Shown here in pieces: positions 1-64,000 of a DNA stretch of 64,000 nt (positions are counted from its first letter, which is position 1; each line of letters opens with the position of its first letter). This stretch comes from Candidatus Nomurabacteria bacterium. GTDB taxonomy: Bacteria; Patescibacteriota; Minisyncoccia; Phycocordibacterales; SBAW01. Location: NCBI GenBank assembly GCA_943348815.1, contig CALQYT010000003.1, positions 4,679 to 68,678 on the forward strand. Reading direction: 5' to 3'. Both the position numbers and the translations under genes were made by a program. The notes below the pieces were generated by a model. It had not been told where the DNA came from and did no database searches. It saw nothing but the letters and a program-made list of their open reading frames with translations.

Positions 1-144
1 ACCAAGGATTGGCCGGGAATCCAGTTGGCATAGACCTCGACATTGATAACCTTAGCCGGCTCGGGCCGAGCAGCTAAGAAACACAGGCTCGCAAGAACAA
101 AAGGGCTCATGGCTCTCCCCAACTTCTGCCGTTTTACTCTATTC

Positions 145-837
145 TCACCACCCCTTTTTGTCGAGCGCGGCCCTTGCGGCGGCCTGCTCGGCCTCTTGTT
201 TGCTTTTGCCCGAACCTTCGGCAAGCAACGTTTCTTTTATATAGACACCCACTTCAAACTTTTTGTCATGGTCGGGGCCGCTCTCGCTTAGCACCACATA
301 GTGCGGCGTAACGCCGTGATGCTCCTGCGCTTTTTCTTGGAGCGACGACTTGGCATCGAGCCACAACTTTTTGCGGACGATGTCGTCAATTTTGGGGAAG
401 AGATTCCTTTCTATAAATCCGCGCGCAGCGTCATAGCCTGAGTCTATATATATTGCGCCAACGAGCGCCTCAAACGCATTGGCAAGCAAAATGCTGCGCG
501 CGCGGCCGGTATCTTTGGCCTCGCCACGACTCAGCAACAAAAAATCATTCATACCGAGTGACTCGGCGACTTCGGCGCACGTAACCGCGTTAACCAACGC
601 CGCGCGGTAGGCGGTCAGCTCGCCCTCATTTTCTTGCGGATACTTCTCATACAAAAAATGCGTCGAAATAAGTTCGAGTACCGCATCGCCCAAAAACTCG
701 AGCCGCTCATTGTGCTCAAGGGTTTCGCCTCGGTGTTCGTTGAGGTAGGAGCGGTGCGTAAACGCCTGCCGCAACAACCCTAGGTCATTAAACTCAACCC
801 CAATCGACGCTTCGAACGATTTAAAATCTTTAGGCAT
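145..837 (-). CDS. rnc: Ribonuclease III
   Basis: 230 aa with the ERLEFLGDAVL RNase III catalytic signature and a C-terminal dsRBD-like region. Its start overlaps the stop of the upstream nusB-like gene by 8 nt. Confidence 0.9.
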   Translation of the reverse strand: MPKDFKSFEASIGVEFNDLGLLRQAFTHRSYLNEHRGETLEHNERLEFLGDAVLELISTHFLYEKYPQENEGELTAYRAALVNAVTCAEVAESLGMNDFLLLSRGEAKDTGRARSILLANAFEALVGAIYIDSGYDAARGFIERNLFPKIDDIVRKKLWLDAKSSLQEKAQEHHGVTPHYVVLSESGPDHDKKFEVGVYIKETLLAEGSGKSKQEAEQAAARAALDKKGW

Positions 838-1762
838 TTTTCTTCTGCTTTTGTTTTTCGGGCCTCGTAAGTTTGTCTACTGCTTTTTGCACAATCGGGA
901 GCATATCTTCGTAAAAATTGAGTTCGAGCGCGTCTTGCAATTTAAACCACCGTGCGTCATCCAACCCTCCTTTTTGCTCGAGCACAATGTCTACAAACGA
1001 TGCTTCGGCCAAAAAGTACGTGACATGTTTGCGCTTTTTGCCGGTCGCGGGGTCCGAAGCTACATACTCGTTCTCCCCCACCTTTTCTTTAAGTTTGATA
1101 TCGAGACCGAGCTCCTCTTTAATCTCGCGGATGGTACCGTCCTCGACCGTCTCGTTGGCAATCTCCGGGCTGTCGCCGATTTTGCCTTTGCTCAATGTCC
1201 AGTGGCCAAAGATATCGTGCACGAGCGCCAAGTATAGCTCGCCCTTATTCCGCGCATACACCACCGCGCCACCCAGTCGCTGCACGGGCATCTGGTCGTA
1301 GGGCACATCCTTTTTCTTTTTAGAAACTTCGTCTTTGCCGGGCTCGCCGAGCTCTTTGTACACGGCGCCCAACACGCCGTTGACAAACCGGCCGCTATTT
1401 TCGCCGCCAAACCGCTTTGCTAGTTCGATCGCCTCGTTGATAGCAACTTTAGCGGGCACTTTGCTGCGGTCGCTAAACAACAGCTCAAAGAGCCCAAGCC
1501 GCAACACGTTGCGGTCAACCGGTGCGATCCGCGGGAGCGGCCACTCAGGTGCGGCCTTAGCAATCACCAAGTCCAAGTCTTTGTGGCGCTCAATAGCGCC
1601 GGCCAACAACTCCTCCATAAACGGCAAATCGCCCGCTGCCGGGGCGAACTCTTGCGCATTACGCGCGAGCGCTTCTTTGGCCACGGCAAGGGACGCAGAG
1701 CGGAGATCCCACTCGAAGAGTGTCTGGAGGACTACTGAGCGTGATAGGTGCCTGTTGGCCAT
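830..1762 (-). CDS. nusB: NusB antitermination factor fused to a C-terminal Nudix hydrolase domain
   Basis: The N-terminal ~140 aa is NusB-like (RSVVLQTLFEWDL...). The C-terminal ~150 aa carries a Nudix box (E-x7-REIKEELGL). It is one uninterrupted ORF; I prefer the ATG at 1762, the track ORF extends to 1807. Confidence 0.65.
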   Translation of the reverse strand: MANRHLSRSVVLQTLFEWDLRSASLAVAKEALARNAQEFAPAAGDLPFMEELLAGAIERHKDLDLVIAKAAPEWPLPRIAPVDRNVLRLGLFELLFSDRSKVPAKVAINEAIELAKRFGGENSGRFVNGVLGAVYKELGEPGKDEVSKKKKDVPYDQMPVQRLGGAVVYARNKGELYLALVHDIFGHWTLSKGKIGDSPEIANETVEDGTIREIKEELGLDIKLKEKVGENEYVASDPATGKKRKHVTYFLAEASFVDIVLEQKGGLDDARWFKLQDALELNFYEDMLPIVQKAVDKLTRPEKQKQKKNA

Positions 1763-1861
1763 TCGTATTTTTAAGAACGCACGTCGCCCGCGACCCAAAC
1801 GATGCAAAGTTCAGATGCCGAAGCCGACGCCTTGGTCGGCTCCCCGACTAAAACGTCGGGG

Positions 1862-2092
1862 CTACTTCTGCGCCTGAGCTTTATCTCTTTTTGCCTTGCG
1901 GGCCGCCTTGGCCGATGCTTTGCCGGCATGGTCAACCACGACGCGTCCGCGGTAGCGCCCGCAGGTCGGGCAGGCACGGTGAGAGACGCGCGGAGCGCCG
2001 CACTCACAGGCCATCACAAACGCCGCCTTAAGCGCATGATGTGAGCGCCGTTGGCGGGTCTGGGAGCGGTTATGTCGCATCCTTACTACCAT
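1862..2092 (-). CDS. rpmF: 50S ribosomal protein L32
   Basis: [17 protein letters not shown]...C.C...CPTCG is a typical L32 N-terminus with a zinc-ribbon. An AAGG RBS sits upstream of the ATG at 2092. Confidence 0.85.
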
Positions 2093-2117
2093 GCCGCTAC
2101 CTTATCATATATACCTA

Positions 2118-2151
2118 AAAATTAAAACACCCTCCTGTTCAACAGGGGGTG
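2118..2151 (-). terminator. Rho-independent terminator-like hairpin
   Basis: Imperfect ~9-bp GC-rich stem (CACCCTCCTG / CAGGGGGTG) with a TTCAA loop. On the minus strand it is followed by TTTTAATTTTT. It lies in the 360-nt gap between rnhB and rpmF. Confidence 0.4.
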
Positions 2152-2451
2152 CTTATTCTTTCTTAACGAAGTGACCACACTGGTCTTGACGAAACGGAGC
2201 CCTGTTCCACCCATTAGCTTCAGGACAGAAAACTGTCGAAGCTATGCCCAGGCCGCTCAGTTCAAAATTGGGGTGCCCGCGATGAACACAGCCGTCGCAG
2301 AGCATTTTTGCTGTTTTTGTGCGTCCCGTTCTCGGCGACGCTTCGGCAGTAGTTAATTCCACGTATCTTCCCCTCGTTCGAGATTCCAGATTTTTTTACG
2401 CACGGAACAACTCGAAAACCATACCATCCCTATTGGCGTATCGTCAAGTGA

Positions 2452-3036
2452 TCAGTTCACACTTCCACAAAAGCTGCGGCGGTGGATGTTGCACAACCCG
2501 TGCCGGCGGATGGCCCGGCGATGGTCTTGCGTGCCATAGCCCATGTGCTGCTCAAACCCATAGTCGGGGTAGAGCATCGAAAGATGTTCCATCGTGCGGT
2601 CGCGGGTAACCTTGGCCAAAATTGAGGCGAGTGATATCAGCGGCACGCGCGCATCGCCGTCTATAACCGTGCGCTGGGTGTAGCCCTCGGGTGCGCGCAA
2701 CAACCCATCGAGCAACACCGTGCTGTGTGCCGCTGGAGCGAGTGCACGTACGCCACTATGCAATGCCACCCGCACGGCGCGCGTGATTCCAAACCGGTCT
2801 ATATACTGATGATCCGAAAAACGGACGATAAACCGCAGGTCGCCACGGCTGGCGCGCCGCTCAACTTCGGTAAAAATAAGCTCGCGTTTTTGCCGCGAGA
2901 GGAGTTTGGAGTCACGCACGAGGGGGAATTCTTTTAACACATCAAACCCGGGCGGTATGGCCACGACGCCCACCGATACAGGGCCGGCGAGCGGGCCTCT
3001 CCCCGCCTCGTCCACCCCGATGATGAACTCCATCAT
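2452..3036 (-). CDS. rnhB: Ribonuclease HII
   Basis: GVDEAGRGPLAGPV N-terminal signature of RNase HII; the C-terminal ...HRRSF is typical. Confidence 0.9.
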   Translation of the reverse strand: MMEFIIGVDEAGRGPLAGPVSVGVVAIPPGFDVLKEFPLVRDSKLLSRQKRELIFTEVERRASRGDLRFIVRFSDHQYIDRFGITRAVRVALHSGVRALAPAAHSTVLLDGLLRAPEGYTQRTVIDGDARVPLISLASILAKVTRDRTMEHLSMLYPDYGFEQHMGYGTQDHRRAIRRHGLCNIHRRSFCGSVN

Positions 3037-3078
3037 TAGATTTATTGTATCAGAGGGCGGGGAGCGTATACTGGGCGT

Positions 3079-6078
3079 ATGTCACAGGGTTTTGTACCGC
3101 TGCATGTCCACTCGCACTACTCGCTTCTAAAAGCATTACCTAAAATCCCCGACCTCGTGGCGCGCGCCAAAGCGTGCGGGTATGAATCGATGGCGCTTAC
3201 CGACCTCGATAATTTGTATGGCGCGCTCGAATTTTATAAAGAGTGTAAAGCGCAAGGTATTAAGCCAATCATTGGTCTTGATGCCAAACTCGAAGGCGGC
3301 GCACGCATATTGTTGTTTGCCCAAAACGAACGCGGCTACAAAAATTTGATGGTGCTGGTTACCAAAACCCACGCGCAAGACGCGCAGGGCGTACCACTGA
3401 CGCACGAACTTTTGCGCGAGCATCAAGAAGGTATTTTGACGCTCGACCCGCGCGATGCAACCGTAGCGCTGCCCGAGATTTATTATCTTGACCCGGAAGA
3501 CCGGCGTGCATGGGAGGTAATGCGCGCGATAGAAAACCGCGGCCCAAGCGAGAGTGGCAATGTGGCCGAAGAAGACGAAGCATACTTCTTCCCCAGCGCC
3601 GACCAAATCGCCGAGCGCTACACACCTGAGCAAATCGTCAAAACCGCTGAAATTGCCGCGCAATGCACAGTAGAACTTGAGCTGGGCAAATGGGTGTTCC
3701 CCGACTTCCCCATCCCCGCAGGCTCAAATTTTAATGACGAACTCCGGAGCAAAATTGAAGATGGAATCAAACGCCGCTTTATTTCGGCGACCACCGAGGT
3801 GCGCGAGCGCGTTGAATACGAATATCAAATTATTACCGACAAAGGCTACGCGCCGTACTTTTTGGTGGTCGCCGACCTGCTCGCTTTTGCGCGGCAAAAC
3901 GGCATCTTGACCACGATCCGCGGTTCGGTTGCCGGCAGTTTGGTTACGTATGTTACGGGGATTACGAATGTGAATCCGCTCGAATATAAATTGCCGTTCG
4001 AACGCTTTTTAAACCCCGAGCGCCCGTCGGCCCCCGATATCGACATGGACTTTGCCGACAACCGCCGCGATGAGGTGATTGAGTATGCGCGCAAAAAATA
4101 TGGCACCGAGCACGTGGCACAGATTGGCACCTTTGGCACCATGTTGGCGCGCGGTGTGGTGCGCGACGTTGCCCGCGCCTTGGGCCACCCCTACGGCTTG
4201 GGCGACCGGCTGGCCAAAGCGGTGCCGTTTGGCTCGCAGGGCTTCCCCATGACACTCGAGCGCGCGCTCGAGGAAAACCCGGAGCTCAAACAAATGTACG
4301 ATTCCGAAGAAGAAACTAAAGAAGTGATCGACCTAGGCAGAAAAATCGAAGGCTGCGCACGCCACGTGGGTGTGCACGCCGCGGGCGTGGTTATCTCACC
4401 ACTCTCCTTGGTCAACTACTCGCCGCTCCAACTCGACCCAAAGGGCGGAAAAATTATTACGCAGTACGACATGTACTCAATCGAGGACGCCGGGCTGTTG
4501 AAGTTTGATTTCCTCGGCATCCGCAACCTGGCCATACTCGCCGACGCGGTGCGCTTGGTAGAAAAAACGCGCAATATAAAAATCGATATTGAAAATGTTC
4601 CCGTCGACGACAAAAGCACCTACGATATGCTCGCGCGCGGCGAAACGGAAGGAATTTTTCAACTCAACGGCGCGGGAATGACGCGCTACCTCAAAGAGCT
4701 GCGCCCCACGACAATCCACGACATCAACGCGATGGTGGCGCTGTTTCGCCCCGGCCCCATGGAAACGATCCCGATGTATATCGAGCGCAAACACAACGCA
4801 GCACTCATCCACTACCTCGACCCACGGATGAAGGAGTACTTAGACTTTTCGTACGGTGTATTGGTCTACCAAGACGACGTGCTTTTGACCGCTATTACGC
4901 TCGGCGGCTACTCGTGGCTCCAGGCCGACATGCTGCGCAAAGCAATGGGTAAAAAAATCCCGGCCGTGATGGAAGCCGAGCGCGAAAAACTGACCAAAGG
5001 GTTTATTGAGTACGGCAAACTTTCGAAACAACTCGCCGACAAATTGTGGAAATTAATCGAGCCCTTTGCCGCGTACGGATTTAACAAAGCGCACGCCGCA
5101 AGCTACGGGCGCGTGGCCTACCAAACCGCGTATATGAAAGCCAACTTCCCCGTCGAGTACATGGCAGCGGTGCTCACGGCCGAGGCGGGCGACATCGACA
5201 CGGTGGCGGTGATGGTCAACGAGTGCAAACGCATGGGCGTGGCGGTGCTGCCGCCGGATGTAAACGAAAGTTTTGGCGACTTTACCGTAATCCTCGCGGC
5301 TCCTAAGGACTCTCCTTTGGAAACGCCTAACCCCCGACGGGGTGCCGATGCGGCAGACGCTATAAGGTTTGGCCTCTATTCAATCAAAAACTTTGGCAGC
5401 GGGGTGGCGGATGAAATTATTAAAGAAAGAAAGGCGGGCGGCAAATTTAAAACCATCGGCGACTTTTTAGAGCGCGTCAAAACGCAAGGACTCAACAAAA
5501 AAGGTTTGGAGAGTTTAATCATGTGCGGAGCGCTCGATAGCCTTGGCGAGCGCGGCGCGATGTTGGCAAGCCTCGAACTTTTGCTCGAGCATCAACGTGC
5601 CGGGCGCGATGGGGCCCACGACTCGCTTTTTGCAGGTATGGACGCTGAGACAACCTTTGTAGTTCCTCCCGCTCCAGCTGCGGAGCTTGCGGTAAAACTT
5701 GGGTGGGAAAAAGAGTTGCTCGGCCTCTACGTGTCGGGCCATCCACTCGACCGCGTTAAAGACAAATTGGAAAAAGCGCATCAAAGCGGCAAGTCGATGA
5801 GTATCAAACAACTGCGCGAGCACGCACAGCCGGGCACTACACTGGTTGCGGCGGGGATGATAGAGACCGTGCGCACCATACTCACCCGCGGCGGCGACCA
5901 GATGGCGTTTATTAAGATCGCAGATTATGGAGGCTCCATTGAGGCAGTAATATTTCCAAAAAGCTTTGTCGAATATAAGGACATTCTCAAGCCCGACTCG
6001 TGCATCGCGCTCAAAGGCCGCGTCTCAAACCGCAATGGCGAGCTGTCCTTGGTTGCCGAGGCACTTAAAGCGTTGTAA
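3079..6078 (+). CDS. dnaE: DNA polymerase III alpha subunit (compact form, 999 aa)
   Basis: PHP-domain N-terminus (HVHSHYSLL...ALTDLDNLYGA), polymerase core motifs, and a C-terminal OB-fold region. Confidence 0.95.
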   Translation: MSQGFVPLHVHSHYSLLKALPKIPDLVARAKACGYESMALTDLDNLYGALEFYKECKAQGIKPIIGLDAKLEGGARILLFAQNERGYKNLMVLVTKTHAQDAQGVPLTHELLREHQEGILTLDPRDATVALPEIYYLDPEDRRAWEVMRAIENRGPSESGNVAEEDEAYFFPSADQIAERYTPEQIVKTAEIAAQCTVELELGKWVFPDFPIPAGSNFNDELRSKIEDGIKRRFISATTEVRERVEYEYQIITDKGYAPYFLVVADLLAFARQNGILTTIRGSVAGSLVTYVTGITNVNPLEYKLPFERFLNPERPSAPDIDMDFADNRRDEVIEYARKKYGTEHVAQIGTFGTMLARGVVRDVARALGHPYGLGDRLAKAVPFGSQGFPMTLERALEENPELKQMYDSEEETKEVIDLGRKIEGCARHVGVHAAGVVISPLSLVNYSPLQLDPKGGKIITQYDMYSIEDAGLLKFDFLGIRNLAILADAVRLVEKTRNIKIDIENVPVDDKSTYDMLARGETEGIFQLNGAGMTRYLKELRPTTIHDINAMVALFRPGPMETIPMYIERKHNAALIHYLDPRMKEYLDFSYGVLVYQDDVLLTAITLGGYSWLQADMLRKAMGKKIPAVMEAEREKLTKGFIEYGKLSKQLADKLWKLIEPFAAYGFNKAHAASYGRVAYQTAYMKANFPVEYMAAVLTAEAGDIDTVAVMVNECKRMGVAVLPPDVNESFGDFTVILAAPKDSPLETPNPRRGADAADAIRFGLYSIKNFGSGVADEIIKERKAGGKFKTIGDFLERVKTQGLNKKGLESLIMCGALDSLGERGAMLASLELLLEHQRAGRDGAHDSLFAGMDAETTFVVPPAPAAELAVKLGWEKELLGLYVSGHPLDRVKDKLEKAHQSGKSMSIKQLREHAQPGTTLVAAGMIETVRTILTRGGDQMAFIKIADYGGSIEAVIFPKSFVEYKDILKPDSCIALKGRVSNRNGELSLVAEALKAL

Positions 6079-6310
6079 AATGGCTCCGTCGTTCCTATAG
6101 GGGGTCTGCAATGAAACCAGTCAAAGGCGTTCCAGGAGCGATGCTCTTGGAAACCGACGAAGAAGCAGCGGCTGCTCTGGCGCGGGCACGAAAGCCTATT
6201 CGCACTGAAAAGCAGCGGACACGAAGCGAGCAGGGCCAAGGAGCCCATGAAATTGACGCGAAGGTCATCCAGATCCGTTCGAGGATGAACTAGAGCCTCG
6301 CCCAATCCAA

Positions 6311-6343
6311 CGGCTCCGACTACAACGTCGGGCCGTTTTTAAT
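6311..6343 (+). terminator. Hairpin plus T-tract between dnaE and thrS (dnaE terminator or thrS leader attenuator)
   Basis: CGGCTCCGAC-TACAAC-GTCGGGCCG stem-loop followed by TTTTTAATTT, 40 nt upstream of the thrS ATG. No T-box consensus was seen. Confidence 0.35.
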
Positions 6344-6381
6344 TTCAATAATTTGGGGTAGTATAGAAAGCACCTTATTTT

Positions 6382-8121
6382 ATGGCCGAAATCGAACATA
6401 TCCGCCATACCCTCGCCCACCTTTTGGCTGCCACGGTGCGCGACCTTTACCCTGGAGCAAAAAATGCGATAGGCCCGTCGATCGACAATGGCTTTTATCA
6501 GGACTTCGACATGGGCTCGCACAAAGTATCCGAAGAAGATTTCCCAAAGATCGAAAAGCGGATGCGCGAAATCTTAAAGACCTGGACAACGTCGTCGCAT
6601 CGCGAAGTAACGGCTGAGGAGGCGCAAAAAGAGTACGCGTGGAATGAGTACAAGGCCGAGCTTGCCAACGAGTTTGCGCAAGGCGGCAAAACTATTACCT
6701 TCTACCGGCTCGGCGACTTTGACGATCTTTGCAAAGGCGGGCACTCAGAAAATCCTGAAAAAGAAGTAAATCCTGACGGTTTTAAGCTCGACCGCGTTGC
6801 CGGTGCCTATTGGCGCGCCGACTCATCCAAGAAAATGCTTACGCGTATTTACGGACTCGCGTTTGAGACCAAGGGGGAGCTTGACCATTACATCGCCATG
6901 CGTGAAGAGGCCAAAAAGCGAGATCATCGGAAAATTGGTAAAGAACTTGATCTGTTTGTTTTCTCCGATCTTGTCGGCGCCGGGCTTCCTTTATTCACAC
7001 CCAAGGGTACCGTGTTGCGTGACGAGATTAGTAACTTCACCCAAGAGTTACGTATAAAACGCGGCTTCCAAAAAGTTTGGATTCCACATATCACCAAGAC
7101 GGACCTATATAAGACCTCAGGACACTGGGCAAAATTCGGCCACGAACTCTTTCTGGTGAAGAGCCAGGAAACAGACACTGATTTCGTGCTCAAGCCCATG
7201 AACTGTCCTCACCATCAGCAGATCTATGCGGGCAAACCCCGCAGCTATCGCGACCTCCCCTTGCGTTATCTCGAGACGACTACGGTGTATCGTGACGAAA
7301 AGACCGGCGAGCTCTCGGGTCTTTCCCGCGTACGCGCCATAACTCAGGATGATAGTCATATATTCTGCACGCCCGAGCAGATCGAGCAGGAATTTCAGAG
7401 CATTATCGAAATGGTAAAGATTTTTTTCACTGCCGTTACCATGCCGTTTAGAGCGCGGCTCTCGTTTAGAGACCCGAAAACTCCAGAAAAGTATCTTGGT
7501 GAGGAAGCGCTGTGGCAGAAAGCGCAGGATATTATTCTCACCATCGCGAAGAATAATAATCTTGACTACTTCATCGCAGAAGGCGAAGCCGCATTCTACG
7601 GCCCGAAGATCGACTTCATGGCCTATGACGCGCTCGGCCGCGAACATCAGCTCGCGACACCACAGCTCGACTTTGTACAGCCAGCGCGTTTCGAACTCAA
7701 GTACTCCGATAAAGACGGGACGGAAAAAACACCTGTTATGATTCATCTCGCCGTTGCGGGCTCATTGGAGCGTTTCTTGTCCGTATACATCGAGCACACG
7801 GCGGGCGTGTTTCCCCTTTGGATTTCGCCCATACAGGCGCGCGTACTACCTATTGGCGAAGGACATCAAGCTTTTGCCCACGAAGTGCTCGAACAACTAA
7901 AAGCAGCGGGCATACGCGCCGAGTTGGATGAAAGTAACGAAAGCCTCGGCAAAAAAATCCGCGAAGCCAAGCAGCAAAAAGTTCCCTACCTTTTGGTAAT
8001 TGGCGATCAGGAAGTTGCCGCTAAAACCGCCACCCTAGAATCCCGCGAAGCAAAAATCGGCGCACTCCCGATTGCTGACATAGTTTCAAAACTTACTGCA
8101 GAAATAAAGGCGCGAGCTTAG
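6382..8121 (+). CDS. thrS: Threonyl-tRNA synthetase, short form lacking the N-terminal TGS domain
   Basis: 579 aa. It starts directly in the editing/second additional domain (HIRHTLAHLLA), then the class II catalytic core and anticodon-binding domain. Confidence 0.95.
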   Translation: MAEIEHIRHTLAHLLAATVRDLYPGAKNAIGPSIDNGFYQDFDMGSHKVSEEDFPKIEKRMREILKTWTTSSHREVTAEEAQKEYAWNEYKAELANEFAQGGKTITFYRLGDFDDLCKGGHSENPEKEVNPDGFKLDRVAGAYWRADSSKKMLTRIYGLAFETKGELDHYIAMREEAKKRDHRKIGKELDLFVFSDLVGAGLPLFTPKGTVLRDEISNFTQELRIKRGFQKVWIPHITKTDLYKTSGHWAKFGHELFLVKSQETDTDFVLKPMNCPHHQQIYAGKPRSYRDLPLRYLETTTVYRDEKTGELSGLSRVRAITQDDSHIFCTPEQIEQEFQSIIEMVKIFFTAVTMPFRARLSFRDPKTPEKYLGEEALWQKAQDIILTIAKNNNLDYFIAEGEAAFYGPKIDFMAYDALGREHQLATPQLDFVQPARFELKYSDKDGTEKTPVMIHLAVAGSLERFLSVYIEHTAGVFPLWISPIQARVLPIGEGHQAFAHEVLEQLKAAGIRAELDESNESLGKKIREAKQQKVPYLLVIGDQEVAAKTATLESREAKIGALPIADIVSKLTAEIKARA

Positions 8122-11100
8122 CTAAGGCTTAGACAAAACTTGGTTGATTCGCTTGTAGATCCGCTCAGGTGGGATAGACGACGCGCCAATCTTCTCGCCA
8201 TTTTCCTCAATGTAGTAACCGCTCTTCCATTTTTGATCCCACAAGAGCGCGTAGGTACCCGTACGCTTGCGATAGTTTTCGAACGCTTTGGCGTGTGTCA
8301 CTCGAATAGTTTTGGGTTCTGACCACTGAATAGGATCGCCCAAAATAAGCATCACGTTGGGGGTGCCCAGTGCTGCAGCAAAATGTCCGAGTCCTGTATC
8401 AGGAGTTACCACCACTTTAGACATAGCAAGAATGGGATTTATAAATTCGGCATTTTCTTTTCCTACTGAAAAACGGCGGCCAAAACGAGTCTTAAGCCGC
8501 TCCATAAGTGACGCGTACCGGCCTCTGCGCTCTGCGCTTGGATCTTCCAAAAATAAGACATGTGCATCTGCGTGTTCCGCAAATATTTTTGTAAGTAGTT
8601 CCTCCCAACGCTCAGGAGCATATTCTTTAGGCTGGACTCCCGCGCCCGCTGAAATAGTTATTACCTTTTCGTTGGGCTGAATATCATATTTGGTACGGAG
8701 TCGTTCAACCTGTTCAGTGTGGTCGGCACGTTTTCCTATAAACGATTCGACCTTCTTAATATCCTCAAACAATTTTTGACCGGTCATGAGCTCGAGATTC
8801 CGCATAACCCTCTGTGGGATCATGTCGTAACGTTTGGTCAATTTACCTTCGCGTGGCGCTTCCTCCATAAGCCAACTGTTCCAGTCGACGGACATGACAT
8901 AGCCGGGGTCACCCGCGCGCCTAGGTGCGACACCCAATGCTGCATAATCCTTATACGTTTTGTCTGCATTAATCACAAACCTCTCTCTGTTGGGCGCACC
9001 CTGCACTAGTGCTTTTACCTCTGCAAGATTGACGACACGCAAACCAGGATACTGTGTTTCCAGTGCTCCAAACAAAGCTTTGTTGTGCTGACTCACTACC
9101 GTAATCTGCTTGGTCGTACCGTTTTGTTTAAAATAGTGGTCGAGCGCCATGATAACCGGCATAGTTACGACGGAGTCGCCGACGGGACCATCAAGCATAA
9201 GGATTACTTCATCGGCACGCTCGAGACCCTTACGCAATGGCGAAGTTTTATAGAATTCCTCAGCAAAAGGCTTTCCTCCTACTTTTGACTCCTCGATAAA
9301 GATGTTTTCAATCTGCCGATAGGTACGGTCTAGCTGCATATCCACAAATCTGGAGAGAGAGTAGTCGGTGTTGTAGCGCTTATTGTGTTGCAACCGCTCT
9401 CCTTCAAATACTTGTTGTGCACGCGCCGGAAGATTTTCAAAATCTTCAAGCTCTTTGAGTCGGTTCAACACCGAACGATATTTAACGCGCAAATCTTTTT
9501 CATACTTAAGACGCTCTACTAACTCTTTCATTCGCTGGGAGTTTTGGGTATTGCGGTACACCTTCTCAAGATCGGTGTAGTCGTTTTTCATGCCGCCTGA
9601 ACCACGCTCATACCCATAGCCCCCTGCAAAGTGCCCTGGCTCTTCGGGCGAAGGTCCGTGTACCGGCGTGCGCAGCGGATCGGGATTCCTAAGACGCTCC
9701 AGTGGCGTGCGCGGAATAAAAGGAATAAAGGGCGGTGGATCAACCTCAGGGTCAGCAGGGACATTGATCGTGGTGTCCCACCACCGGATTGTTTCTTCTC
9801 GCGTAACTCTCCTTGTAATTGCATCTTCTGTACGATACGTAACTTTGTCAGGAACACTCGGCCTATCTTCGCCCACTTGTGTTGCAAGTATGCGTACTCC
9901 TGTGGCATCTTCGCGCACACGCATGGTCTGCGCCACTTCGGCAAAAGCACCTTTAAATACTGCCCGGCCTTTGGCATCAGTTTCAAATAATAGTCTTGCT
10001 ACTTCACTGTCGCGTGGAATGATTGCCTGACCATTGCGATCTATCGCCACCTCAAACACTTGGTTTTGAGTACCCTTAGATACTGAAAGCAGGAGCGAGA
10101 GTTTGCCAGTGCGCATCAATTCCTGCGCGTTAGCGCTATGTGGACCGTGGAACGAACCGTCGGGCCGCATACCTCGCACAGTGTATACATAGTCACCCGC
10201 GGCATTGACTCCGGTATTGTTAGGACCTCCATACCAAAGACGCAATTCATTTTTATCAAATACTGGCTTAGGCGTGTTGTTGTCGTACCATAGCTCGCGT
10301 TTTATGGTCTTGGTGTCGCCACGCTCGGCATAGTCTTGCACTGCCTCCCCGACACTCATGGGCGTGCGCACCGCTACCCGCTTACCCGGCTCGGTTACGG
10401 TAGTATCAATATAATTGATTGCCGTGTGAGGACCCCCCGTGAGGGCAATATCATGCTTTTTGAGCAAATCTTTTGCAGCATCAGTAAAGTTGCCATCACG
10501 GTCGGTGGTGAGCCCACTTACCACCACCTCGCCATTACGTATAAGCGTAACGGTGTCAGCAACTTTGGTGAGCGAAAAGCCGTCAGGCATACGGATATGG
10601 TTACTGCCGATCTGATCCATAACCGGCCCGCCCATAAGCATGTAAGAAGGTTCACCATTGATAAGGTGCGACGCCTTCATACGCACCCACTCAAGTGCCG
10701 TAACACTGTCTGGCGGATTGACCGGTTTTCCTTGCGTAAGCCGTTCAATCAGCCCCATCTGGTTTTTATTAAAGAAAGCCATGGTTTCTTGAGCCACAAG
10801 ACCAACCCCAAGACCAACCAACGCTCCTACGGTTGCTGCCTTAAATACTTTGCGATCTTTAATTTGGGAAAATAAAGCGTCTTTCCTTTCGCGTTCAGTT
10901 TCTCGCTCTCCCCTGACAAGCGCGCGCTGCGCGACCAGCTCAGCATTTACCGTGCTACTCGTCACATAACTATGGAGCTCCGAGTCGGTGCTTAGAGTCC
11001 CGTGAATGGCCGCGCGCAGTTGTGCGCGCAATACGTCAAGCTCACAACGCTCTTTAACAATGTTTTGAGGATTACTAAAATGTATGTAGTCTTTCTTTTC

Positions 11101-12270
11101 TTCATTACCCTTCTGTACCAAATCGTCTACTTCAGCCAAGGCCAAAAAGCCATCCTTAAATAAAACGTACCGCTGCTCAAGCGTCATCCCTGGCGGCTGA
11201 TTGCGTGCTATTATCACGAGCGACGTTTCCAGCCGCTGCGCAAGCTCGCCGGCCGATTTGGTTTCGTACCGGGTCTTTTCCATCTCTTCCCGCCGCTTTT
11301 GACCTGGCTCGATTTTTTTACCCATTGCCATTTCACGACTATGCAACGAACGGTCTTTCTCCATCCTTCGACTCTCACGCACCGCCGCGATACCACCCGC
11401 TACAAGCGCGGTTAAACCTAAACTTGCCCAAGCGGCGCCCCGACTGGTCAGCGCCTTGGCTCCAAAAACGCCTACACTCGCTGCCATGCCGAGTCCTGCC
11501 GCAACGGTCGCTTCGTTTACAAGTAGAAATTTGCCTACTTTGCTGGATTGTATTCTGTCCACAAGACCGTCAACGCGCTTGAGCTCTTGGTCGGTCCTCA
11601 CATTGCTGCGCGCACGGCCCGCAACCACTTCAAACTCCAGATCAAGCAGTTCTGCACCAGTGCCGTGTGCTACCTGTGCTTGCACCTGCCACACCACCTC
11701 CTCGAGATTGTCGGCAAAGAGCCGATTGCGCTCACCTGCTTTTTCATCCAACACCTCGCCCTTAGCTGCGGCTACCGACTCGATAATAGCTTTACGCTCT
11801 ATCGCAAACGCTTCGCGCACCTGTGGATCACGCATATCTTTGAGTGCATACTCCTGCACCATCTCTAGGATTTTCTTTTTTATTTCTTTCTCTGCAGGAG
11901 TATCTTCGAGCACGGCGCGTTTTTCGCCCGCATCTTTATGCACCGCATATTGTGCATACTCACTGGTAAACTGCTTAACCACGGCACGGATAGATGACTC
12001 TACCGCCTCGCGCTCAGGCCCGTCGGCAACGGTCTCCCGTAGGCGCTCCAGCTCGTGAATTTCTTTTTGAGCTTTCGTTATTTCCTTTTGGCGATAGTAA
12101 TCGTATGCATAGTTGTGCTGCCAGAGCTTTTTCAAGAAACCTTTGAACCCTTTTAATTGATCCGCATTTTCAGTAAGACGCGCCTCGGCAGTGTCGCGCG
12201 CGTTCTCTTTAACACTATGCGTGCGCTCGACTATGGCAATCTTAATTTTTTGCTTGCGTGGTGCTTCCAT
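8122..12270 (-). CDS. Large multi-domain membrane protein with a C-terminal GT9 (heptosyltransferase-like) glycosyltransferase domain
   Basis: 1382 aa. The N-terminal ~240 aa is charged/coiled-coil. There are predicted TM helices (KFLLVNEATVAAGLGMAASVGVFGA, WASLGLTALVAGGIAAV, ATVGALVGLGVGLVA). The C-terminal ~350 aa matches GT9 motifs (ILMLDGPVGDSVVTMPV..., TISAGAGVQPKEYAPERW, VVVTPDTGLGHFAAALGTPNVMLILGDP). Confidence 0.6.
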   Translation of the reverse strand: MEAPRKQKIKIAIVERTHSVKENARDTAEARLTENADQLKGFKGFLKKLWQHNYAYDYYRQKEITKAQKEIHELERLRETVADGPEREAVESSIRAVVKQFTSEYAQYAVHKDAGEKRAVLEDTPAEKEIKKKILEMVQEYALKDMRDPQVREAFAIERKAIIESVAAAKGEVLDEKAGERNRLFADNLEEVVWQVQAQVAHGTGAELLDLEFEVVAGRARSNVRTDQELKRVDGLVDRIQSSKVGKFLLVNEATVAAGLGMAASVGVFGAKALTSRGAAWASLGLTALVAGGIAAVRESRRMEKDRSLHSREMAMGKKIEPGQKRREEMEKTRYETKSAGELAQRLETSLVIIARNQPPGMTLEQRYVLFKDGFLALAEVDDLVQKGNEEKKDYIHFSNPQNIVKERCELDVLRAQLRAAIHGTLSTDSELHSYVTSSTVNAELVAQRALVRGERETERERKDALFSQIKDRKVFKAATVGALVGLGVGLVAQETMAFFNKNQMGLIERLTQGKPVNPPDSVTALEWVRMKASHLINGEPSYMLMGGPVMDQIGSNHIRMPDGFSLTKVADTVTLIRNGEVVVSGLTTDRDGNFTDAAKDLLKKHDIALTGGPHTAINYIDTTVTEPGKRVAVRTPMSVGEAVQDYAERGDTKTIKRELWYDNNTPKPVFDKNELRLWYGGPNNTGVNAAGDYVYTVRGMRPDGSFHGPHSANAQELMRTGKLSLLLSVSKGTQNQVFEVAIDRNGQAIIPRDSEVARLLFETDAKGRAVFKGAFAEVAQTMRVREDATGVRILATQVGEDRPSVPDKVTYRTEDAITRRVTREETIRWWDTTINVPADPEVDPPPFIPFIPRTPLERLRNPDPLRTPVHGPSPEEPGHFAGGYGYERGSGGMKNDYTDLEKVYRNTQNSQRMKELVERLKYEKDLRVKYRSVLNRLKELEDFENLPARAQQVFEGERLQHNKRYNTDYSLSRFVDMQLDRTYRQIENIFIEESKVGGKPFAEEFYKTSPLRKGLERADEVILMLDGPVGDSVVTMPVIMALDHYFKQNGTTKQITVVSQHNKALFGALETQYPGLRVVNLAEVKALVQGAPNRERFVINADKTYKDYAALGVAPRRAGDPGYVMSVDWNSWLMEEAPREGKLTKRYDMIPQRVMRNLELMTGQKLFEDIKKVESFIGKRADHTEQVERLRTKYDIQPNEKVITISAGAGVQPKEYAPERWEELLTKIFAEHADAHVLFLEDPSAERRGRYASLMERLKTRFGRRFSVGKENAEFINPILAMSKVVVTPDTGLGHFAAALGTPNVMLILGDPIQWSEPKTIRVTHAKAFENYRKRTGTYALLWDQKWKSGYYIEENGEKIGASSIPPERIYKRINQVLSKP

Positions 12271-12282
12271 TGCGGGTGCGCC

Positions 12283-12585
12283 TTAGGCGGACAAATACAA
12301 AGATTTAAACTCCACCAACTCTTTGGCAATGACTTCGTCGGCATGGGGCACATGGCGCGCGACAAATGCCTGCACTGCGGTGTCGCTCCCCGCGTCGAGT
12401 ATCTTTTCAAAATTAACCACTTCCTCCGGCGGCATTGCCGCAAGCATGGCGATGTTGATCCGTCGCTCCACCCGCTCAAGCAGGTCTTGCTTCATTTGAT
12501 CCTGTACCTCTTGCGGCAGGGCATCCGCACCTTTTTCGAATAAAATTCCCTCTATAAAAGAGCCCAATGCGTCTGAAGTCTCCAT
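12283..12585 (-). CDS. Hypothetical protein (about 100 aa)
   Basis: ORF with an AAGGGG RBS 4 nt upstream of the ATG at 12585 (the track ORF extends to 12648). No recognisable domain. Confidence 0.4.
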   Translation of the reverse strand: METSDALGSFIEGILFEKGADALPQEVQDQMKQDLLERVERRINIAMLAAMPPEEVVNFEKILDAGSDTAVQAFVARHVPHADEVIAKELVEFKSLYLSA

Positions 12586-12602
12586 ACCCCTTAGTATATA
12601 GC

Positions 12603-12632
12603 AAAAAACACCCCCGGCTGGAGGTGTTTTTG
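12603..12632. terminator. Bidirectional intrinsic terminator hairpin
   Basis: AAAAACACCCCC-GGCT-GGAGGTGTTTTT: a 9-bp stem with one mismatch, flanked by an A-run and a T-run. It is immediately downstream of the 12659..13486 gene. Confidence 0.45.
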
Positions 12633-12658
12633 CTGGGTACTTACCCAAGAAAATTAGT

Positions 12659-13486
12659 TTATTTCGCGCGAGAGATCTGCGACGCGATGAACGGGTCGAT
12701 ACCAGCGTACTTAGAAGGAGTGCTGGTAGCAGCCTGACGAACCGGAGCGTGGGTTACCGTTGCACGAGTCGGCGTCGAGCCAACCATCCAAGCAACGATT
12801 TTGTTTTGAATTTTCTTAACCGCTACAAGATATGCCGCGATCAAGCACCAGAGGACGAGGAAGCCCCAGTAGGCTGCCGTGCCCCACGTACCCAAGTCGA
12901 GACCCGTGTACGGAGCGGCTGCCAAAGAGACATACGGCTGCGCGCGGTAAACCGTCGGCTGTTGGTAGACCGGGTACTGTGCAGGATATTGATACTGTTG
13001 AGTGTAGATCGGCTGTTGCGGAGCATAGACCGGCTGTGATACCGGAACATACACCGGGTAAGAGCCGCCGTTGCTGCCACCGCCGGCGATAGTAACCGTC
13101 GTCGGAGCGTTGAAGATCGAGTGATCGTCGACGTTGCAGGAGTTGACTGCCGTACAGGTACTCACTTGAGTGAGCGTGTTGGTATTGGTGTTGACGTTGG
13201 TATTAGACGGCATGCCGCTAAAACCACCGAAGCCGCTGGTGAAGCCGCCGCCGCCAAAAAAGCCCGGCGAGCTGAAGCCACCCATACCACCGCCAAAACC
13301 GCCCATACCGAGATCGCCGCCGCCGATGTCACCGCCCATGGGGATCCACGAGTCGATAGTTTCACCACCGCCAGGGATAACCGGGAGGTCTGCTGCATAC
13401 GCCGGCAGTGCAAGCACAAAGAGCGCCGCAATAGCAAAAGCTGCCACAAGCGAGATTCCAAAAGTTTTCTTAGTAATTGTATTCAT
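12659..13486 (-). CDS. Secreted low-complexity (Gly-rich, then Tyr/Gln/Pro-rich) protein with a C-proximal TM segment
   Basis: Signal peptide (LVAAFAIAALFVLALPAYA), GGFGGGMGGF-type glycine repeats, a PVYxxPQQPIYTQQYQYP region, and a hydrophobic helix followed by KKIQNK. Confidence 0.55.
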   Translation of the reverse strand: MNTITKKTFGISLVAAFAIAALFVLALPAYAADLPVIPGGGETIDSWIPMGGDIGGGDLGMGGFGGGMGGFSSPGFFGGGGFTSGFGGFSGMPSNTNVNTNTNTLTQVSTCTAVNSCNVDDHSIFNAPTTVTIAGGGSNGGSYPVYVPVSQPVYAPQQPIYTQQYQYPAQYPVYQQPTVYRAQPYVSLAAAPYTGLDLGTWGTAAYWGFLVLWCLIAAYLVAVKKIQNKIVAWMVGSTPTRATVTHAPVRQAATSTPSKYAGIDPFIASQISRAK

Positions 13487-13533
13487 AAATTGTTTGCTTA
13501 CCGTCTCGCCTGTAATAATGGCTTAACAGCACT

Positions 13534-13561
13534 ATTATATCAGAACCTTATAATTTGTCAA
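13534..13561 (-). promoter_or_regulatory. Consensus sigma70-type promoter for the Gly-rich secreted protein gene
   Basis: The minus strand reads TTGACA-16 nt-TATAAT, about 45 nt upstream of the ATG at 13486. Confidence 0.45.
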
Positions 13562-13623
13562 TACCCACGCTCCGAGCTCAATTTTTAGTTAGATTAAGCT
13601 CAGAGAATGAAATTAACGAGCCC

Positions 13624-13656
13624 CGGCGACCACGATTCCTAAATCGTGGTCGCCGA
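13624..13656 (-). terminator. Perfect 14-bp stem hairpin downstream of the 13672..14385 gene
   Basis: CGGCGACCACGATT-CCTAA-AATCGTGGTCGCCG, 15 nt after the stop. There is no strong U-tract. Confidence 0.4.
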
Positions 13657-13671
13657 AAGCTTTGGCAGGGC

Positions 13672-14385
13672 CTACAGGCCCAACCGATTGATCGTCCCAT
13701 CCGGGCAAGAATGCCGGATAAGGATCATCCGCGTCTGCGGATCAGGGACTTGGATAGTCTTGCATCCCTTGATCTGTGCGATGCCGCCACGGGCGGTATG
13801 CTTTGTCGTCTTTGCGGCGCCGAGGACTTGCACCACCCGGGCCGGCATCGCAGCCTCGTTTACCTTTCCCTTGCGGGGACTGGCAGTCCGAGTGGCTGGC
13901 GGCGTGACCGGTTGTGCATCAGCGTCGGGATCAGCCTGCGGAGGTGGCGGCACTTGCGGCGCCGCGACCTTAGCCTTTTGTTCGAGAGCCTGAGCCTTCT
14001 TGATGAAGGCGGGCCATTCACCCTTGCAGTTGGCGAACAGCTTTTCAGCCTCGGCCTGGGAATAGCTGTCCAGGACTTCGCGGAAGATTTCGGCGTCGAT
14101 GGTGCCCCACTGAACCTGGCCGCTGCACTGGCCATTCAGCAGGTTAAGCCTGGCGGCCGGTTTGAGCGAGTCCCAGTTTTTGAGTGCGGCAGCCATTGCA
14201 GGATTAGTCACCGTCGGAGGTGCCTTCTGCTGCGGACCGGCGATAGGCGCCGGCGGAGGCGTCGTGTTGGTAGTCGTAAACGCCGTCTTCATCCACGGAG
14301 GCACTCCATCGCTGAAGGCCCAAAATGAGATGCTGACGATCGCAACAGCTCCTGCTGCGAGCAGGTAGCGTTTGTTGACAGGCAT
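13672..14385 (-). CDS. Pro-rich membrane-anchored hypothetical protein
   Basis: N-terminal TM (LLAAGAVAIVSISFWAF) and two proline-rich linkers (TPPPAPIAGPQQKAPP; QVPPPPQADPDADAQP). The antisense Arg-rich ORF 13555..14328 is judged spurious. Confidence 0.5.
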   Translation of the reverse strand: MPVNKRYLLAAGAVAIVSISFWAFSDGVPPWMKTAFTTTNTTPPPAPIAGPQQKAPPTVTNPAMAAALKNWDSLKPAARLNLLNGQCSGQVQWGTIDAEIFREVLDSYSQAEAEKLFANCKGEWPAFIKKAQALEQKAKVAAPQVPPPPQADPDADAQPVTPPATRTASPRKGKVNEAAMPARVVQVLGAAKTTKHTARGGIAQIKGCKTIQVPDPQTRMILIRHSCPDGTINRLGL

Positions 14386-14527
14386 GGCGAGTCACCTTTC
14401 AGGTTTGCGCCGCGTGATGCGGCATGAGAGTTAGAGGAACGTCTGCCTTCGGGACTCTTACGAGCCATTTCCGAAGGTATAGTTGGTCGCAAAATTCTGC
14501 GCGCAACTATACCCTCACAAAAAACTT

Positions 14528-15145
14528 TTATGAATTACTCACCGACGACTGATACGCACCGACAAAGTCGGCCGTGACGATGTAGCGTTGAGACTTCGTG
14601 CCAAAGGAGTCGCACGTAACCAAGGTGAGGAACTTGCCCGTTGCAGGGAGTTCTACCACATCTTCGGTGGCATTGGCAAGCCTTACGCTAGTGACGCGGT
14701 AGCGATACTCCAAAGTACCCGAGTAGACGCTCACCACGTCCCCTGTTTTGAGATTTTGGATACCGTTGAAGGCTTTGAAGTTTTGGTTGTGGACAATAGG
14801 CAGGTAAGATGAGTGGCCAAATAACAGCACCGTGCCATCAACGCCCAGCTGCGCCGAGGTCGGATAGCGTACCGCGCCCTTAAGCAAGTCTTCGTCGAGC
14901 GCCTCGACATCGGTCGAGTCGGGGTTGGCGACGCTTACATCCAAACCAACTTTGGCTGCGACAACGCGCACCGGCAACTCGGCTACAAAGTTTTGAGTAT
15001 TAGTAACTTCGACACTCGTGTCGACAGGGGTGGAAGCGTGGTTGGAGATGGGGTCGGGCAGCAAGTCGAGCGCGCCAAATACGGCAAAAGCGAGCACAAA
15101 AAGTGCCACAAAGGTTACTGCAAAGCTCCAATACGTCTTTGCCAT
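14528..15145 (-). CDS. Sortase family transpeptidase
   Basis: N-terminal TM anchor, a conserved His (LLFGHSS) and the TLVTCD...R catalytic Cys/Arg signature. I prefer the MAKTYW start at 15145; the track ORF extends to 15199. Confidence 0.8.
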   Translation of the reverse strand: MAKTYWSFAVTFVALFVLAFAVFGALDLLPDPISNHASTPVDTSVEVTNTQNFVAELPVRVVAAKVGLDVSVANPDSTDVEALDEDLLKGAVRYPTSAQLGVDGTVLLFGHSSYLPIVHNQNFKAFNGIQNLKTGDVVSVYSGTLEYRYRVTSVRLANATEDVVELPATGKFLTLVTCDSFGTKSQRYIVTADFVGAYQSSVSNS

Positions 15146-15211
15146 GGTCGCTCTAGAGTACCACAGATTTAGTAGAGGGTCAACTTGCACACTTGACAAG
15201 TAATTGGTAGT

Positions 15212-16327
15212 ATGCTACCCTCATCAGGTAAAACTTTATATATGACTATTAAGCATACTTTTAAAGAAAACGTGCTCCGGGTTGTTGCCGTTATAGGCCT
15301 TATTGCCGTGCTCTTGCTGGGTGCGTGGGGTATTATCCAGCTCGCCTTTGTACTCCCGGGATTCTTTTCGGGTTCTAACTCGGGCAACACCGCTAGCGCT
15401 AAAGAGACGCTCGTAGTTTCTCTCCCCTCTGCCGTTACGTCCGAACAAGCTTTCCCTATTAGCTGGAATCATCGCGGCCAGAGCGGCACGTACTCGTACG
15501 CTATTTCTTACTCGTGTACCGACGGTGTCTCGATGAAGACGCTCGTTCCGACCGGTGCTTGGCAAACGGTTGCGTGCAACACGCCGTTTAATTACACCAA
15601 CGCGTCTACGACGACGGGGCTGGTGCCGATTCTCACGGGCACTAAAAATGTTCCGGTCACTATTACCGTGGCGGCAACTAAACTTGCAACCGGCGCCGTA
15701 ACGGCAACCGGCAGCGGCACTACGATGGTGGGCGGTGCACAAAAAGTTACGGCACAAAAAACGGTTACGGCTAAAACTTCGAGCTCGAGCACCAAATATG
15801 TGCCGGCTGCTCGCACGACTAATCTTTACGGCTATGCCGACCTCGCGGTCTCGGTCGTAAGCGCTCCGAGCGCCGTGCCTGCTGGCTCGCGCACGTCGAT
15901 CCAGTTTGTGGTCCAAAATATTGGCACCAACGTTGCTCCGGCTGGTTGGACGCTCAACACGACGCTTCCGTACACTCCTGTTTACACGTATGACGCCGGC
16001 CCGCAGCGCGCGCTTTACCCTGGCGACAAAGTGGTCTATACGCTGACGTTTGATGCGCCGTACAACTACAACAATAATTACAATCCGTGCACCGGTTGGA
16101 GCTTCCCTTGCACACAACCGACGCCGGTTAATGGTGGCCCGGGTACGTGCAACCAGTATGGTCCGTGCAACGTCCCCGGCTATCCTGCCAACAACTACGC
16201 TTACACCTACCCAACGCCCAACTATGGCGGCACCTCGGTCATCACGATCCAGGTCGACCCGTACAACGCGCTTTGGGAAATGAGCGAGGTTAACAACACC
16301 GCCACGATCCCTCTCCAGGTTTACTAA
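15212..16327 (+). CDS. Secreted/TM-anchored protein with a CARDB-like domain
   Basis: N-terminal TM, Thr/Ser-rich linker, a DLAVSVVSAPSAVPAGSRTSIQFVVQNIG CARDB-type strand pattern, and a C-terminal E..EVNNTATI motif. Confidence 0.65.
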   Translation: MLPSSGKTLYMTIKHTFKENVLRVVAVIGLIAVLLLGAWGIIQLAFVLPGFFSGSNSGNTASAKETLVVSLPSAVTSEQAFPISWNHRGQSGTYSYAISYSCTDGVSMKTLVPTGAWQTVACNTPFNYTNASTTTGLVPILTGTKNVPVTITVAATKLATGAVTATGSGTTMVGGAQKVTAQKTVTAKTSSSSTKYVPAARTTNLYGYADLAVSVVSAPSAVPAGSRTSIQFVVQNIGTNVAPAGWTLNTTLPYTPVYTYDAGPQRALYPGDKVVYTLTFDAPYNYNNNYNPCTGWSFPCTQPTPVNGGPGTCNQYGPCNVPGYPANNYAYTYPTPNYGGTSVITIQVDPYNALWEMSEVNNTATIPLQVY

Positions 16328-16329
16328 AT

Positions 16330-16380
16330 CGGAAGGTTAAACCTTCCGACAAAACCCCGCTCATTTGAGCGGGGTTTTGT
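16330..16380 (+). terminator. Tandem hairpins, the second a rho-independent terminator
   Basis: CGGAAGGTTTAAACCTTCCG, then AAAACCCCGCTCA-TT-TGAGCGGGGTTTTGTTTG, right after the CARDB gene stop. Confidence 0.55.
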
Positions 16381-16409
16381 TTGACATTTTATAAAAAAAT
16401 TGGTATTAC
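16381..16409 (+). promoter_or_regulatory. Sigma70-like promoter
   Basis: TTGACA-17 nt-TATTAC directly after the terminator. A GGGAG RBS lies about 9 nt before the ATG at 16449. Confidence 0.45.
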
Positions 16410-16448
16410 TGTCGCGAACGCTCTGCAAACAAAACGGGAGAGACCGCC

Positions 16449-17249
16449 ATGGATAGATATGGCAAAGGTCGGTGCCCGTCTTGTAGGGAACCGATCCAGT
16501 GGGACATGAACAGTCCCCAAAATCACTACTGCCAGAATTGTGGCAAGAGTTTTGTTGTTCAAGAAAAGAAGCCGCCTTCTCCTCCCCCACCCCATGACCC
16601 TGTAGCAAACTCGCTCCAAATGGCCAGACGGTGGGTGGATCGATATGAAAGTGGTACCAAAAAACCACCGGAAAGGTCGGTGCAACGCCGCTATAAACTT
16701 AGACGCGTTGGCCAAGGCTGGTTAACAGAATACCCGAAGCCAGTGGAGGTAAATCGTCATCTGGCTTTGCTTGATGACAACATCGATCTGTTGTACTGGA
16801 TCGCGACGCGCGAACGGCTGTACGGTGTCCACTACAATCAGTTTCAAGTTGGATCCGCAATCCTGGCCTACAATCCAAATAATCCGGGGAGACCGTATCG
16901 CATCTTTAGCGGGATGAACTCCAAGGTTGTCAGTAATGGACGACCCACCTGTGCCGAGGTTGTGGCGACTGCTGAACTTTGGAAACATGGTTACACCCAG
17001 GTGATCGCCATCATGGTGGTAGGGCTTCTGCGAGACGAGGACAAGGGGGTGCTCAAGACATTACATCCTTGCGACTCGTGCCAACTGTTCTGCGCCCATC
17101 ATCCTGCATACCGCCCATGGAGCCGGATCATCACCGCTTATCCTCCGAGCCAAGAAGATGAGCAAACCGGCGTCTATTCGGGTGTTTACGAAGTGCATTC
17201 ACTACAGATGATGTTGCGAGTGCACAACCAACCCTTCAGCTGCACCTAA
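16449..17249 (+). CDS. Cytidine/deoxycytidine deaminase-fold protein with an N-terminal zinc ribbon and Pro-rich linker
   Basis: N-terminal CPSC...CQNCG zinc ribbon, a PPSPPPPHDP linker, then a CDA core (QVGSAILAY...TCAEVVA...HPCDSCQLF, i.e. CAE plus PCxxC zinc ligands). Confidence 0.6.
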   Translation: MDRYGKGRCPSCREPIQWDMNSPQNHYCQNCGKSFVVQEKKPPSPPPPHDPVANSLQMARRWVDRYESGTKKPPERSVQRRYKLRRVGQGWLTEYPKPVEVNRHLALLDDNIDLLYWIATRERLYGVHYNQFQVGSAILAYNPNNPGRPYRIFSGMNSKVVSNGRPTCAEVVATAELWKHGYTQVIAIMVVGLLRDEDKGVLKTLHPCDSCQLFCAHHPAYRPWSRIITAYPPSQEDEQTGVYSGVYEVHSLQMMLRVHNQPFSCT

Positions 17250-17264
17250 CCCGTGCAGCTGTTT

Positions 17265-17915
17265 TTAATTTAAAAACAAAGAGGGTTCGATTGCCTTCAG
17301 CGCGTCGGCGTACTCGATTAGTGCGGGGGGAATTTTGCTTTTTAATTCGGCTTCCCGCTCGAGATTCACCTTTGCGGCACCCGCACCGGGCAGCTCGGCA
17401 CGCAGCGCATTCCAGAGTTCTTGGTCGCCATGGTAGGAAAGTTCTGTTTTGTCTTTCTCATAGGCATCCGGTTGCAGCGTCGGATTGACCCCCGCCCAAA
17501 GCGCAAACCCTGCCAGCAATGGTCGAAAATTTTTCTGAGCTTTGATTGCTTCTTTAACCGAATTATATTGTGCTTCAACTTCATCCGCTATTTTTATGAG
17601 TTCTTCTTCAGCGGCAGGCCCTTTTGCTACAGCATCCCTCTCCCATACCTCAAACGCCTTCTGCACCCGCTCGGGCAACTCCTCTGCTTCTCTTTCGGCA
17701 GGAGTCAGACTATCAATGACCGGCTGCAGTGACGCCGGCACAGGCGGGAGTGGGAATGGTGGTTTTTCTTCTAAATAAAAATACGGATCAAGGTCTGCGT
17801 ACTGTAGTTTTTCTGCAAAAATTTTTGCCAGCGGCAGGAGTGCCCGCAACCGCACCGTGTATCGATCGGCTAAACCATCTAGCGTACTCCCGGGTCCTCC
17901 TTCGGCCGATACCAT
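17265..17915 (-). CDS. Hypothetical protein
   Basis: ORF with an ATG at 17915 (the track start at 17939 is a TTG). Acidic protein with no recognisable domain. Confidence 0.4.
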   Translation of the reverse strand: MVSAEGGPGSTLDGLADRYTVRLRALLPLAKIFAEKLQYADLDPYFYLEEKPPFPLPPVPASLQPVIDSLTPAEREAEELPERVQKAFEVWERDAVAKGPAAEEELIKIADEVEAQYNSVKEAIKAQKNFRPLLAGFALWAGVNPTLQPDAYEKDKTELSYHGDQELWNALRAELPGAGAAKVNLEREAELKSKIPPALIEYADALKAIEPSLFLN

Positions 17916-17939
17916 GGGCACATTATACAGGGCACCCAA

Positions 17940-17956
17940 GCAAGGTTCGACCTTGC
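17940..17956. repeat. Solo REP-like palindrome (GCAAGGTTCGACCTTGC)
   Basis: It has the same AAGGTTCGACCTT core as the palindromes flanking the Y1 transposase at about 38.8-39.4 kb. It is intergenic between two minus-strand genes. Confidence 0.4.
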
Positions 17957-18415
17957 TTACAACACTGCTTTTTCAAACGCCTCGATAATCGGCAGGAGAT
18001 ATTTGGAGATTCTTTCTTTGGCAGCGGGAATAGCAAAAAACTCGCCACGATCACACTCGGGTATCTCAATCTTTTTACCCGAGCGCGGCGGCCACTCGAT
18101 CACAATTTTATTGCTCACGAGCTTAGTCGTATCGCAATCACCCTCAAACATCCACGCCTCAACGGTTTTGCCTGTTCGCTGCGCAGAGCCCACATAGATA
18201 AAATTTCCTTCAGGTTTAAGCCCTGTCTCTTCTTCAAACTCGCGCTTGGCAACATCAATAAGTTGCTCCCCTTCTTTAGACTCACCTTTGGGGAAGCTCC
18301 AACACGCAAAATCTTTTTTAGCCCAAAAAGGGCCGCCCGGATGTACGAGCAACACCTCAACAACGCCGTCGGTGCGGCGATACATCAGCAGCCCGGCGCT
18401 CAGCACCTGCGCCAT
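17957..18415 (-). CDS. Nudix hydrolase
   Basis: Nudix box G-x5-E-x7-REFEEETGL; 152 aa. Confidence 0.8.
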   Translation of the reverse strand: MAQVLSAGLLMYRRTDGVVEVLLVHPGGPFWAKKDFACWSFPKGESKEGEQLIDVAKREFEEETGLKPEGNFIYVGSAQRTGKTVEAWMFEGDCDTTKLVSNKIVIEWPPRSGKKIEIPECDRGEFFAIPAAKERISKYLLPIIEAFEKAVL

Positions 18416-18417
18416 AC

Positions 18418-20505
18418 TTAAATATCTAGGTTAGCGAGCTTGGCGTTGGATTGGATAAACGATTTGCGGCTCGAGACGTCCTCGCCCATCAGGATATCAA
18501 AGATTTTATCAGCGTCTTGCGCGTCTTCAATATTGACCAACTTGAGCACGCGGTTGTCTGGGTTCATGGTCGTCTCCCACAGCTCTTCGGGGTTCATTTC
18601 GCCCAAGCCTTTGTAACGTTGGATCGAAACCTTGCTGCTTTTCTTTTTGACCTCAACTTCTTCCACACCTTTTTCTTCGTCCGCCACAGCGTTGGCGTCG
18701 GCGGGGTCATCACCCGAAAGCTCAGTCTCTATCTCGTCTTTGCCAACCTTGGCGTTTTTTTCCTCATCAGAATAGGCGTAGCTAATTTCTTTGCCTTTTT
18801 TGATTTTATACAACGGCGGTTGCGCAATAAACAGGTAGCCGCCCTCAACTACCGGACGGAAGTGCCGGAAAAAGAGTGTGAGGAGGAGCGTGCGGATGTG
18901 TGCGCCGTCTACATCGGCATCGGTCGCGATAATTATTTTGTGATAGCGGAGTTTAGAAAGATCAAACACATCGCCTATCGCGGTACCCAGCGCCAAAATA
19001 AGGTGCTTAATTTCTTGCGACATGAGCATTTTGTCCAAGCGCGCACGCTCAACGTTGAGTATCTTGCCGCGCAACGGGAGTATTGCTTGCGTGCGGCGAT
19101 CGCGGCCTTGTTTGGCCGAGCCGCCTGCGGAGTCGCCCTCTACGATAAAGATCTCCGACTCGCTTGCCTCTTTGCTTTGACAATCCGCTAGTTTGCCCGG
19201 CAGACCAAAACCCTCGAGGGCGCCTTTGCGCAGCACCGAGTCTTTGGCCGCCTTAGCCGCTTTGCGCGCCTTAAGCGCTAATACCGCCTTGCCGGCTATA
19301 AAGCGCGCGTCCTCCGGATTTTCCTCGAGCCAGGCCGAAAAGGCTTCGCTAAATACGGTTTCTACCGCGCCGCGTGCCTCAACACTGCCTAGTTTTGCCT
19401 TAGTTTGCCCTTCAAACTGGATTTCGCGCAGCTTAACCGAGACGACGGCCGACAAGCCTTCGAGTACATCCTCGCCGGTAAAGTTTTCTTCGCTTTCCTT
19501 CAGTGCGCCGGATTTGCGCGCGTAAGCGTTGAGGGTGCGCGTGAGCGAAGTCCTAAATCCGGTTACATGCGCACCGCCCTCACTCGTGTAGATATTGTTG
19601 GCAAACGGGAGCACGCGCGCGGTGATGTCGTCGACATACTGGAGTGCAATCTCCACGCCGACACCGGCCTCCTCCTTCTCTACATAAAAAATATTTTTGT
19701 GCACCGGCTTTTGGCTCCGGTTAGTAAACGAAATGAGCGAGCGCAAGCCGCCCTCGAAATAAAATGACTGCGAGGGCTCCGCGTGCAAAAGATTGCGGAT
19801 ATACAACTCTTCGCCCACTGCCGGAATTTTTACCTCGGCCTTACGGGCATCAATGATCGTGATCCGCAGTCCTTTAACCAAGTAGGCTTGCTCGCGGAGG
19901 TGCGCCACTATTTTGTCAAAGTCGTAGGTAACGCCGCCGGTAAAGATGTCAGGGTCTGCCGCAAACGAAGTCACCGTGCCGTGGAGTTTGGAGCTGCCAA
20001 GCTTTTTGACCGCGGCCTTCTTTTTGCCGAGCCCGTATTCCTGCACATACGCACTGCCTTCGCGGTGCACCTCGACCACCACCTTAGTCGAGAGCGCGTT
20101 GACTACCGCGGCACCCACACCGTGAAGACCGCCGGAGACTTTGTACCCTTCGCCGCCAAATTTACCACCAGCGTGCAGCGTGGTCATAACCGTCTCGAGT
20201 GCGCTTACTTTGGTTTGTTTGTGGACATCAACCGGGATACCGCGGCCGTTGTCGGCAACACGCACAACACTACCGGGCAAGAGTACTACCTCAATATCGT
20301 CGGCAAAGCCGCCCATTGCCTCGTCGCGTGAGTTGTCAAAAATTTCCCACACCAGGTGATGCAGGCCATCGGGGCCGGTGGTGCCGATGTACATGCCGGG
20401 GCGACGGCGTACGGCCTCGAGCCCTTCCAACACCGTAATATCGGCAGCGGAATAACTGCCCTGCCTGCCGGCAGGCAGGCTTTTTTTGTCTTTAGAGTCG
20501 GCCAT
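18418..20505 (-). CDS. gyrB: DNA gyrase subunit B (type IIA topoisomerase ATPase subunit)
   Basis: GHKL ATPase N-terminus (LEAVRRRPGMYIG), Toprim domain, and a C-terminal QRYKGLGEMNPEELWETTMNP tail. ParE cannot be excluded. Confidence 0.85.
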   Translation of the reverse strand: MADSKDKKSLPAGRQGSYSAADITVLEGLEAVRRRPGMYIGTTGPDGLHHLVWEIFDNSRDEAMGGFADDIEVVLLPGSVVRVADNGRGIPVDVHKQTKVSALETVMTTLHAGGKFGGEGYKVSGGLHGVGAAVVNALSTKVVVEVHREGSAYVQEYGLGKKKAAVKKLGSSKLHGTVTSFAADPDIFTGGVTYDFDKIVAHLREQAYLVKGLRITIIDARKAEVKIPAVGEELYIRNLLHAEPSQSFYFEGGLRSLISFTNRSQKPVHKNIFYVEKEEAGVGVEIALQYVDDITARVLPFANNIYTSEGGAHVTGFRTSLTRTLNAYARKSGALKESEENFTGEDVLEGLSAVVSVKLREIQFEGQTKAKLGSVEARGAVETVFSEAFSAWLEENPEDARFIAGKAVLALKARKAAKAAKDSVLRKGALEGFGLPGKLADCQSKEASESEIFIVEGDSAGGSAKQGRDRRTQAILPLRGKILNVERARLDKMLMSQEIKHLILALGTAIGDVFDLSKLRYHKIIIATDADVDGAHIRTLLLTLFFRHFRPVVEGGYLFIAQPPLYKIKKGKEISYAYSDEEKNAKVGKDEIETELSGDDPADANAVADEEKGVEEVEVKKKSSKVSIQRYKGLGEMNPEELWETTMNPDNRVLKLVNIEDAQDADKIFDILMGEDVSSRKSFIQSNAKLANLDI

Positions 20506-20533
20506 ATTCTTACTCCTTTATTGTACCAAAATA

Positions 20534-22333
20534 CTAGCGTATTTCAAAGCCCTTATCCACCAAAATAGCCCCTATTTTAGCCATAATTTGGTTGACTTCC
20601 ACCTCGGTTAGTGTCCTATCAAACGACTGAAAGATTATGCGGTAGGCGAGCGAAGTTTTGCCTACTTTTTCGAACCGGTCAAACAGGGTTACTTTGTGCG
20701 CCAATTCCCCTGCTGCTTGTTTAATCTGGTTCAGTACCTCGACAGGCTCGGTAGCATTTGGTACCCAAATGGCAACATCGCGCACAATATAGGGATATTG
20801 CGAAAATGGTTTAAATGGACTGAGATCATAGCGCTTTGGCTCGTACTCCTTACCGTACTCCTCAAGTTTGGCGACATTTAGATTGTCGTGCGTTGGAGTA
20901 CCCTCCCATGCAACTTCTGTCATACACAATTCCACATATTCGCCCGCTGTTGGAAATACCGAACCGACTTCAAACAATTTTGGCTTCCTGTTAGGCGGCA
21001 AGATGAGCGGCGCGTATTCTTTTGCTTTCTTGAGCGCGTCTGTAAGCCCTTCTTCAAGTGAAGTTCGCAGATACGGTCTACTCTTATCCAATGGATTTGC
21101 GAGCAAAATGTCACCCTTTTTTGCAAACGACTGTGTCGAAACCTCAATGAATCCTTGTTCGACCAATTCATCTTTCATGCGCTCGATACCGCAAAATCGC
21201 GCCTGATCCGGTGACACAGATGGTGCGGGAAGCTCTTTAGGCGCAACGCGGTCGTAGCCCAAAATACGACCCGTCTCTTCCGCGAGATCTTCGGGGATAG
21301 TTAGATCAGTACGCTCGAAGGGTGGAGTCACCGTAAATTCCTCACCATCCACTTTGGTTATAAGATTGAGGCGTTTAAATACATTGAGAATTTCTTCTTG
21401 CGAGAAATCGGAACCCAAGAGTCCGTTGATACGACTTCGGGTCGTTGTGACTGATGCAAGTTGCTTCGGGGACGGATAAAAATCCACAGCACCGATGAAT
21501 TCCCCACCCGCAATCTCTTTGAGGAGTGCAAGGATGTCGCGCATGCCATAGGCACATAGTTGTGGTGACGGGCGGTTTTGATAACGCTGGCTCGCGTCCG
21601 TAAAGAGTTTTAACTTCTGACTCGCACGGCGGATTAACGTACCATCGTAATTCCCCACCGAAAGAAAAATGTCTGTCGTAGATTCTGTTACGCCTGAATC
21701 AAGGCCGCCCTTAATACCCGCGATGTCGAGCAGTGTCCCCCCGACCGCATCAGTAAAGACAAACATATCTTCCGAAAGCTCATATGTTTCTCCGGTGAGC
21801 ACCTTAATCTTTTCTCCGGTTTTTGCGCGGCGGATAGAAATCTTCGTGACGCCATTTTCAAGTTGAATTTTGCCGAGATCGAATACGCCTGAGGGTTGTC
21901 CGATGTCGAGCAAAACATAATTCAAGATGTCTACGACATTGTTAATGGAGCGTTGACCAACCGTGGCGAGCGCGTCTTTGAGCCACTCTGGAGACGGCCC
22001 AACTTTTACACCACGGATGATAGCGCCCATATGCCTTACAACGTACGCAGGGTCAGTCTCGATAACGAGCTTGTCGGTTTCTTTAAGCGGGGTCAATGGC
22101 TCACGTAGAGGATCGTATTTTAAAGGAATACCGAGGGTAGCAGAAAGTTCATAGGCAATTCCTCGATGTGAGAGTGCATAGCCGGCCCTGTCTGGAAGCA
22201 CTTTTAGATCGAGTAGGTCTCCTTCTTGTTCCTCAACTTCAAATGCATGAAAAGTGAAGGTATCGGCAAAAACCTGCCCTTCGGGCAGCTCCTCGTTAAA
22301 GTATTTTTGTAGCCATTTACGCGAGACTTTCAT
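20534..22333 (-). CDS. pheT: Phenylalanyl-tRNA synthetase beta subunit (short 599-aa form)
   Basis: B3/B4, B5 and catalytic-like domains plus a C-terminal FDX anticodon-binding domain. It overlaps pheS by 4 nt. Confidence 0.9.
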   Translation of the reverse strand: MKVSRKWLQKYFNEELPEGQVFADTFTFHAFEVEEQEGDLLDLKVLPDRAGYALSHRGIAYELSATLGIPLKYDPLREPLTPLKETDKLVIETDPAYVVRHMGAIIRGVKVGPSPEWLKDALATVGQRSINNVVDILNYVLLDIGQPSGVFDLGKIQLENGVTKISIRRAKTGEKIKVLTGETYELSEDMFVFTDAVGGTLLDIAGIKGGLDSGVTESTTDIFLSVGNYDGTLIRRASQKLKLFTDASQRYQNRPSPQLCAYGMRDILALLKEIAGGEFIGAVDFYPSPKQLASVTTTRSRINGLLGSDFSQEEILNVFKRLNLITKVDGEEFTVTPPFERTDLTIPEDLAEETGRILGYDRVAPKELPAPSVSPDQARFCGIERMKDELVEQGFIEVSTQSFAKKGDILLANPLDKSRPYLRTSLEEGLTDALKKAKEYAPLILPPNRKPKLFEVGSVFPTAGEYVELCMTEVAWEGTPTHDNLNVAKLEEYGKEYEPKRYDLSPFKPFSQYPYIVRDVAIWVPNATEPVEVLNQIKQAAGELAHKVTLFDRFEKVGKTSLAYRIIFQSFDRTLTEVEVNQIMAKIGAILVDKGFEIR

Positions 22334-23085
22334 GCTGATTTTTTATAAAACGCATCGACAAAACGGGCGTCACCATTATGAAAAAGGCGCACGTCAGGAA
22401 CGCCATATTTCACCATTATCGCGCGCTCAAGACCCGGACCAAAAGCAAAGCCTGCGACCTTTTCAGGATCAAGCCCGGCATTACGAATAACATTCGGGTG
22501 GAGCATGCCCGCGCCGAACATCTCGAGCCACCGCCCTTCTTTACCCGGAGCCTCGAACCACAGATCAACTTCTACAGATGGTTCGGTAAATGGGAAGAAG
22601 CTGGGGCGAAAGCGCACTTTTGCATCAATGCCGAGAAACTCTTGATAAAACCGCACCCAGGTACCTTTAAGATGGGCAAGCGTTACGCTACCGATTGGAC
22701 CAACGGCAAAACCGTCATACTGGTGAAATTGTGCCTCATGGGTGGCATCTGTCGCCTCGTTTCGGAAAGCCTTGCCGATGCAAAGCATGCGCTTCTCCGT
22801 CTCGCCTGCTTTCGCCATCTTCTCGAGCTCGCGAATAGTGACGGCCGTAGTGTGTGTGCGCAAAACCGTGCCGGGAAAGTCTTTAACCCAGAAGGTATCC
22901 TGCATATCGCGCGCAGGGTGATCCGGGGGGACATTGAGTGCAGTAAAGTTGTACCACTCACTCTCCATTTCAGGACCATAGGCGATCCCGAACCCCATCT
23001 TGCCGAAGATAGTCGCAATATCGCGCGTAGCGACACTCATAGGGTGCAAATGCCCCTTTACATCGGCTCCCCCTTCATTGTTCAT
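22330..23085 (-). CDS. pheS: Phenylalanyl-tRNA synthetase alpha subunit (short 251-aa form)
   Basis: Class II core motifs (FFPFTEPSVEVD, GAGMLHPNV, GFAFGPGLERAIM). Confidence 0.9.
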   Translation of the reverse strand: MNNEGGADVKGHLHPMSVATRDIATIFGKMGFGIAYGPEMESEWYNFTALNVPPDHPARDMQDTFWVKDFPGTVLRTHTTAVTIRELEKMAKAGETEKRMLCIGKAFRNEATDATHEAQFHQYDGFAVGPIGSVTLAHLKGTWVRFYQEFLGIDAKVRFRPSFFPFTEPSVEVDLWFEAPGKEGRWLEMFGAGMLHPNVIRNAGLDPEKVAGFAFGPGLERAIMVKYGVPDVRLFHNGDARFVDAFYKKSA

Positions 23086-23105
23086 ACAGGGGATTATACG
23101 CTATA

Positions 23106-24350
23106 GTGGCTGTCATGGATATTGGGGCCCTTGGCCTTTATGTATGCCTGTTTGTGGCCCTCTATTTTGAGGTCTTTTTGATGATTTCTTTCCTCGAAAA
23201 GCGCCCCGAAAAAAAGACCAAAATCTTGCCCCGTCACTACCCGACGGTTTCCATGCTCGTACCCTGCTTTAACGAGGGCAAGACGCTCGCCGGCACACTC
23301 GACTCCTTGTTGGCACTTGAGTACCCCAAAGACAAGTTGGACATCGTAGTTATCGACGATGGTTCGCGCGACAATACGGCAACGATCGCACAAGAGTACG
23401 TGGCAAAGCATCCGGAGCGGATTTCTTTCTTCCAAAAACCAAATGGTGGCAAATACACCGCGCTTAACTTGGGGATAGAAAAGAGCCACGGCGAAATTTT
23501 GGGCTGCCTCGATGCCGACTCGTTTGTAGTGGCTGATGCGCTAATAGAAGCGGTCAAAAAGTTTGAGACCGACGCCTCGATTATGGCCATTACTCCGGCA
23601 ATGAAAGTGTACCGTCCGCGTACGATTTTGGAGCTGATACAGCAGGTCGAATATACGTTCGGCATCTTTTATAAAAAAATGTTCGACAACCTTTCGGCCA
23701 TCAACGTATTGCCCGGCCCCTTCTCTATTTACAAACGTGCGGTGTTTGAAAAGATAGGCAACTTCCGCCACGCCCACAATACCGAAGACATGGAGATAGC
23801 CTTCCGCATGCACGCCAACGGGCTGCGTATTGTCAATGCACACACGGCCGAGGTATACACCACCGTGCCTAAGACGATTCGCGCTCTGCTGCGCCAGCGC
23901 ACGCGCTGGTCGCAAGGATTCCTCCAAAACGCCCGCGACTATGCCTACATGTTTTTTAACCGCCGCTACGGAAATTTTGGTCTCTTAATCTTGCCGTTTT
24001 GTCTTGTCTCGATGTGCGCCGGCATATACACCGCGCTCTACGCCGCCTACCGGGTATGCTCGTTTGCAACCGCGCGAGCACTAGAGTTTTTTGCCGCGGG
24101 TGTACCGCCGCACTTCCCCGTGGCACACCTCGACTGGTTTTACGTCAACACCACCATGATGACGTTTGTCGTCGGCTCGGTACTTTCGCTCACCCTCGTT
24201 GCTATCTTGCTTGGCAGCCGGTTGTCTGAAGCGCGACTGACCTTTAAATCGTTTGTCGTCTACTTTGCGTTTTTTGGTCTGCTTGCACCGCTTTGGTTGA
24301 TGCGCGCTACCTGGGGCGCACTCCTTGCACAAGAGAGCCGTTGGCGTTAG
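23106..24350 (+). CDS. Family 2 processive glycosyltransferase (PgaC/IcaA/NodC-like synthase) with C-terminal TM helices
   Basis: DDGSRDNT, LDADSF and QRTRWSQG (QxxRW) motifs, and four or more C-terminal TM segments. Confidence 0.8.
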   Translation: MAVMDIGALGLYVCLFVALYFEVFLMISFLEKRPEKKTKILPRHYPTVSMLVPCFNEGKTLAGTLDSLLALEYPKDKLDIVVIDDGSRDNTATIAQEYVAKHPERISFFQKPNGGKYTALNLGIEKSHGEILGCLDADSFVVADALIEAVKKFETDASIMAITPAMKVYRPRTILELIQQVEYTFGIFYKKMFDNLSAINVLPGPFSIYKRAVFEKIGNFRHAHNTEDMEIAFRMHANGLRIVNAHTAEVYTTVPKTIRALLRQRTRWSQGFLQNARDYAYMFFNRRYGNFGLLILPFCLVSMCAGIYTALYAAYRVCSFATARALEFFAAGVPPHFPVAHLDWFYVNTTMMTFVVGSVLSLTLVAILLGSRLSEARLTFKSFVVYFAFFGLLAPLWLMRATWGALLAQESRWR

Positions 24351-24359
24351 AGTGCTCTC

Positions 24360-25037
24360 GTGAATTATCAAAAGTATGCACTTGCGTTTGTCATTACGGC
24401 AGCCATTTTTGGCACCGCGTTTTATATTGCCAACCGGCTCGACGCTCGCCGCATTTCTGACATCCGCACCACGCAAGAGGCGGTAGCAACCGATATACTC
24501 TCGCTCGAAACCCAGTTTGACCTCTTAGGTAGCATCGACTGTGCCACACTCCCTGACACGCCTATTCTCTCCGAAGAGCTCGCTTCGCTAGCCTCGCGCC
24601 TTAGTGTGGCCGAGCAAAATTTAGGGAGTAACAATGTCGAGGTCTTGGCGCTCAAAAAACAATATACGCTGTTGGAACTAAAAGACTACGTGCTGATGCG
24701 TCAGATAACACAAAAATGCCCGAAGTTTAAACCGGTCTACGTTTTGTATTTTTATTCTAACCAAGGCGACTGCCCACAGTGCACGGCGATGGGCGACGTC
24801 CTCACCTACCTGCGACAAGAATACCCGGCGCTGCGCGTCTACTCGTTTGACTATCACCTCGACCTCTCGGCTCTGCGCACCCTACTTACCCTGCGCAAAA
24901 TCGATGCAGAAAAAGGTCTCCCTGCCTTTGCGGTCAACAATCGCGCCGCGGTCTATGGGGTTAAAGATCTCGAGGAGACCACCAAGCTGATCCCCGAACT
25001 GAAAACCCTTGCTACAAGTACTCCTTCCTCTCAGTAA
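24360..25037 (+). CDS. Membrane-anchored thioredoxin-like protein with a CPQC motif
   Basis: N-terminal TM, then YFYSNQGDCPQCTAMGDVL, a CxxC in a thioredoxin-fold context. The track start at 24360 is a GTG. Confidence 0.4.
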   Translation: MNYQKYALAFVITAAIFGTAFYIANRLDARRISDIRTTQEAVATDILSLETQFDLLGSIDCATLPDTPILSEELASLASRLSVAEQNLGSNNVEVLALKKQYTLLELKDYVLMRQITQKCPKFKPVYVLYFYSNQGDCPQCTAMGDVLTYLRQEYPALRVYSFDYHLDLSALRTLLTLRKIDAEKGLPAFAVNNRAAVYGVKDLEETTKLIPELKTLATSTPSSQ

Positions 25038-25084
25038 CACTCACCTCTGTAGATTGCAGAGCATTCTTGCCCGCAATATCCGGA

Positions 25085-26089
25085 TTAGCCTTGCTTGCTG
25101 AGAACAAGCGCGATTTCGTCTTTGGAATCCTCATCCAGTTCAGGCAACGCTGCGGGTATACCCGCAGCGTGAGTAAAACCGTGTTCAATTTCGGTGAGGA
25201 TCACCCCATCAAGATCGTGTGGTGTGATGTTGATTCCCATAGTGGAACAGTGTTCTCTCATAAACTCTTGGCTCATATGCTGTATATATTCTTTTACAGC
25301 TTCCTCGTCTATCTCTCTTAAAAGATCCCTACTAAGCAAACCGTGTCTGCGCAGCTCCTCCATAGAAATTTCTTGGTCGTATATATCTGGATACGCCCGT
25401 ACCGCAGTCCAAAAAGTTCCCAGTTTTCTTCTATAGAGGTTTAACACGTCGTCAACTTTACCACCATCGATATTTTTGTCTTTAAAGTGCTGACGTAACG
25501 CCTCTCGATTTTCCATTTCCTTTTTCAAAACATCGCTGAGCAAATTACCTTGCTTATGGCCGCTCATTCCGCCGAGTCCGTGTTCCCAGTGCGGCATCGC
25601 TTCCATAAAAGTGTCTCGGTCATTTTTATCCATCAACCCGTTTTCTACCAAATCTTGGAATGCGCCACGCAAGGCCAATCTGGTGGCAAAAACATGAGGA
25701 AGTGGGAGGGTGGCGCCACCATGAAGAAACCGCCGCGCTAAATCAGCGTCCGCTTTAGCTTGCGGAGACCTAAAGTCCTTGCTGCGCTCATCGATTGAAA
25801 GTTTGAGGTTAGGACGAACCTCGCGATCGAATCTCGTTTCAACTGCGTGAATAAACTTTGGCCAGAATCCTTTTTTATAAATATGGGAATTCGCGTCAGT
25901 GTCTTTTTCTAAATCATCCAAAAAAACATCAACTTTTTTGCATTCATTGAAAAATTGCTCAACCGAAGAAATGCCTTCCGGTGACGCCCCTACAATCCCC
26001 CGATGGGCTTTCTTATCTGACCCAAGTGTATCGTCGTCAGGTCGGGCAAATACTGGTCTGTTTTCCTTCATATGCTCAAATAGTAGCAT
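25085..26089 (-). CDS. Hypothetical protein (334 aa)
   Basis: Long ORF with no recognisable domain and no TM segment. Confidence 0.4.
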   Translation of the reverse strand: MLLFEHMKENRPVFARPDDDTLGSDKKAHRGIVGASPEGISSVEQFFNECKKVDVFLDDLEKDTDANSHIYKKGFWPKFIHAVETRFDREVRPNLKLSIDERSKDFRSPQAKADADLARRFLHGGATLPLPHVFATRLALRGAFQDLVENGLMDKNDRDTFMEAMPHWEHGLGGMSGHKQGNLLSDVLKKEMENREALRQHFKDKNIDGGKVDDVLNLYRRKLGTFWTAVRAYPDIYDQEISMEELRRHGLLSRDLLREIDEEAVKEYIQHMSQEFMREHCSTMGINITPHDLDGVILTEIEHGFTHAAGIPAALPELDEDSKDEIALVLSKQG

Positions 26090-26108
26090 CGCTTAAATCT
26101 TTCATTTC

Positions 26109-26184
26109 TGGAGCCAGCGCGAGGATTCGAACCCCGGACCAATCCCTTACAAAGGGACCGCTCTACCAACTGAGCTACGCTGGC
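26109..26184 (-). tRNA. tRNA-Thr (anticodon UGU)
   Basis: The reverse complement folds as a 76-nt cloverleaf: GCCAGCG acceptor, D-arm GCTC/GAGC, anticodon loop TTTGTAA, T-arm GGTTCGAATCC, and an encoded CCA. Confidence 0.85.
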
Positions 26185-26782
26185 CTAAAACACTGTATTC
26201 AGCTATCCAACTCACGATATGTTTTAACAGCACCATATCCGAATACTGCACTGATACCGTACCATATTGCGACTTCTTTTTGTAACTCCCCTTCGTATTG
26301 AGGTGGGTATGGGAACGGTAAAACTGTTTGGGGGCAATATTGAGAGTCTTGCTCCAAAATTTCTTTATTAATTCCTCATTTTGATCTTGGTAATGATGCA
26401 GTGTTACGTGTAGACGACTTTCATCAATACCACAAATTTCTCTCAAGAATCGGACAAAAAGGGTGACCATGGCGGGATCAGAATTCGCCAAAGCAACGGT
26501 ATAACCCTTCTTTGTGCCCTCTCCCCAATAAAGCATGCTACCCGCGAGTTTAAGCTTTTCTTGCTTAGTAGTAAGTTTGGTAGCTAAAACAAATTCTTTC
26601 TTTTTGAACTTAGTGATATGGATATAGCGGACTGCTTCGCTAATACTTCTTTTTTGAACTTTGTATTTCTTAAGAACCCAACGGACGCGAGACGGATTAA
26701 CTTTGAGACGAAGAGCTATTTGTGTTTCAGAGAGTTTAGAAACCTTATATAGATCAACTATCTTTTTTTCCTCTTTATCCAC
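26147..26782 (-). CDS. HTH plus LAGLIDADG-like (homing-endonuclease-like) protein in a low-GC islet
   Basis: N-terminal HTH-like region (IVDLYKVSKLSETQIALRLKVNPSRV), then a KLAGSMLYWGEGTKKGYTVALANSD motif resembling LAGLIDADG (LAG...GEG). The gene is markedly AT-rich relative to its flanks. It starts with GTG, and its last ~12 codons overlap the tRNA-Thr gene. Confidence 0.45.
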   Translation of the reverse strand: MDKEEKKIVDLYKVSKLSETQIALRLKVNPSRVRWVLKKYKVQKRSISEAVRYIHITKFKKKEFVLATKLTTKQEKLKLAGSMLYWGEGTKKGYTVALANSDPAMVTLFVRFLREICGIDESRLHVTLHHYQDQNEELIKKFWSKTLNIAPKQFYRSHTHLNTKGSYKKKSQYGTVSVQYSDMVLLKHIVSWIAEYSVLGQRSSVGRAVPL

Positions 26783-26836
26783 TCATCAATTATAGTAGAC
26801 TGCCTATCTTAAAACAATTGGTCTGCTGTTGATAAA

Positions 26837-27241
26837 CTAATCCTCATAAATAGCGCCCTGCTCGCCATTTTGGAGGGCTTTTTTGTGTTCGGCAACCTCG
26901 CGCAAAAACTCTGAAGGCTGCTCGCCGCGCGGGGCCGAGGTGCTGTGGCGCAACAAGTGGAGCGTCCGCTCCAACAAACGCTCGGCATACAGCACCAAGA
27001 GCGCTACGAGGCGCAAGACAAACGCAAAGATGCGACGGTACCAATAGTGCACGGCACGACGCACGAGCGCGGGCAAGTGCCGCTCGACCGCCACTGCCGC
27101 TGAGCCCAAAAAGGCTCCGACATGCGGGCGACTCTGTGAGAGCAACATTTTGCCGGTCGTAAGCTCCCAGCGCTTAATGCTGAGCAGTGCCACCAGCCCC
27201 ACAATAGAAATACCAAGCAATACGACAAGGAAGATAACCAT
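26837..27241 (-). CDS. Small membrane protein (hypothetical)
   Basis: N-terminal TM (IFLVVLLGISIVGLVALL) and a second hydrophobic helix. It is in the same orientation as the downstream islet and upstream tsf. Confidence 0.35.
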   Translation of the reverse strand: MVIFLVVLLGISIVGLVALLSIKRWELTTGKMLLSQSRPHVGAFLGSAAVAVERHLPALVRRAVHYWYRRIFAFVLRLVALLVLYAERLLERTLHLLRHSTSAPRGEQPSEFLREVAEHKKALQNGEQGAIYED

Positions 27242-27278
27242 ACGTATAAGTATCAGGTATCAGGTGACAAGTATCAAG

Positions 27279-27734
27279 TTAACGCACAGAAAAGCAGCTC
27301 ATCTGGGTTATTTCAACACGCTCACCAAACTTTTGCGTCGCAGCAGCAATAAGGTCGGCAACGGTCTTAGACGGATCTTTAATGAAGGCTTGCCCCATCA
27401 ACTCCTCTACATTTTGCGGGCGCATCGCGGCAACATGCATAGCAATATCGCGTGCGAGCGTCGCAAAGTCCTCGTGTTTAGAAACAAAGTCGGTCTCGGA
27501 CTGGAGCAGTACAAGCGCGCCCACTTGGCCGGTGTTGTGCGTGTAGGCCGCAACGGTGCCGGCACCCAGCGCACGGTCAGCCTTTTTGCCGACCGACGCT
27601 TGCGCGCGAGCACTCAGCACCTCGAGCGCTTTTTGCAAGTCACCGTTGGCCTCGGTAAGCGCTTTTTTGCACTCCGCAAACGAAACGCCGGTGCGCTCGC
27701 GCAGCTCTTTGACCTGCTCGGAAGTAATATCCAT
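27279..27734 (-). CDS. tsf: Elongation factor Ts (short 151-aa form)
   Basis: UBA-like N-terminus ITSEQVKELRERTGVSFAECKKALTEANGDL. It is adjacent to rpsB, the classic rpsB-tsf operon. Confidence 0.85.
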   Translation of the reverse strand: MDITSEQVKELRERTGVSFAECKKALTEANGDLQKALEVLSARAQASVGKKADRALGAGTVAAYTHNTGQVGALVLLQSETDFVSKHEDFATLARDIAMHVAAMRPQNVEELMGQAFIKDPSKTVADLIAAATQKFGERVEITQMSCFSVR

Positions 27735-27746
27735 GTGCGTATGTTA

Positions 27747-28439
27747 CTACGCTACCGGGAGAGACTCCAGGTAACTCTTAGTAAGTTGATCGAGTACAAA
27801 CGAGATGGTTTCGCGCGAGGAGTCATTGCACGGTATCGGATACGCGATTTTTGTGCGGTCACAGTCGGAGTTCATAAGCGAGATAACGGGGATACCCAAC
27901 TGCACCGCCTCGGCAACCGCACCGGATTCTTTGCGCGGGTCTACCACGAGGAGTGCGTCGGGGAGTTTGGTCATGCCGCGCAAACCGCCAAACATGAGTT
28001 CGAGATCGGCAATCTCTTTATCAATGAGGCTGCGTTCGCGTTTGGTAAATTTGGCCAGCTCGCCCTTCTCGCGCATCGAGGAAAGTTCCTCAAGCCGCGC
28101 CAAACGTTTTTTGATTTCAGAAAAGTTGGTGAGCGACCCGCCGATCCAGCGGCCTGCACAGTACGGATGGCCAAGCACCCCGGCCGCGCGGCGGACGCTC
28201 TCGCGTGCCTGCGGTTGACCACCTACAAAGAGGATAGTTTTGCGCTCGGCAGCCAACGATTTGACGTACGCGACGGCCGCATCAAGGAGCGCCGCTACTT
28301 GCTCGAGATCAAACAGCTCTACCCCACCCTTTTGTCCAAAAATGTAGCGGGAGGTCGACGGATGACGGCGCGACGGTATAAGCCCAAAGTGTGCTCCGGC
28401 GGCAAAAAGCTTTTCGATGATTGGATTTTGTTCAGCCAT
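27747..28439 (-). CDS. rpsB: 30S ribosomal protein S2
   Basis: AGAHFGH-like N-terminus and the conserved S2 core; 230 aa. Confidence 0.9.
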   Translation of the reverse strand: MAEQNPIIEKLFAAGAHFGLIPSRRHPSTSRYIFGQKGGVELFDLEQVAALLDAAVAYVKSLAAERKTILFVGGQPQARESVRRAAGVLGHPYCAGRWIGGSLTNFSEIKKRLARLEELSSMREKGELAKFTKRERSLIDKEIADLELMFGGLRGMTKLPDALLVVDPRKESGAVAEAVQLGIPVISLMNSDCDRTKIAYPIPCNDSSRETISFVLDQLTKSYLESLPVA

Positions 28440-28477
28440 ATCAAAAAGGGCGCGAGCCCTTTAGTAGCAAGAGAATA

Positions 28478-29449
28478 TCATGGCAGGGTAAAGTCCGCAA
28501 TACCCGCTGCCGTAAGGATTTTTTGCCTATGCTCCCCCTGGGCTACGCTCACTTGTTGATCCTCAATAGTGAGCGGCACCAAGACAAACGAGGTGTTTTG
28601 CTCTCCAAAATCAACCCGCACCGCTAAGCTATGGGTGGTCTCCCAGGAGAAGTTTTGGTCAAACAAAAAATTGCCCAGCGAGTAAAAAATAGCCTTACCC
28701 TTGTAAGTCTCAACCTCTTCTACCACATGAGGGTGCGATCCAATAACCAAATCGGCTCCTGCATCGATAAATGCGTGGGCATCCTGTTGCTGTGCTTGGT
28801 TAGAGTGCGTCTGATACTCCTGCCCCCAGTGGGCAAACACCACTATTTTCCAACAATTATTGGCATGCAGACGCACAACCTCGGCGAGTACCGGGGTGGA
28901 CGAGGCGTCAAAGGTTGCATTGTAGCCGACCAAGCAAAATGACCCATCTTTTGTCTGGAGTGTTGTAGAGGGATTCGATTCATTAAACGGTTGACCGAAG
29001 GACGGTACGCCCCACTGCCCTAAATTAAAACGGGTATCATCATATCCAAACTTTCCAAAATCTAAGGTGTGATTATTAGCGAGTGACACCGCATTGAAAT
29101 GCAAAGTAGTGAGAACATATTCCGCTAATTTTGGATCAAACGTAAATCGCAATATCTTGCTATTGCGCTGTGCAATGGACGCATTGGTAGTAATCGTCCC
29201 CTCCAAATTCCCTACCCGCAAATCTGCACTGGCAAACAAGTCCCGGGTGCTCGTGGCAATGAGTGACTCTTGCCCGAGATCATGCGCGGCGACAGCGACA
29301 TTTCTATCGAGCATAAGGTCGCCTACAAACAACACCCGCACCGGTTTGGGTAGCATAGGCGTCTCCGGAGCCCGCACCGGCGCAGGACTAGCACCAAGCT
29401 CGGCAGCAACAACCAGCAGTACGGCCGCGCCGATGATTACGTCCTTCAT
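28478..29449 (-). CDS. CapA/PgsA-family metallophosphatase-like capsule (poly-gamma-glutamate-type) biosynthesis protein
   Basis: Signal peptide, then [18 protein letters not shown] and GSHPH motifs typical of the CapA family. Confidence 0.7.
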
Positions 29450-30324
29450 TGCGCGGGAGTCGCCGCAAGCAGAGCGTCGATAATCGGCTCGATGCCACCC
29501 GCAAAAATCTTGGGCAGGTTATGCCAGTCTTCTTTTATCCGGTGGTCGGTAACGCGGTCTTGCAAAATGTTATAGGTGCGGATCTTTTCTGACCGGTCGG
29601 CGGTGCCTATTTGGTCTTTGCGCACCTGGGCGTGTTTTTTAGCCTCCTGTTCTTCCTGCAAACTCTCGAGTTTGGCTATCAGCACGGACATCGCGCGCTC
29701 GCGGTTGGCGTTTTGCGAGCGCTCCTCCTGACTGCGCGCATCGAGCCCCGTTGGTTTGTGGATGATACGCACGGCGGTCTCAACCTTGTTGACGTTTTGT
29801 CCGCCTGCACCACCCGCACGGCTAAACTCCATTTCCAAATCGGCAGGATTAATTTCTATCTTGTGCTTTTTGCGGATCGGCAAGACCGCAACCGTGGCCG
29901 TCGAAGTATGTACGCGGCCGGATTTTTCGGTTGACGGCACTCGCTGGATGCGGTGCACGCCCGTCTCGAACCGCAACTTTTCGTACACACCAAGACCGCG
30001 CAGCTCAAACGCCGCTTCTTTATAGCCACCTAGGTCAGTCTTGTTTTCGTAGAGCAGGCGGCTCTGCCAACCCTGGGCATCGGCGTAGGCTCGGTACATG
30101 TTGCCAAGCTCCTCGGCAAAAAGAGCCGCCTCTTGACCACCCACGCCCGCGCGCACTTCTACCACCGCTTCGTTAGGAAACTGATCGTTCCCCTCCTCGA
30201 CGGCGAGGATTTTATCCATCTCGGCGATGAGCATCTTTTGTTGCTCTTCGTCACCCTCCATCATCTCGACCGCTTTGGCGAGATAGGCGGTCTTTGGGTT
30301 TTGTTTATAGTTGCTGAGGTCCAT
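29446..30324 (-). CDS. prfA: Peptide chain release factor 1 (short form)
   Basis: GGQ motif ([12 protein letters not shown]) and an RF1-type tripeptide region [23 protein letters not shown] (PST variant of PxT). No SPF motif is present. Confidence 0.8.
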
Positions 30325-30549
30325 CTACTTCGACTTTTTTGTCGTAGCAGCTTTCGACTTGCGGGCTTTAAACTTCTCCACGCGGCCGGCGGCGTCGAGA
30401 ATCTTCTCGTTGCCGGTATAAAACGGATGGCAGTTAGAGCAGATTTCTATCTCCAATTTTTCCTTGGTTGAGCCCACGGTAAAGGTCCGCCCGCATGCGC
30501 AGACAACTTTAGCCGAAGCATAATAGGTCGGATGAATATCAGCTTTCAT
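30325..30549 (-). CDS. rpmE: 50S ribosomal protein L31
   Basis: [10 protein letters not shown]...CACG...[10 protein letters not shown] zinc-ribbon L31 signature. Confidence 0.9.
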
Positions 30550-30589
30550 GCAAAGTAAGATAGCACGCGGAAAATGCCTTGTAAAGAAA

Positions 30590-31999
30590 CTAATTTTCTT
30601 TCAGGAAGTCGATATTGTCCTGGAAGGTTTGTGCCTTTTTAACTACCGAATCGCCATAGGTGTAGTTGGTCGGGCGCCTCGTATCACACGAGCGGCCCGA
30701 ATAATACTTGCATGCCGCGTTGCGCTCGCCGCTGTAGGTTTGCGAGCCAGCACCTAAGTCGGCGAGGTAGAGCGCGGTGGCCATAATAGCGTCTTGCGGA
30801 TTCCACGGGTTGGGTTGCGATACACCGAGCGCCGTTTGTAGCCGCGGGCTAAAGATCTGCCAGGTCGACGGTATAAACTGCGACGGCCCCATTGCCCCAC
30901 CGTAGCCGCGGCTGCTGCTGTAGACCTTGCCGAGCGGGCAGGACACCGGCGTTGTGGCCCAGGCTAACCCGAGCGCGGAGGTTATCGCCTGAAAGGGCCC
31001 GGTATCGCGCGGGGCTTTCATAACCTTTTCGTAAAATGAGTTGTTGGTTTTGCCAATACCATCGCCCGTGTCGATGTTGGTGACCAGGCACGAACCGATG
31101 TTTTTGCCCAAGTCGGACTCTTGGGAGAGTATCGCGAGTATCATCGCCGCACGCACGCCGGTCTTCCCCTCGGCCACCGTGGCGTACTGGAGCGCCGATT
31201 CAAACGAGATCCCCTGTGTGTCGCGCAGGTCAAAGAGCGCGTTGCGGATGGCTTCGGCCTTGCGCTGCCGCTCGGCTAACACTTGGGCGTACTCGGCTTC
31301 TTGGTTTTTAGTGATGGCGAGGAGCTGCTTTTTTTGGTCTTGGTCGGTCTTAATTTGTTTTTGTTTGGTTTGCACCACAAACCGCGCATCTTCCTGTGCG
31401 CTTTTTTTTGCAGCCAGCACATCCTTTTCTTTCTGAGTTTGGTCTTTGGTTTGCCGCAAATCTTCAAACAACACCTGTAGGTCGCGATCTATCGAGTCGA
31501 CCGCCTGCGCGTCGCTAAAAAAGTCAGAGAGGTTGTCCGAGGAGAGTGCAAGTATGGCGAGCGGCTGCTGCTCGGCCTCGTTTTTTTGCCGCATCAGCTT
31601 GGCAAGCGAGTCCATGCCGGTAGCAAGCTTGTCTTCGAGCGTCTGCACGGTTGCCGCTTTTTGTTGGATCTGATCTTGCAACTGACCAATCGAAACCGTG
31701 CGCTGCTTAATCTCCGCCTGCGCTTTGTTTATTTGTGCAGTTAGCGCCGATACATCGCCGGTTAAAGTATTTTTTTTGGCGCGGGTGTCGTCGAGCACCT
31801 TTTGCCACTCTGCTATCTCTTGCTGCAGTTGGTCATACTCGGCCTGGCATTGGGCTTTTTGGGCCGGAGTGTCACACAACGGCGGTGCCGTAGCGTCGAC
31901 TTGGGCAAAAGCGAGCGGAGCGAAGGCAGCACAATAGCCGCTTACCCCAACGGCAACACCGACCATGAGCGCGAGACTATAGCCCCGAGTAACTTTCAT
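30590..31999 (-). CDS. Secreted coiled-coil protein with a C-terminal lytic transglycosylase (SLT-like) domain
   Basis: Signal peptide from [17 protein letters not shown], about 250 aa of Q/E/K-rich coiled coil, then [10 protein letters not shown]...[13 protein letters not shown] (catalytic Glu and GxMQ-like motif). The track ORF extends upstream to 32233; that extension is judged non-coding. Confidence 0.6.
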
Positions 32000-32023
32000 C
32001 GATTCTTCAATTGTATCAGACGC

Positions 32024-32056
32024 AGAAAAGCTCAGAAGATTACTTCTGAGCTTTTC
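32024..32056 (-). terminator. Hairpin terminator after rplY
   Basis: Perfect 14-bp inverted repeat GAAAAGCTCAGAAG-ATTA-CTTCTGAGCTTTTC, 20 nt after the rplY stop. Confidence 0.45.
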
Positions 32057-32078
32057 ATTCTCTCCAAAATAACGAGTG

Positions 32079-32765
32079 CTACTCTTTCTTTTCTTTCGGT
32101 TTGCTTTCAGCCTTAGGCTCAGCAGCAGGGGCGGCACCTTCCTCGCCCTCTTCGGGCTTCTTGCCGCGCTCTTCGGAGATCTCGATTTGCGAGATATCGG
32201 CAACGGGTGCATCAACCGGCTCTTCTTTAGCAACCGAAATCATCGCCACCACTTCATCCGCATCGATAGAAATTTTGGCCGAGGCCGGAAGCTTGAGATC
32301 TTTGACTTTAATCTGGTCTTCGAGCGTTGCGAGGGTCGAGACATCCACGTGGATCGCGTGTGGCAGTTCGGTCGGGTCACACTCGATCTCGAGCTCGTGC
32401 ATAACCTTGGTCAAAATACCGCCCAGATCTTTAACCGCCGGCGGGGTGCCCTCAAACTCGAGCGGGACCGACACGGTCACCGTTTGACCCTTTTCAATGG
32501 CATAAAAATCGGCGTGCATGGCGACACCCGTTACCGGGTGCACCTCCACCTCCTGAATAAGTGCCTGCTTGTCGGCATCGAGCCCTTTGAGGGTAATTAC
32601 CGTTGTTTCGCCGGCGGTACTAAGCAGCTTTTCAAACGCTTTGCGGTTGACGGCGATAGGGGTCGAGGCCTCGGAACGGCCGTAGACGACCGCGGGTAAA
32701 ACACCCTCCAAGCGGAGCGTATTAGGACTTTTGGTGTTGTCGCGCTTCGTAACCGTCAGTTCCAT
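32079..32765 (-). CDS. rplY: 50S ribosomal protein L25 / general stress protein Ctc
   Basis: RLEGVLPAVVYG N-terminal signature and an acidic/lysine-rich C-terminal tail. Confidence 0.9.
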   Translation of the reverse strand: MELTVTKRDNTKSPNTLRLEGVLPAVVYGRSEASTPIAVNRKAFEKLLSTAGETTVITLKGLDADKQALIQEVEVHPVTGVAMHADFYAIEKGQTVTVSVPLEFEGTPPAVKDLGGILTKVMHELEIECDPTELPHAIHVDVSTLATLEDQIKVKDLKLPASAKISIDADEVVAMISVAKEEPVDAPVADISQIEISEERGKKPEEGEEGAAPAAEPKAESKPKEKKE

Positions 32766-32877
32766 TGCCCGAACACTATATATAAGTTTCGTGCTATCCG
32801 CAAGCCGTATCGTTGACTTTACTGACCTTTTTTAATCTAATACTTATGAACCGTCCTCCATCCAACGGAGTCTGCCC

Positions 32878-33120
32878 ATGCAGGTACACTCGCCTAGTGC
32901 ACCACTAAGTTCCGGACAGACTGCACTTACGTCTGTCGGTTTGTTCGCGCTAATCAGCCTGTTGGTAGGGGTTATTCTCTACCTTGTGCTTGACACCGCG
33001 TTTCCCGCAGTACTCCATCCCAAGACCAAAGGAATCATGGTTGGAATCGGGATGTGGGCGGTGTGTTCGTCACTCATGTTCTGCTATTACCTCGTGAGAT
33101 ACCTCTGCCGTCGTGGATGA
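32878..33120 (+). CDS. Small two-TM membrane protein (hypothetical)
   Basis: A GGAG RBS lies about 7 nt upstream. Two hydrophobic helices. No homolog recognised. Confidence 0.3.
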   Translation: MQVHSPSAPLSSGQTALTSVGLFALISLLVGVILYLVLDTAFPAVLHPKTKGIMVGIGMWAVCSSLMFCYYLVRYLCRRG

Positions 33121-33171
33121 GCACGAGGGTCTCATGGATCACTCCATCGCCCCGTCTCTGACGTGGCGATT

Positions 33172-34029
33172 TTATTGTCCTGCAAAAACTTTTAACTTGC
33201 CCGCCACATACTCCTTCATCCGTTTGACTGCCGGCTCAAGAAACCGGTACGGCGCGACTTCGCCGGGGTTAGAGCGTATCGAGTCAAACAACCCGTCGCG
33301 GTATATGACACGCAACTCGGTATTGATATGCACAATGGCCACGCCCGCCGCAATGCACGCTTTAATATCCTCTTCGGTATTTCCTGACGCGCCGTGCAAG
33401 ACGAGCGGAATAGTAAGCGCCTCAGAAATTTCTTTAACCCGCTCAGGATGCAACCGCGGCTCGGCGGCGTTTTTTAACATCCCGTGGATGTTACCCACCG
33501 CCGGCGCAAAGCAGTCGACTCCGGTCGAGCCCACAAACTCTTTGGCGTCGGCAACGGTAGTGAGATTCTCTATACTTACTCCTTCCGGCAAGGCATCCAA
33601 TTGTTTTGAAGAAGTGCCGATGTAGCCAAGTTCGCCCTCCACCACCACATCGCGGTGGCTTGAGCGCGCATAGCTAACTACCTGTTTGACCATTAAAATA
33701 TTTTCGTCCATTTTGAGCTTGGCACCGTCGACCACAATCGAGTCTACGCCGTCGTCTATCGCTTTCTGCGCTTTTTCTAAACTGTACGTATGGTCGGCGT
33801 TTAAATAGAGTTGCAGCCCTTTGGATTGATAGATGGTCACGAGCGCACGAGCGTGCGACAGTGGAAAATAATCGCGCTCCCCTTCGGAGAGCCCGATGAT
33901 TGCCGGGAGGTTAGTTTCTTTGCTCGCAAGGGCAATCGCGTGGAGTTGGTTAGAGTCGGAGATATTAAAGTGCCCTATTGCTTTGTGTGCCTGTTTATAG
34001 TCGGCGACGGCCTCGCGCAAAGATCGCAT
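33172..34029 (-). CDS. fba: Class II fructose-bisphosphate aldolase
   Basis: HFNISDSNQ...LHGASG motifs of class II FBA/tagatose-bisphosphate aldolase. Confidence 0.9.
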   Translation of the reverse strand: MRSLREAVADYKQAHKAIGHFNISDSNQLHAIALASKETNLPAIIGLSEGERDYFPLSHARALVTIYQSKGLQLYLNADHTYSLEKAQKAIDDGVDSIVVDGAKLKMDENILMVKQVVSYARSSHRDVVVEGELGYIGTSSKQLDALPEGVSIENLTTVADAKEFVGSTGVDCFAPAVGNIHGMLKNAAEPRLHPERVKEISEALTIPLVLHGASGNTEEDIKACIAAGVAIVHINTELRVIYRDGLFDSIRSNPGEVAPYRFLEPAVKRMKEYVAGKLKVFAGQ

Positions 34030-34044
34030 ATACTATAAGTATAT

Positions 34045-35076
34045 ATGGACTTTTTAGCGGTGGGTGACACGGTGGTAGATGACTTTATCCGGTTGAAGGA
34101 TGCAACGGTGCACTGCAACATCGACCACGAAGCCTGCGAAATAAGTATGCGTTGGGGCGACAAGATCCCCTACGAGTTTCATAAACTGATTCCCGCCGTC
34201 GGCAACGCGGCTAATGCAGCTGTCTCGGCGGCGCGCCTCGGAGTATCTTCCGCATTTCGCGCTTACGTGGGCAAAGATGCGTACGGCGCACAGTGTCTTG
34301 ATGCCCTCCGCAAAGAAGGCATCGACACCACCTACGTCGAGACGGTTGAGGGAAAGTTCACCAATTATCACTACGTACTTTGGTTTGAGTCGCAACGCAC
34401 GATACTGGTTAAACACGAGCAGTTTGACTACCGTGCGCCTACGCTTGCGACCGCCCCCAAATGGCTTTACCTTTCTTCGCTCGGGGAAACATCGCTTCCT
34501 TACCACCATGCACTCATGGATATGCTCAAAAAATATCCTGAGTGCAAACTCGCATTCCAACCGGGGACGTACCAGATCAACTTTAGCGAGCACTGGGTCA
34601 ACCACAAAGAAGATTTTGCTGACGTGTATGCGCGTACTGAAATCTTTTTTTGCAACAAAGAAGAGGCTGAGCGGATTTTGGACAAACCTACGGGGAGCGA
34701 CCTCAAAGACTTACTCCGCAGCATCAAAGCACTCGGTCCAAAAATGATAGTCATTACTGACGATGCCCGCGGAGCCTACTCGATAGACGAGAGTGGCGCT
34801 ATGCTCCACTGCCCGCGCTACCCCGACCCTAGAGCTCCGTATGAAATAACCGGTGCCGGCGATGCGCTCGCGTCAACGACGACCGTAGCACTGTCGCTCG
34901 GCAAAGATTTGGCCACCGCATTGCAATGGGGCGCAACCAACGCCTCGGCAGTGCTACAAAAAATTGGGGCCCAAGAGGGCCTGCTCACGCGCGAACAGTT
35001 GGAAAAAAACTTGGCTAACCCACCGGCACCGTTTGTGGTAGAGTCGCTAGATAATAGCCCGGGCAAAGCATCATGA
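34045..35076 (+). CDS. PfkB-family carbohydrate/nucleoside kinase
   Basis: Ribokinase-fold with a C-terminal TGAGDA motif. Confidence 0.8.
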   Translation: MDFLAVGDTVVDDFIRLKDATVHCNIDHEACEISMRWGDKIPYEFHKLIPAVGNAANAAVSAARLGVSSAFRAYVGKDAYGAQCLDALRKEGIDTTYVETVEGKFTNYHYVLWFESQRTILVKHEQFDYRAPTLATAPKWLYLSSLGETSLPYHHALMDMLKKYPECKLAFQPGTYQINFSEHWVNHKEDFADVYARTEIFFCNKEEAERILDKPTGSDLKDLLRSIKALGPKMIVITDDARGAYSIDESGAMLHCPRYPDPRAPYEITGAGDALASTTTVALSLGKDLATALQWGATNASAVLQKIGAQEGLLTREQLEKNLANPPAPFVVESLDNSPGKAS

Positions 35077-35642
35077 TTATTGGGATAACCGCCCCCTCGG
35101 GCGTTGGCAAATCCTCTTTTGTAAAAGCCTTTTTTGACGCACAACGGAACGCGCACTTTTTGGTAAGTACCACCACACGCGTGGCGCGCGAGCGCGACCT
35201 GCAGCTGCATGGCGAGAGCGAATATGAGCACGTAAGCGAGGTTGAGTTTGAAAAGATGGTACCGCAGTTTTTGCAGCCCTTTGGCCACTACGACGCACGC
35301 TACGGTACCCTGCGCTCGCGGTTTGAAGAAGCGTTGCGCTCGAGCGAACCGTATTTGGCAGCATTGGTGATCCCCGCCGCGGAACGTATGTTTGCCGAAG
35401 CACAAAAAATAAATCTGCAAAATAATCTGCAGTTGTTGTATTTGGACCTACCCAACGAAGAGGAGCGTTTGCGGCGGCTCGGCGAGCGCGGCGAAGAAAA
35501 TAAAACGCGCTTCGTCCCCGAGTTGGAGCAATGGCGCACGCAGGCGCAGGCGAGCAAACTCCCCTATGTATTTATCGAGGCCACTAAACCGCCGCAAGAG
35601 TTAGTGGAAGAAGCGCTACGGCAGCTGCGTCTCGGTCTCTAA
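35073..35642 (+). CDS. gmk: Guanylate kinase
   Basis: P-loop GITAPSGVGKSS plus VSTTTRVARERDLQLHGESEYEHVSEVEFEKM, matching the S.TTR..R.GE..G..Y.FVS..EF guanylate kinase pattern. Confidence 0.7.
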   Translation: MIIGITAPSGVGKSSFVKAFFDAQRNAHFLVSTTTRVARERDLQLHGESEYEHVSEVEFEKMVPQFLQPFGHYDARYGTLRSRFEEALRSSEPYLAALVIPAAERMFAEAQKINLQNNLQLLYLDLPNEEERLRRLGERGEENKTRFVPELEQWRTQAQASKLPYVFIEATKPPQELVEEALRQLRLGL

Positions 35643-35793
35643 ATATTTTGAAAGAGTACTTTCAACCGGATCATGACCGTTTGCTGCGTGCCATACCAAA
35701 AGCCCTGCTCCTCCACCCCACACTAACAAAAACAAACTGCCGATAAGTGTTCCTACGCGGGCCTTCAATACATGAGCTTCAGAAATAAGCATA

Positions 35794-36753
35794 CTATTTT
35801 CGTCCCGCTACTTTGCGGATTGCATCGGCGATATGCGGTGCGGTAAGTTTGTAGTGCTCGAGCAGCTCTTTTGGTTCGCCGGATTGTCCGAACATGTCTT
35901 TGACGCCAACAAACTCTATGGGAGTCGGACATTGTTGTGCCAGAACTTCGGCAATCGCACTTCCCAAACCACCGGCCACCTGATGTTCTTCGACTACCAC
36001 CACCGCGCGCGCTTCTTTGGCGTGTTGCACGATAGTTTGTACGTCTAATGGTTTGATGGTGTGTACATTAATGACCACCGTTGGTACTGCTTGCTCGATT
36101 TGTTTGGCAGCCGCGAGTGCTTCGTACAATAGCGGCCCTGTGGCAAACACCGCCACCTCGGCACCATGTGCAGACTCCCACATTACAGTAGCCTTACCAA
36201 TTGCAAAGGGTGTCTCGCGGGTCGTCATGACTGGCGTCTTTTCGCGGGCAAGGCGGATATACACGGGGCCCGGATGTGTCGCGGCCGCGAGCGTTGCTTT
36301 GCGCGCCTCTTCCTTGTCGCACGGGCTTACTACCGTCATCCGCGGTTGCACGCGCATGAGCGCCATATCCTCAAGCGCCTGATGCGTCGCTCCATCAGGA
36401 CCAACCGAGAGCCCGGCATGTGAACCGACAATTTTAACCGGCACATTGTTTAACGAAATAGTGGTGCGGATCTGCTCGTTGTTGCGGCCGGGGCTAAACG
36501 TCGCATACGAAGCAATAAATGGAATTTTACCGTAGTTAGCGAGGCCTGAGGCCACCGTGGCCAAATTTTGCTCGGCGACGCCCAGCTCGATGTAACGTTC
36601 GGGATATTTTTCTTTAAACGCCAACATGCGCGTGCTCTCGGCCAGGTCGGCACAGAGTGCCACGACATTCGGGTTGGTCGCTCCCAACTCAAGGAGCGCC
36701 TCGCCAAATCCGTCACGCGTATATGCAACTTTTATTTCTTCTTTATCACTCAT
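35794..36753 (-). CDS. Transketolase, C-terminal (pyrimidine-binding) subunit of a split enzyme
   Basis: ELGVAEQNLATVASGLA...SHAGLSVGPDGATHQALEDMALMR motifs. It overlaps the N-terminal subunit gene by 8 nt. Confidence 0.9.
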   Translation of the reverse strand: MSDKEEIKVAYTRDGFGEALLELGATNPNVVALCADLAESTRMLAFKEKYPERYIELGVAEQNLATVASGLANYGKIPFIASYATFSPGRNNEQIRTTISLNNVPVKIVGSHAGLSVGPDGATHQALEDMALMRVQPRMTVVSPCDKEEARKATLAAATHPGPVYIRLAREKTPVMTTRETPFAIGKATVMWESAHGAEVAVFATGPLLYEALAAAKQIEQAVPTVVINVHTIKPLDVQTIVQHAKEARAVVVVEEHQVAGGLGSAIAEVLAQQCPTPIEFVGVKDMFGQSGEPKELLEHYKLTAPHIADAIRKVAGRK

Positions 36754-37600
36754 GTTCGCTTTGTATTTTGCCCTTTAGCGTCCGCAGTTCGGTCAAAAAC
36801 TTTTGCGCCTCTTCTTTGTTGGGCGCCTTGCCGTGCCAGTGATAATCAAATTCTATTTCTTTAATCCCTTTCCCGGGGATCGTATGCGCAATAATGACCG
36901 TGGGCTTTTCGTATATTGCTTTGGCTTGCTCGACGCACGAAATAAAACCGGCGATATTGTGGCCGTCGCACTCGAGCACATGCCAATTAAAAGCCTCGTA
37001 CTTTTCGCGCAAACGCTCGAGCGGCATTACCTCTTCGGTGTAGCCGTTAATTTGTATGTTGTTGCGGTCTACAACGCCGGTAAGGTTAGAGAGTTTGTTG
37101 TTACCCGCAAACATCGCCGCCTCCCAAAGGGCACCCGCGTCGTGCTCGCCGTCGCTCATAAGGCAGTAGGTGCGGAAGGTCTTTTTATCCATACGCGCAC
37201 CGTAGGCAATACCCGCTGCTTGGCCAAGCCCCGCACCGAGCGGGCCGGAGGTTGTTTCGACGCCCGGCAACTTTTCGCGCTCAGGGTGACCCTGCAGGCG
37301 CGAGCCAAATTTGCGCAGCGTCAAACACTCTTCTACTGCAAAGTACCCCGCGTGTGCCATCGCCGAGTAGCGGACGGGCGTGATGTGACCGTTGGAAAGT
37401 ATCAAACGGTCGCGCTCCGGCCACTCAGGGTTTTTTGGATCATGGTTAAGTAAATAAAAATAAAAGGCAGTAAAAATATCGGCCATACCAAGCGGCCCTG
37501 CCGTGTGGCCGGAGCCGGCAGCAAGAAGCATCTCGATTAGCGTCTCGCGTACCGCCTCGGCTTGCAACTCAAGCTCTTTTATTTTTTGTGGAGTAATCAT
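36746..37600 (-). CDS. Transketolase, N-terminal (TPP-binding) subunit of a split enzyme
   Basis: GSGHTAGPLGMADIFTAFYF...SNGH...GPLGAGLGQAAG TPP-binding motifs. Confidence 0.9.
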   Translation of the reverse strand: MITPQKIKELELQAEAVRETLIEMLLAAGSGHTAGPLGMADIFTAFYFYLLNHDPKNPEWPERDRLILSNGHITPVRYSAMAHAGYFAVEECLTLRKFGSRLQGHPEREKLPGVETTSGPLGAGLGQAAGIAYGARMDKKTFRTYCLMSDGEHDAGALWEAAMFAGNNKLSNLTGVVDRNNIQINGYTEEVMPLERLREKYEAFNWHVLECDGHNIAGFISCVEQAKAIYEKPTVIIAHTIPGKGIKEIEFDYHWHGKAPNKEEAQKFLTELRTLKGKIQSEHE

Positions 37601-37612
37601 ACTACCTGGAGC

Positions 37613-38314
37613 TTACGGATTGACTATATTGTACAACTCTTTGTACGCGGCAACCGGGTCTTTGGCACCAAAAATTGCGTGGCCTACCACGAGCCGGTTA
37701 GCTCCTGCTTGCGCCAATTTTGCAGCATCGTCCACCGTGACCGACCCATCAACCTGGAGCGGCAACTCCGGGTAGCGGTTGCGCAACCGCTCGACCAAAA
37801 AGAGCGCGCGCTCGTCAAACGGCTCGCCCTGTTTGCCCTCGTGGTCGATCCCCATCACCTGGACAAAATCAAACTGTGCTTCAAACGGTTCGAGTTCGTC
37901 GGGCTGTGCCTGCGCACCAAGCGCCACCCCCGCTTGCACCGCAAAGGTTCCCATCTCATCGCGGCGGTCAACTACTAGTTGAACCGCTTCAACCGCGCCG
38001 GGCGCGTGGGCATGCACGACTATTTGGGTTGCCCCCGCCGCCAAAAAATCTTTTAGCTGCAACTCCGGATGCTCAATCATCAAGTCAAACTGAAAATCCA
38101 ACTCATCCCAAAACGGCAGTCCGTGCTCGGCCTCAACAATTTTTTTAAAACTCTCGGTGTCACGGTAGGGCCAGGTTTTGTGTTTGGCGTAGCGACCGTC
38201 AACCACATCGATCTGTACGTGCTTAGCGACACCACGCACCAAAGCTAAATGTTCTTCTAAGTCTTTAAACGACTGTGGCAACACCGCAGGAATTATTTCG
38301 ACCTTAGTGCTCAT
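37613..38314 (-). CDS. rpe: Ribulose-phosphate 3-epimerase-like
   Basis: (beta/alpha)8 ribulose-phosphate-binding barrel pattern (IIPAVLPQSF...VQVMGIDHEGKQGEPF). It sits in an operon with rpiB and tkt. Confidence 0.7.
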   Translation of the reverse strand: MSTKVEIIPAVLPQSFKDLEEHLALVRGVAKHVQIDVVDGRYAKHKTWPYRDTESFKKIVEAEHGLPFWDELDFQFDLMIEHPELQLKDFLAAGATQIVVHAHAPGAVEAVQLVVDRRDEMGTFAVQAGVALGAQAQPDELEPFEAQFDFVQVMGIDHEGKQGEPFDERALFLVERLRNRYPELPLQVDGSVTVDDAAKLAQAGANRLVVGHAIFGAKDPVAAYKELYNIVNP

Positions 38315-38750
38315 GGTCTAACTTTTCTATCCGGCGGACGTGCCGTGCGTCGCCTGAAAACGGCGTTTGTAAAAAAAGTTCCACGGCGCGCTTGGCTTCG
38401 TCTGTGGTTATAAACCGCACACCGAGCGACAGTACATTGGCGTCGTTGTGTTCGCGCGCAACTTTAACCACCTCGAGATTACCCCCGTAAAACTCCGCCG
38501 CGCGCACGCCATCAATCCGGTTAGCACTCATCGCCTCACCCTCGCCCGAGCCGCCAAGTACAATACCAAAACTCCCCTCATTGAGGGCGACCTTGTGCGC
38601 CATAGGCGCAATAAAATCTGGGTAGTCGTCTTGCGGATTAAGTTCCGAGGGCCCACAGTCCTCGACCTCGTGGTCAAGCGATCTTAAAAACTCGAGCAAT
38701 ACTTTTTTTAATTCAAACCCCGCGTGGTCGGATGCAATAAAAACTTTCAT
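38304..38750 (-). CDS. rpiB: Ribose-5-phosphate isomerase B
   Basis: MKVFIASDHAGFELK RpiB/LacAB signature. Confidence 0.9.
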   Translation of the reverse strand: MKVFIASDHAGFELKKVLLEFLRSLDHEVEDCGPSELNPQDDYPDFIAPMAHKVALNEGSFGIVLGGSGEGEAMSANRIDGVRAAEFYGGNLEVVKVAREHNDANVLSLGVRFITTDEAKRAVELFLQTPFSGDARHVRRIEKLDHEH

Positions 38751-38758
38751 ACTGTTTA

Positions 38759-47711: not shown

Positions 47712-48602
47712 ATGCGATGGGTATTGGTAAGCGGGATCCTACTCCTCCTAGGAATTGGGGCGTTTTTCTTTGCAAAAACTCGCCCCGCGGCGGAAGAGCC
47801 TGGGTGGCGAGCCATGATCGAAAAGGCCGGGCCGGAAAAAGCATACGCACAGTTTGCCGAATCGGTGGCTGCAGAGCCCCCCGGCGAGCAACACACCGCC
47901 GCACACAACTTTGGCGATGCGCTTTACGAGGAAAAAGGGCTCGCCGGACTGTCCGCGTGTGATAGTCGTTTTGGATACGGCTGCTTCCATCAATTGGTTG
48001 GACGAGTTATTGCAGAGCATGGACTCGGGGCAATTGCAGAAATACAACATGTGGTCGGTACATCGAGCGACTCCAACCACGGCGTTGGCCACGGCATACT
48101 CGCCTACCTCGGATACACACTGCCCAAACTCAAACAAGCACTCGCCGTTTGCCCAAGTGGTGGCCCGGCGCCGTGGGATTGCTCGGGGGGTGTGTTTATG
48201 GAATACAACTTCCGTACCATGCTCGGAGAGGGGCCGCGACTACCGGGCAACAATCCGTACGCTCCCTGCGATGCGCTCGAGGGTGTTCAAAAAACAGCTT
48301 GCACTTTTTGGCTGCCCGAATGGTGGGACCGTACTACGTTTGGAGCCGCCGCGACCTCAAGCCAGTCGTTTGCAAACATTGGCGCATACTGCGACGGACT
48401 CCCCAAGGCAGTGCACGGTGCATGTTACGGAGGCACCGGGTACGCGGCTGCCGCTGCGACAGAACAAAATGCGGAAGTCTCGACGTATCTTTGTAACGCA
48501 AGTACAGCCAATACTGCCTATCGTACACTTTGCAATCACTGCGCGGCATATGTCTTTACTACCCGCGGCAAACGTCCAAGCTGCACTCTAAACGAGTTTT
48601 AA
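47712..48602 (+). CDS. Cys/His-rich membrane-anchored protein, distant fifth member of the tandem paralog family at 56.4-61.0 kb
   Basis: N-terminal TM, then QHTAAHNFGDALY (H-x3-H-x2-GD), FGYGCFHQL and SNHGVGHGIL motifs shared with the four tandem paralogs. Many paired Cys. Confidence 0.55.
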   Translation: MRWVLVSGILLLLGIGAFFFAKTRPAAEEPGWRAMIEKAGPEKAYAQFAESVAAEPPGEQHTAAHNFGDALYEEKGLAGLSACDSRFGYGCFHQLVGRVIAEHGLGAIAEIQHVVGTSSDSNHGVGHGILAYLGYTLPKLKQALAVCPSGGPAPWDCSGGVFMEYNFRTMLGEGPRLPGNNPYAPCDALEGVQKTACTFWLPEWWDRTTFGAAATSSQSFANIGAYCDGLPKAVHGACYGGTGYAAAAATEQNAEVSTYLCNASTANTAYRTLCNHCAAYVFTTRGKRPSCTLNEF

Positions 48603-48603
48603 A

Positions 48604-49902
48604 TTACTGGAGAGCTTTGAGAAGGTCCTCGGCCTGTGTGTAATCGCTTTTTAATTGTAGCGCTGCTTTTGCAAAATTACGTGCCGCGGAAGTATCCCCT
48701 TGTTGCCGGGCCAACACGCCGCGCAAATAGGAGACTTCCGGACGCAGTGGAGAAAGTTTTTCCGCTTTCGCAAGCGAAGAAGTCGCCTCAAAATCCGCCT
48801 GTGGATAATTGACTGACGCAAGGGCAATAAAAAGAGAGGCGCGGGAAATGTGACTTGCGTACTCACTTGGGTTTACTCCCACCGCACGATCGGCATATTG
48901 AATTGCATTCGTTATTTGGAATTTCAAAGCACTTTCATCACCCTGCGTCTGATAGGTGGTAAAGGCTGCTTGCAGAATAGCGCGCGACGCATCACGGTCG
49001 TACTCGGAGACCTCCCAGAGTTTTGCTGCGGTTACCAGTGTTTGCGAACCTTCGAACGCCTGCGCCTCAAACGCTGCAACACCTTGGGTGTGTGTCGACG
49101 ACGCTTGTGTTTGGCGGACAAAAATCCATCCCCCGCCGGCAAATACCCCCGTGACCATTAACAATCCCAAGGCCAGCCACCACCTGCGCAGCGTGTACGA
49201 ACTCTCTCCGGCGAGGCGTGCGCCTAACCCGAGCGCTGCTGCGCCAACATACCACATCCACGGCGAGACGATGGTAAAGCATAAAAATCCAAACACTACT
49301 ACCGCCATGCCAATACAGAGTATTTCGGCGATAGAAAAAGATCGTGCACGCACCGCGCGATAGCCGAGCATCACCGCGGGAGTAAATGCCAACAATACCG
49401 TAAGTATCCCTAAGACACCGATCGTGGCGGCAAACGTAGTGAGCGTACTATACCCATAAAAAAACGACGCATCCCACCACGGAACACTGTTGACCTCAAT
49501 CGGGCGGTATCGTTGCCACACCATATCAAACAGATGCGGTCCCTCACCAACAAGCGCATGCGGAAGCGACTCAAGATACAGCGGTGCGGTGACCACCATG
49601 GTTGCCGTAAGAGAGGGTCGTATTTCAACTTTGTCTTTAGACACAAACCAACCTAGACCGAGTGTGGCTATAAGGATACTCGCAAGAGCAATCGAACAAA
49701 TTTTTATGTAGGCGCGCGGCACAAGCGACGCAAGTGCAATCACCAATACAAAAATAAAAATTGATGCGACGGTGCCCACCTCCATCTGCGCACCCCATAT
49801 CGACCACGCTTGTGCCGGCGAGAGCGCGGTCGAAATACTTGCGACCACGAGTAGTGGTATCCCCGAGAGCACCAACCAACTGCGTGGAATCTCGACTCTC
49901 AT
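48604..49902 (-). CDS. Polytopic membrane protein with a C-terminal TPR-like region (O-antigen ligase/Wzy_C-like architecture)
   Basis: About 9 predicted TM helices, followed by a ~130-aa soluble helical-repeat C-terminus (AYAFN..., YASHISRASLFIAL, ARNFAKAALQLKSDY). The preferred start is MRVEIPRSW at 49902. Confidence 0.45.
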   Translation of the reverse strand: MRVEIPRSWLVLSGIPLLVVASISTALSPAQAWSIWGAQMEVGTVASIFIFVLVIALASLVPRAYIKICSIALASILIATLGLGWFVSKDKVEIRPSLTATMVVTAPLYLESLPHALVGEGPHLFDMVWQRYRPIEVNSVPWWDASFFYGYSTLTTFAATIGVLGILTVLLAFTPAVMLGYRAVRARSFSIAEILCIGMAVVVFGFLCFTIVSPWMWYVGAAALGLGARLAGESSYTLRRWWLALGLLMVTGVFAGGGWIFVRQTQASSTHTQGVAAFEAQAFEGSQTLVTAAKLWEVSEYDRDASRAILQAAFTTYQTQGDESALKFQITNAIQYADRAVGVNPSEYASHISRASLFIALASVNYPQADFEATSSLAKAEKLSPLRPEVSYLRGVLARQQGDTSAARNFAKAALQLKSDYTQAEDLLKALQ

Positions 49903-49921
49903 TTCATATATACTAACAGGT

Positions 49922-50320
49922 ATGCGCATGGTAGCCGCCGCTTTGTATATTTTGGGGGGCACAATTGTGGGAGTAAGTATCGGATTGTGGTGTGCCAAAC
50001 CGCTCGCCTCCACTTATACTGACGATCAATTTCTACAAAAAAGAATCTCCCTAGACGACGCGCCGAGGTACGTATCTCTCACCGCGATTGTGGGGTCGAT
50101 CGACCGCAACGCACGCACCATTACCACACAGACAAAGGATCCTTATAGTAAAGAGCGTGTAGGGTTGGTAGTTGGGTACGACGCCAACACCACGGTATTC
50201 AATAACGGAGCCCAAAAATCAGCGGAGACGCTGCGCGCTGGCGACACCATCATTCTTACGGTGGCCCGGACCAGCGGCGTCCTGTATGCCTTTAGTATTG
50301 TTAAGCGCTCATATTTATAG
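49922..50320 (+). CDS. Small TM-anchored protein (paralog a)
   Basis: MRMVAAALYILGGTIVGVSIGLW TM, then a ~110-aa domain. The same architecture and motif order (TLTVR...RLVV.Y...GDRV.V) as the next gene. Confidence 0.4.
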   Translation: MRMVAAALYILGGTIVGVSIGLWCAKPLASTYTDDQFLQKRISLDDAPRYVSLTAIVGSIDRNARTITTQTKDPYSKERVGLVVGYDANTTVFNNGAQKSAETLRAGDTIILTVARTSGVLYAFSIVKRSYL

Positions 50321-50322
50321 TC

Positions 50323-50763
50323 ATGCAGACGTTAAAATACGGACTCGGATTACTAGCGGGGGCAGGAGTCATATCTTTTGTTCTGTTCATGGCCTTCGAA
50401 AATTACTACACCTATATACGAGTGCAGGGACAACTGCATAGACTTGAGGCATCACTCTCAGTCGCCCGGATACTCACGTACGGTATTGTTGATTCTGTCG
50501 ATATATCAAAAAAAACACTCACCGTTCGTATGCCAGACCCGTATGAAGACGGGGCGCAACGACTGGTTGTGATATATCTGTTGCCGGAAACCTATATAGC
50601 CCGACAGACACTACTTGGTGACAAAAAGATGTATACCGGTCTCTCCCCCCAGACACCCACACCGCTTGCGGACATTGCCCCTGGTGAGCGAGTCGCCGTA
50701 TTTGTGCAGCAAAATAACGAGCGATTTGTGGCACTAATCGTACTAGTCGGCAATCCACTATGA
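50323..50763 (+). CDS. Small TM-anchored protein (paralog b)
   Basis: GLGLLAGAGVISFVLFMAF TM, then ~110 aa. It begins 3 nt after the paralog a stop. Confidence 0.45.
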   Translation: MQTLKYGLGLLAGAGVISFVLFMAFENYYTYIRVQGQLHRLEASLSVARILTYGIVDSVDISKKTLTVRMPDPYEDGAQRLVVIYLLPETYIARQTLLGDKKMYTGLSPQTPTPLADIAPGERVAVFVQQNNERFVALIVLVGNPL

Positions 50764-51392
50764 GTGCTCATATCCTACCGGCCTTTGACTCTCCCCAAGC
50801 GCTCAAACCGTTCTTTCCCACAGAAAAAGAGCCTTGGGAAACACTGCCCTTGTTTGTCAAGAAAAAAAACGTCCAATTACTGTTGGGCGTCTTTCCTCTG
50901 TGGACACAGCTTGAGCGTTCTTTTTCTCGTACCGTTCGAACGCTTGGTGTGCCGGTGCTGTCCCTACCCTCGGAACGTATAGCGCTCGTTCCTACACTTG
51001 TCCGCGACCTGCCTGTAGGAAAAATAGTGGCGACAAGCCGCGACCTCCCCGCACTCGAGCGTATGAGTAGCACTCATGCCCCTATGCGCGATCTTATATT
51101 CCACATCGTCCTTACTCCCGAGGAACGTCCAATAATCTCGAGTCTCCAGATTGTTTTTGAAGTCCATCTTGTGCCCGGTGCGGTTGGGCTTTTCCAGTGC
51201 GAAGCACTCGCGAGCAAAAAAGAACTTCTGTTTCACCTGAGTAGCCGTTTTTACTGGGAGTTTGAGGACCAAACACTACTAGTTACCGATGACGCTCGTA
51301 CGGCTCGGTTTTCCCAAGCCCCGCTGCCTCTCCATTACAAAAAAAGAAACGCTCCGTGTCCGTGTGGACACCAGGTAGTCTTGCTTATATGA
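50760..51392 (+). CDS. Hypothetical protein (210 aa)
   Basis: It overlaps neighbours by 4 and 37 nt, consistent with operon packing. No recognisable domain. Confidence 0.4.
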   Translation: MSAHILPAFDSPQALKPFFPTEKEPWETLPLFVKKKNVQLLLGVFPLWTQLERSFSRTVRTLGVPVLSLPSERIALVPTLVRDLPVGKIVATSRDLPALERMSSTHAPMRDLIFHIVLTPEERPIISSLQIVFEVHLVPGAVGLFQCEALASKKELLFHLSSRFYWEFEDQTLLVTDDARTARFSQAPLPLHYKKRNAPCPCGHQVVLLI

Positions 51393-52588
51393 CGGAACTC
51401 GAAAAAGCTTGCACAGCCGCCGACAGAGCCCGGAGTAACCGCTGCTCCTCTTTTTATCGCGATCTCTATCAAGGATTGGCCCAACCTATTACTCCCGAGC
51501 AATGGACCCAAGTCCCCTTCCTTACTAAATCAGACATACTGCGAGTGCCTTTTATGCAGCGATTATTTGTCCCGTGGGAGAAGGTCGATACTATTGCACT
51601 TACGTCGGGGACTACGGGGAGCGGAGTATGCATACTGCCTCGACGGTTTTCTTTAGACTTGCCCTCGGATTTTCCGTATTACAAAGATCATCGGTTAATG
51701 ACCTTCTACTACTACTCCTATCGAATCCGTGCCGAATCAAAAACAATTTCTGGCGATCAGACTCGCTATGAGGCGAGCGCACAGCTTGCGGCACAAGCAG
51801 GCGTGGACGCACTCCACGGATCAATATCGCAATTGATAGCATTTGCTCCTCATGCAAAACGTGCGGGCCTCATTTCGAACATTCGCGCGCTATGTTCGAC
51901 CGGGGAGAGGATAAGCAAGCTCCAGCTCAATACCATACGCACTCTCTATCCTGGTGCCGAATTGCGCACGGTGTATGGTATGCAAGAAGTAAGTGTGGCC
52001 GGCTACTCTCCTCTCGTGCCACGGCCCGATCGCCCGCTCGCAGTAAAGCTCGTCCCCCACTATTATTTTGAAATACTGACTGAAGAAGGCCTTGTGGCGG
52101 ACAGCGGCACCGGCGAGCTGGTAGTGACCTCGCTTGAGGAAGATCCTTTCCCACTGATGCGCTATCGTACGGGCGATAAAGTCTCTGTGTTCGAAGACCG
52201 GGGCGAAAGACTTTTGGAGCCTCTCTCGCGGGTTGAAGAAGAACGGGTCCGTATCGGAGGAGGAGAGATAGTGTTGGACGAATTAGAGCGAGCTATTACT
52301 AAAACATTTGGAGAAAGTGTCGCCGACTTTGAGTGCACGGTAAAAGAGACTCTAGACGGAGAGACTATTCGTAGTGGCCTTGATCTGACCTTGTTTATAA
52401 AAAACAATCCTCCCCCGTGGTCGTCTACCGATGCAGCGCTCAAGCTCGCCACCGAGCTTCAGGCTAATCAACAGCGTACCTATCTTGACGGTATAGTGGC
52501 GGGACTCTATACCCCCATTACTTGCAGCTTCATGCTAGTGGGAGGCACACAGCTCCAAAAAAGGCGCCATCTAAGGGACGGGCGATAA
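51389..52588 (+). CDS. PaaK/CapK/F390-synthetase-like adenylate-forming enzyme
   Basis: LTSGTTGSG (AMP-binding P-loop) and YRTGD motifs. The length (~400 aa) and motif spacing are typical of the phenylacetate-CoA ligase-like family. Confidence 0.65.
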   Translation: MTELEKACTAADRARSNRCSSFYRDLYQGLAQPITPEQWTQVPFLTKSDILRVPFMQRLFVPWEKVDTIALTSGTTGSGVCILPRRFSLDLPSDFPYYKDHRLMTFYYYSYRIRAESKTISGDQTRYEASAQLAAQAGVDALHGSISQLIAFAPHAKRAGLISNIRALCSTGERISKLQLNTIRTLYPGAELRTVYGMQEVSVAGYSPLVPRPDRPLAVKLVPHYYFEILTEEGLVADSGTGELVVTSLEEDPFPLMRYRTGDKVSVFEDRGERLLEPLSRVEEERVRIGGGEIVLDELERAITKTFGESVADFECTVKETLDGETIRSGLDLTLFIKNNPPPWSSTDAALKLATELQANQQRTYLDGIVAGLYTPITCSFMLVGGTQLQKRRHLRDGR

Positions 52589-52604
52589 ATGCTAGTATAT
52601 AGAT

Positions 52605-52805
52605 ATGGAGCTTACTAAAACACTTTCTCTTTTGCCTCTACTGGCGATCGCAAGTATGTTGTTGGTTGGCCGAATTATGTGGACTCCCGAACACGTTTCT
52701 CTCGCTCCTACCGCCCTTGCTCTTGCCGAACAGCCGGGACCGACATGCGATCTTCCCACTCAAGAGAGCACCATTCTTTTTGTCGGTTGCGGGGGGTTTT
52801 TCTGA
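52605..52805 (+). CDS. Small hydrophobic-leader peptide ending ...LFVGCGGFF
   Basis: A 66-aa ORF 17 nt after the adenylating-enzyme gene. Hydrophobic N-terminal half; two Cys; GG followed by FF at the C-terminus. Confidence 0.3.
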   Translation: MELTKTLSLLPLLAIASMLLVGRIMWTPEHVSLAPTALALAEQPGPTCDLPTQESTILFVGCGGFF

Positions 52806-52808
52806 CCT

Positions 52809-53297
52809 ATGGCTCGCATCATAAAGCGATCTCAAAAAAACAAGAAGCCGCGGGTATTTAGCTTCCGTGTGGGAGACGGACACACCGCGAGCGAGCTTTT
52901 GCACGCCGGTCGTTACAACTGGATAGGCGACGTCGTGCGGGAGTTTACCGAATCAAAACAATTCAGAATAGACCCTGAGCCTAAAAAGATCGAGTTGGAG
53001 TTGGTTGAGTTAGACTACGACCCGACCACCACGCAGGTACTCAAAGAATTTAAAAAAAGAGGCCTGGTAGAGCCGACCGAGGAGGACGCCCTTCGATTTG
53101 GAAAAAAATATCCAGATCTCCAACACAAATTTCCTATTGTGTTTCTCAACGCTCACCACCCCTGGCTCGTCGATCGGGGCCTTCCTCGAGTCATTGTACT
53201 GCGACGCTTTTCAGGCGGACGTGGAATCGTAGGATACTGGCTGCAGAGTGGATGGTTTCGTCATTACCGTTTTGCCGGGCGTCGAATACACAAATAA
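52809..53297 (+). CDS. Hypothetical basic protein (162 aa)
   Basis: It starts 4 nt after the small peptide ORF. No recognisable domain. Confidence 0.4.
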   Translation: MARIIKRSQKNKKPRVFSFRVGDGHTASELLHAGRYNWIGDVVREFTESKQFRIDPEPKKIELELVELDYDPTTTQVLKEFKKRGLVEPTEEDALRFGKKYPDLQHKFPIVFLNAHHPWLVDRGLPRVIVLRRFSGGRGIVGYWLQSGWFRHYRFAGRRIHK

Positions 53298-53377
53298 TTT
53301 CATTGACTTTTTAGCTCTTGGCCGTATAGTCGGAATGGGTTCTGTTGCCCAAGAAGACAAGAAGGGAAGAGGTCTAA

Positions 53378-54268
53378 ATGTGGAAGATTGTTTTGGGACT
53401 GTGTCTTGCCGTGGCAGGGGTAACGTCTGCCGCAGCAGACCCGTATCCAACCAGGCCCATTCGGATCATCGTACCGTATGGGCCGGGGGTTGCCCCCGAC
53501 GTCATCGTGCGGCTCTACGTCGACGTGATGAAAAGCTCGGGGATACACTTCTTCATCGAAAACCAGCCTCAGGCGTATGGAGTGGTGGGGACCCGCAATC
53601 TCTATCACGCCGAGCCGGACGGCTATACGATGGGAGTCATCTCTGCGAGCCTGCTGTACCCGCACAAAGAGTACGACGCTCAAAGGTTTGAGTACGTGAG
53701 CGTCGTATCGCGTGACAAAATGTTCCTGGTAGTACCAAGCGCCTCACCGGTGCGGACGCTCCAAGAACTTATCGCGAGCGTACCCAAAAACTACAGTGCC
53801 CCCAATCCTGGGGCACAGCGTTTTGCGGCGGAGTTTATGCGCGTAACCGGGCTCACTGCCGTACAACTTCCCTACCGAGGGGGTTCTGCGGCGGCGGTGC
53901 TCGACCTTAAGGTCGGACGCGTCGACTACACCTTCCTCTTCGGTTTCCAGGTCAAACAGGGAATCGATGAGGGAATCTTGCGCCCGCTTGCGGTGGTGGA
54001 CCCGGAACGAAGCTTGTTCATCCCGGAAGTACCAACAATGAACGAGGCGCTCCTCAAAGCCGGCCGGTCTACACTGCCGGTGCGCTATATACAAATGGGG
54101 GTGGTGTTTCCTCCGGGTACACCTCCGACGTACGTACAAAAACTGGCGCAACTTATTTGTACGGCATCGCGCGACGAGGAGTTGCGCGAAAGGCTCCGAA
54201 AAACGTGGGTGGAAGCGATCTGCTCTACCCCAAAGGAGTACCGCGCTTTTGCGTCTGGCTTCCAATGA
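53378..54268 (+). CDS. Bug/TctC-family periplasmic substrate-binding protein (orphan; no tctA/tctB nearby)
   Basis: Signal peptide, then the DPYPTRPIRIIVPYGPG signature, GYTMGV and LPYRGG motifs characteristic of the TctC/Bug family. Confidence 0.75.
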   Translation: MWKIVLGLCLAVAGVTSAAADPYPTRPIRIIVPYGPGVAPDVIVRLYVDVMKSSGIHFFIENQPQAYGVVGTRNLYHAEPDGYTMGVISASLLYPHKEYDAQRFEYVSVVSRDKMFLVVPSASPVRTLQELIASVPKNYSAPNPGAQRFAAEFMRVTGLTAVQLPYRGGSAAAVLDLKVGRVDYTFLFGFQVKQGIDEGILRPLAVVDPERSLFIPEVPTMNEALLKAGRSTLPVRYIQMGVVFPPGTPPTYVQKLAQLICTASRDEELRERLRKTWVEAICSTPKEYRAFASGFQ

Positions 54269-54335
54269 TATGAACCATCCGAACTTGACCGGCCCCACTA
54301 GGGCCGGTTTTTGTACCCTGTAGTAGAGTAGGCAT

Positions 54336-55895
54336 ATGCGTACGATTTTCTATACGGCCACGCTTGGTTTTATTGCTTTGGCAGCCTGGCTTATTTTTAA
54401 CAAACAACACGCAGCTGCTTTTTTTTCAGATGTCTTGGAAGCACAGCGTATCTCGGAGACTGTCTCCGTGGGAGGTAGTCCGTACCAAGTGAAAGACGGC
54501 AATGTGTGGCAAAAAGACCGAGTCATTACCGGAGAAGAAGCACTCCCCATTCTTAAACTTACCTACGCGCTCACGCTCGCAAAGCGACACCCTCTTTTTT
54601 CGCTTGAAGGCAGCGACCCATGGGTGCTTGCCACCGCCACCGAAATGCTTGCCCGCGTCCAAGAAGGATACGTCGAGCTCCAATCGACGGCAGCGGAGCA
54701 GGCCTTAGTCCGCAATCTATATCCTATTAATTTTTTGAGCAACGAAGCTCAGACAGAAATTGCCCGCCGCGCCTTCATAGAGTCCCCATCGGACCGAACA
54801 TACCAACGGTACGACGCATCACTCACCCGGACACTCGTGGCGTATAAAAAAGATTTGTCCGTATTTCGAACTGCCTTTACCAAAGCGGTACCTTCCTTGC
54901 ACCGATCTTACTTCACTCTCGAGGGCATCACCGGAACGAGCAGCGCAATCGCATCACTCGATAGTTTGGCCTTGGGTGCACAAAAAACTGCTGCTCTACT
55001 CGATCGACGGACACAATGTCTACGAGACGCAACGTATCTATGTGACTCTCAAGATATACAACTCCCGCAACTGTATGCCCCCGAATCCGCCGCGGTGTCC
55101 AGCAATGCTCCACCCGCAGTGAGTTCTGTCGTTAATGAATATAAGCTTCAACGAACGAGAACATCTCCTGCTATAATCGTGGCCCTCGCACAGAGCGACT
55201 GCGCGCGCGGCCTTGCCGCGCCATATTATTTTGCAGTATATGAGGAGCGACCTTTGCGGTTGAGCGCCATCGATTTTATTAATGACATTCTTTTTCTTCC
55301 GATACGCGATGGGGGAGAAGATTCACTTTTCCATTATTTTATGAGTCGAGGAGCATCCTACTTTCCTCTCGTGCCTACGGCTCCCTACCAGTGTCCATCA
55401 GCGGGAAGCGACTTTAGTCGTATCTACGCGACCCTACAGGTCGCACGCACTCTAGGAAAACAGCCGGGGGTATTATCGGAAGATGACGTTATATCCTCGT
55501 TCAAAACAGCCTTAGACCACGCGGAGACAAACGGCGGTACGCAAAAAGACACGCTCACGGCACTTACTCTGATGCTCCACGACAAAAGTGCTGGGCTAGA
55601 TTGGTTGGTAGAAGAGATAGCGCGCTTTGGGGAAACCAACTTGCGAATGAAGCAGGGCGGTGTACCTATAGCGACAGCTCCGGACTTTTTGTTTCTTGCT
55701 GAAAGTAGTTTCTTTTCTCTGTTTCAGGGGTATAACCTTTCGGTAGGTCAAGGGGTTGGGGTATCTCCCGCGACCGCCGACCCACTCAGACAATACCAAA
55801 AAAACATACACTCGTGGCTCAAAGCGTCGGACGCCACCCGTGATGAAATGAACGTGAGTTTGCGTTTATTTGTTTCGATACATAAACAAATATAA
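54336..55895 (+). CDS. Membrane-anchored hypothetical protein (519 aa)
   Basis: N-terminal TM (TATLGFIALAAWLIF), then a large soluble domain with several Cys. No recognisable domain. Confidence 0.45.
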   Translation: MRTIFYTATLGFIALAAWLIFNKQHAAAFFSDVLEAQRISETVSVGGSPYQVKDGNVWQKDRVITGEEALPILKLTYALTLAKRHPLFSLEGSDPWVLATATEMLARVQEGYVELQSTAAEQALVRNLYPINFLSNEAQTEIARRAFIESPSDRTYQRYDASLTRTLVAYKKDLSVFRTAFTKAVPSLHRSYFTLEGITGTSSAIASLDSLALGAQKTAALLDRRTQCLRDATYLCDSQDIQLPQLYAPESAAVSSNAPPAVSSVVNEYKLQRTRTSPAIIVALAQSDCARGLAAPYYFAVYEERPLRLSAIDFINDILFLPIRDGGEDSLFHYFMSRGASYFPLVPTAPYQCPSAGSDFSRIYATLQVARTLGKQPGVLSEDDVISSFKTALDHAETNGGTQKDTLTALTLMLHDKSAGLDWLVEEIARFGETNLRMKQGGVPIATAPDFLFLAESSFFSLFQGYNLSVGQGVGVSPATADPLRQYQKNIHSWLKASDATRDEMNVSLRLFVSIHKQI

Positions 55896-56384
55896 TACGA
55901 AAGCGCCAAGCAATGCTCCCAAGAGCCCACTTGCGATTACAAACAGGTACGCAAGCGGAACCGTTTGAGATACTGTAAAAGGAAAAACAGCGGCAGCAAT
56001 CTCGTCTCCGGTAACGGTTCTGAAACTCACCTGAAGCGAATACGATCCTCCTTGTTCAAAAGTATAGAGCAACGTGGTGGGCCCGAGCGGTTGGCGTCGG
56101 ATACCTGTTGCAAGTAGAGTATTTTTGTCCTGCGAAACGACGCGTGTCCATACCTCGTCAAATTTGGCCGGCTTTGTTTTAACGGTATCACTCCAGAGAC
56201 TAAAATCGAACCGCGCGCTTTGTCCCGCTGTAATACTGATTGGATCGTACCCAACATCAATGAAGTAGGTAGTACCTACTGGCTGCTCCCACGAAGCGCC
56301 AGTGCTATGAGCACTCACATACAAAGGAGCGCACAAAAGAGCAGCTGCAACGAGAGAGAAAATTATATTCATAAACTTGACCAT
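55866..56384 (-). CDS. Secreted, C-terminally TM-anchored beta-sandwich-like protein, possibly YcnI/CopC-like
   Basis: Signal peptide ...LYVSA, then a mature N-terminus starting with His (HSTGASWEQ). About 120 aa, then a C-terminal TM LAYLFVIASGLLGALLGAFVLYLF and a basic tail. Confidence 0.4.
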   Translation of the reverse strand: MVKFMNIIFSLVAAALLCAPLYVSAHSTGASWEQPVGTTYFIDVGYDPISITAGQSARFDFSLWSDTVKTKPAKFDEVWTRVVSQDKNTLLATGIRRQPLGPTTLLYTFEQGGSYSLQVSFRTVTGDEIAAAVFPFTVSQTVPLAYLFVIASGLLGALLGAFVLYLFMYRNK

Positions 56385-57547
56385 ACGGCCCAGGCTGCTT
56401 CGCACGACTGGGTAGCCAACGGAGCCAGCACACACGAAGTTTGGATTTTTTCCTTAGACCAAAAGTCGGCCAGTTGTTGAAACGCCGCTTCAAAACAGTG
56501 TGTGTGCCACTCGTCCGGCAGCACCTTGCTCGAGCAAAAGGCGTACGCACCTTTTTGTTTATCGTCCGGTGTCCCTGCTTGTACGAGCCCACTTACGTAG
56601 GAACCTAAGCAATATTCTTGCAAGTCGGGGGCAAGCCCCAAACAGGCCGGGACCGCCTGGGCTGCAGTATTGAGCTGCCGCGCAAACATAGCTGCAAAGG
56701 TAGAGATTGTTCGCTGCAGATACTTGCTCGGTGTGTAGCGATACGCCAAATCAATTGCCTCTTGTAGTGTTTTGTCCGGAGTGAGGTTAAACACCACCGA
56801 AGCTAAGTTGGCGTAACACTCCTCCGGCACGCCGTCTGCGCCCAACTCTCTACAGATTTTAAAAGGGTCTTGTTTATCTATCTTTTTTGCATAGTTTTCA
56901 TCATACGAAATGCCGTTGTATGCGCCGCCAGCACATTTAACGAAATCCTCGTCGGTCTCCGCCGCCTGACGACACAAAGAAAGAGTCTGCTGCACTATTG
57001 CCACTGGGTCGCTCCACTCCCGGACGTCGTGGTGTATCACCGAACCATGTCCTACGCCGTGGAAGCATGCAGCACGGGAATAACTTTTTTGTCCGTTGGA
57101 GTCGTCACCTTGCATGGTGGTGCAAAACTCGCCTATCTCCTTGCCTACCTCTTTGCGGTTGCCTGACTCAAATAAAAATTCAGTGACAAATCCGTGGAAG
57201 AAACCAAAATCACAGACCTGCATATCGGGTGTAAAGGAGAGCCTCTCGCCTGCTTTAAACGATGTATAGGCTCGCTCCCCCACTTGGTGCGCAAAGGCGT
57301 GGCACATCTGTATAAAATCAGGCGACTGTTTCGAAAATATTTGGAGCTGTTGCAGAGCTTGAGGTATCTTATCTTCGACAAGCAGCTCCGAGACGGCAGA
57401 GTTCCAACATTGATACTTTGCGGAGAGACTTCCGCTGCACGTAACACTCCCTTGGGAAGCAAACACCCACCCACCCAACCCAACCCCCACTAACATAACC
57501 GGGACCATCCAAAACACTTTCTTCATCTCTACACTATATCTCAACAT
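56369..57547 (-). CDS. Cys/His-rich membrane-anchored protein, tandem paralog 1
   Basis: N-terminal TM, then CHAFAHQVGERAY, CDFGFFHGFV and CFHGVGHGSV motifs plus about 20 Cys. Confidence 0.6.
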   Translation of the reverse strand: MLRYSVEMKKVFWMVPVMLVGVGLGGWVFASQGSVTCSGSLSAKYQCWNSAVSELLVEDKIPQALQQLQIFSKQSPDFIQMCHAFAHQVGERAYTSFKAGERLSFTPDMQVCDFGFFHGFVTEFLFESGNRKEVGKEIGEFCTTMQGDDSNGQKSYSRAACFHGVGHGSVIHHDVREWSDPVAIVQQTLSLCRQAAETDEDFVKCAGGAYNGISYDENYAKKIDKQDPFKICRELGADGVPEECYANLASVVFNLTPDKTLQEAIDLAYRYTPSKYLQRTISTFAAMFARQLNTAAQAVPACLGLAPDLQEYCLGSYVSGLVQAGTPDDKQKGAYAFCSSKVLPDEWHTHCFEAAFQQLADFWSKEKIQTSCVLAPLATQSCEAAWAVWSSL

Positions 57548-58695
57548 GACGGTTGATACTGGGCCGGAAGCAACCTACAGAAGCCTCCTCGACCCTGCGC
57601 ATCTCCAAACAACTGTCGTGCGTCGCGCGCCAAACCACTGTAACATTCTTGGGCGACGCTTCCCTGCGCTCGGGCACAAAAAGAAACCGCCTCTGCTGCT
57701 GCCGATCGACTCTCCTCGACTATTGCCTGCGCGCTGCCTTCATAACACATCCCTTGCCAAGCCACAGGAAAATTATCACACGCATGCTGTGCCTCTGTTG
57801 CATCACCAAGTGACAGGCGACCGATAATCGCAGAGATGCCCCGCCAGCAGTACTCCTCTTCTTGCGCATTAGGATAGCCCGAGCAGTACGCCTGCACGCC
57901 TATACCACGCAGCAACTCTTCGCGGAAGAGCGGCCAGCTTTCTTCCCTGCACGAGCCGATATACTCAGGATCTTTAAACGTCGCACAAAACTGCCGCACC
58001 GTTGTTTTGGTCGGTTTTGTTTTCATCCGAGCAATCAACTGATAGTCATCGGGCTCAAGCGGTTGATAAATTTGCATAAACACGCCTTGGATACAGACCC
58101 GCTGCGCGTCTTTAGGAAGGGTCCGGCGGCACAAATCGAGCGCCTGCGGCAAATTGGCATCGGTAATAAAGTCGTATAAGTGCCCCATGCCGTGCTCGCA
58201 CACCGCTTGGTCAAAGGGTGTGGGCTGCCACCCTGCGTGCGGTTTGCAGGCGAGAGAGAAATCAGGGATTAGTTTTTCTATGGTGGCCACATCCAGCACT
58301 TCGGAGCGGAAGCGTCCGCCCACCACACCATGCAGGTACCCGTTCGAACAAAGACTGTCGGGCGGATTATACGCTAAATCATCGAGCCATCTTGTAGGAT
58401 CTTCGGCCACTACCCGCTCGCCTATTTTGTGCCCAAGCACATGACAAAATTGATAGCTCGGATCTTGCGCACGCAACGCTCGTACCACGTCAAAAAGCTG
58501 CGCCACCCCGTGCTGTGGGTATAGTTGTGGCACCAACGATTCGTAACACACCTCATGTGTCTTTTCTTTGGCACATTGCGCGGCAAACCCGGCAGCGACC
58601 GCGCGCGCGTCAAACGCGCTTGCCTTGAGAATGGAGAGGGTTGCTCCACCGCATAATATAAGTATCAAGGCGAGGACGGCAATTTTTAGACGCAT
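57541..58695 (-). CDS. Cys/His-rich membrane-anchored protein, tandem paralog 2
   Basis: CHVLGHKIGERVV, CSNGYLHGVV and CEHGMGHLYD. It overlaps its neighbours by 7 and 10 nt. Confidence 0.6.
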   Translation of the reverse strand: MRLKIAVLALILILCGGATLSILKASAFDARAVAAGFAAQCAKEKTHEVCYESLVPQLYPQHGVAQLFDVVRALRAQDPSYQFCHVLGHKIGERVVAEDPTRWLDDLAYNPPDSLCSNGYLHGVVGGRFRSEVLDVATIEKLIPDFSLACKPHAGWQPTPFDQAVCEHGMGHLYDFITDANLPQALDLCRRTLPKDAQRVCIQGVFMQIYQPLEPDDYQLIARMKTKPTKTTVRQFCATFKDPEYIGSCREESWPLFREELLRGIGVQAYCSGYPNAQEEEYCWRGISAIIGRLSLGDATEAQHACDNFPVAWQGMCYEGSAQAIVEESRSAAAEAVSFCARAQGSVAQECYSGLARDARQLFGDAQGRGGFCRLLPAQYQPSC

Positions 58696-59837
58696 AGATT
58701 TTGTTTATACCGATCGGGAACACTGGTGCATACCTCTCGCAAACCCACGCTACCATAAAACTGTTTTGTCGCTGAGAGAAGCGTGCTATAGCAGGCGGGT
58801 AGCAGGCTCGCTTGTATATCGGGCGAGCCGCACAGCAGCAGCATGTCGGTATACTCCGCCCCGGGAGTGCCAAACTCTTGTATACCTACAACTACTCCCG
58901 TGATACAAGCATCGGCATCATGGGTAAGAGCGCTGCAGACACCCGAAACTTCTTTCGGTGAGACGATCATTTTTCTACCGCGCGCAGTACTGAAGTACGT
59001 CCCCGCAACACCGCGCACCGCCAACTCTCGATAGTGCGGGTCGGAAATCTCTTCGGTAAATGCTATCGCCTTGCCGAAGTGGTAGTTGGCCGCAAAAGTG
59101 GCGAGCGTATTCATTTGATCGTAACAGGCATCTTTTTCGGTCGTAGTAAAGTTTGGCGAACCACAGAGACTAAAGGGCTCTCCACCTATAGTGAGCTGGT
59201 ACTTAGCATCGCGATACATAAGCGCAACTGCATTAAACACACCCGAGGCGCAGCGGTAGGCGTGGTCTGTGTTCCCACCTGCGACTTCTTTGCATAAAGC
59301 GAGCCCAGGTGCGGCAATCTTTTGCGCGTCGCCCCACACTCTAGGGTCGGTGCCATCGGTCACTCCATGTCCAACACCGTGATAACAGGCGCCCTCAGCG
59401 TAGCCTGGTGGGTTTGGCACGACCGTACCTGCGTAGCTACAAAATGCGCGCGCCTCGTCAAAATTATTATTTTCATAGATAAGCTCCTCCATAAACCCGT
59501 GATAAAAGCCGTACCCGCAATAGCTTGTTTTATCACTGAGTTCTACCCTGCCGGTGGCATGAAATTCTTTATACGCCTCTTTGCCAAGTTCGTGCGTCTC
59601 GGCGTGACACGTTGCCAAATAACCCGGGTCGGCGTTGTACGCCTCGGCGAGCAGATCGAATGCCGCGCTGAGCCCATGGGTTTTTAGTGTTGCGTCGATG
59701 GCTTTGTTGTAACAATTGTTCTTGTCTTGTACGTCTTGTTGGCATACCAAAAGTGGGTCGGCACGCATGTGCCACGCATACACGGCTCCTCCAACCACCA
59801 AAATACACCCTGCCGTAATAAAAATTATTTTTTGCAC
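58686..59837 (-). CDS. Cys/His-rich membrane-anchored protein, tandem paralog 3
   Basis: CHAETHELGKEAY, CGYGFYHGFM and CYHGVGHGVT. Confidence 0.6.
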   Translation of the reverse strand: MQKIIFITAGCILVVGGAVYAWHMRADPLLVCQQDVQDKNNCYNKAIDATLKTHGLSAAFDLLAEAYNADPGYLATCHAETHELGKEAYKEFHATGRVELSDKTSYCGYGFYHGFMEELIYENNNFDEARAFCSYAGTVVPNPPGYAEGACYHGVGHGVTDGTDPRVWGDAQKIAAPGLALCKEVAGGNTDHAYRCASGVFNAVALMYRDAKYQLTIGGEPFSLCGSPNFTTTEKDACYDQMNTLATFAANYHFGKAIAFTEEISDPHYRELAVRGVAGTYFSTARGRKMIVSPKEVSGVCSALTHDADACITGVVVGIQEFGTPGAEYTDMLLLCGSPDIQASLLPACYSTLLSATKQFYGSVGLREVCTSVPDRYKQNLCV

Positions 59838-61015
59838 GTCGGTTGATAGTAAGCGGGCAAAAGAACGCAGACCTCTGTGCGCCCAGGCAGATATTGCGCG
59901 ATCGCATGGGTGAGCTCATCCCAACAGGCACTTTGTGAGCCAGTCGGCGCGTCGGTACAAAAACGTACCGATGCCTGCGGATTGTTTTCTCCGCCCCAAA
60001 ATACCGATTGCAATGCTTCGCGGACGCACGCCTCTTGGCCCTCGTGAGTTTGTGCGAGCGTGCACCACTGTGCCGCCCGTGTGTATTCCTCGTCACCGAA
60101 CTGGTCGACGTGCCGTATATCCCGTGCGCCTGCGATCGTCACGAACTCCTTACCAAAACCGCCATAGCACGCGCGGCGTAATTCCGGGCGCCCTGCAGGC
60201 ACTGCATCGCAAAATCCAAATGCTTTAGGGAACGTGGCTGGATCGGGCGACGTAAGTTCTGCACCCGCTTGGGCAAAGAGCTCGGGCGTCAAATACTCAA
60301 AACAAAATGTTTTTGCACTATCGGGGATCAAGGACCCCAAACAGAGCGCCGTCGGATCGTGCGGGTTAAGATACTTTTCTCGCGCAACGACCCACGCACC
60401 GTGGTCGTGCCCGCCGCCGCCCATGAGTTCCATCACTGCGCCGCCGACGCACTGTGTATATTGTTCGTCGTTGTATTGTGACGTCCCCATGCGCTTGCAA
60501 AAAGAGACCGTCTTTTGTAAGTCGTATCCGAAGTATGCAAACACTCCGTGTCCTAAACCGTGGTAACACATGGTGTACGCACCCAAACCGCCGGGGGCCT
60601 GGCGACAAGCATCGTCTATTTTTTTGAGCGTTGCGTCGCTCGTACCAAATTCGTTGAGTGCGCCTATCACCACCGCGTGTGAGCAGGCGTTACGGAAATC
60701 TTGCGTGCAGTAGGCTATCCCGCCCATACCCTGCTGTTTGTACAACTCATCCCCCACGGCGTGGCCGAGCAAGTGCAAGTCGGTATTAGACGGGAGGTTG
60801 GCGATTTTCAAAACAGCAAAAGCATATACGGCGCCCTTGTCCTTAGCGAGGGCAACAAAACGATCCGATAACTCTTTAAAGCTTTCAACATTCTTACCTA
60901 TACTCTGTGCCTCGGCATACGGCAGCGGATGCGAGCGCCCCAAAAGCATCAACACACCAACCGTAAGCACCGCGGCGGCTATAAGAATTTTTTTTATCCG
61001 CGGCGTCTCAACCAC
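59825..61015 (-). CDS. Cys/His-rich membrane-anchored protein, tandem paralog 4
   Basis: LHLLGHAVGDELY, CSHAVVIGAL and CYHGLGHGVF. Confidence 0.6.
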   Translation of the reverse strand: MVETPRIKKILIAAAVLTVGVLMLLGRSHPLPYAEAQSIGKNVESFKELSDRFVALAKDKGAVYAFAVLKIANLPSNTDLHLLGHAVGDELYKQQGMGGIAYCTQDFRNACSHAVVIGALNEFGTSDATLKKIDDACRQAPGGLGAYTMCYHGLGHGVFAYFGYDLQKTVSFCKRMGTSQYNDEQYTQCVGGAVMELMGGGGHDHGAWVVAREKYLNPHDPTALCLGSLIPDSAKTFCFEYLTPELFAQAGAELTSPDPATFPKAFGFCDAVPAGRPELRRACYGGFGKEFVTIAGARDIRHVDQFGDEEYTRAAQWCTLAQTHEGQEACVREALQSVFWGGENNPQASVRFCTDAPTGSQSACWDELTHAIAQYLPGRTEVCVLLPAYYQPTCKK

Positions 61016-61749
61016 ACTATCAACAATACCGCAGCTCCAAGAACTACGACAGAGGGGAGCGGATTACCGACCATCGGTCGCGCTCCTCCAAAGAGATATT
61101 CTCCCTTGTTAGCAAGCTGCGTAGGCCCTTTTTCAACCTCAGGGATAACCGGGTTAGCAAGAATGTAGGGATCATGTCGGTTCCCTGTTAGTTGCCAGGA
61201 GACTTTACCTCCAGCCACCCCACCTCCGATCGTAAATTGGTTATTTTTCTCTTCCTTTTTTATATAGAGGTTCGGCATGGTGGCCCCCACTGGTTTTAGC
61301 TGGTAGCGAGCATCTCGGTTAAGTAAATCCCAATAGGCGGGGAGTATAACCACCGCCTCGCCTTTGGTGTCCAGTGTGGCGATCCCGTCGTAGAGATTTT
61401 TTGAATCAGGCGACTCAACAAACGAGTGGTAGAGGAGTTTGTTAGCCGCATCGATGGGGTCGTCGATCACAAACGAGCCGGAGCCTTTAGAGAGGTTACC
61501 AACACTGAGAGCCGATGCACCGCTTTGAGCTACTTGAACATTTTTAGTAAAGGTTTTTTGGTACAGGCCTTGATAATACGATTGGTAGTAAGACTGATAA
61601 TACGATTGGTAGTAAGACTGATAATACGATTCGTAGTAGGACTGATAATACGATTCCCCGTACGTTGCAAGTGCGAAGAAAGGTTGTGTTAAGAAGGTTG
61701 CGCCAAAAAGAAAAGTAACAAGAAGGGCGAAGGTGGTCTTTATTTGCAT
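60994..61749 (-). CDS. Secreted protein with a (SYYQ)n repeat, a conserved family-B domain, and a C-terminal TM plus RRRG tail
   Basis: Signal peptide, ESYYQSYYESYYQSYYQSYYQSYYQSYYQ, then FVIDDPIDAANKLLYHSFVESPDSKNLYDG...NLYIKKEEKNNQF...VSWQLTGNRHDPYILANP. It ends with a hydrophobic helix plus RRRG. Confidence 0.6.
   Translation of the reverse strand: MQIKTTFALLVTFLFGATFLTQPFFALATYGESYYQSYYESYYQSYYQSYYQSYYQSYYQGLYQKTFTKNVQVAQSGASALSVGNLSKGSGSFVIDDPIDAANKLLYHSFVESPDSKNLYDGIATLDTKGEAVVILPAYWDLLNRDARYQLKPVGATMPNLYIKKEEKNNQFTIGGGVAGGKVSWQLTGNRHDPYILANPVIPEVEKGPTQLANKGEYLFGGARPMVGNPLPSVVVLGAAVLLIVWLRRRG
61566..61657 (-). repeat. About 3.75 tandem copies of a 24-nt unit encoding YYQSYYQS
   Basis: TTGGTAGTAAGACTGATAATACGA repeated head-to-tail with one variant copy (TTCGTAGTAGGACTG...). 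Confidence 0.7.
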
Positions 61750-62288
61750 AGTGGTTCAAAAATACACTCACCTTTAGGTACCGACTGCGTTGGGCCCTTT
61801 TCCACCTCGACCGGTTGCGGATGGGCCAGAATGTATGGGTCGTGGCGCGTACCAGTAACTTGCCAGGACACGGTGCCGCCAGGAGCGCCTCCTCCAATAC
61901 TAAACTGGTTATTCTTTTCCTCCTGCTTGATATAGAGGTTGGGCATGGGCTGCTCTAATGCAAAAAATTGATAACGCGCATCTTTGTTTAGAGCATCCCA
62001 ATACGCCGGCAGCACGATAGTCACTTCCCCTTTAGAATCGAGCGTTGCAGTACCGTCATACAAGTTTTCAGGAGCATTAGACTCTACGAAGGAGTGATAC
62101 AAGATTTTGTTAGCGGGATCGAGCGGGTGATCGATAGCAAAAGTGCCGGAGGTTTTGGTGAGGGTACCCACGACCGTGAGATTACCTTTTATCTTAACGC
62201 TCCCCGTCACATTGATCGTCGCCGCAAGACCTACCAACGGCAAACACAACAAAAACAGCACGATGCTTTGGTAGAGTTTATTTCGCAT
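61740..62288 (-). CDS. Secreted family-B paralog 2
   Basis: Signal peptide (LYQSIVLFLLCLPLVGLAA), then FAIDHPLDPANKILYHSFVESNAPENLYDG...NLYIKQEEKNNQF...VSWQVTGTRHDPYILAHP. Confidence 0.6.
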   Translation of the reverse strand: MRNKLYQSIVLFLLCLPLVGLAATINVTGSVKIKGNLTVVGTLTKTSGTFAIDHPLDPANKILYHSFVESNAPENLYDGTATLDSKGEVTIVLPAYWDALNKDARYQFFALEQPMPNLYIKQEEKNNQFSIGGGAPGGTVSWQVTGTRHDPYILAHPQPVEVEKGPTQSVPKGECIFEPLCK

Positions 62289-62895
62289 AGAGATCGGGGA
62301 AGAGATAATCGCCCTGTTGGACAAGGGTATCCGGACCTTTCTTGACCTCAGGCACTATCGGGTTGGCAAGAATAAATGGATCATGCCGAATACCGGTTAC
62401 TTGCCAAGAAATCTTGCCGCCCGGTGCGCCGCCGGCAATTTTGAGTACCGGCGAGCCAAATAGGCCGAAGAACTTTCTACCCACTTCGGAAGTAAGGTGC
62501 AAATTCGGCATCGGTTGTCCTATCGGCGTTGCAAGGTAGCGAAAGTCTTTATTGAGCGCGAGGAAATATTCTGGCAGTTCGATAGTGACTTCTCCGTTGT
62601 TATTGAGTGTTTCGAGACCATCATAAATATTTTTAACCTCTGGCGACTCAACATTGAAGTGATAAAGCAACTTGTTTTTTGGATCAAGTGGATCGTCGAT
62701 GACGAAGCTTTTAGCGCCGGCAGTGACCGACCCCGTGACATTGGTGGAGGTACCCAAAAAGCTTGTACTGTAGCTTAGTGTAATGACGTTGTGACTAAAA
62801 TCGGCCTGTGCATCACAGGGGAGCGATCCGGCGGCAAAAGCACACGCCGTCATTACGAACACCGACCAAAAGATACGCGGGTGAGACATCTTCAT
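62278..62895 (-). CDS. Secreted family-B paralog 3
   Basis: Signal peptide (IFWSVFVMTACAFAAGS), then FVIDDPLDPKNKLLYHFNVESPEVKNIYDG...ISWQVTGIRHDPFILANP. A TATACT -10 lies upstream. Confidence 0.6.
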   Translation of the reverse strand: MKMSHPRIFWSVFVMTACAFAAGSLPCDAQADFSHNVITLSYSTSFLGTSTNVTGSVTAGAKSFVIDDPLDPKNKLLYHFNVESPEVKNIYDGLETLNNNGEVTIELPEYFLALNKDFRYLATPIGQPMPNLHLTSEVGRKFFGLFGSPVLKIAGGAPGGKISWQVTGIRHDPFILANPIVPEVKKGPDTLVQQGDYLFPDLYAK

Positions 62896-62920
62896 CTCTT
62901 CTAGTATACTGTACGACCAT

Positions 62921-63394
62921 ATGGAACAAAAAAGCTTGTGGACTGTTGGGGGGATCCTCCTGTGCGCCGCGGTGGGAGGCATCCTCATTTGGCACCACCT
63001 TTCACAATCTCCTTCCTATACTCCACCCGCACAAGAACCGCCAGGCAAGGGAGTTGTTGGTAACGTAAAGTTAAATAAAGACTCGTACGACACGCTGATC
63101 ACTTACACCGATAGCGGATTTACGCCGAGCGATATCACTATTGCACAAGGCACCCGCGTGCGGTTCTTAAATAACTCTGCGCAAGAAATTTGGCCTGCTT
63201 CGGGTATCCACCCAACCCACACGCTGTATCCCGAAAAAGAAAGTGGCGATTGTTTAGGTAGCTCGTTCGACTCCTGCACCACGCTAGCCAAAGGTGAGTT
63301 TTATGACTTCACCTTCTACTACGTAGGCGCGTGGCCGTACCACGACCACTTGCACGCCTACCAAACCGGCACCATAACGGTTACGGCGAAATAG
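62921..63394 (+). CDS. TM-anchored cupredoxin-like domain protein
   Basis: N-terminal TM, then FTPSDITIAQGTRVRFLNNSAQEIWPASGIHPTH...YDFTFYYVGAWPYHDHLHAYQTGTITV. This is a plastocyanin/azurin-like strand order with a His-rich putative metal site, but no canonical Cys/Met ligands. Confidence 0.4.
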   Translation: MEQKSLWTVGGILLCAAVGGILIWHHLSQSPSYTPPAQEPPGKGVVGNVKLNKDSYDTLITYTDSGFTPSDITIAQGTRVRFLNNSAQEIWPASGIHPTHTLYPEKESGDCLGSSFDSCTTLAKGEFYDFTFYYVGAWPYHDHLHAYQTGTITVTAK

Positions 63395-64000
63395 AAGCTT
63401 TAGCGTTTATTTCAAATCCTGGGTAACTCTTATCCTCTTGGTCGGGACGGAGGTTCGGCCACTTGGCGTTGTCGAAGCGAAGCGCCGAGAGCCGCATCGA
63501 AACCTCGCCCGGCTGGCTCGAAACAATTTTGAGCGTGTTATGCGCTGCGTCTTTTTCGTAATGTACACTGCCGTCGAATGCGGGAGTAAGCGCAACTACC
63601 AAGTCCTTCCAGTTGGTGCCAAAGTCGGTGATTTGGTAAAAGAGCCACACGTCGCTGCCCTTCTCGAGCGAGTTAAAGGAGATCGTGTATTCATACTTGC
63701 CGCTGGCGCCTTTTTGCGAAAGTTCGATGGTCTGCATTACTTCTTCGTGCACGCCAACCGCTGACTGGCCATACGTTGCGTACTTAATGCCATCGATGGT
63801 GTACACCGGGTCGATGGTGGCAACATCGAGTTTGCCCGCTATCTTGATGTCGCCGTAGAAGGTCGAGGTCGCTAAACCAAGCGTCGTCTGGCCGCGGGCG
63901 CCCACAAACAAGCGGTCATTGATTGCAAATTGTTGTGCGGGTGATGAAGTGCCGACGCCCACATAGCCGCTGCTTGCGCCCGTGCCACCAATGACCGAGA
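63381..64000 (-). CDS. Partial CDS (N-terminus lies beyond the window end), hypothetical Gly/Ser-rich then beta-rich protein
   Basis: The reading frame stays open to the window edge (...SVIGGTGASSGYVGVGTSSPAQQFAINDRLFVGARGQ...). The stop is at 63381. Confidence 0.4.
   Translation of the reverse strand, partial: SVIGGTGASSGYVGVGTSSPAQQFAINDRLFVGARGQTTLGLATSTFYGDIKIAGKLDVATIDPVYTIDGIKYATYGQSAVGVHEEVMQTIELSQKGASGKYEYTISFNSLEKGSDVWLFYQITDFGTNWKDLVVALTPAFDGSVHYEKDAAHNTLKIVSSQPGEVSMRLSALRFDNAKWPNLRPDQEDKSYPGFEINAKASISP

What the first reader, a model, noticed from the sequence alone, without database searches (positions are those of the whole stretch)
830..1762. NusB fused in frame to a Nudix hydrolase
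The ORF upstream of rnc, co-directional and overlapping it by 8 nt, starts as a canonical NusB (about 140 aa). It continues without a stop into a ~150-aa Nudix domain with an intact catalytic box (E-x7-REIKEELGL). A second, stand-alone Nudix gene is at 17957..18415. Fusing an antitermination factor to a nucleotide-diphosphate hydrolase is unusual. It could link transcription antitermination to (d)NTP sanitising, alarmone turnover or RNA decapping.
Basis: seen in the sequence. Interest (0 to 1): 0.55.

Follow-up and report, generated by a model that had tools for sequence, protein, structure and literature searches.

The report
NusB fused to Ap4A-hydrolase-type Nudix
In one large branch of the tiny-genome Patescibacteria, the transcription antitermination factor NusB carries a nucleotide-polyphosphate-binding (Nudix) domain on a flexible tether; the fusion is real and uncharacterised, and may link rRNA transcription to RNA 5'-end or alarmone chemistry.

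Summary
Window 1762..830 (minus strand) is one uninterrupted 310-aa ORF with NusB at residues 1-138, a disordered basic linker at 139-160 and a Nudix domain at 161-298. It overlaps rnc by 8 nt.

It is not an assembly artefact. The identical protein occurs on three independently assembled contigs. Every listed hit of two searches (240 in all) has both domains, and 50 GTDB species representatives encode both in one frame.

It is the resident NusB. The order rpmF-nusB-rnc is kept both in fused lineages and in sister Paceibacteria with plain NusB, and both groups conserve the same NusB residues. The linker derives from a charged C-terminal tail already present on unfused NusB.

By sequence and fold the Nudix part is a diadenosine-polyphosphate (Ap4A/ApnA) hydrolase type, not MutT or RppH. 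This protein has REIKEELGL intact, with a 5-aa insertion upstream.

Across the family the "RE" glutamate was lost at least 10 times independently. The stacking tyrosines, basic phosphate-binding residues and the last box glutamate are nearly invariant. So polyphosphate-nucleotide binding, not necessarily turnover, is the selected property.

The mechanism is inferred: a tethered Np4-cap, 5'-polyphosphate or Ap4A module acting at the antitermination complex.

Verdict: a new architecture built from known parts. I found no description of it in the held literature.

The parts
830..1762 (-). Complete nusB-nudix ORF (310 codons plus the stop at 830-832)
   Evidence: The identical product is found on 3 independent contigs.
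1349..1762 (-). NusB domain, residues 1-138, seven helices
   Evidence: Pfam PF01029 E 6.5e-34. TIGR01951 scores 121 bits, above the 88 cut-off. AF2 pLDDT is mostly above 85. Foldseek to Aquifex NusB 3r2d_B gives TM 0.88 and rmsd 1.9. It shares the same conserved residues as unfused sister NusBs.
1283..1348 (-). Linker, residues 139-160 (GEPGKDEVSKKKKDVPYDQMPV), basic and predicted disordered
   Evidence: pLDDT is about 35 for residues 140-152 and pTM is 0.55. Mean pairwise identity is 89% in the close clade. The GEPGK motif plus a charged tail is already present at the C-terminus of unfused sister NusBs. 'MPVQRLGG' resembles the N-termini of stand-alone relatives, such as MPKEISAGG in P0255. 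I read this as a relic start codon (inference).
869..1282 (-). Nudix domain, residues 161-298, of the Ap4A/ApnA-hydrolase type
   Evidence: Pfam PF00293 E 2.4e-12. The family profile against PDB gives 3i7u 4e-20, 4ilq, 1vc8, 1kt9 and 3u53. Foldseek to 3i7u gives TM 0.88 and rmsd 2.0.
1103..1186 (-). Nudix box region, G193...E204-x7-R212 E213 I K E216 E217 L G L220, with a 5-aa insertion between G193 and E204
833..868 (-). Lys/Gln-rich C-terminal tail, residues 299-310, poorly conserved and disordered; its last codons overlap the rnc start
145..837 (-). rnc (RNase III), overlapping the nusB-nudix stop by 8 nt
   Evidence: Pfam Ribonucleas_3_3 plus dsrm. Its position immediately after nusB is conserved in nearly all fused and unfused loci long enough to show it.
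1862..2092 (-). rpmF (ribosomal protein L32), the upstream neighbour
   Evidence: Pfam PF01783. Synteny is conserved.
17957..18415 (-). Separate stand-alone Nudix gene with a canonical box (GESKEGEQLIDVAKREFEEETGL), downstream of gyrB. It is not part of the fusion but is relevant to redundancy.
   Evidence: It is only 30% identical over 87 aa to the fused Nudix domain.

Best explanation
Shown. This is the organism's resident, orthologous NusB. In one Paceibacteria subclade it acquired a C-terminal Nudix domain of the diadenosine-polyphosphate (Ap4A/ApnA) hydrolase type. The domain was added at the end of a disordered, charged tail that sister-lineage NusBs already carry. The two folded domains are joined by a flexible tether of about 20 residues, and both are under purifying selection.

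Inferred. The NusB half does the usual job: with S10 it binds boxA-like RNA and rides on RNA polymerase in the rRNA antitermination complex. This holds the Nudix half next to the emerging transcript. There it binds a nucleoside-polyphosphate moiety through two stacking tyrosines (Y233, Y284), basic residues (K192, K242, R244, K245) and metal-binding glutamates (E216, E217). Candidate ligands are an Np4 cap or 5'-triphosphate on the nascent RNA, or free Ap4A-type alarmone.

This organism keeps all four box glutamates and the arginine, so here the domain probably also hydrolyses the ligand (decapping, 5'-end conversion or alarmone clearance). That would couple 5'-end status or alarmone level to rRNA transcription and to the RNase III processing encoded by the overlapping downstream gene. 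In roughly half of related species the 'RE' glutamate is replaced, so binding rather than fast turnover appears to be the family-wide selected property.
For: - Real and clade-wide. The protein is identical on 3 assemblies. All 240 listed hits carry PF01029 plus PF00293. 50 GTDB species loci have both domains in one ORF.
- Orthologous NusB. TIGR01951 is above its cut-off. rpmF-nusB-rnc synteny is shared with 31 plain-NusB loci that have no Nudix within about 4 kb. The conserved residues are identical in fused and unfused NusB. There is a single NusB ORF in the window. Fused proteins form essentially one clade on a NusB-domain tree.
- Tether. The linker has pLDDT about 35 and pTM is 0.55. The ancestral GEPGK plus charged tail is seen in unfused NusBs.
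- ApnA type. The profile against PDB gives 3i7u 4e-20, CT771, Ndx1, Ce Ap4A hydrolase and NUDT2, then Dcp2. Foldseek to 3i7u gives TM 0.88.
- Selection. The Nudix domain is as conserved as NusB, at .82 against .83 and .64 against .71.
- Binding residues outrank catalytic ones. W188, K192, W272 and Y284 show 0 changes and Y233 is kept in 44/46. E213 shows at least 10 independent E/non-E changes, R212 6, E216 4 and E217 1.
- Biochemical plausibility. Np4A caps on bacterial RNA are removed by a Nudix enzyme (RppH) and by ApaH (PMC7044304 and PMC8833179). A Nudix fold lacking two of the box glutamates binds Ap4A without hydrolysing it, inside an RNA-processing factor (CFIm25, PMC2425470).
Against: - No biochemical or in vivo datum exists for any family member.
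- AF2 predicts no interdomain interface, so nothing shows that the two halves cooperate.
- The nusB-rnc linkage predates the fusion and so says nothing specific about the Nudix part.
- The fused Nudix domain matched no RppH model in NCBIfam.
- No rRNA leader or boxA could be examined, because there is no rRNA gene in the window.
- Retention of E216/E217 with variable E213 could also mean an altered but still efficient catalytic mechanism.
Confidence: 0.4

Rival explanations
1. Two independent functions on one polypeptide. A housekeeping Ap4A/ApnA hydrolase gene landed between nusB and rnc and lost the intervening stop. It is kept fused only because this gives convenient co-expression in a streamlined genome. 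The Nudix half clears free dinucleoside polyphosphates anywhere in the cell, with no functional link to antitermination.
For: - The linker is flexible and disordered, and no interface is predicted.
- A relic initiator-like 'MPVQRLGG' at the domain start resembles the N-termini of stand-alone relatives.
- Patescibacteria genomes are small and gene fusions there are common (general knowledge).
- The catalytic box is intact in this protein.
Against: - A pure housekeeping hydrolase should not lose its 'RE' glutamate at least 10 times while the rest of the domain stays under strong constraint.
- The fusion is kept across a deep clade, down to about 27-30% identity. Clear re-splitting is rare.
- The linker itself is 89% identical in the close clade.
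- The genome already has another canonical stand-alone Nudix.
Confidence: 0.3
2. A ligand-sensing regulatory domain (pseudo-enzyme or very slow enzyme). The Nudix half binds Ap4A or another nucleotide signal and changes NusB activity or availability. rRNA antitermination would then respond to translational or oxidative stress, as NrtR uses a Nudix-like domain as the effector sensor for a DNA-binding domain.
For: - E213 is lost recurrently and R212 varies, while the stacking and phosphate-binding residues are invariant.
- Precedents: the NrtR Nudix-like effector domain (PMC2330246), whose structure 3gz8 is among the Foldseek hits, and CFIm25, which binds but does not hydrolyse Ap4A.
- A related Nudix is fused to sigma70_r4 plus a DnaA-type HTH in P0205 (a singleton, so weak).
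Against: - E216 and E217 are kept in 92-96% of species, and the window's close clade keeps the full R-E-E-E set in 113 of 120 sequences. Classic Nudix sensors have lost more of the box.
- No allosteric path is evident through a disordered linker.
Confidence: 0.2
3. Artefact: two adjacent genes (nusB and a Nudix gene) joined by a sequencing or assembly error.
For: None was found. One GTDB locus (L046) has a frameshift inside NusB and one (L049) has a broken Nudix part, which shows that errors do occur in such MAGs.
Against: - The ORF is identical on three independent assemblies.
- 50 species-level loci have both domains in the same frame.
- All 240 listed database hits are about 300 aa with both Pfam domains.
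Confidence: 0.01

Closest known systems
Canonical bacterial NusB (TIGR01951; e.g. E. coli 3d3b, Aquifex 3r2c/3r2d, T. maritima 1tzt)
   Same: The N-terminal 138 residues pass the equivalog model. They have the all-helical fold (TM 0.88 to 3r2d_B) and occupy the conserved nusB locus. They keep the family's conserved motifs: the N-terminal R4/R8, DRN.LR.G..EL, VP.KVAINEAIELAK and F.NGVLG.
   Different: This protein carries a 170-residue C-terminal extension (tether plus Nudix domain). No described NusB has an enzymatic or ligand-binding appendage.
RsmB/Sun 16S rRNA m5C967 methyltransferase (N-terminal NusB-like domain fused to a catalytic domain)
   Same: It is the known precedent for the NusB fold preceding an rRNA-directed enzyme domain in one polypeptide. 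RsmB models give partial hits to residues 8-151.
   Different: Here the N-terminal domain is a true NusB orthologue, not the divergent RsmB paralogue. The appended domain is a Nudix fold, not a methyltransferase. The RsmB models score far below their cut-offs.
Nudix Ap4A/ApnA hydrolases (Aquifex aq_158 3i7u; T. thermophilus Ndx1 1vc8; Chlamydia CT771 4ilq; C. elegans 1kt9; human NUDT2 3u53)
   Same: These are the best sequence-profile and fold matches. Shared features are the W-T-x-x-K-G motif and a Tyr 13 residues after the box (Y233). A C-terminal Tyr (Y284) aligns with the adenine-stacking Y121 of the C. elegans enzyme (alignment; residue roles are from my own knowledge and PMC2425470).
   Different: Those enzymes are stand-alone proteins of about 130-150 aa with an invariant REUxEE. 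This domain is always C-terminal to NusB. Its 'RE' Glu is replaced in about half of species, and the window's subclade has a 5-aa insertion in the G-x5-E loop. Identity to solved members is only about 23-25%.
RNA-decapping Nudix enzymes (RppH, Dcp2, NudC)
   Same: They share the Nudix fold acting on 5'-terminal polyphosphate or cap structures of RNA. Dcp2 is the next-best PDB family after the ApnA hydrolases, and RppH removes Np4 caps (PMC8833179).
   Different: The fused domain gives no hit to RppH NCBIfam models. The RNA-binding features of RppH and Dcp2 were not demonstrated here.
Non-catalytic Nudix modules in nucleic-acid-binding regulators (NrtR; CFIm25/NUDT21)
   Same: A Nudix fold with an eroded box serves as a ligand- or RNA-binding module attached to, or working with, a nucleic-acid-binding factor. 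The NrtR Nudix structure 3gz8 is a Foldseek hit, and CFIm25 binds Ap4A without hydrolysis.
   Different: Only one of the four box glutamates is commonly lost here, and the window protein has lost none. The partner domain is an RNA-binding antitermination factor, not a wHTH or a polyadenylation-factor subunit.
Mycobacterial MutT1 / Rv2985 (Nudix diadenosine polyphosphatase fused to a histidine-phosphatase domain)
   Same: It is a two-domain protein whose Nudix half belongs to the same structural neighbourhood (9cxx and 5gg5; NCBIfam NF052459 gives a weak hit).
   Different: The partner domain and domain order differ, and its score is far below the model cut-off (25 against 475 bits).

Membership tests
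NusB (transcription antitermination factor) | Match to the curated equivalog model TIGR01951 above its trusted cut-off, and to Pfam PF01029 | tested here: met
   121.2 bits against a cut-off of 88.35. PF01029 E 6.5e-34 over profile positions 3-133 of 133.
NusB (transcription antitermination factor) | All-alpha NusB fold | tested here: met
   The AF2 model has 7 helices with pLDDT mostly above 85. Foldseek to 3r2d_B gives TMt 0.88 and rmsd 1.9, and to 1eyv 0.81.
NusB (transcription antitermination factor) | Orthology: it occupies the nusB locus and keeps the residues conserved in plain NusB of related lineages | tested here: met
   rpmF-nusB-rnc order is seen across fused and unfused loci. The conserved-residue sets are identical. 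There is only one NusB ORF in the 64-kb window; the rest of the genome was not seen.
NusB (transcription antitermination factor) | Binds S10 (NusE) and boxA RNA and supports antitermination | not testable with these tools
   There is no rRNA leader in the window. This needs biochemistry.
Nudix superfamily | Pfam PF00293 match and the alpha/beta/alpha Nudix fold | tested here: met
   E 2.4e-12, 47.4 bits against a cut-off of 21.1. The fold matches many Nudix structures.
Nudix superfamily | Nudix box G-x5-E-x7-R-E-U-x-E-E-x-G-U | tested here: inconclusive
   In the window protein E-x7-REIKEELGL is intact, but the G-to-E spacing is 10 rather than 5. Across 49 species, R-E-E-E is complete in 23 and E213 is present in 24.
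Ap4A/ApnA-hydrolase subfamily of Nudix | Closest sequence and structural relatives are characterised ApnA hydrolases | tested here: met
   Profile against PDB: 3i7u 4.1e-20, 4ilq 2.3e-15, 1vc8 5.9e-14, 1kt9 2e-11 and 3u53 4e-11. The top Foldseek hit is 3i7u, followed by Rv2985, Ndx1 and CT771.
Ap4A/ApnA-hydrolase subfamily of Nudix | Aromatic residue about 13-17 aa downstream of the box, plus a C-terminal Tyr, that stack the adenine; basic residues for the phosphates | tested here: met
   Y233 is 13 aa after L220 and kept in 44/46 species. Y284 is kept in 46/46 and aligns with C. elegans Y121. K192 is kept in 46/46, and K242/R244/K245 are mostly kept. The motif is described in PMC2425470. The correspondence rests on sequence alignment only, not on a superposition.
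Ap4A/ApnA-hydrolase subfamily of Nudix | Hydrolyses Ap4A or ApnA | not testable with these tools
   An enzyme assay is needed.
RppH (RNA pyrophosphohydrolase) | Match to the RppH equivalog models (PRK00714 series) | tested here: not met
   The fused Nudix domain gives no RppH model among its hits at E<=0.01. The stand-alone Nudix at 17957-18415 gives only weak sub-threshold hits.
MutT-type 8-oxo-(d)GTP sanitising enzymes | Match to the MutT equivalog models | tested here: not met
   PRK10776 MutT scores 15.9 bits against a cut-off of 148. The mycobacterial MutT1 model scores 25-28 bits against 475.

The most novel reading that the evidence does not exclude
NusB in this Patescibacteria clade is a dedicated co-transcriptional 5'-end reader or eraser. 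Riding on RNA polymerase via S10 and boxA, its tethered ApnA-type Nudix domain recognises Np4-capped or triphosphorylated 5' ends of nascent rRNA, or senses Ap4A. In species with a full box it decaps them. This makes antitermination and downstream RNase III processing depend on 5'-end chemistry or alarmone level. It would be the first bacterial case of cap- or alarmone-handling machinery physically built into a transcription elongation complex.
Probability: 0.2. Interest if true: 0.75.

Novelty: new variant of a known kind. Interest (0 to 1): 0.5.

Why it matters
NusB is a core, near-universal elongation and antitermination factor, and no enzymatic or ligand-binding appendage has been described for it. 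Here an entire, abundant branch of the Candidate Phyla Radiation has only this extended form at the nusB locus.

If the Nudix half works in cis, it would show three things:
- how organisms with minimal regulatory repertoires wire nucleotide signals (Ap4A is made by aminoacyl-tRNA synthetases, so it needs no dedicated synthase) or RNA 5'-cap status into ribosome production;
- a natural, tractable system for studying Np4 capping and decapping during transcription;
- a clean natural series of a Nudix domain moving from enzyme towards binder.

In practice, public annotation calls these proteins simply 'NusB', so the second domain is invisible to annotation-based surveys.

Tried and rejected
- Assembly or frameshift artefact: rejected.
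- Upstream TTG start at 1807: rejected, because all homologues begin at MANRH.
- RsmB-type NusB-like paralogue: rejected, because the nusB equivalog is above its cut-off and the RsmB models are far below theirs.
- MutT-type or RppH-type Nudix: no support.
- Gene fusion from an adjacent Nudix gene in sister lineages: not supported. Plain-NusB loci have rnc directly downstream and no Nudix within about 4 kb.
- Internal translation start at M158: considered because stand-alone-like fragments start 'MP[VI]E..GG'. No Shine-Dalgarno-like sequence lies at a suitable distance on reading, and nusB's own start lacks one too. This remains untestable here.
- Literature: three searches (NusB+Nudix; NusB+Patescibacteria; NusB+Nudix+fus*) found nothing on the fusion, and the Nudix-clan review does not mention NusB.
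- afdb50 fold search: the library was unavailable.
- Taxonomic origin of the nearest stand-alone Nudix relatives: the cluster look-up returned no organism names.
- Promoter and terminator scan of 1-3200: counts were no greater than in shuffles.
Full report
**Observation**

The feature lies on the minus strand. An ORF runs from the ATG at 1762 to the stop at 832-830 and encodes 310 residues. Pfam finds NusB at residues 7-136 (E 6.5e-34) and NUDIX at 167-292 (E 2.4e-12). The NCBIfam nusB equivalog TIGR01951 is passed, at 121 bits against a cut-off of 88.

RNase III (rnc, 145..837) follows on the same strand and overlaps by 8 nt. Ribosomal protein L32 (1862..2092) precedes the ORF. The motif E204-x7-REIKEELGL is present.

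The glycine-to-glutamate spacing is 10 rather than 5, because of a 5-residue insertion (KGKIGDSPEIANE). This insertion is confined to the window's immediate subclade; 39 of 46 related species have the canonical spacing. The second Nudix gene (17957..18415, minus strand, downstream of gyrB) exists and has a textbook box.

**Not an artefact**

- The identical 310-aa product is encoded on three contigs assembled independently from different samples.
- A search of 5.8 billion proteins returned only ~300-aa proteins with both Pfam domains among its 120 best hits, at 79-100% identity. A profile search returned another 120, at about 54-70% identity. Both searches hit the ceiling of 8000 scored clusters.
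- In one-genome-per-species GTDB contigs, 50 of the 80 best loci carry NusB and Nudix in one ORF and one frame.

**What it is, evolutionarily**

The fused form occurs in records labelled Kaiser-, Adler-, Zambryski-, Nomura-, Ryan-, Niyogi- and Komeilibacteria, and generic Paceibacterota or Parcubacteria. Sister lineages have plain NusB of 140-186 aa; these include Yanofsky-, Moran-, Azam-, Staskawicz-, Wildermuth-, Harrison- and Nealsonbacteria.

The gene order L32-nusB-rnc is the same in both groups. The plain-NusB loci have no Nudix gene within about 4 kb. The fused and unfused NusB domains conserve the same residues, and the window holds only one NusB ORF. On a NusB-domain neighbour-joining tree the fused proteins form essentially one clade. 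There are four parsimony changes, and one of them is a visibly broken fusion. So this is the resident NusB with an added domain, not a paralogue.

The unfused sister proteins already end in ...Y(K/R)E(I/L)GEPGKD followed by a 20-45-residue Lys/Glu-rich tail. The linker of the fusion is therefore an ancestral disordered tail onto which the Nudix domain was appended. The start of the Nudix part (MPVQRLGG) resembles the N-termini of the nearest stand-alone relatives, such as MPKEISAGG and MAKEASAGG. I read this as a relic initiator codon (inference).

**The Nudix half**

I searched the Nudix domain alone against 1.84 billion 50%-identity representatives. It gave only 140 clusters at E<=1e-10. Essentially every full-length one, down to 29% identity, is again NusB plus Nudix. 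Stand-alone proteins of about 140 aa appear at about 33-37% identity.

A profile of the domain finds the following in the PDB:
- Aquifex Ap4A hydrolase 3i7u (4e-20)
- Chlamydia CT771
- T. thermophilus Ap6A hydrolase Ndx1
- C. elegans Ap4A hydrolase
- human NUDT2
- then Dcp2

The AlphaFold2 model (119-sequence alignment, mean pLDDT 85) superposes on 3i7u with TM 0.88 and rmsd 2.0 A. Its NusB half superposes on Aquifex NusB with TM 0.88. MutT and RppH models are not matched. The domain is therefore an ApnA-hydrolase-type Nudix.

**Architecture**

Residues 140-152 have pLDDT about 35 and pTM is 0.55, so the model is two rigid domains on a flexible tether with no predicted interface. Sister NusBs tolerate long tails at the same position. 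The appendage is therefore unlikely to block the S10- and RNA-binding faces (inference). The linker is nevertheless 89% identical within the close clade, as conserved as the domains themselves at 83% and 82%.

**The key new result: which residues are conserved**

| Residue(s) | Role (assigned) | Conservation across species-level representatives |
|---|---|---|
| W188, T189, K192, W272, Y284 | fold and ligand binding | invariant |
| Y233 | stacking aromatic | 44/46 |
| K242, R244, K245; GGLDD motif | phosphate binding | mostly kept |
| E217 | box glutamate | 47/49 |
| E216 | box glutamate | 45/49 |
| R212 | box arginine | 42/49 |
| E213 | 'RE' glutamate | 24/49; replaced by K, V, A, S, I or G |

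On a tree of 46 species, E213 needs at least 10 independent E/non-E changes. That compares with 0 for W188, K192 and Y284, and 1 for E217. Even within the window's >=79%-identity clade, 7 of 120 sequences have G, A or S at this position.

In characterised Nudix hydrolases the box glutamates are metal ligands or the catalytic base. CFIm25, which lacks two of them, binds Ap4A (Kd 2.4 uM) but does not hydrolyse it (PMC2425470). Y233 lies 13 residues after the box, and Y284 aligns with the adenine-stacking Tyr121 of the C. elegans enzyme. These fit the ApnA-hydrolase base-stacking pattern described in that paper.

The Nudix domain as a whole is under purifying selection comparable to NusB. What selection preserves, then, is a metal and polyphosphate-nucleotide binding site. 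Fast turnover seems dispensable in many lineages. The window's own protein retains every canonical catalytic residue and may well be active.

**Mechanism**

Shown:
- a bona fide NusB orthologue;
- an ApnA-type Nudix domain;
- a flexible tether;
- clade-wide retention;
- the conservation pattern above.

Inferred:
- NusB with S10 binds boxA RNA and travels with RNA polymerase. This is established for E. coli, and NusB-containing antitermination complexes 5ms0, 6gov and 6tqn appear among the PDB hits.
- A 20-residue tether then keeps the Nudix domain within reach of the nascent transcript.
- Np4A alarmones prime transcription and leave Np4 caps, which Nudix RppH and ApaH remove (PMC7044304 and PMC8833179).

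My best-supported reading (confidence about 0.4) is this. The Nudix half recognises a 5'-terminal polyphosphate or Np4 cap on nascent (r)RNA, or free Ap4A. In this organism it probably hydrolyses the ligand. That would link 5'-end or alarmone status to rRNA transcription and to processing by the translationally coupled RNase III.

The rivals:
- Two independent functions fused for co-expression (about 0.3). This is favoured by the lack of an interface. It is disfavoured by the recurrent loss of a catalytic residue under otherwise strong constraint, and by a second canonical Nudix in the same genome.
- A pure ligand sensor of the NrtR or CFIm25 kind (about 0.2). This is disfavoured by retention of E216 and E217.
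- Artefact (about 0.01).

**Comparison with what is known**

Both domains are members of known families; see the membership table. The combination resembles RsmB (a NusB-like domain plus an rRNA methyltransferase) in logic, and NrtR and CFIm25 in using a Nudix fold beside a nucleic-acid-binding function. It is a member of neither group.

I found no description of a NusB-Nudix protein in the held literature. A comprehensive Nudix-clan review does not mention NusB. Public records name these proteins only 'transcription antitermination factor NusB' or 'N utilization substance protein B'.

**Verdict**

This is a new variant (domain architecture) of known kinds. It is common in one CPR clade, experimentally untouched, and has a suggestive but unproven functional link. 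Interest is 0.5.

Noticed in passing
window 17957-18415 (-), with gyrB at 18418-20505 (-): A stand-alone 152-aa Nudix protein sits immediately downstream of gyrB. It has a fully canonical box (GESKEGEQLIDVAKREFEEETGL) and a W-x-F-P-K-G motif. It gives only weak, sub-threshold RppH-like NCBIfam hits and a weak match to Aquifex Ap4A hydrolase. It is only 30% identical over 87 aa to the fused Nudix domain.
   Followed up: partly
window 41050-46701 (-): A 1883-aa ORF with two DUF7483 stretches (E 1e-81) and a SPRY domain. It is followed by a 393-aa protein with a bacterial surface Ig-like domain (46723-47904). These are probably giant surface or adhesion proteins typical of episymbiotic Patescibacteria.
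   Followed up: no
window 8122-12270 (-): A 1382-aa ORF whose only Pfam match is a C-terminal glycosyltransferase family 9 segment (residues 1187-1308). About 1180 N-terminal residues have no recognised domain.
   Followed up: no
L053-L083 (plain-NusB loci), C-termini of NusB: Unfused Paceibacteria NusB proteins carry a conserved GEPGKD motif followed by a 20-45-residue Lys/Glu-rich, low-complexity tail that model-organism NusB lacks. Its function is unknown. It is the site where the Nudix domain was added.
   Followed up: partly
P0205, P0268, P0126, P0204 (representative-library hits): Relatives of the same Nudix subfamily occur in other rare architectures: sigma70 region 4 plus DnaA C-terminal HTH plus Nudix (P0205); Nudix plus MobA-like NTP transferase (P0268); Endonuclease V fragment plus Nudix (P0126); and a 577-aa protein with about 315 unassigned N-terminal residues before NusB-Nudix (P0204). 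They are singletons, so some may be gene-calling or assembly artefacts.
   Followed up: partly
window residue M158 (nt 1289-1291, minus strand); P0135, P0153, P0154, P0166, P0182, P0226: Six database clusters of Nudix-only proteins or fragments start exactly at the 'MP[VI]E..GG' motif, which corresponds to M158-P159 inside the fusion. M158 is at least 90% conserved in the close clade. This could be a relic start codon, an internal start still in use, or gene-caller behaviour on broken genes.
   Followed up: partly
L046 (4246-4264) and L049: One GTDB species locus has a frameshift inside the NusB part of the fusion (with Xs in the translation). Another has the fusion diverging into unrelated sequence just after 'MPVKKLGG' on a 2.2-kb contig. 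These are probably MAG sequence or assembly errors rather than real splits.
   Followed up: no
window 1-64000: There is no rRNA gene in the 64-kb window and only one tRNA (tRNA-Thr(TGT), 26109-26184, minus strand). Many ORFs of 250-550 aa have no Pfam match, for example 12659-13486, 25085-26089, 48604-50013 and 54336-55895.
   Followed up: no

Follow-up and report, generated by a model that had tools for sequence, protein, structure and literature searches.

An exchangeable GT9-type glycosyltransferase domain in a DUF5663-paired membrane protein family of Patescibacteria

The heptosyltransferase WaaC is a soluble or peripheral protein of ~320 aa that acts on Kdo2-lipid A in diderm bacteria. 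What is a domain of this type (GT9) doing at the end of a 1382-aa membrane protein of Candidatus Nomurabacteria? The gene lies in a 64-kb stretch of DNA that was analysed as a whole (the window). An earlier note, made from the sequence of the window, had suggested a membrane-anchored enzyme or scaffold for cell-surface or S-layer glycosylation. The tethered C-terminal GT9 domain, its intact motifs and the reality of the ORF have held up; a long coiled-coil, a link to neighbouring Gly-rich proteins and the view of the N-terminal part as a mere anchor have not. The gene belongs to an unstudied large membrane-protein family of ultrasmall (candidate phyla radiation, CPR) bacteria, paired with DUF5663 and ending in an exchangeable enzyme domain (Table 1).

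Table 1. Features of the gene pair, in window coordinates
Feature	Position	Strand	Basis
1382-aa multidomain protein	8122..12270	(-)	Single unbroken ORF; full-length homologues P0001, P0002
DUF5663 (PF18908), small acidic helical protein of ~100 aa	12283..12585	(-)	Pfam PF18908, 41.1 bits
N-terminal domain, aa 1-247, hydrophilic alpha/beta, putatively cytoplasmic	11530..12270	(-)	AF2 pLDDT mostly >90
Hydrophobic hairpin: helix 1 (aa 249-271) and helix 2 (aa 279-297)	11380..11526	(-)	Kyte-Doolittle 1.55, 1.75
Helical region between helices 2 and 3, aa 299-477, putatively cytoplasmic	10840..11376	(-)	Conservation, AF2, K+R flanks
Hydrophobic helix 3, aa 478-500, GxxxG and invariant C-terminal Q-E	10771..10839	(-)	Kyte-Doolittle 1.91
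Beta-rich middle region, aa 501-841	9748..10770	(-)	AF2 pLDDT 84, 95-98 in conserved part
Junction motif PPPFIPFIPRTPLE, aa 845-858 (consensus PPxIPxxxRxPLE)	9697..9738	(-)	Family-wide P846, P850, R854, then PLE
Low-confidence linker, then helical pre-domain, aa 859-1000	9271..9696	(-)	AF2; conserved in GT9-class relatives
GT9-type (GT-B) glycosyltransferase cassette, aa 1001-1382	8125..9270	(-)	PF01075, hhalign, motif alignment to WaaC

The ORF runs from ATG to stop with no interruption, as the earlier note had it, and is far beyond chance because its full-length homologues match at E-values of 1e-276 (P0001) and 1e-259 (P0002). A possible objection is that assembly or annotation has joined a membrane protein gene to an ordinary GT9 gene. 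In other genomes the two parts are indeed separate genes, overlapping by 20 nt (L002/L003) or separated by 24 nt (L071), which could be cited for such an artefact. The window ORF is nevertheless continuous, GC and GC3 are similar in its N-terminal module and its tail, and the fused form recurs in 15 other representative clusters at 50% identity and in several independent assemblies (examples are P0001, P0002, L009, L011, L041, L043 and L068). We regard the fusion as genuine because natural split versions exist, and an artefact as extremely improbable.

The first ~860 aa are the module that defines the family, which comprises 888 or more clusters of proteins, every one of them from Patescibacteria. 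A phmmer search with aa 1-870 returned 888 representatives at E<=1e-3, of which 508 reach E<=1e-30. The matches cover the module from one end to the other, and the tails beyond it have a median length of 489 aa. Pfam, NCBIfam and PDB searches with these first ~860 aa gave no match. This portion is therefore better described as a conserved, family-defining module than as an anchor for GT9, which is a minority alternative cassette. We located 63 genome loci, all in Patescibacteria MAGs of one assembly apiece, and only one locus per genome.

The sole conserved partner is DUF5663. At 49 of the 54 assessable loci it is the next gene upstream, in the same orientation; at three it lies downstream, and at both split-gene loci (2/54) it is upstream of the first fragment, so that adjacency is effectively 54/54. 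No other neighbour is common to more than 9 of 64 loci, and no conserved acceptor candidate was found near the gene among related loci. The suggested co-occurrence with Gly-rich secreted proteins did not survive: homologues of the Gly-rich protein, the sortase and other nearby secreted proteins were found at 0 of 65 related loci, and a terminator-like hairpin stands between the Gly-rich gene and the two-gene operon. DUF5663 is the first gene of that operon, its end separated from the large gene by 12 nt, and its product in the window has neither signal peptide nor TM helix. The mechanically called DUF5663 ORF uses a TTG start (12283-12648); the true start is likely the ATG at 12585 (METSDALG...), which a terminator-like hairpin precedes. 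The pair has proS, dnaE and rnhB as window neighbours, the next gene past the large one being a convergent tRNA synthetase, and the window carries shortened housekeeping genes, which, like the taxonomy of every homologue, point to a Patescibacteria (CPR) genome.

Within the module, AlphaFold2 (AF2) arranges aa 1-520 as one confident helix-rich alpha/beta unit (pLDDT 86.5, pTM 0.84) in place of the long coiled-coil proposed earlier. The N-terminal domain lacks a signal peptide and has no Foldseek match in the PDB; some family members extend it by up to ~440 aa, again hydrophilic and without signal peptide or TM helix. The earlier note had at least three TM helices, and three moderately hydrophobic segments are present (Kyte-Doolittle 1.55-1.91). 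Helices 1 and 2 are Gly/Ala-rich, with family median hydropathies of 1.43 and 1.46, a conserved N-E at the start of their hairpin and R-E at its end; AF2 gives helix 1 a pLDDT <50 and extends helix 2 over residues 278-315. The region between helices 2 and 3 is highly charged, with near-invariant E299, R307, H310, R312, R326/R327, D394, E405 and E407, and its flanks are rich in K+R, with a median count of 6 both in the 18 residues past helix 2 and in the 19 ahead of helix 3. Helix 3 is the end of a continuous 62-residue helix (439-500, AF2) in which G486, G490, Q494 and E495 are invariant or nearly so, and an acidic stretch follows it.

The middle region was rightly called unassigned: aa ~500-860 have no Pfam, NCBIfam or PDB match, and Foldseek searches of PDB and BFVD with aa 501-841 gave none of significance. 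It begins with a hypervariable sub-domain (~aa 510-640) and continues with a highly conserved domain that includes LWYDN(D/N)TPKPxFDKNELxLW(W/Y)GG at aa 660-682. In one near-identical allele pair, pN/pS is 0.3-0.43 over aa 510-630 and <=0.12 in the rest of the N-module up to the junction-proximal windows.

On which side of the membrane would the tail lie? Three hydrophobic helices, a hydrophilic signal-less N-terminus, K/R-rich flanks of 299-477 and an acidic stretch past helix 3 together predict an N-in/C-out topology, by which everything past helix 3, GT9 included, would be outside the cell; the earlier note had asked on which side GT9 lies, and sequence rules put it outside. To our knowledge nucleotide-sugars are absent outside a monoderm cell. 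A simple cell-surface or S-layer glycosylation reading is problematic because of this predicted placement, and with GT9 predicted to lie outside and its donors absent there, an effector directed at a host therefore has to be weighed. The predicted layout (cytoplasmic N-terminus, membrane helix, far-side C-terminal Leloir domain on a stem) is like that of eukaryotic Golgi type II glycosyltransferases, but these have no homology to the family and work in a lumen that imports nucleotide-sugars; we know of no such supply outside a bacterial cell.

The conserved module ends with the junction motif; past it begins the exchangeable tail, and here identity collapses at once in three closely related pairs. 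Among 164 members the tails are GT2-like in 119 (~73%), GT9 in 16 (~10%) and of a third class in 12 (~7%), and one member has an added Ser/Thr kinase. The GT2-like assignment is based on a PF13641 match in two members and a profile match to the GT2 structure 6yv7 (E 0.007). The N-module closest to that of a GT9-tailed member usually carries a GT2-like tail; three such pairs of N-modules are 92%, 82% and 71% identical, and in all three the identity breaks directly past RxPLE. The clearest case is a clean replacement of a 1.5-kb tail between the syntenic L068 and L069, where nucleotide identity is 90.6% and 95.3% on the two sides of the non-homologous segment; in L069 the gene pair follows ribosomal-protein, secY, adk and map genes, with ndk next. 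Soluble proteins that consist of a stand-alone member of the same GT9 subfamily also exist (P0021, P0022), and the GT9 polypeptide of the split variants has no signal peptide and no TM helix.

The GT9-like domain is confined, as claimed earlier, to the C-terminal end of this large membrane-associated protein, where it takes up ~380 aa. Ahead of it AF2 gives pLDDT <50 at aa 870-896 and helices from ~aa 897 to 939; this helical pre-domain is specific to GT9-class tails and also present in a split-gene product (P0018). Pfam PF01075 (Glyco_transf_9) matches aa 1187-1308 with 36.7 bits (E 3.8e-9), above the gathering cut-off of 22, and reaches 55 bits in relative P0087. The motifs quoted in the earlier note, VGDSVVTMP (aa 1030-1038), PKEYAPERW (aa 1214-1222) and PDTGLGHFAAALGTPNVMLILGDP (aa 1290-1313), are all present and are invariant or nearly so among 21 relatives whose aligned GT9 sequences have a mean column identity of only ~28%. 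The nearest solved relative is E. coli heptosyltransferase I (WaaC/HepI; PDB 2GT1, 2H1H, 6DFE). The tail keeps its N-terminal GD Asp (D1032 = Asp13), Lys192 (K1215) and Asp261/Thr262/Gly263/His266 (D1291/T1292/G1293/H1296), and these equivalents are invariant or nearly so in GT9-tail sequences. In HepI, Asp13 is the catalytic base, and Lys192, Asp261, Thr262, Gly263 and His266 contact the diphosphate and heptose (bioRxiv 10.1101/2021.06.16.448588). The tail is an intact but very divergent, catalytically competent-looking GT-B Leloir-type glycosyltransferase.

The divergence is extreme. An hhalign comparison aligned only the C-terminal Rossmann domain of WaaC (residues 167-280, 88% probability), the NCBIfam heptosyltransferase I model, whose cut-off is 185.3 bits, gives 31.7, and the GT9-tail profile reaches an E-value of only 0.054 in the PDB. 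The genes of the donor pathway (GmhA, GmhB, HldE, HldD), which the earlier note had proposed to look for, were found neither in the 64-kb window nor in the flanks of GT9-type loci. Both facts would suit a domain that has degenerated into a non-catalytic module for binding or scaffolding. We consider this very improbable, given that the catalytic Asp and the tested donor-contacting residues stay so nearly invariant across the 21 divergent sequences and that the subfamily also stands alone as soluble proteins. A degenerate domain and a mis-assembled or fused ORF were the two refuting outcomes named in the earlier note, and neither was borne out. Still less likely is a classical LPS-core heptosyltransferase in a diderm organism, which would account for the GT9 Pfam match. 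NCBIfam equivalog scores for heptosyltransferase I/II and RfaC/RfaF are far under their cut-offs, and known WaaC, WaaF and WaaQ have no 1000-aa N-terminal module; the subfamily-specific helical pre-domain is a further difference from WaaC. The CPR setting is that of a monoderm-type organism, as supposed earlier, with a sortase domain at 14528-15199 and no LPS genes among the scanned ORFs of the window, and the failure to find heptose genes counts against this reading as well.

The GT9 fold is not confined to LPS synthesis: the autotransporter heptosyltransferases TibC and AAH have protein acceptors. A protein O-glycosyltransferase of this type (BAHT) would add heptose or another sugar to a surface protein ahead of its export, perhaps to the enzyme's own linker or middle region. 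A cell without an LPS acceptor, and a GT9 domain tethered beside a large conserved beta-rich region, fit this idea. However, PDB searches returned only WaaC and WaaF, whether the query was the single domain or the profile, and no sequence match to TibC/AAH at E<=1; the neighbourhood has no conserved gene for an autotransporter-like or Ser-rich substrate, and no heptose pathway was seen. We think it quite unlikely.

More serious is the possibility of an effector aimed at a host or competitor, like a polymorphic toxin or AB toxin. Here the N-module would anchor the protein and form or use a route for translocation by way of its hydrophobic Gly/Ala-rich helices, the beta-rich region would lie outside and contact a partner cell, and the enzyme (GT-A, GT-B or kinase), freed at RxPLE, would work in the cytoplasm of the episymbiont's host on host nucleotide-sugars or ATP, with DUF5663 as chaperone or adaptor. 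As in CdiA, Rhs and LXG systems, a conserved N-terminal region and a short, sharp junction motif are followed by unrelated enzymes swapped among close relatives, and small helical partners are encoded upstream in LXG systems, comparable to the acidic DUF5663. The predicted topology, enzyme types that need cytosolic co-substrates yet are predicted extracellular, the hypervariable membrane-adjoining sub-domain and Pro-rich PxPxP linkers ahead of the tail in some members (P0009) point the same way. Polymorphic toxins differ, however, in several respects. We found no conserved downstream candidate for an immunity gene, no linked secretion signal or secretion-system genes (T5SS, T6SS or T7SS), and no toxin-like match in PADLOC, PHROGs or PDB. 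The tails fall into about three classes, mostly glycosyltransferases and nearly three-quarters in one class; the gene is apparently single-copy in a core-genome context; and the GT9 protein of split variants has no export signal at all. An effector thus seems unlikely to us, though a good deal less so than the other alternatives.

The most likely reading, to which we give about an even chance, is a Leloir glycosyltransferase tethered to the membrane; it would decorate an acceptor in the envelope, and its cassette exchange would produce strain-level glycan variation. Such an enzyme would consist of a cytoplasmic N-terminal domain, three Gly/Ala-rich hydrophobic helices, a beta-rich middle with the junction, and the exchangeable catalytic cassette. 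The N-module, probably together with DUF5663, would position it at the cell membrane, and the cassette would move sugar from a nucleotide-sugar to an envelope-associated acceptor, which may be a surface protein or else a glycopolymer attached to a lipid or to the wall. We counted for this model the PF01075 score, motif conservation, DUF5663 synteny and cassette exchange, together with the housekeeping context and single locus per genome, tails that are cytoplasm-type enzymes (Leloir GT-A, GT-B and one Ser/Thr kinase), and split GT9 proteins that lack export signals. Counted against it were the N-in/C-out topology, which bears on the side where the enzyme may work, the surface-exposed look of the hypervariable sub-domain, the failure to find donor-pathway genes or a conserved acceptor candidate nearby, and the distance of the GT9 domain from characterised enzymes.

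As an analogy of mechanism only, the wall-teichoic-acid glycosyltransferases of Staphylococcus include the GT-B enzyme TarM and the GT-A enzymes TarS and TarP, alternative folds that decorate one envelope acceptor with strain-level surface variation; these are separate soluble cytoplasmic proteins without homology to the family, not cassettes in one membrane-protein gene. For a tethered glycosyltransferase, recombination at the junction would swap the cassette (GT2-like, GT9 or others) and alter the sugar or its linkage, and glycan variation may be the selective reason for the exchange. If so, cassette replacement would give these bacteria strain-specific surface glycans.

The large gene of the window runs uninterrupted from ATG to stop in both the ORF listing and its translation, and its product ends in a GT9 domain: Pfam places PF01075 (Glyco_transf_9) at aa 1187-1308 with 36.7 bits (gathering cut-off 22, E 3.8e-9), and the relative P0087 scores 55.2 bits for the same model. 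The rest of the protein has no Pfam or NCBIfam match. Pairwise alignment with E. coli WaaC (heptosyltransferase I, HepI) sets VGDSVVTMP against MGDVLHTLP, which locates the counterpart of HepI Asp13; hhalign and pairwise alignment together place K1215 at HepI Lys192, and D1291, T1292, G1293 and H1296 at Asp261, Thr262, Gly263 and His266. The roles of Asp13 and of the donor-contacting residues are taken from bioRxiv 10.1101/2021.06.16.448588. Among 21 GT9-class sequences G1031, D1032 and P1038 are invariant, and the catalytic and donor-binding positions are invariant or nearly so. The earlier note had named a degenerate domain as the finding that would undo its GT9 assignment; the catalytic residues are in place, and we regard a pseudo-enzyme as a less likely reading.

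The relationship to characterized heptosyltransferases is nevertheless remote. Profile-profile comparison with WaaC gave 88% probability over WaaC residues 167-280, that is, its C-terminal domain only; the N-terminal GT9 half is recognized through its motif alone, and the GT-B layout of two Rossmann domains is putative. Scores stay below the cut-offs of the heptosyltransferase I model TIGR02193 (31.7 bits, cut-off 185.3), of TIGR02195 (20.5, cut-off 134.6) and of PRK10964 (22.1, cut-off 437). We assign the putative catalytic domain to a new, distant GT9 subfamily, and a classical LPS enzyme is among the less likely possibilities, as is a protein glycosyltransferase of the BAHT type: closeness to TibC and AAH was rejected, PDB searches matching only WaaC and WaaF. 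TibC structures are present in the PDB.

The GT9 fusion is genuine. Mis-assembly, which the earlier note had also raised, and artefact more broadly, are less likely explanations, since independent assemblies, as well as 15 further clusters, show the fused form. Two natural splits were also found, one in L002/L003 (ORFs of 1126 aa and 487 aa overlapping by 20 nt) and one in L071 (DUF5663, then 953 aa and 734 aa separated by 24 nt). P0022 is a stand-alone paralogue, and the stretch of its contig (L070) that we retrieved holds no N-module gene. Over the whole large gene GC3 is about 0.50, against 0.60 +/- 0.05 in 21 other confidently called genes; we sought a compositional sign of recent tail acquisition and found none, tail and N-module being similar in GC3 and both below the genome's value.

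The greater part of the protein, the N-module (its first ~860 aa), defines a far larger family than the GT9 tail does. A search with the whole protein returned 17 relatives, 1200-1600 aa long, of which only two carry GT9; in the others similarity is confined to the initial ~62% of the query, and other domains follow, including the GT2-like PF13641 and, once, a protein kinase. An exact copy of the window protein was absent from the contig index. An exhaustive phmmer search of 1.84 billion representatives with aa 1-870 gave 888 matches at E<=1e-3 (508 at E<=1e-30); counted as clusters at 50% identity, the family has at least 888. The N-module is matched end to end, generally from the N-terminus of the relative, with E values from 1e-276 to 1e-90 across the best 150 representatives. 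In alignments, conserved blocks occur all along it, among them the very conserved LWYDNDTPxPxFDKNELxLWWGG and the terminal PPxIPxxxRxPLE, which we call the junction, and its three hydrophobic helices are bounded by invariant polar residues. Confident AlphaFold2 models from a 75-sequence alignment are helix-rich alpha/beta for aa 1-520 (pLDDT 86.5, pTM 0.84) and beta-rich for aa 470-940 (pLDDT 84, pTM 0.45); similarity of the ~860-aa core to any solved structure was not detectable. Of five members extended at the N-terminus, four had no significant Pfam match, and in the fifth, P0087, Pfam matched only the GT9 tail.

All homologues with a name or genome record come from Patescibacteria MAGs, the closest N-module (43% identity) belonging to Candidatus Kaiserbacteria. 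Housekeeping neighbours of the large gene are shortened (DnaE 999 aa, PheT 599 aa, PheS 251 aa) and include a NusB-NUDIX fusion; the window also encodes a sortase, and many of its ORFs lack a Pfam match. Since, in addition, no LPS genes were seen among the window ORFs, it was reasonable of the earlier note to call the organism monoderm-like. Coordinates of these and other features are collected in the table.

Features of the window and of related loci (L-numbers, loci in other genomes), with strand where reported
Location	Strand	Feature	Remarks
Window 830-1807	-	NusB and NUDIX hydrolase domain in one 325-aa ORF	Five other loci have homologous ORFs close to the family gene
Window 8122-12270	-	Large gene, 1382 aa	N-module and GT9 tail
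Window 12283-12585	-	DUF5663 (PF18908) gene	
Window 12659-13486	-	Gly-rich protein	Signal peptide, GGF/GGM repeats, Q/Y/P-rich stretch, C-terminal hydrophobic helix then KK; terminator-like hairpin between it and the DUF5663 operon
Window 23106-24350	+	PgaC/IcaA-like processive GT2 synthase	172 bits, under equivalog cut-off 422; envelope-polymer gene unlinked to the large-gene finding
Window 28478-29449	-	CapA/PGA_cap protein	Envelope-polymer gene unlinked to the large-gene finding
Window 34045-35076	+	Generic PfkB sugar kinase	
Window 35794-37600	-	Transketolase as two adjacent genes, N- and C-terminal halves	Near the PfkB kinase and a class II aldolase
Window 38001-40000		Low-GC patch	GC 0.45 vs ~0.52 overall; sole clearly low-GC stretch of the window
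Window 38759-39436	+	IS200-like Y1 transposase	Inside the low-GC patch
Window 41050-46701	-	1883-aa protein, two DUF7483 matches (E 1e-81) and SPRY domain	Probably a giant surface protein of the CPR cell
Window 46723-47904	-	393-aa protein with bacterial surface Ig-like domain	Adjoins the 1883-aa ORF
Window 56369-61015	-	Tandem array of four ORFs, 383-396 aa	22-26% identical, each with N-terminal hydrophobic helix; no Pfam match
Window 60994-62988	-	Tandem array of three ORFs, 194-251 aa	48-68% identical, one with (SYYQ)n repeat; no Pfam match
L045 14898-15341		Second, longer DUF5663-like ORF, ~140 aa	Short way downstream of large gene; upstream copy also present
L050 13123-13551		Second, longer DUF5663-like ORF, ~140 aa	As in L045
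L064 11079-11510		Second, longer DUF5663-like ORF, ~140 aa	As in L045
L070 595-2960		P0022 (399 aa, same GT9 subfamily)	Directly after SIS/bact-PGI_C sugar-phosphate isomerase gene

The N-module gene has one constant companion. In the window the DUF5663 gene is upstream of the large gene on the same strand, its end 12 nt away; it is itself preceded by a terminator-like hairpin, and the two genes therefore form their own transcription unit. We surveyed the neighbourhood of the family gene in 64 non-redundant loci, of which 63 belong to GTDB species genomes and represent as many different assemblies. Of the 54 assessable loci, 49 have DUF5663 directly upstream in the same orientation and three have it directly downstream; in both split-gene cases it precedes the first fragment. 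Any other neighbour was common to at most nine of the 64 loci. The earlier note had proposed a check for co-occurrence with Gly-rich secreted proteins, and none was seen: the other loci lack homologues of the Gly-rich protein, of the sortase and of the remaining secreted proteins encoded close by. Matches in PADLOC and PHROGs did not rise above chance level, and literature searches on DUF5663, on CPR with heptosyltransferase and on GT9 in Gram-positives found nothing relevant. Neither the N-module nor its pairing with DUF5663 is described in the libraries and literature searched.

What follows the junction is exchangeable. Clustering of the sequences past it for 164 members gave a GT2-like GT-A class of 119 (SNDAD-type DxD motif, with a weak profile match to the GT2 structure 6yv7), a GT9 class of 16 that includes the window protein (GD, PKEY and DTGLGH motifs largely conserved), a third, unassigned class of 12 with no Pfam or PDB match, and 15 others in two small pairs and singletons. 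Six members drawn from the GT2-like, third and singleton classes had no significant Pfam match, and a PDB profile search with the third class returned low-complexity noise only; its DxD...D...DHH-like motifs were noticed just by eye, and we make no claim on them. GT9-tailed proteins are scattered when compared by N-module, their nearest relatives being mostly GT2-tailed. Specific GT9/GT2 pairs illustrate the exchange: N-module identity is 92% for P0095/P0096, 82% for P0147/P0163 and 71% for P0040/P0049, and in each pair identity collapses directly past RxPLE. The P0095 and P0096 contigs, which stem from two runs whose accession numbers lie close together, are syntenic around a non-homologous tail segment of ~1.5 kb, with nucleotide identity of 90.6% upstream and 95.3% downstream; the downstream match takes in the last 19 codons. 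Synonymous divergence in this pair is a mosaic, near zero over aa 1-120, mostly ~0.1-0.2 up to aa ~480 and 0.45-0.8 beyond, and pN/pS is raised (0.3-0.43) in the sub-domain at aa 510-630. The region past helix 3, above all the tail, thus recombines between strains. Allelic replacement between GT-A and GT-B cassettes at a fixed junction inside one ORF is unusual.

On which side of the membrane the tail lies is a matter on which the evidence divides. A Kyte-Doolittle scan marks hydrophobic helices at aa 249-271, 279-297 and 478-500 (two further peaks are core strands of the GT9 Rossmann domains); they are moderately hydrophobic, with family medians of 1.4-1.6. The N-terminus is hydrophilic, in some members extended by up to ~440 hydrophilic residues with no signal peptide, and should therefore be cytoplasmic. 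The flanks of aa 299-477 are strongly K/R-rich (median K+R of 6 on each side) and this segment appears, in the AlphaFold2 model, to pack with the N-terminal domain, so it should be cytoplasmic too. Moreover, in the listed sequences an acidic stretch comes after helix 3, and no further hydrophobic segment intervenes between helix 3 and the GT9 core. From these features together we predict an N-in protein with a hairpin and a single crossing, which leaves both the enzyme and the beta-rich region on the outer side. An outside tail is also consistent with the hypervariable sub-domain and with the Pro-rich linkers that some members carry. Against this, Leloir enzymes of the GT-A and GT-B types and the kinase require cytosolic co-substrates, the GT9 proteins of the split genes have no export signal, and 2-3 K/R sit in the short loop that joins helices 1 and 2; given these points and the moderate hydrophobicity, the arrangement may instead be monotopic or re-entrant. 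We also considered a two-TM topology, which would place aa 299-477 outside and the tail inside, and judged it unlikely, both flanks of that segment being K/R-rich and the pTM of 0.84 suggesting its packing with the N-terminal domain.

Neither donor nor acceptor is pointed to by the surroundings. The earlier note had proposed looking for ADP-heptose genes, and neither the 64-kb window nor nine related loci yielded homologues of GmhA, GmhB, HldD or HldE. A heptose-kinase role for the PfkB kinase was rejected, with rfaE_dom_I at 65 bits against a cut-off of 345 and ribokinase as its best match. Heptose-contacting HepI residues are conserved in the GT9 tail, yet they are insufficient to name the donor, and no acceptor candidate gene is conserved near the family gene.

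We give about an even chance to the reading in which the protein is a membrane-tethered Leloir glycosyltransferase: the N-module would be a lineage-specific scaffold holding the enzyme at the membrane alongside DUF5663, and cassette polymorphism would diversify an envelope glycan. A housekeeping role in the envelope is supported by the core-genome context of one locus (L069), where the pair follows ribosomal-protein, secY, adk and map genes and precedes ndk, and by the apparent single copy of the family locus per genome. The main rival is a host-directed effector resembling a polymorphic toxin: a conserved N-terminal region and junction followed by unrelated C-terminal domains in close relatives is a trait of such toxins, and an effector of that kind would account for the predicted outside location of the tail as well as for the junction motif and cassette exchange. 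However, no downstream gene is conserved that could be a cognate immunity gene, the 3' end of the large gene in the window abutting a convergent class II tRNA synthetase gene; no secretion route is apparent, there being no signal peptide, no Pfam or NCBIfam match in the N-module and no secretion genes conserved nearby; and tail diversity is low. We consider such an effector unlikely. A more elaborate version, which we hold to be a long shot, is that DUF5663 and the N-module form a hitherto unrecognized Patescibacteria envelope apparatus that puts exchangeable cytosol-type enzymes (GT-A, GT-B or kinase cassettes) outside the membrane and then delivers them into the attached host cell, possibly after cleavage at RxPLE, where the payloads would glycosylate or phosphorylate host targets; if true, this would be a new kind of contact-dependent effector system. 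There is a real chance that the whole system is something new.

Patescibacteria account for a large part of bacterial diversity and live attached to other microbes, and their envelope and host-interaction proteins are almost uncharacterized; a widespread, Patescibacteria-specific two-gene module is now defined among them, and its GT9 cassette carries the GT9 family into monoderm, LPS-free bacteria. The predicted topology and the need for nucleotide sugars are in sharp and experimentally testable conflict. Should the enzyme decorate the cell surface, the module would offer episymbionts a compact means of glycan diversification, relevant to their phage and host recognition; an enzyme that is truly extracellular or host-delivered would make it a new effector system.

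Follow-up and report, generated by a model that had tools for sequence, protein, structure and literature searches.

A PaaK-like ligase and a cysteine-tailed membrane microprotein form a hitherto undescribed module in Patescibacteria

LuxE is a PaaK-related adenylating enzyme in which the acyl group passes from acyl-AMP to a Cys thiol near the C-terminus of the protein itself, and the chromophore pathway of photoactive yellow protein combines TAL, pCL and a Cys thioester. In the staphylococcal Agr systems, ring sequences of the autoinducing peptides (AIPs) include CSSLF, CDFIM, CNAYF and STGFF, and the residue following the ring in AgrD is acidic. DltX, the membrane microprotein of the Dlt system, works with an ANL ligase and has its invariant nucleophile within an FXYXXF motif at an extracellular C-terminus (PMC12148441). 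Here we describe a PaaK-like ligase and a membrane microprotein that are consistently co-located in Patescibacteria and therefore form one module, which is hitherto undescribed.

The window (the whole stretch of 64,000 nucleotides analysed here, from a Candidatus Nomurabacteria bacterium) carries six tightly packed ORFs on the plus strand at 49922-53297. All of the ORFs claimed in the preliminary description are present, and the ORF listing gives gaps or overlaps of no more than 16 nt (successive junctions, 5' to 3', of +2, -4, -4, +16 and +3 nt). ORF1 (49922..50320, 132 aa; called from 49928 in public assemblies) and ORF2 (50323..50763, 146 aa) each have an N-terminal TM segment. They had been described as two small TM paralogs, but their likeness is weak (BLASTP E 1e-4, 13/31 identities). 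There follow a 210-aa partner protein or 'pseudo-ligase' ending in CxCG (50760..51392), the 399-aa PaaK-like ligase (51389..52588, taken from its ATG; the mechanical longest start is a GTG at 51356), the 66-aa membrane microprotein (52605..52805) and a basic 162-aa protein without a TM segment (52809..53297). Downstream on the same strand lie a TctC-family (tripartite tricarboxylate transporter) solute-binding protein (53378..54268, Pfam TctC E 6.7e-34) and a 519-aa protein with an N-terminal TM anchor, here called F519 (54336..55895). Only three of the six ORFs, those of the partner, the ligase and the microprotein, are conserved elsewhere. ORF1 has no match in Pfam, NCBIfam or PADLOC and no tblastn homolog in any related locus, ORF2 has neither a Pfam or NCBIfam match nor a homolog among the related loci, and the same loci hold no homolog of the 162-aa protein, which is without a match in Pfam, NCBIfam, PADLOC or PDB. 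These three are lineage-specific accessories outside the conserved module.

The ligase was originally recognised as a PaaK/CapK-like adenylating enzyme by its TSGTTGSG and YRTGD motifs. These were confirmed, together with YGxxE and a C-terminal lysine, Lys391, and the catalytic motifs are intact; TSGTTG, YRTGD and Lys391 are invariant across an alignment of seven ligase sequences. When a profile of the ligase family was compared with the PDB it matched 9s3l (E 3e-24, residues 17-325), 4r1l (E 1e-20, residues 4-366) and 2y27 (E 3e-15), as well as AjiA1 (6wuq) and 6siw. This similarity, which extends over most of the length of the protein, places it by profile in the PaaK-like/CapK/F390-synthetase superfamily (COG1541), and its nearest solved relatives (PaaK, AjiA1 and 6siw) are aryl-acid ligases making thioesters or amides. 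With them it shares the fold family, the P-loop, the YRTGD hinge, the catalytic Lys and a length of about 400 aa, and the expected chemistry would be formation of an acyl-AMP, from which a thiol or amine then takes over the acyl group. It differs from PaaK itself in scoring far below the equivalog model (33 bits against a cut-off of 646.3 for NCBIfam TIGR02155), below the haloarchaeal PaaK model (29 bits, cut-off 700) and even below the cut-off of Pfam AMP-binding (26.9 bits against 29.9). No Paa genes were present among the window ORFs scanned, the neighbours being membrane or surface proteins and binding proteins, and the nearest relatives of the ligase all lie inside the same Patescibacteria module rather than clustering with bona fide PaaK enzymes of paa operons, the outcome that would have counted against the reading in the preliminary description. 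True PaaK identity was therefore rejected, and the ligase belongs to a divergent, Patescibacteria-specific PaaK-like subfamily. It is further set apart from the known PaaK-like ligases by its constant pairing with a Cys-tailed microprotein and, in the window's clade, by the truncated and dead paralog that precedes it.

A link to surface-polymer synthesis, suggested earlier by analogy with CapK and by a 'nearby' CapA homolog, did not survive closer inspection. The CapA homolog, the sole PGA_cap gene, lies at 28478-29449 between rpsB and a release-factor gene, 21 kb from the ligase with housekeeping genes between, and is not beside the ligase in related loci; a CapK-type capsule locus was therefore rejected. 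As for the protein at 48604-50013 that had been called 'Wzy-like+TPR', Pfam supports the TPR matches but gives nothing else.

The 210-aa partner, previously labelled a hypothetical protein, is better described as a degenerate relative of the ligase. Homologs were found directly upstream of the ligase in eight loci (L001, L002, L006, L007, L009, L013, L014 and L175), and the partner family comprises 95 representatives, most of 190-290 aa with a few shorter and one of 1645 aa, none of which has ligase length. A deep profile of the partner aligned by hhalign with that of the ligase (E 1.4e-4, probability 53%) over 174 collinear columns corresponding to ligase residues 79-271, and all seven of its weak PDB profile matches were to ANL/PaaK enzymes. 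The CxCG of the partner aligns with the CSCG of 9s3l, and in L009 one ligase paralog stops right after CSCG. CxCG is kept in the partner and lost from most ligases that have one. The partner is without a P-loop and without a C-terminal domain, and on these comparisons it is a truncated PaaK-like N-terminal domain, a catalytically dead paralog of the ligase.

The 66-aa ORF lies 16 nt downstream of the ligase gene and has the hydrophobic, signal/TM-like N-terminal segment and the terminal ILFVGCGGFF-stop that had been reported for it, with the caveat that it may be non-coding. It could be argued that it is a chance ORF and the operon an ordinary PaaK gene with unrelated neighbours, since there is no obvious Shine-Dalgarno sequence before its ATG and the peptide is without database annotation: its 38 database relatives are all 'hypothetical' and have no Pfam domain, no Pfam or NCBIfam model covers it and no description was found in the literature. 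Three independent assemblies, however, carry the identical sequence, stop codon included, and a family HMM found the microprotein in 35 of 42 related Patescibacteria loci, at most 5.3 kb from the ligase (median 1.5 kb), the other seven being truncated contigs. The same HMM matched none of 123 control loci (1.63 Mb) built around other PaaK-like ligases. Across the 35 loci the peptide is conserved at an overall identity of 13-30%, its C-terminal motif and the position of its stop are kept, dN/dS for the closest pairs is 0.10-0.21, indicating purifying selection, and the ORF has no Rfam match. The non-coding explanation is effectively refuted by these data, and the 66-aa ORF is a real gene encoding a small membrane-anchored protein.

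All members of the family consist of an N-terminal TM segment or signal-anchor, a linker and, 30-50 residues after the TM segment, the C-terminal motif F-x-[G/S]-C-x-x-h-h(-D/E/Q)-stop, where h is hydrophobic. In the family alignment the Cys, at -5 of the 66-aa peptide, never varies, and the Phe at -8 hardly does; relative to the Cys, Phe is found at -3 in 51 of 53 sequences and Gly or Ser at -1 in 52. The tail after the Cys is exactly four residues long in 48 of the 53; the remaining five carry one more residue, acidic (D or E) in four and Gln in the fifth. Tails across the clades include CGGFF, CSSLI, CNSIL, CNGFF, CNNMF and CAVIF, so that the conservation expected of the ORF and its GG motif was found for the ORF but not for GG; it is the Cys and the upstream Phe that are kept. 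The 66-aa peptide has a second Cys in its linker, and in most members one lies 13-30 residues upstream of the invariant Cys, although it is missing in L009 and L021. The N-flank of the TM segment is the more positive in 43 of the 53 sequences and by the positive-inside rule the C-terminal tail is predicted to lie outside.

No genes other than those of the ligase and the peptide are shared by every related locus. In the window's clade this pair is joined by TctC and DctP carboxylate-binding proteins, one or other of which flanks the module in L001, L002, L006, L013 and L175, and by F519, one or two copies of which adjoin the peptide gene in L001, L002, L009-L015, L020 and L175. F519 has no Pfam or PDB match and its AF2 model is unusable (pLDDT 42); within this clade it forms the third conserved part of the module, and it probably lies outside the cytoplasm. 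In a sister clade an Lnt-like N-acyltransferase takes the place of the binding proteins and F519, and the Lnt-like gene and F519 never occur in one locus. In all sister-clade loci that extend far enough the Lnt-like gene is 3' of the ligase, and in L016, L017 and L019, whose gene coordinates were read, the two genes overlap by 8-13 nt. Many sister-clade members also carry an ICMT/PEMT-like methyltransferase and, directly upstream of the peptide gene, a MIO lyase with a GSVGASGDL motif and the S-H selectivity pair of the histidine-ammonia-lyase type. Lnt, ICMT and the lyase are all absent from the window's clade.

The preliminary description had proposed a carboxylate-activating PaaK-like enzyme with a peptide substrate or carrier, and that part of the proposal, unlike its capsule analogy, fits a pair of genes common to all related loci. 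The module probably makes a thioester on the invariant Cys of the microprotein. As to how, our leading if still tentative reading has the ligase activate a small acid and charge this Cys with it, the microprotein acting as an acyl shuttle like DltX. The conserved unit in the window is the ligase, its dedicated microprotein, the dead paralog upstream and the 519-aa protein downstream. The cytoplasmic ligase would form the acyl-AMP of a small, probably aromatic or heteroaromatic, carboxylic acid whose uptake in the window's clade may be aided by the neighbouring TctC/DctP-type proteins and which in part of the sister clade may be made by the histidine-ammonia-lyase-type enzyme. That the substrate is a small acid is suggested because two unrelated binding-protein families, TctC and DctP, flank the module and because the sister clade has the MIO lyase. 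The Cys thiol, in a flexible F-x-G-C-G-G-F-F tail, would replace CoA and accept the acyl group as a thioester. The microprotein would thus be a membrane-tethered carrier, comparable with the DltX 'acyl shuttle' but relying on Cys, or with the Cys at the C-terminal end of LuxE, and would present the activated group to an extracytoplasmic transferase (the 519-aa protein here, the Lnt-like protein in the sister clade), which may hand it to an envelope acceptor.

The likeness to Dlt lies in the joint encoding of an ANL-superfamily ligase and a microprotein, about 50-75 aa long with a single N-terminal TM helix, in an invariant nucleophile within an aromatic-flanked C-terminal motif (predicted here to be extracellular) and in a membrane-anchored extracytoplasmic transferase (putative here) in the locus (PMC12148441). 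In contrast to the Tyr of FXYXXF in DltX, the nucleophile here is the Cys of F-x-[G/S]-C-x-x-h-h, and the ligase is PaaK-like rather than DltA-like. No DltB (MBOAT), DltC carrier or DltD (SGNH) Pfam families were found among the neighbours scanned, and the want of an MBOAT-like conduit and of a carrier protein in the related loci counts against a shuttle. In LuxE the Cys is on the enzyme, whereas here it would sit on a separate membrane microprotein; the locus is without LuxC or LuxD partners and the ligase has no Pfam LuxE match at E <= 0.1. The sister clade recalls the photoactive yellow protein pathway in encoding a MIO ammonia-lyase, an acid-activating ligase and a Cys-bearing acceptor together, and the logic would be similar, an unsaturated aryl acid being made and then thioesterified to Cys. 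The lyase is, however, of the histidine (S-H) type and not the tyrosine type, it is absent from the window's clade, and the acceptor is a 70-aa membrane peptide rather than a PAS domain. If the tail is outside, as predicted, a cytoplasmic ligase could reach the Cys only before membrane insertion, which also argues against a shuttle, although loading ahead of insertion is plausible for a chain of 66 aa, which could leave the ribosome before it is targeted. Outside the cell a disulfide between the second Cys and the invariant one could tie up the thiol. Only subsets of the loci have the lyase and the binding proteins, and in the Lnt-like proteins, which retain the Lys and Cys, the canonical Glu appears to be replaced.

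The fixed spacing of four residues after the Cys and the small-small-hydrophobic-hydrophobic pattern of the tails (CGGFF, CSSLI, CNSIL, CNGFF and CNNMF) are explained at least as well if it is the C-terminal carboxylate of the peptide itself that is adenylated by the ligase, attack by the Cys then closing a five-residue thiolactone of the AIP kind without an AgrB protease. This is the main rival reading, though an unlikely one overall. AgrD, too, is a small precursor whose N-terminal helix associates with the membrane and whose Cys precedes four residues of this pattern, and the extra D, E or Q of five sequences recalls the acidic residue after the AgrD ring, though it would also change the ring size. 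Unlike AgrD, the peptide extends past the would-be ring by one residue at most and has no charged AgrB recognition tail; there is therefore no tail cleavage to drive cyclisation, and an ATP-using enzyme, such as the adjoining ligase, would be needed to supply the bond energy in place of AgrB. To our knowledge, however, no ANL/PaaK-type enzyme acts in this way on the C-terminus of a peptide, different genera keep the motif highly conserved where AIPs are hypervariable, and the conserved Phe at -3 and Gly or Ser at -1 are unlike AgrD. Cyclisation would also leave the adjacent lyase and carboxylate-binding proteins without a role, and no AgrB, AgrC or AgrA homologs were seen among the neighbours scanned (no AgrB, HisKA or response-regulator Pfam match in the window's neighbours or in those of clade B loci). 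Were it true, the exported ring would be a signal or an energised C-terminus that an outside transferase (the Lnt-like or the 519-aa protein) could couple to an amine.

In a comparably doubtful account the peptide is no substrate at all. Exported or anchored in the membrane and looped by a disulfide, it would serve the island's extracytoplasmic proteins (F519, the TctC/DctP binding proteins and the Lnt-like protein) as a subunit, ligand or regulator, and the ligase would merely make acyl-CoA or acyl-AMP for lipid or envelope modification in the same pathway. The predicted N-in, C-out topology, the second Cys, which permits a disulfide in most members, and the normal use of CoA as acceptor by PaaK-like enzymes all agree with this; the peptide gene adjoins the 519-aa gene as often as it does the ligase gene, and TctC and DctP, as carboxylate binders, could in principle bind a free peptide C-terminus. 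Yet the pairing of ligase and peptide is strict across clades whose other genes differ completely, several loci hold extra, matched ligase-peptide pairs (L014 has two, and L009 has several ligases), and the absence of the upstream Cys from L009 and L021 means that a disulfide is not a universal role. Far less probable is that F-x-[G/S]-C is a lipidation site, where the Cys thiol would be lipidated and the peptide processed on either side. The sister clade would add N-acylation (Lnt-like) and carboxyl methylation (ICMT-like), and the ligase would supply the activated fatty or other acid, to give a small lipopeptide. The motif does resemble the lipobox L-[ASTVI]-[GAS]-C and the Lnt-like and ICMT/PEMT-like genes adjoin in the sister clade; Patescibacteria, as far as is known, lack lipid synthesis and might therefore need a scavenged-acid ligase. 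The motif is nevertheless at the extreme C-terminus, far from the hydrophobic segment and not at a signal-peptide end, the tail is C+4 or C+5 and not CaaX, Lnt and ICMT are confined to the sister clade, and the loci showed neither Lgt nor Lsp, nor any prenyltransferase or CaaX protease.

Several familiar identities for the peptide and its enzyme were considered and set aside. A bacterial lipoprotein was rejected on the Phe at -3 and on the place of the motif, 30-50 residues past the TM segment and 4-5 residues from the stop, and a CaaX prenylation substrate on the position of the Cys at -5 or -6, the restriction of the ICMT/PEMT-like gene to the sister clade and the lack of a prenyltransferase or CPBP match. 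A ThiS/MoaD/ubiquitin-like carrier with its E1, for which a beta-grasp protein ending in Gly-Gly would be expected, was rejected because the GG lies internally and other clades have NS, SS, NN or AV in its place; the enzyme, too, is by profile match of the ANL/PaaK type and not E1-like (ThiF/MoeB).

The PaaK-like ligase and the Cys-tailed membrane microprotein encoded beside it form a real, conserved two-component module that has so far gone undescribed, is assigned to no named system and has accessory genes that are clade-specific within the Patescibacteria. In the window the module lies in a run of six plus-strand ORFs (49922-53297) with junctions of, in order, +2, -4, -4, +16 and +3 nt. Two proteins with a TM segment at the N-terminus, ORF1 (49922-50320, 132 aa) and ORF2 (50323-50763, 146 aa), are followed by a 210-aa partner protein (50760-51392), the 399-aa ligase (51389-52588), whose ATG overlaps the stop of the preceding ORF, the 66-aa peptide (52605-52805) and a basic 162-aa protein (52809-53297). 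The 80-nt gap after the last of these contains the best promoter-like site of the region, and beyond it on the same strand lie genes for a binding protein of the TctC family (53378-54268; Pfam E 6.7e-34) and for a protein of 519 aa that is TM-anchored at its N-terminus (54336-55895). An identical sequence, including the stop that follows GCGGFF, is present in three independent assemblies, and a Candidatus Adlerbacteria contig (L010) has its gene order in common with the window, with protein identity of up to 78%, on which grounds the organism is taken to be a member of the Patescibacteria. Because tblastn with the window proteins found no counterpart of ORF1, ORF2 or the 162-aa protein in any related locus, these three are judged to be lineage-specific additions. 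ORF1 and ORF2 show a weak likeness to each other (E 1e-4).

The ligase scores 26.9 bits against the Pfam AMP-binding model, slightly below the cut-off of 29.9, and its only NCBIfam matches are weak ones to the DVU_1553-family and PaaK models. A word-indexed search of 5.8 billion proteins returned just eight relatives at 25-37% identity. The motifs TSGT(T/S), Y-G-x-x-E and F-P-L-x-R-Y-R-T-G-D and a C-terminal Lys are kept in a seven-sequence alignment, and among solved structures the ligase profile matches PaaK-like aryl-acid ligases (9s3l, E 3e-24; 4r1l, 1e-20; PaaK1 2y27, 3e-15; AjiA1; 6siw). On the strength of these motifs and matches the protein is placed in the PaaK-like branch of the adenylate-forming enzymes as a divergent but apparently still catalytic member. 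The concern raised in the preliminary description, that it might cluster with the PaaK enzymes of paa operons, is not borne out: a true phenylacetate-CoA ligase in the curated sense is ruled out by score (33 bits against a PaaK cut-off of 646) and by context, there being no paa operon in the window. A literature search for a ‘PaaK-like’ enzyme with a peptide, or for 9S3L, found nothing relevant. In one Kaiserbacteria locus (L009, 2990-19527) at least four ligase paralogs or fragments occur within 17 kb, together with three copies of the 519-aa family.

A small ORF of common design was found on every contig that carries a ligase relative and sufficient flanking DNA. Its product has a basic N-terminus, a single hydrophobic segment some 18 residues long, a linker that varies and in most cases contains one Cys, and an end of the form F-x-[G/S]-C-x-x-h-h, optionally with D, E or Q before the stop; a C-terminal 12-mer is, for example, QESTILFVGCGGFF. 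The tails observed are CGGFF, CGGFI, CGGIF, CGGIY, CGGLF, CGGVF, CGDIY, CNGFF, CAVIF, CNSIL, CNSII, CNSLL, CNSVL, CSSLI, CSSRI, CNSIT, CGSAI, CNNMF and, one residue longer, CGGFFD, CGGFWD, CGGFLE, CGGFLD and CGDFFQ. Among 53 distinct peptides the Cys is invariant, Phe occupies position -3 in 51 and Gly or Ser position -1 in 52, and exactly four residues (small, small, hydrophobic, hydrophobic) follow the Cys in 48. The tail is predicted by a positive-inside count to be outside in 43 of the 53.

With a family HMM a peptide was detected in 35 of the 42 ligase-clade loci, at a median distance of 1.5 kb and never more than 5.3 kb from the ligase; the contigs of the other seven are very short (about 2-5.6 kb) or break off just next to the ligase, at the end where the peptide would be expected. 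The same HMM gave no hit in 123 control loci (1.63 Mb) built around other PaaK-like ligases, taken from other phyla. The closest peptide pairs gave dN/dS values of 0.10, 0.10 and 0.21, with synonymous sites close to saturation. The small ORF is therefore a gene and not a chance ORF, and the doubt about its conservation expressed in the preliminary description is removed. It is also not the frameshifted N-terminus of a downstream gene, as the stop is at a conserved position in every locus, different genes lie downstream and fusions of the peptide to a neighbour were never seen. All database relatives are annotated ‘hypothetical protein’ without a Pfam domain, the peptide subfamilies have no model in NCBIfam or Pfam, and a full-text literature search found no paper on the peptide. 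The GG that had been singled out earlier gives way to the Cys and Phe as the key residues; a ubiquitin-like GG carrier is excluded, the GG being neither terminal nor conserved.

Some loci carry further copies. A second peptide subfamily with the tail ...ENPNKxLF[IV][SG]CGGF[FLW][DE] is encoded in L001 (1789-2857) between two DctP genes and a gene for a 288-aa RnfD/NqrB-like membrane protein (Pfam E 1.5e-9), and in L014 it is paired with its own copy of the ligase. A tandem duplication in L016 (3053-5333) has produced identical peptide genes at 3053-3271 and 4474-4692; the upstream gene for a 210-aa membrane-anchored protein is duplicated alongside, with copies that are 40% identical.

Immediately upstream of the ligase, the partner protein is conserved in L001, L002, L006, L007, L009, L013, L014 and L175. 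An exhaustive HMMER search gathered 95 cluster representatives, mostly of 190-290 aa with a few shorter; the family includes one outlier of 1645 aa, matched across about 40 residues, and none of the 95 is of ligase length. A 66-sequence partner profile is collinear with ligase residues 79-271, from just past the P-loop to the hinge (hhalign E 1.4e-4, probability 53%, 174 columns). This relationship is visible only at that depth, as a shallow five-sequence profile gave an hhalign probability of 0.5% against the ligase and matched nothing in the PDB. All seven PDB matches of the partner are weak and all are to ANL/PaaK enzymes, and in 9s3l its terminal CxCG aligns to the CSCG after the hinge. 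A ligase paralog in L009 consists of the N-domain only, retains the P-loop and ends immediately past CSCG. The CxCG of the ligase itself is mostly lost where a partner is present and is kept in most ligases without one. We infer with moderate confidence from these alignments that the 210-aa protein is a truncated, catalytically dead paralog of the ligase. Its near-invariant residues H136, C147, H159, C200 and C202 might bind a metal. An AlphaFold2 model from the single sequence was unusable (pLDDT 34).

The gene maps show that only the ligase and the peptide are common to all loci, and the remaining neighbours differ by clade. In the window's clade the order is partner, ligase, peptide and one or two members of the 519-aa family, or else peptide, (519-aa protein) and ligase. 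TctC and/or DctP carboxylate-binding proteins adjoin the module in the window, L001, L002, L006, L013 and L175, and ABC permease or binding-protein genes do so in L007, L015 and L020. The 519-aa protein has one relative only in a word-indexed search, its profile matched nothing in the PDB or Pfam and detected no relative of known function, and an AlphaFold2 model from the two-sequence alignment was unusable (pLDDT 42). In the gene maps this family never co-occurs with the Lnt-like gene of the sister clade.

In the sister clade the peptide tails are CNSIL or CSSLI, and the gene after the ligase is this Lnt-like gene, which encodes LNT_N and CN_hydrolase domains and overlaps the ligase gene by 8-13 nt in the three loci whose coordinates were read (L016, L017 and L019). 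Of the nitrilase-type triad, the Lnt-like proteins retain Lys and Cys, and the usual Glu is seemingly replaced. Many members also have a divergently placed ICMT/PEMT-like methyltransferase gene and, immediately upstream of the peptide gene, an aromatic-lyase-family gene. The lyase carries the MIO motif GSVGASGDL and an S-H pair in LQYNLVRSHA, a selectivity switch that we take to mark histidine ammonia-lyases, the product of which is urocanate. In L093 an eight-gene cassette (2024-9213) interrupts the ribosomal protein operon between rplE and rpsH, an insertion site that defines its limits. The cassette consists of the Lnt-like gene, the ligase, the ICMT/PEMT-like gene, three unannotated membrane proteins, the MIO enzyme of histidine-ammonia-lyase type and the peptide, with a CSSLI or CNSIL tail, and is also found in L017, L018, L019, L088 and L110-L115. 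A third group has peptides ending in CNNMF and an FmdE-domain protein between peptide and ligase. The lineages named in the records include Kaiserbacteria, Adlerbacteria, Nomurabacteria, Saccharibacteria and Paceibacterota. Two module contigs (L011 and L020) are labelled as ‘uncultured Gammaproteobacteria’ MAGs; the L011 peptide is identical to a sequence annotated elsewhere as Candidatus Daviesbacteria, which suggests mis-binning.

The comparative data thus show a strict partnership of the ligase with a peptide that bears a single invariant Cys near its C-terminus, and they lend support to the earlier proposal of an adenylating enzyme with a small peptide as its substrate or carrier. The reading that we tentatively favour is S-acylation of the peptide. 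The ligase would convert a small acid to the acyl-AMP, and the Cys thiol of the peptide would replace CoA as the acyl acceptor. Loading could precede membrane insertion, since a 66-aa protein would be off the ribosome before targeting can occur. This reading draws on the fact that all characterised relatives of the ligase activate a small acid, aryl or alkyl, and pass it on to a thiol or an amine, and on variable neighbours that look like suppliers of small acids, either two unrelated carboxylate-binding families (TctC and DctP) or an ammonia-lyase yielding an unsaturated heteroaryl acid. In one clade, moreover, the other conserved partner is an outside-facing acyltransferase that uses an acyl-Cys enzyme intermediate. 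The architecture of the peptide also matches that of DltX, a membrane microprotein in which D-alanine travels from the DltA/DltC/DltB side to DltD on an invariant Tyr, part of a C-terminal, extracellular FXYXXF motif (PMC12148441). In its logic the module most resembles pairs of an adenylating enzyme and a carrier, DltA-DltX for example, or LuxE. The weak points of S-acylation are that the loci contain no conduit or carrier protein, that the acid-supplying genes are patchy and that the frequent second Cys of the peptide could form a disulfide outside.

The constant spacing of four residues after the Cys in 48 of 53 peptides would also suit the main rival reading, an ATP-driven thiolactone, in which the ligase adenylates the C-terminal carboxylate of the peptide itself and the invariant Cys closes a five-residue ring, serving either as a signal or as a store of bond energy for ATP-free ligation outside the cell. 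Staphylococcal AIP rings have a similar small, small, hydrophobic, hydrophobic pattern, and the occasional extra residue is usually acidic, as is the residue at the AgrD cleavage site. Such a ring leaves the lyase and the binding proteins unexplained, and the motif is much too conserved for a strain-specific signal; we consider this reading unlikely. If true it would let Patescibacteria make AIP-like cyclic peptides by an ATP-driven route that needs no AgrB, and would be the first peptide macrocyclisation by an ANL/PaaK-type enzyme and new enzymology for the ANL superfamily. Literature searches on thiolactones, AIPs, histidine ammonia-lyase and apolipoprotein N-acyltransferase in Patescibacteria found nothing relevant. 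It is similarly improbable that the peptide is an exported partner and not a substrate of the ligase, and very doubtful that its motif is a lipidation site of the lipobox or CaaX kind.

The Patescibacteria (Candidate Phyla Radiation) are abundant and mostly uncultured, their genes are largely of unknown function, and how they build and modify their envelope and communicate with hosts is poorly understood. What is defined here is a compact module in which an ATP-dependent ligase is paired with its own Cys-tailed microprotein, accompanied clade by clade by genes for putative acid supply and putative outside-facing transferases, and it is small enough for a direct test with recombinant ligase and synthetic peptide. 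Should the Cys bear a thioester, to an acyl group or to the peptide's own C-terminus, bond energy derived from ATP would cross a membrane on a microprotein in a novel way, the DltX principle would be widened from Tyr esters to Cys thioesters, and there would be a first lead to the function of a large island of unannotated surface proteins.

Elsewhere the window encodes housekeeping genes (DnaE, GyrB, PheST, transketolase, GAPDH, aldolase); PADLOC found no defence system and Rfam matched only the tRNA. The link to capsule synthesis through a CapA homologue suggested in the preliminary description falls away, as the sole PGA_cap gene (28478-29449, minus strand; Pfam E 2.9e-51) is 21 kb off and outside the conserved neighbourhood. 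It stands alone between the genes for ribosomal protein S2 and a peptide-chain release factor, and no other capsule genes were seen. An IS200-like Y1 transposase gene (38759-39436, plus strand), with relatives in L017 and L018, lies in the sole low-GC stretch of the window (GC 0.45, 38-40 kb). A sortase-domain protein (14528-15199, minus strand; Pfam E 1.2e-18) is encoded amid unannotated ORFs, and NusB and NUDIX hydrolase domains are joined in one ORF (830-1807, minus strand). Giant predicted surface proteins of 1883 aa (41050-46701) and 1382 aa (8122-12270) are encoded on the minus strand, the larger with long Gly-rich runs and repeated Ig-like segments, and its gene is followed by one for a 393-aa protein with a bacterial surface Ig-like domain (46723-47904). 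Four tandem paralogs of about 385-396 aa (56369-61015, minus strand) and a 296-aa relative (47712-48602, plus strand) have an N-terminal TM anchor, many Cys residues in repeated C-x2-G-x2-H-G-like motifs and no Pfam match; homologues cluster round the ligase module in L001, L002, L006, L009, L010, L012 and L013. Three further tandem paralogs of 194-251 aa (60994-62988, minus strand), also without a Pfam match, are 50-65% identical to tandem triplets in L010 (Adlerbacteria), L012 (Nomurabacteria) and L013.

Follow-up and report, generated by a model that had tools for sequence, protein, structure and literature searches.

A lineage-specific module of membrane-tethered extracytoplasmic proteins with predicted metal sites in Kaiserbacteria and Paceibacteria

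Exported proteins whose mature chain begins with a histidine provide the closest described counterparts of the locus analysed here. YcnI binds Cu(II) through its N-terminal His, Glu50 and the adjacent Trp137, with a Kd of about 2 nM (PMC8424229). Experiments have also established Cu or Ni binding for four further N-terminal-His families, the conservation of the +1 His ranging from 65 to 100% (PMC12537917). Of these, DUF6702 and Ang-1 have an Ig-like beta-sandwich fold, and DUF4198 forms a beta-sandwich of 13 strands; DUF4198 prefers Ni, and DUF6702 takes Ni, Co and Cu, with Ni preferred over Cu (PMC12537917). Cu or Ni binding can be predicted from an invariant N-terminal His when it sits on a secreted Ig-like sandwich, and this predictor has been validated (PMC8424229, PMC12537917).

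Within the window (the whole stretch of 64,000 nucleotides of DNA that was analysed), a sequence-only reading had pointed to a possible copper- or metal-handling envelope locus, in which an array of His-rich paralogs (Par) is bracketed by a YcnI/CopC-like protein with a histidine as residue 1 (His1) and a cupredoxin-like protein (Cup). That observation was borne out as a whole, the features being present at the positions collected in Table 1. The host is a tiny symbiotic Kaiserbacteria-type bacterium, and the locus is a set of conserved exported proteins of unassigned function. Three F2 paralogs at 60994..62988, lying between the Par array and the Cup gene, had been missed.

Table 1. Positions of the features of the locus within the window
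Feature	Position	Strand	Description
p519	54336..55895	+	ORF; TM-anchored extracytoplasmic, 519 aa
His1 protein	55866..56384	-	172 aa, or 168 aa with the start at 56372 chosen by other callers
His1 signal peptide, residues 1-25, ending in VSA	56310..56384	-	classic n/h/c regions
His26 codon, predicted mature N-terminal residue	56307..56309	-	predicted cleavage site
Par1	56369..57547	-	Cys/His-rich, all-alpha; HAFAHQVGE 57275..57301; CFHGVGH 57047..57067
Par2, modelled paralog	57541..58695	-	HVLGHKIGE 58417..58443; CEHGMGH 58180..58200
Par3	58686..59837	-	HAETHELGK 59580..59606; CYHGVGH 59367..59387
Par4	59825..61015	-	HLLGHAVGD 60749..60775; CYHGLGH 60548..60568; extra GGGGHDHG cluster
F2a	60994..61749	-	signal peptide, (SYYQ)n repeat, conserved domain, C-terminal TM helix, RRRG tail
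F2b	61740..62324	-	second paralog family, secreted
F2c	62278..62889	-	second paralog family; product likely 203 aa; ORF runs to 62988
Cup	62921..63394	+	HPTH 63209..63220; HDHLH 63341..63355; Cys111/Cys119 63251..63277
Giant surface protein, C-terminal end	63381..64000	-	continues beyond the window edge

The gene order, with three F2 genes followed by Cup, a variable number of Par genes and His1, and with p519 pointing towards His1, recurs as one conserved module in many Kaiserbacteria and Paceibacteria genomes, each module carrying three to nine Par copies. Three lines of evidence support the grouping of the array with the two proteins that bracket it, as the sequence-only reading had supposed: their synteny is kept in more than 20 loci, Par directly adjoins His1 in 13 of the 14 metagenome loci retrieved with His1 as seed, and Cup and Par are fused into a single chain in at least seven loci (L001, L005, L007, L016, L018, L039 and L101). 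Every product of the locus carries a signal peptide or a TM anchor, placing all of them outside the cytoplasm, which supports the extracytoplasmic side of the proposed theme. The CPQC protein that had been drawn into this theme does exist, but it is unlinked to the locus, lying 31 kb away behind housekeeping genes. We read the locus as an operon-like module, specific to one lineage (Kaiserbacteria/Paceibacteria, CPR), whose extracytoplasmic proteins are tethered to the membrane and centre on three predicted metal sites, the metal probably being copper, and assign this reading a probability of about 0.5. The anatomy of the module, its conservation, synteny, fusions and predicted folds are directly supported.

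The N-terminus of His1 reads MVKFMNIIFSLVAAALLCAPLYVSA|HSTGASWE, and cleavage at the predicted site leaves His26 as the first residue. The +1 position is His in 161/161 non-gapped family representatives, with A, G or S at -1 in the same 161 and A or V at -3; the resulting cleavage motif, [AV]-x-[AGS]|H, is common to diverse homologs, and each of the 13 metagenome homologs with an N-terminus inside its contig has [AG]|H at the predicted site. The predicted mature N-terminal His originally read from VSA|HSTGAS is an invariant feature of the family. Among about 1,180 family representatives, an alignment of 164 sequences leaves His26 as the sole invariant His, accompanied by conserved candidates for brace partners (E33, 82%; D43, 98%; W79, 99%) and by the likewise conserved Y46 and R81. 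The AF2 model (pLDDT 90.6) reproduces the beta-rich domain and C-terminal TM segment described earlier: a signal-peptide helix (residues 4–17), eight strands (30–139) and a TM helix (144–171) give the topology of an Ig-like sandwich followed by a single TM helix at the C-terminus, residues 25–27 having a pLDDT below 50. We regard His1 as a candidate mono-His-brace metal-capture protein. Signal peptidase I would cut the precursor so that His26 becomes residue 1, whose free amine and imidazole, probably with the carboxylate of Glu33 or Asp43 beside Trp79, would chelate a divalent metal. The most likely metal is Cu(II), bound in the manner of the YcnI and Ang-1 mono-histidine braces, and the C-terminal TM helix would hold the protein at the membrane surface for capture or hand-over.

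The combination of signal peptide, N-terminal His, beta-sandwich and C-terminal TM helix is also that of YcnI (PMC8424229), and it invites a stronger proposal, namely that His1 is a true YcnI/CopC member delivering Cu to an importer or exporter in a classical ycnKJI/copCD-type copper homeostasis or resistance locus. CopC (6tpb; rank 20, E = 4e-3), PmoD and CrdA are indeed among the weak Foldseek matches of the His1 model. However, the best match in the PDB is an alpha2-macroglobulin MG domain (E = 5e-4), all matches are generic Ig-like folds, and YcnI is absent from the top 50. The DUF1775 profile (PF07987) matches neither the window protein nor 17 homologs at E <= 1, the CopC family (PF04234) has no match in 17 His1 members at the same threshold, sequence and profile searches of the PDB with His1 returned nothing, and we detected no homology of His1 to YcnI, CopC, DUF4198 or DUF6702. 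The constant neighbours of His1 are Par and p519, and no cop, cus or ycn gene, covering CopA, CopZ, CsoR, CopC, CopD/YcnJ and YcnK as well as NirK, Sco and PCuAC, occurs among the Pfam-scanned window ORFs or the precomputed Pfam assignments for six related flanks. A classical copper locus is decidedly improbable on these counts: membership of His1 in the YcnI/CopC family, as the earlier label implied, is largely refuted, and the protein is at most an analogue. No product of the locus belongs to a characterised copper-protein family.

The four Par paralogs, with mutual identities of 21–24%, share invariant H-x3-H and C-x-HG-x-GH motifs, corresponding to the H-x3-H and HG.GHG clusters already noticed in the array, together with 12 invariant Cys. 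In the wider family, whose paralogs share ~20–25% identity, the five His are conserved in 59–60 of 60 and in 71 of 71 distinct Par ORFs, and 16 Cys positions are conserved at >=80% in a 48-sequence alignment, which fits an exported protein with disulfides. Par4 is the best-conserved ortholog between loci (50–59% identity), and in one subfamily of short Par only two of the five His are present. The AF2 model of Par2 (pLDDT 93.4, pTM 0.88) is all-alpha with 22 helices; of the invariant His, His85 and His89 lie on helix 4, His122 on helix 6, and His168 and His172 on helix 8, with i/i+4 spacing within the pairs. A fold search of the PDB with this model gave no match at E < 0.03, and Par constitutes a new all-alpha, disulfide-rich family without a PDB or Pfam relative. 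Weak local matches to NodB/CE4 polysaccharide deacetylases around H-x3-H (E = 0.17 and E = 0.026) vanished with the 48-sequence profile, and we rejected a NodB/CE4 Asp-His-His identity for a protein whose predicted fold is all-alpha. We picture Par as disulfide-stapled alpha-helical repeat proteins carrying five His on alternate helices, which would converge into a single multi-His metal centre.

Cup consists of an N-terminal TM segment followed by a domain that matches Pfam Cupredoxin_1 (PF13473) at E = 2.7e-4, its 21.4 bits lying below the 27-bit gathering cut-off; the same model appears in the precomputed annotation of many Cup homologs. This match accords with the cupredoxin-like character first proposed from strand order, and the YHDHLHAY cluster is located at residues 140–147. 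The family extends across CPR bacteria and DPANN archaea, and its four His (HPTH and HxH) are conserved in 97–98 of 99 domains. Its profile aligns weakly with amicyanin (E about 2e-3), the C-terminal strand-loop-strand falling on amicyanin residues 71–105. At the position of amicyanin Cys92 (D142 in Cup), 77 of the 99 domains have D and 22 have N; the C-terminal His (H145) is kept in only 22, the axial Met position varies among K, H, Q and N, and the Cup domains fused to Par contain no Cys whatever. On these counts the type-1-like copper geometry that had been envisaged fails, and Cup is best described as a TM-anchored protein with a predicted cupredoxin fold that lacks the Cys and Met ligands of a type-1 site.

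The same residues bear on the notion of Cup as a blue-copper electron carrier of the plastocyanin type, such as a NirK donor, with the locus forming part of an electron-transfer chain. Many Cup homologs are auto-annotated as 'plastocyanin' by JGI, weak sequence matches to plastocyanin and amicyanin exist, and papers on CPR bacteria invoke single-domain cupredoxins as NirK donors (PMC5581439, PMC12931201). Yet the essential Cys thiolate has given way to Asp or Asn in all 99 domains, most of them have also lost the C-terminal His ligand, the axial Met is absent, and NirK is missing from the scanned window ORFs and related flanks, which makes an electron carrier scarcely credible; at the sequence level this reading is refuted. 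With the blue-copper Cys and Met gone, the end of the domain that canonically binds the metal still has H-P-T-H and H-x-H, and the two His of H-x-H stand on either side of the former Cys position, an arrangement also seen in multicopper oxidases. NirK similarly has a type-2 His beside the type-1 Cys, and in both kinds of enzyme such His form a site where two domains meet. Cup and Par probably act jointly as a pair, as their fusion in several genomes suggests. About 65 of 80 Cup loci have neither Par nor His1 nearby, so Cup also has a function independent of the module.

The invariant His residues suggest that the proteins of the locus capture and use a metal, probably copper; metal binding and the identity of the metal are inferred, and so are the clustering of the His in three dimensions, a hand-over from one protein to the next and any catalysis. 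The same architecture could instead serve for the uptake or use of Ni(II), Zn(II) or Fe; the +1 His would then chelate Ni or Zn, and Zn or Fe would occupy the multi-His sites of Par and Cup. Such a module would accord with the preference of the N-terminal-His beta-sandwiches DUF4198 and DUF6702 for Ni over Cu (PMC12537917), with the lack of copper genes in the scanned window ORFs and related flanks, and with the residue inventory of Par, in which five His and acidic residues conserved only in part (E93 and D217) would also fit a di-iron or Zn site. Against it, Cup, the sole cupredoxin-fold family of the module, points to copper chemistry, the characterised mono-His braces YcnI, Ang-1 and Ang-2 favour Cu(II) (PMC8424229), and the Ni, Zn and Fe transporters NikA-E, ZnuABC and Feo are likewise unseen in the flanks. 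We consider another metal unlikely.

The p519 gene converges on that of His1, with 30 nt of overlap at the 3' end of the latter, and its homologs keep this orientation towards His1 in L001, L002, L004 and 10 of the 14 metagenome loci; four Cys of p519 are invariant, none of its His is conserved, and neither Pfam nor NCBIfam gave a match. F2a is syntenic in L001, L004, L005, L007 and others, and F2b shares 32% identity with a minor tail protein of an Arthrobacter phage (E = 6e-4). Orthologs of the giant surface protein, from >1151 aa up to >4795 aa in length, precede F2c in other genomes. These neighbours open the way to a metal-free explanation, in which F2, Par, p519 and the giant protein would serve a cell-surface or host-interaction apparatus as adhesins or as enzymes of the envelope, the conserved His being catalytic (hydrolase-type) or structural and the +1 His having some other role. 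CPR bacteria are episymbionts rich in surface proteins, a lifestyle in keeping with such an apparatus; the module always lies beside the giant protein and three F2 with their weak phage tail similarity, and Par diverge strongly outside their core, as expected for binding proteins. We find this explanation doubtful, as no hydrolase family matched, the i/i+4 His on neighbouring Par helices and the four His at the metal end of Cup are typical signatures of metal sites, and a +1 His in every non-gapped representative has no known rationale except N-terminal chelation (PMC12537917). The capture and use of a metal, probably copper, remains our preferred reading.

Compared with known systems, His1 resembles YcnI (DUF1775, B. 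subtilis) in its signal peptide, N-terminal His, beta-sandwich ectodomain and single C-terminal TM helix, and in pairing one conserved His with a carboxylate and a Trp (Glu50 and Trp137 in YcnI, the candidates E33/D43 and W79 in His1). The two differ in that YcnI neighbours YcnJ (CopC-CopD) and YcnK whereas His1 neighbours Par and p519, and in the restriction of His1 to CPR lineages. The 'signal-strapping' families Ang-1/Ang-2, DUF4198 and DUF6702 share with His1 a secreted Ig-like or beta-sandwich domain with a conserved His as first mature residue, the +1 His conservation of 100% equalling that of Ang-1 and Ang-2 (PMC12537917); His1 is set apart by a lack of detectable homology to any of them, by a single C-terminal TM anchor in place of a HupE/UreJ permease and by a different gene neighbourhood. 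CopC/PcoC and the LPMOs likewise carry an N-terminal His on a beta-sandwich, but the second His that defines their bis-histidine brace is absent, the 164 His1 sequences having no other invariant His.

Cup probably belongs to the same fold family (Cupredoxin_1) as the type-1 cupredoxins amicyanin and plastocyanin, of which membrane-anchored versions exist, and departs from them in having Asp/Asn for Cys, a variable Met position, a mostly lost C-terminal His and, in place of these ligands, the invariant H-P-T-H and H-x-H. The interface copper sites of NirK and multicopper oxidases (type-2 and trinuclear) are built from H-C-H and H-x-x-H/H-P-x-H motifs; as in Cup, the type-1 Cys position has His on both sides, and three residues beyond the upstream ligand His there is another one, and the Cup family profile weakly matches 6hbe and 6vox. 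Cup is, in contrast, a single domain without a type-1 centre, and its proposed partner is the alpha-helical Par rather than a cupredoxin, so that the likeness is one of analogy only. CupA of S. pneumoniae is a membrane-anchored cupredoxin-fold Cu chaperone with Cys/Met Cu(I) ligands and CopA as its partner; Cup differs in its predicted His ligands and in having no CopA among the scanned window ORFs or related flanks, and shares with CupA an N-terminal TM anchor, a single outward-facing cupredoxin-like domain and the lack of a blue-copper role.

Combining an ORF listing with independent gene calls on the identical contig, we delineated a compact set of genes encoding His1 (an exported protein with a predicted mature N-terminal His), four Cys/His-rich all-alpha paralogs (Par1–Par4), three members of a second exported paralog family (F2a–F2c), the cupredoxin-like protein Cup, and p519, which converges on His1. 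The minus-strand series from F2c to His1 is tightly packed, with adjacent genes sharing a few bases, an overlap pattern typical of operons. The sequence-only reading had proposed here a possible copper- or metal-handling envelope locus, and all the features it listed are present, each conserved far beyond chance. We read the set, with a probability of about 0.5, as a membrane-tethered, extracytoplasmic module predicted to handle metal: His1 would take up a divalent metal by a mono-His brace, and Cup and Par would build a metal centre of several His, perhaps where the two proteins meet, with putative hand-over of metal between the proteins and putative catalysis. What the analysis shows directly is the anatomy of the module, its conservation, folds, synteny, and fusions. 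Homologs of His1, Par, and Cup are all labelled hypothetical or auto-annotated, and none of the three families has been described before.

Judged by the names of its homologs, the window belongs to Candidatus Kaiserbacteria, a lineage of the CPR/Patescibacteria. Outside the module, the window carries mainly housekeeping genes (GyrB, PheS/T, DnaE, a class II aminoacyl-tRNA synthetase, and GAPDH), together with a glycosyltransferase and a TctC-type binding protein. Two very large ORFs (1883 and 1382 aa) probably encode additional surface proteins, which CPR genomes typically have. Orthologs of the giant surface protein beyond Cup exceed 1151 aa in locus L007 and 4795 aa in L005 and always lie ahead of the F2 genes. 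Binding proteins of the TctC or DctP type are again found close to the module in L001, L002, and L004, and the corresponding flank of L001 carries MBOAT, AMP-binding, and PP-binding genes in a dlt-like set. PADLOC returned zero matches, the sole PHROGs matches were weak ones, in which F2a and F2b hit families lacking an assigned function, and promoter and terminator scans gave counts not clearly above the shuffled expectation.

Coordinates of the module, its surroundings, and related loci (window positions unless a locus is named)
Feature	Coordinates	Strand	Remarks
Cup	62921..63394	+	divergent from F2c, 31 bp between
F2c	62278..62889	-	ORF listing and gene calls
F2b	61740..62324	-	ORF listing and gene calls
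F2a	60994..61749	-	ORF listing and gene calls
F2 tandem triplet	60994..62988	-	
Tandem repeat in F2a	61571..61655		24 bp, 3.5 copies, 96% match
Par4	59825..61015	-	ORF listing and gene calls
Par3	58686..59837	-	ORF listing and gene calls
Par2	57541..58695	-	ORF listing and gene calls
Par1	56369..57547	-	ORF listing and gene calls
His1	55866..56384	-	ORF listing and gene calls
p519	54336..55895	+	TM-anchored, 519 aa; converges on His1 and overlaps its end
Giant surface protein, C-terminus only	63381..>64000	-	beyond Cup, continues past window edge
TctC-type solute-binding protein	53378..54268	+	E=7e-34; just upstream of module
Weak AMP-binding enzyme match	51356..52588	+	near module
1883-aa ORF	41050..46701	-	
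1382-aa ORF	8122..12270	-	
CPQC protein	24360..25037	+	TM-anchored, 225 aa
CPQC motif	24771..24782		
Cup-Par fusion	L007:8046-9410	+	
Cup-Par fusion	L005:1851-3215	-	
Shorter Par examples	L004:6112-7704; L007:7013-8056; L007:12312-13214; L005:715-1863; others		
Cup loci (DPANN, DoxX-like, and thioredoxin-reductase-like observations)	window 62921..63394; L020, L034, L035, L056, L061, L066, L070, L071, L079, L083, L087, others		

Mapping of related contigs with BLAST and HMM profiles revealed that the order of three F2 genes, Cup, three to nine Par genes, and His1, with p519 converging from the other side, recurs in many genomes, with Cup either co-directional inside the operon or divergent beside F2c as in the window. 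Of 14 metagenome loci seeded with His1, 13 have Par directly beside it (the exception is a 1-kb contig), and p519 is convergent with His1 in 10 of the 14. Several loci encode Cup and Par as a single polypeptide (L001, L005, L007, L016, L018, L039, L101, and also L103), about 455–550 aa long, in which a signal peptide leads into a Cup domain followed by a complete Par domain. When fused, the Cup domain retains the FWPAS..HPTH and FHDH motifs intact and contains no Cys, lacking the DCLGSSFDSC loop. By the classic fusion argument, these proteins indicate a physical Cup–Par partnership, and they offer a concrete, testable two-domain target.

The F2 proteins, exported and 42–55% identical, are always syntenic with the Cup/Par array and share a conserved domain (FVIDDPLDP..NKLLYH..VES) with no Pfam match; it weakly resembles PHROG 17490 and, at 32% identity (E=6e-4), a minor tail protein of an Arthrobacter phage. 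They hold one invariant His (H108, F2a numbering) and lack the Par-type His cluster motif. The tandem repeat in F2a encodes a Tyr-rich (SYYQSYYE/Q)n stretch after the signal peptide, and its C-terminus is a TM helix with an RRRG tail resembling a sorting or anchor signal. The TM-anchored p519 family has four invariant Cys, no conserved His, and no Pfam match; its genes are frequently duplicated and converge on His1 in almost every locus. In these respects, F2 and p519 do not fit the metal theme of the sequence-only reading. A metal-free surface or adhesion module is an unlikely alternative; the other three families carry strongly conserved His.

Par comprises several divergent paralogs with a conserved core in common: the four window copies are 21–24% identical to one another and share 12 invariant Cys together with the motifs C-H-x3-H-x2-G-[EDK], C-x2-G-x2-H-G (shifted in Par4), and C-x-H-G-x-G-H. 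Across 48 members, His85, His89, His122, His168, and His172 are invariant and 16 Cys positions reach at least 80% conservation. Counts drawn from 74 distinct ORFs of 25 loci gave His85 in 60/60, His89 and His122 each in 59/60, and His168 and His172 each in 71/71, while position 93 (Glu) is acidic in only 36/60 and position 217 (Asp) in 52/69. A shorter subfamily (~300–380 aa) keeps only the C-x-H-G-x-G-H core with its Cys partners, its first three invariant His being missing or diverged beyond alignment. Searches of Pfam, NCBIfam, PHROG, PADLOC, and PDB sequences found no Par relatives, nor did any weak Pfam family recur across the 48 members. The AF2 model (pLDDT 93.4, pTM 0.88) is all-alpha with 22 helices, and Foldseek against the PDB recovered generic solenoids at best (E>=0.036, TM<=0.32). 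Par is a confidently modelled new fold family, unmatched in the PDB and Pfam and marked by five invariant His. A NodB/CE4-like metal site was rejected, given that the weak local matches to H-x3-H were lost with a deeper profile and the all-alpha model is at odds with it. Helices 4, 6, and 8 carry the conserved His, spaced i/i+4; since alternate helices of a two-layer helical repeat pack side by side, we infer from the model that they would make one multi-His site.

The window Cup matches Cupredoxin_1 below threshold (E=2.7e-4), and many of its 145 close homologs carry PF13473 and are labelled 'plastocyanin' or 'cupredoxin domain-containing protein'. When the family profile was compared with amicyanin, the last 35 residues aligned (E~2e-3), placing Asp142 at the Cys92 ligand, His145 at His95, and a variable residue at Met98. 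Among 99 distinct domains, His97, His100, His141, and His143 are kept in 97–98, position 142 is Asp in 77 and Asn in 22, and His145 is retained in only 22; a Cys111/Cys119 pair occurs in ~88 and is missing from the short and fused forms, which are entirely Cys-free. With Asp or Asn in the Cys ligand place and His145 mostly lost, a type-1 (blue) site is excluded. Of the cupredoxin-like assignment in the sequence-only reading, the fold family is probable (by a sub-threshold match) and the His cluster is present, and the type-1-like geometry it suggested looking for fails; Cup as a plastocyanin-type electron carrier, the role its homologs' labels imply, is essentially refuted by the missing Cys. 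What is left at the canonical metal end is H-P-T-H and H-x-H. Multicopper oxidases form interface copper sites with the His on either side of the type-1 Cys, and NirK has a type-2 His adjoining its type-1 Cys; by analogy, the Cup H-x-H around the former Cys place resembles these interface sites.

A scan of GTDB species genomes confirmed 176 Cup copies, spread over numerous CPR phyla and also present among the DPANN archaea (Woese-, Pace-, Aenigmat-, Micr-, and Nanoarchaeota). Cup is a Cys-less cupredoxin variant that ranges across CPR and DPANN; our literature search found nothing specific on a described Cys-less cupredoxin from these groups. Some 65 of 80 Cup loci lack Par, His1, and F2 alike over a 10-kb range, which argues that Cup is a general CPR/DPANN protein recruited to Par here and sometimes fused to it. 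In 21 of the 80 loci, from CPR as well as DPANN, Cup is followed (directly in 20) by a four-TM protein of ~125 aa that matches DoxX weakly (E=1.7e-3), the stop and start codons of the two genes often overlapping. A thioredoxin-reductase-like gene lies downstream on the opposite strand in 16, within ~160 nt in 11. That Cup occurs in both groups suggests a role linked to life as an ultra-small symbiont. The automated 'plastocyanin' label is likely a mis-annotation, a blue-copper site being impossible without the Cys. Single-domain cupredoxins have been proposed as NirK electron donors in CPR metabolic models (PMC5581439, PMC12931201), and these assignments should be re-checked wherever the protein belongs to the Cup family.

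In His1, the predicted signal-peptide cleavage falls between MVKFMNIIFSLVAAALLCAPLYVSA and HSTGASWE, and Ala25-His26 is invariant in 17 close homologs, with no second conserved His. Among 1.84 billion cluster representatives, a profile search recovered 1,179 relatives (764 at E<=1e-10), all ~165–190 aa long. In an alignment of 164 of these, His26 is kept in 161/161 non-truncated sequences, position -1 is A, G, or S in all, and position -3 is mainly A or V; the most conserved stretch is the N-terminal motif H-x-x-G-x-S-[FWL]-E, with D43, G45, Y46, W79, and R81 near-invariant. Ala or Gly followed by His likewise spans the predicted cleavage in 13/13 metagenome homologs with the N-terminus on the contig, retrieved with a hand-made degenerate DNA pattern. 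The proposed His-as-residue-1 architecture is thus real and family-defining. The AF2 model (pLDDT 90.6) comprises a signal-peptide helix, an eight-stranded sandwich (30–139), and a C-terminal TM helix (144–171). The proposed YcnI/CopC likeness fared differently: down to E<=1, none of the 17 members matched the Pfam families for DUF1775 or CopC (weak Ig-like families only), PDB sequence and profile searches returned nothing, and Foldseek recovered generic Ig-like sandwiches, best an alpha2-macroglobulin domain (E=5e-4), with CopC, PmoD, and CrdA only at ranks 20–40 with poor superposition and YcnI outside the top 50. These searches lend YcnI/CopC membership no specific support, and His1 is at best YcnI-like in its working, not a detectable member.

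No CopA, CopZ, CsoR, CopC, CopD, NirK, or Sco was found among the Pfam-scanned window ORFs or in precomputed Pfam annotations of six related flanks, the window's large ORFs being housekeeping genes. A true ycn/cop homeostasis locus, the reading to which the N-terminal His of His1 would lend itself, is very improbable. The CPQC protein, which the sequence-only reading drew into the same theme, does exist, with no recognized Pfam domain; a distance of 31 kb, with GyrB, PheST, and a glycosyltransferase in between, separates it from the module, and we treat it as unlinked. It may be an extracytoplasmic thiol-disulfide oxidoreductase, which would be relevant to the many disulfide-rich exported proteins.

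A bolder and rather doubtful extension holds that Cup–Par is an unprecedented extracytoplasmic multi-His (copper) centre supplied with metal by His1, and that Cup separately is a non-blue redox protein of ultra-small symbionts. Were this true, Cys-less Cup would give an MCO/NirK-like half-site of H-x-H plus H-x-x-H, the disulfide-stapled Par alpha-solenoid would add five His to it, and His1 would be a dedicated membrane-tethered mono-His-brace chaperone supplying metal to Cup–Par. Cup, found in CPR and DPANN and often preceding the DoxX-like membrane protein, would then be a non-blue copper or other-metal redox protein misread as plastocyanin in metabolic reconstructions. His1, Cup, and Par make clearly delimited targets within reach of experiment.

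His1, with ~1,180 representatives at 50% clustering and 100% N-terminal His, is a ready candidate for a new mono-His-brace metalloprotein in CPR, organisms thought to be nearly devoid of metal-dependent envelope chemistry. Cu(II) would be its likeliest metal because of the mono-His-brace precedents and the cupredoxin partner. YcnI, with a Kd of ~2 nM, binds Cu(II) through its N-terminal His, a single Glu, and the Trp next to it (PMC8424229), and recent work demonstrated Cu or Ni binding in four more families, unrelated secreted beta-sandwich proteins that begin with His (PMC12537917). The same architecture serving Ni, Zn, or Fe is an unlikely variant, for which the Ni-binding precedent speaks and against which the cupredoxin partner weighs. 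His1 would be a new, large family inside the known class of N-terminal-His metalloproteins; its N-terminal His is conserved at 100%, and that of the families in PMC12537917 at 65–100%.
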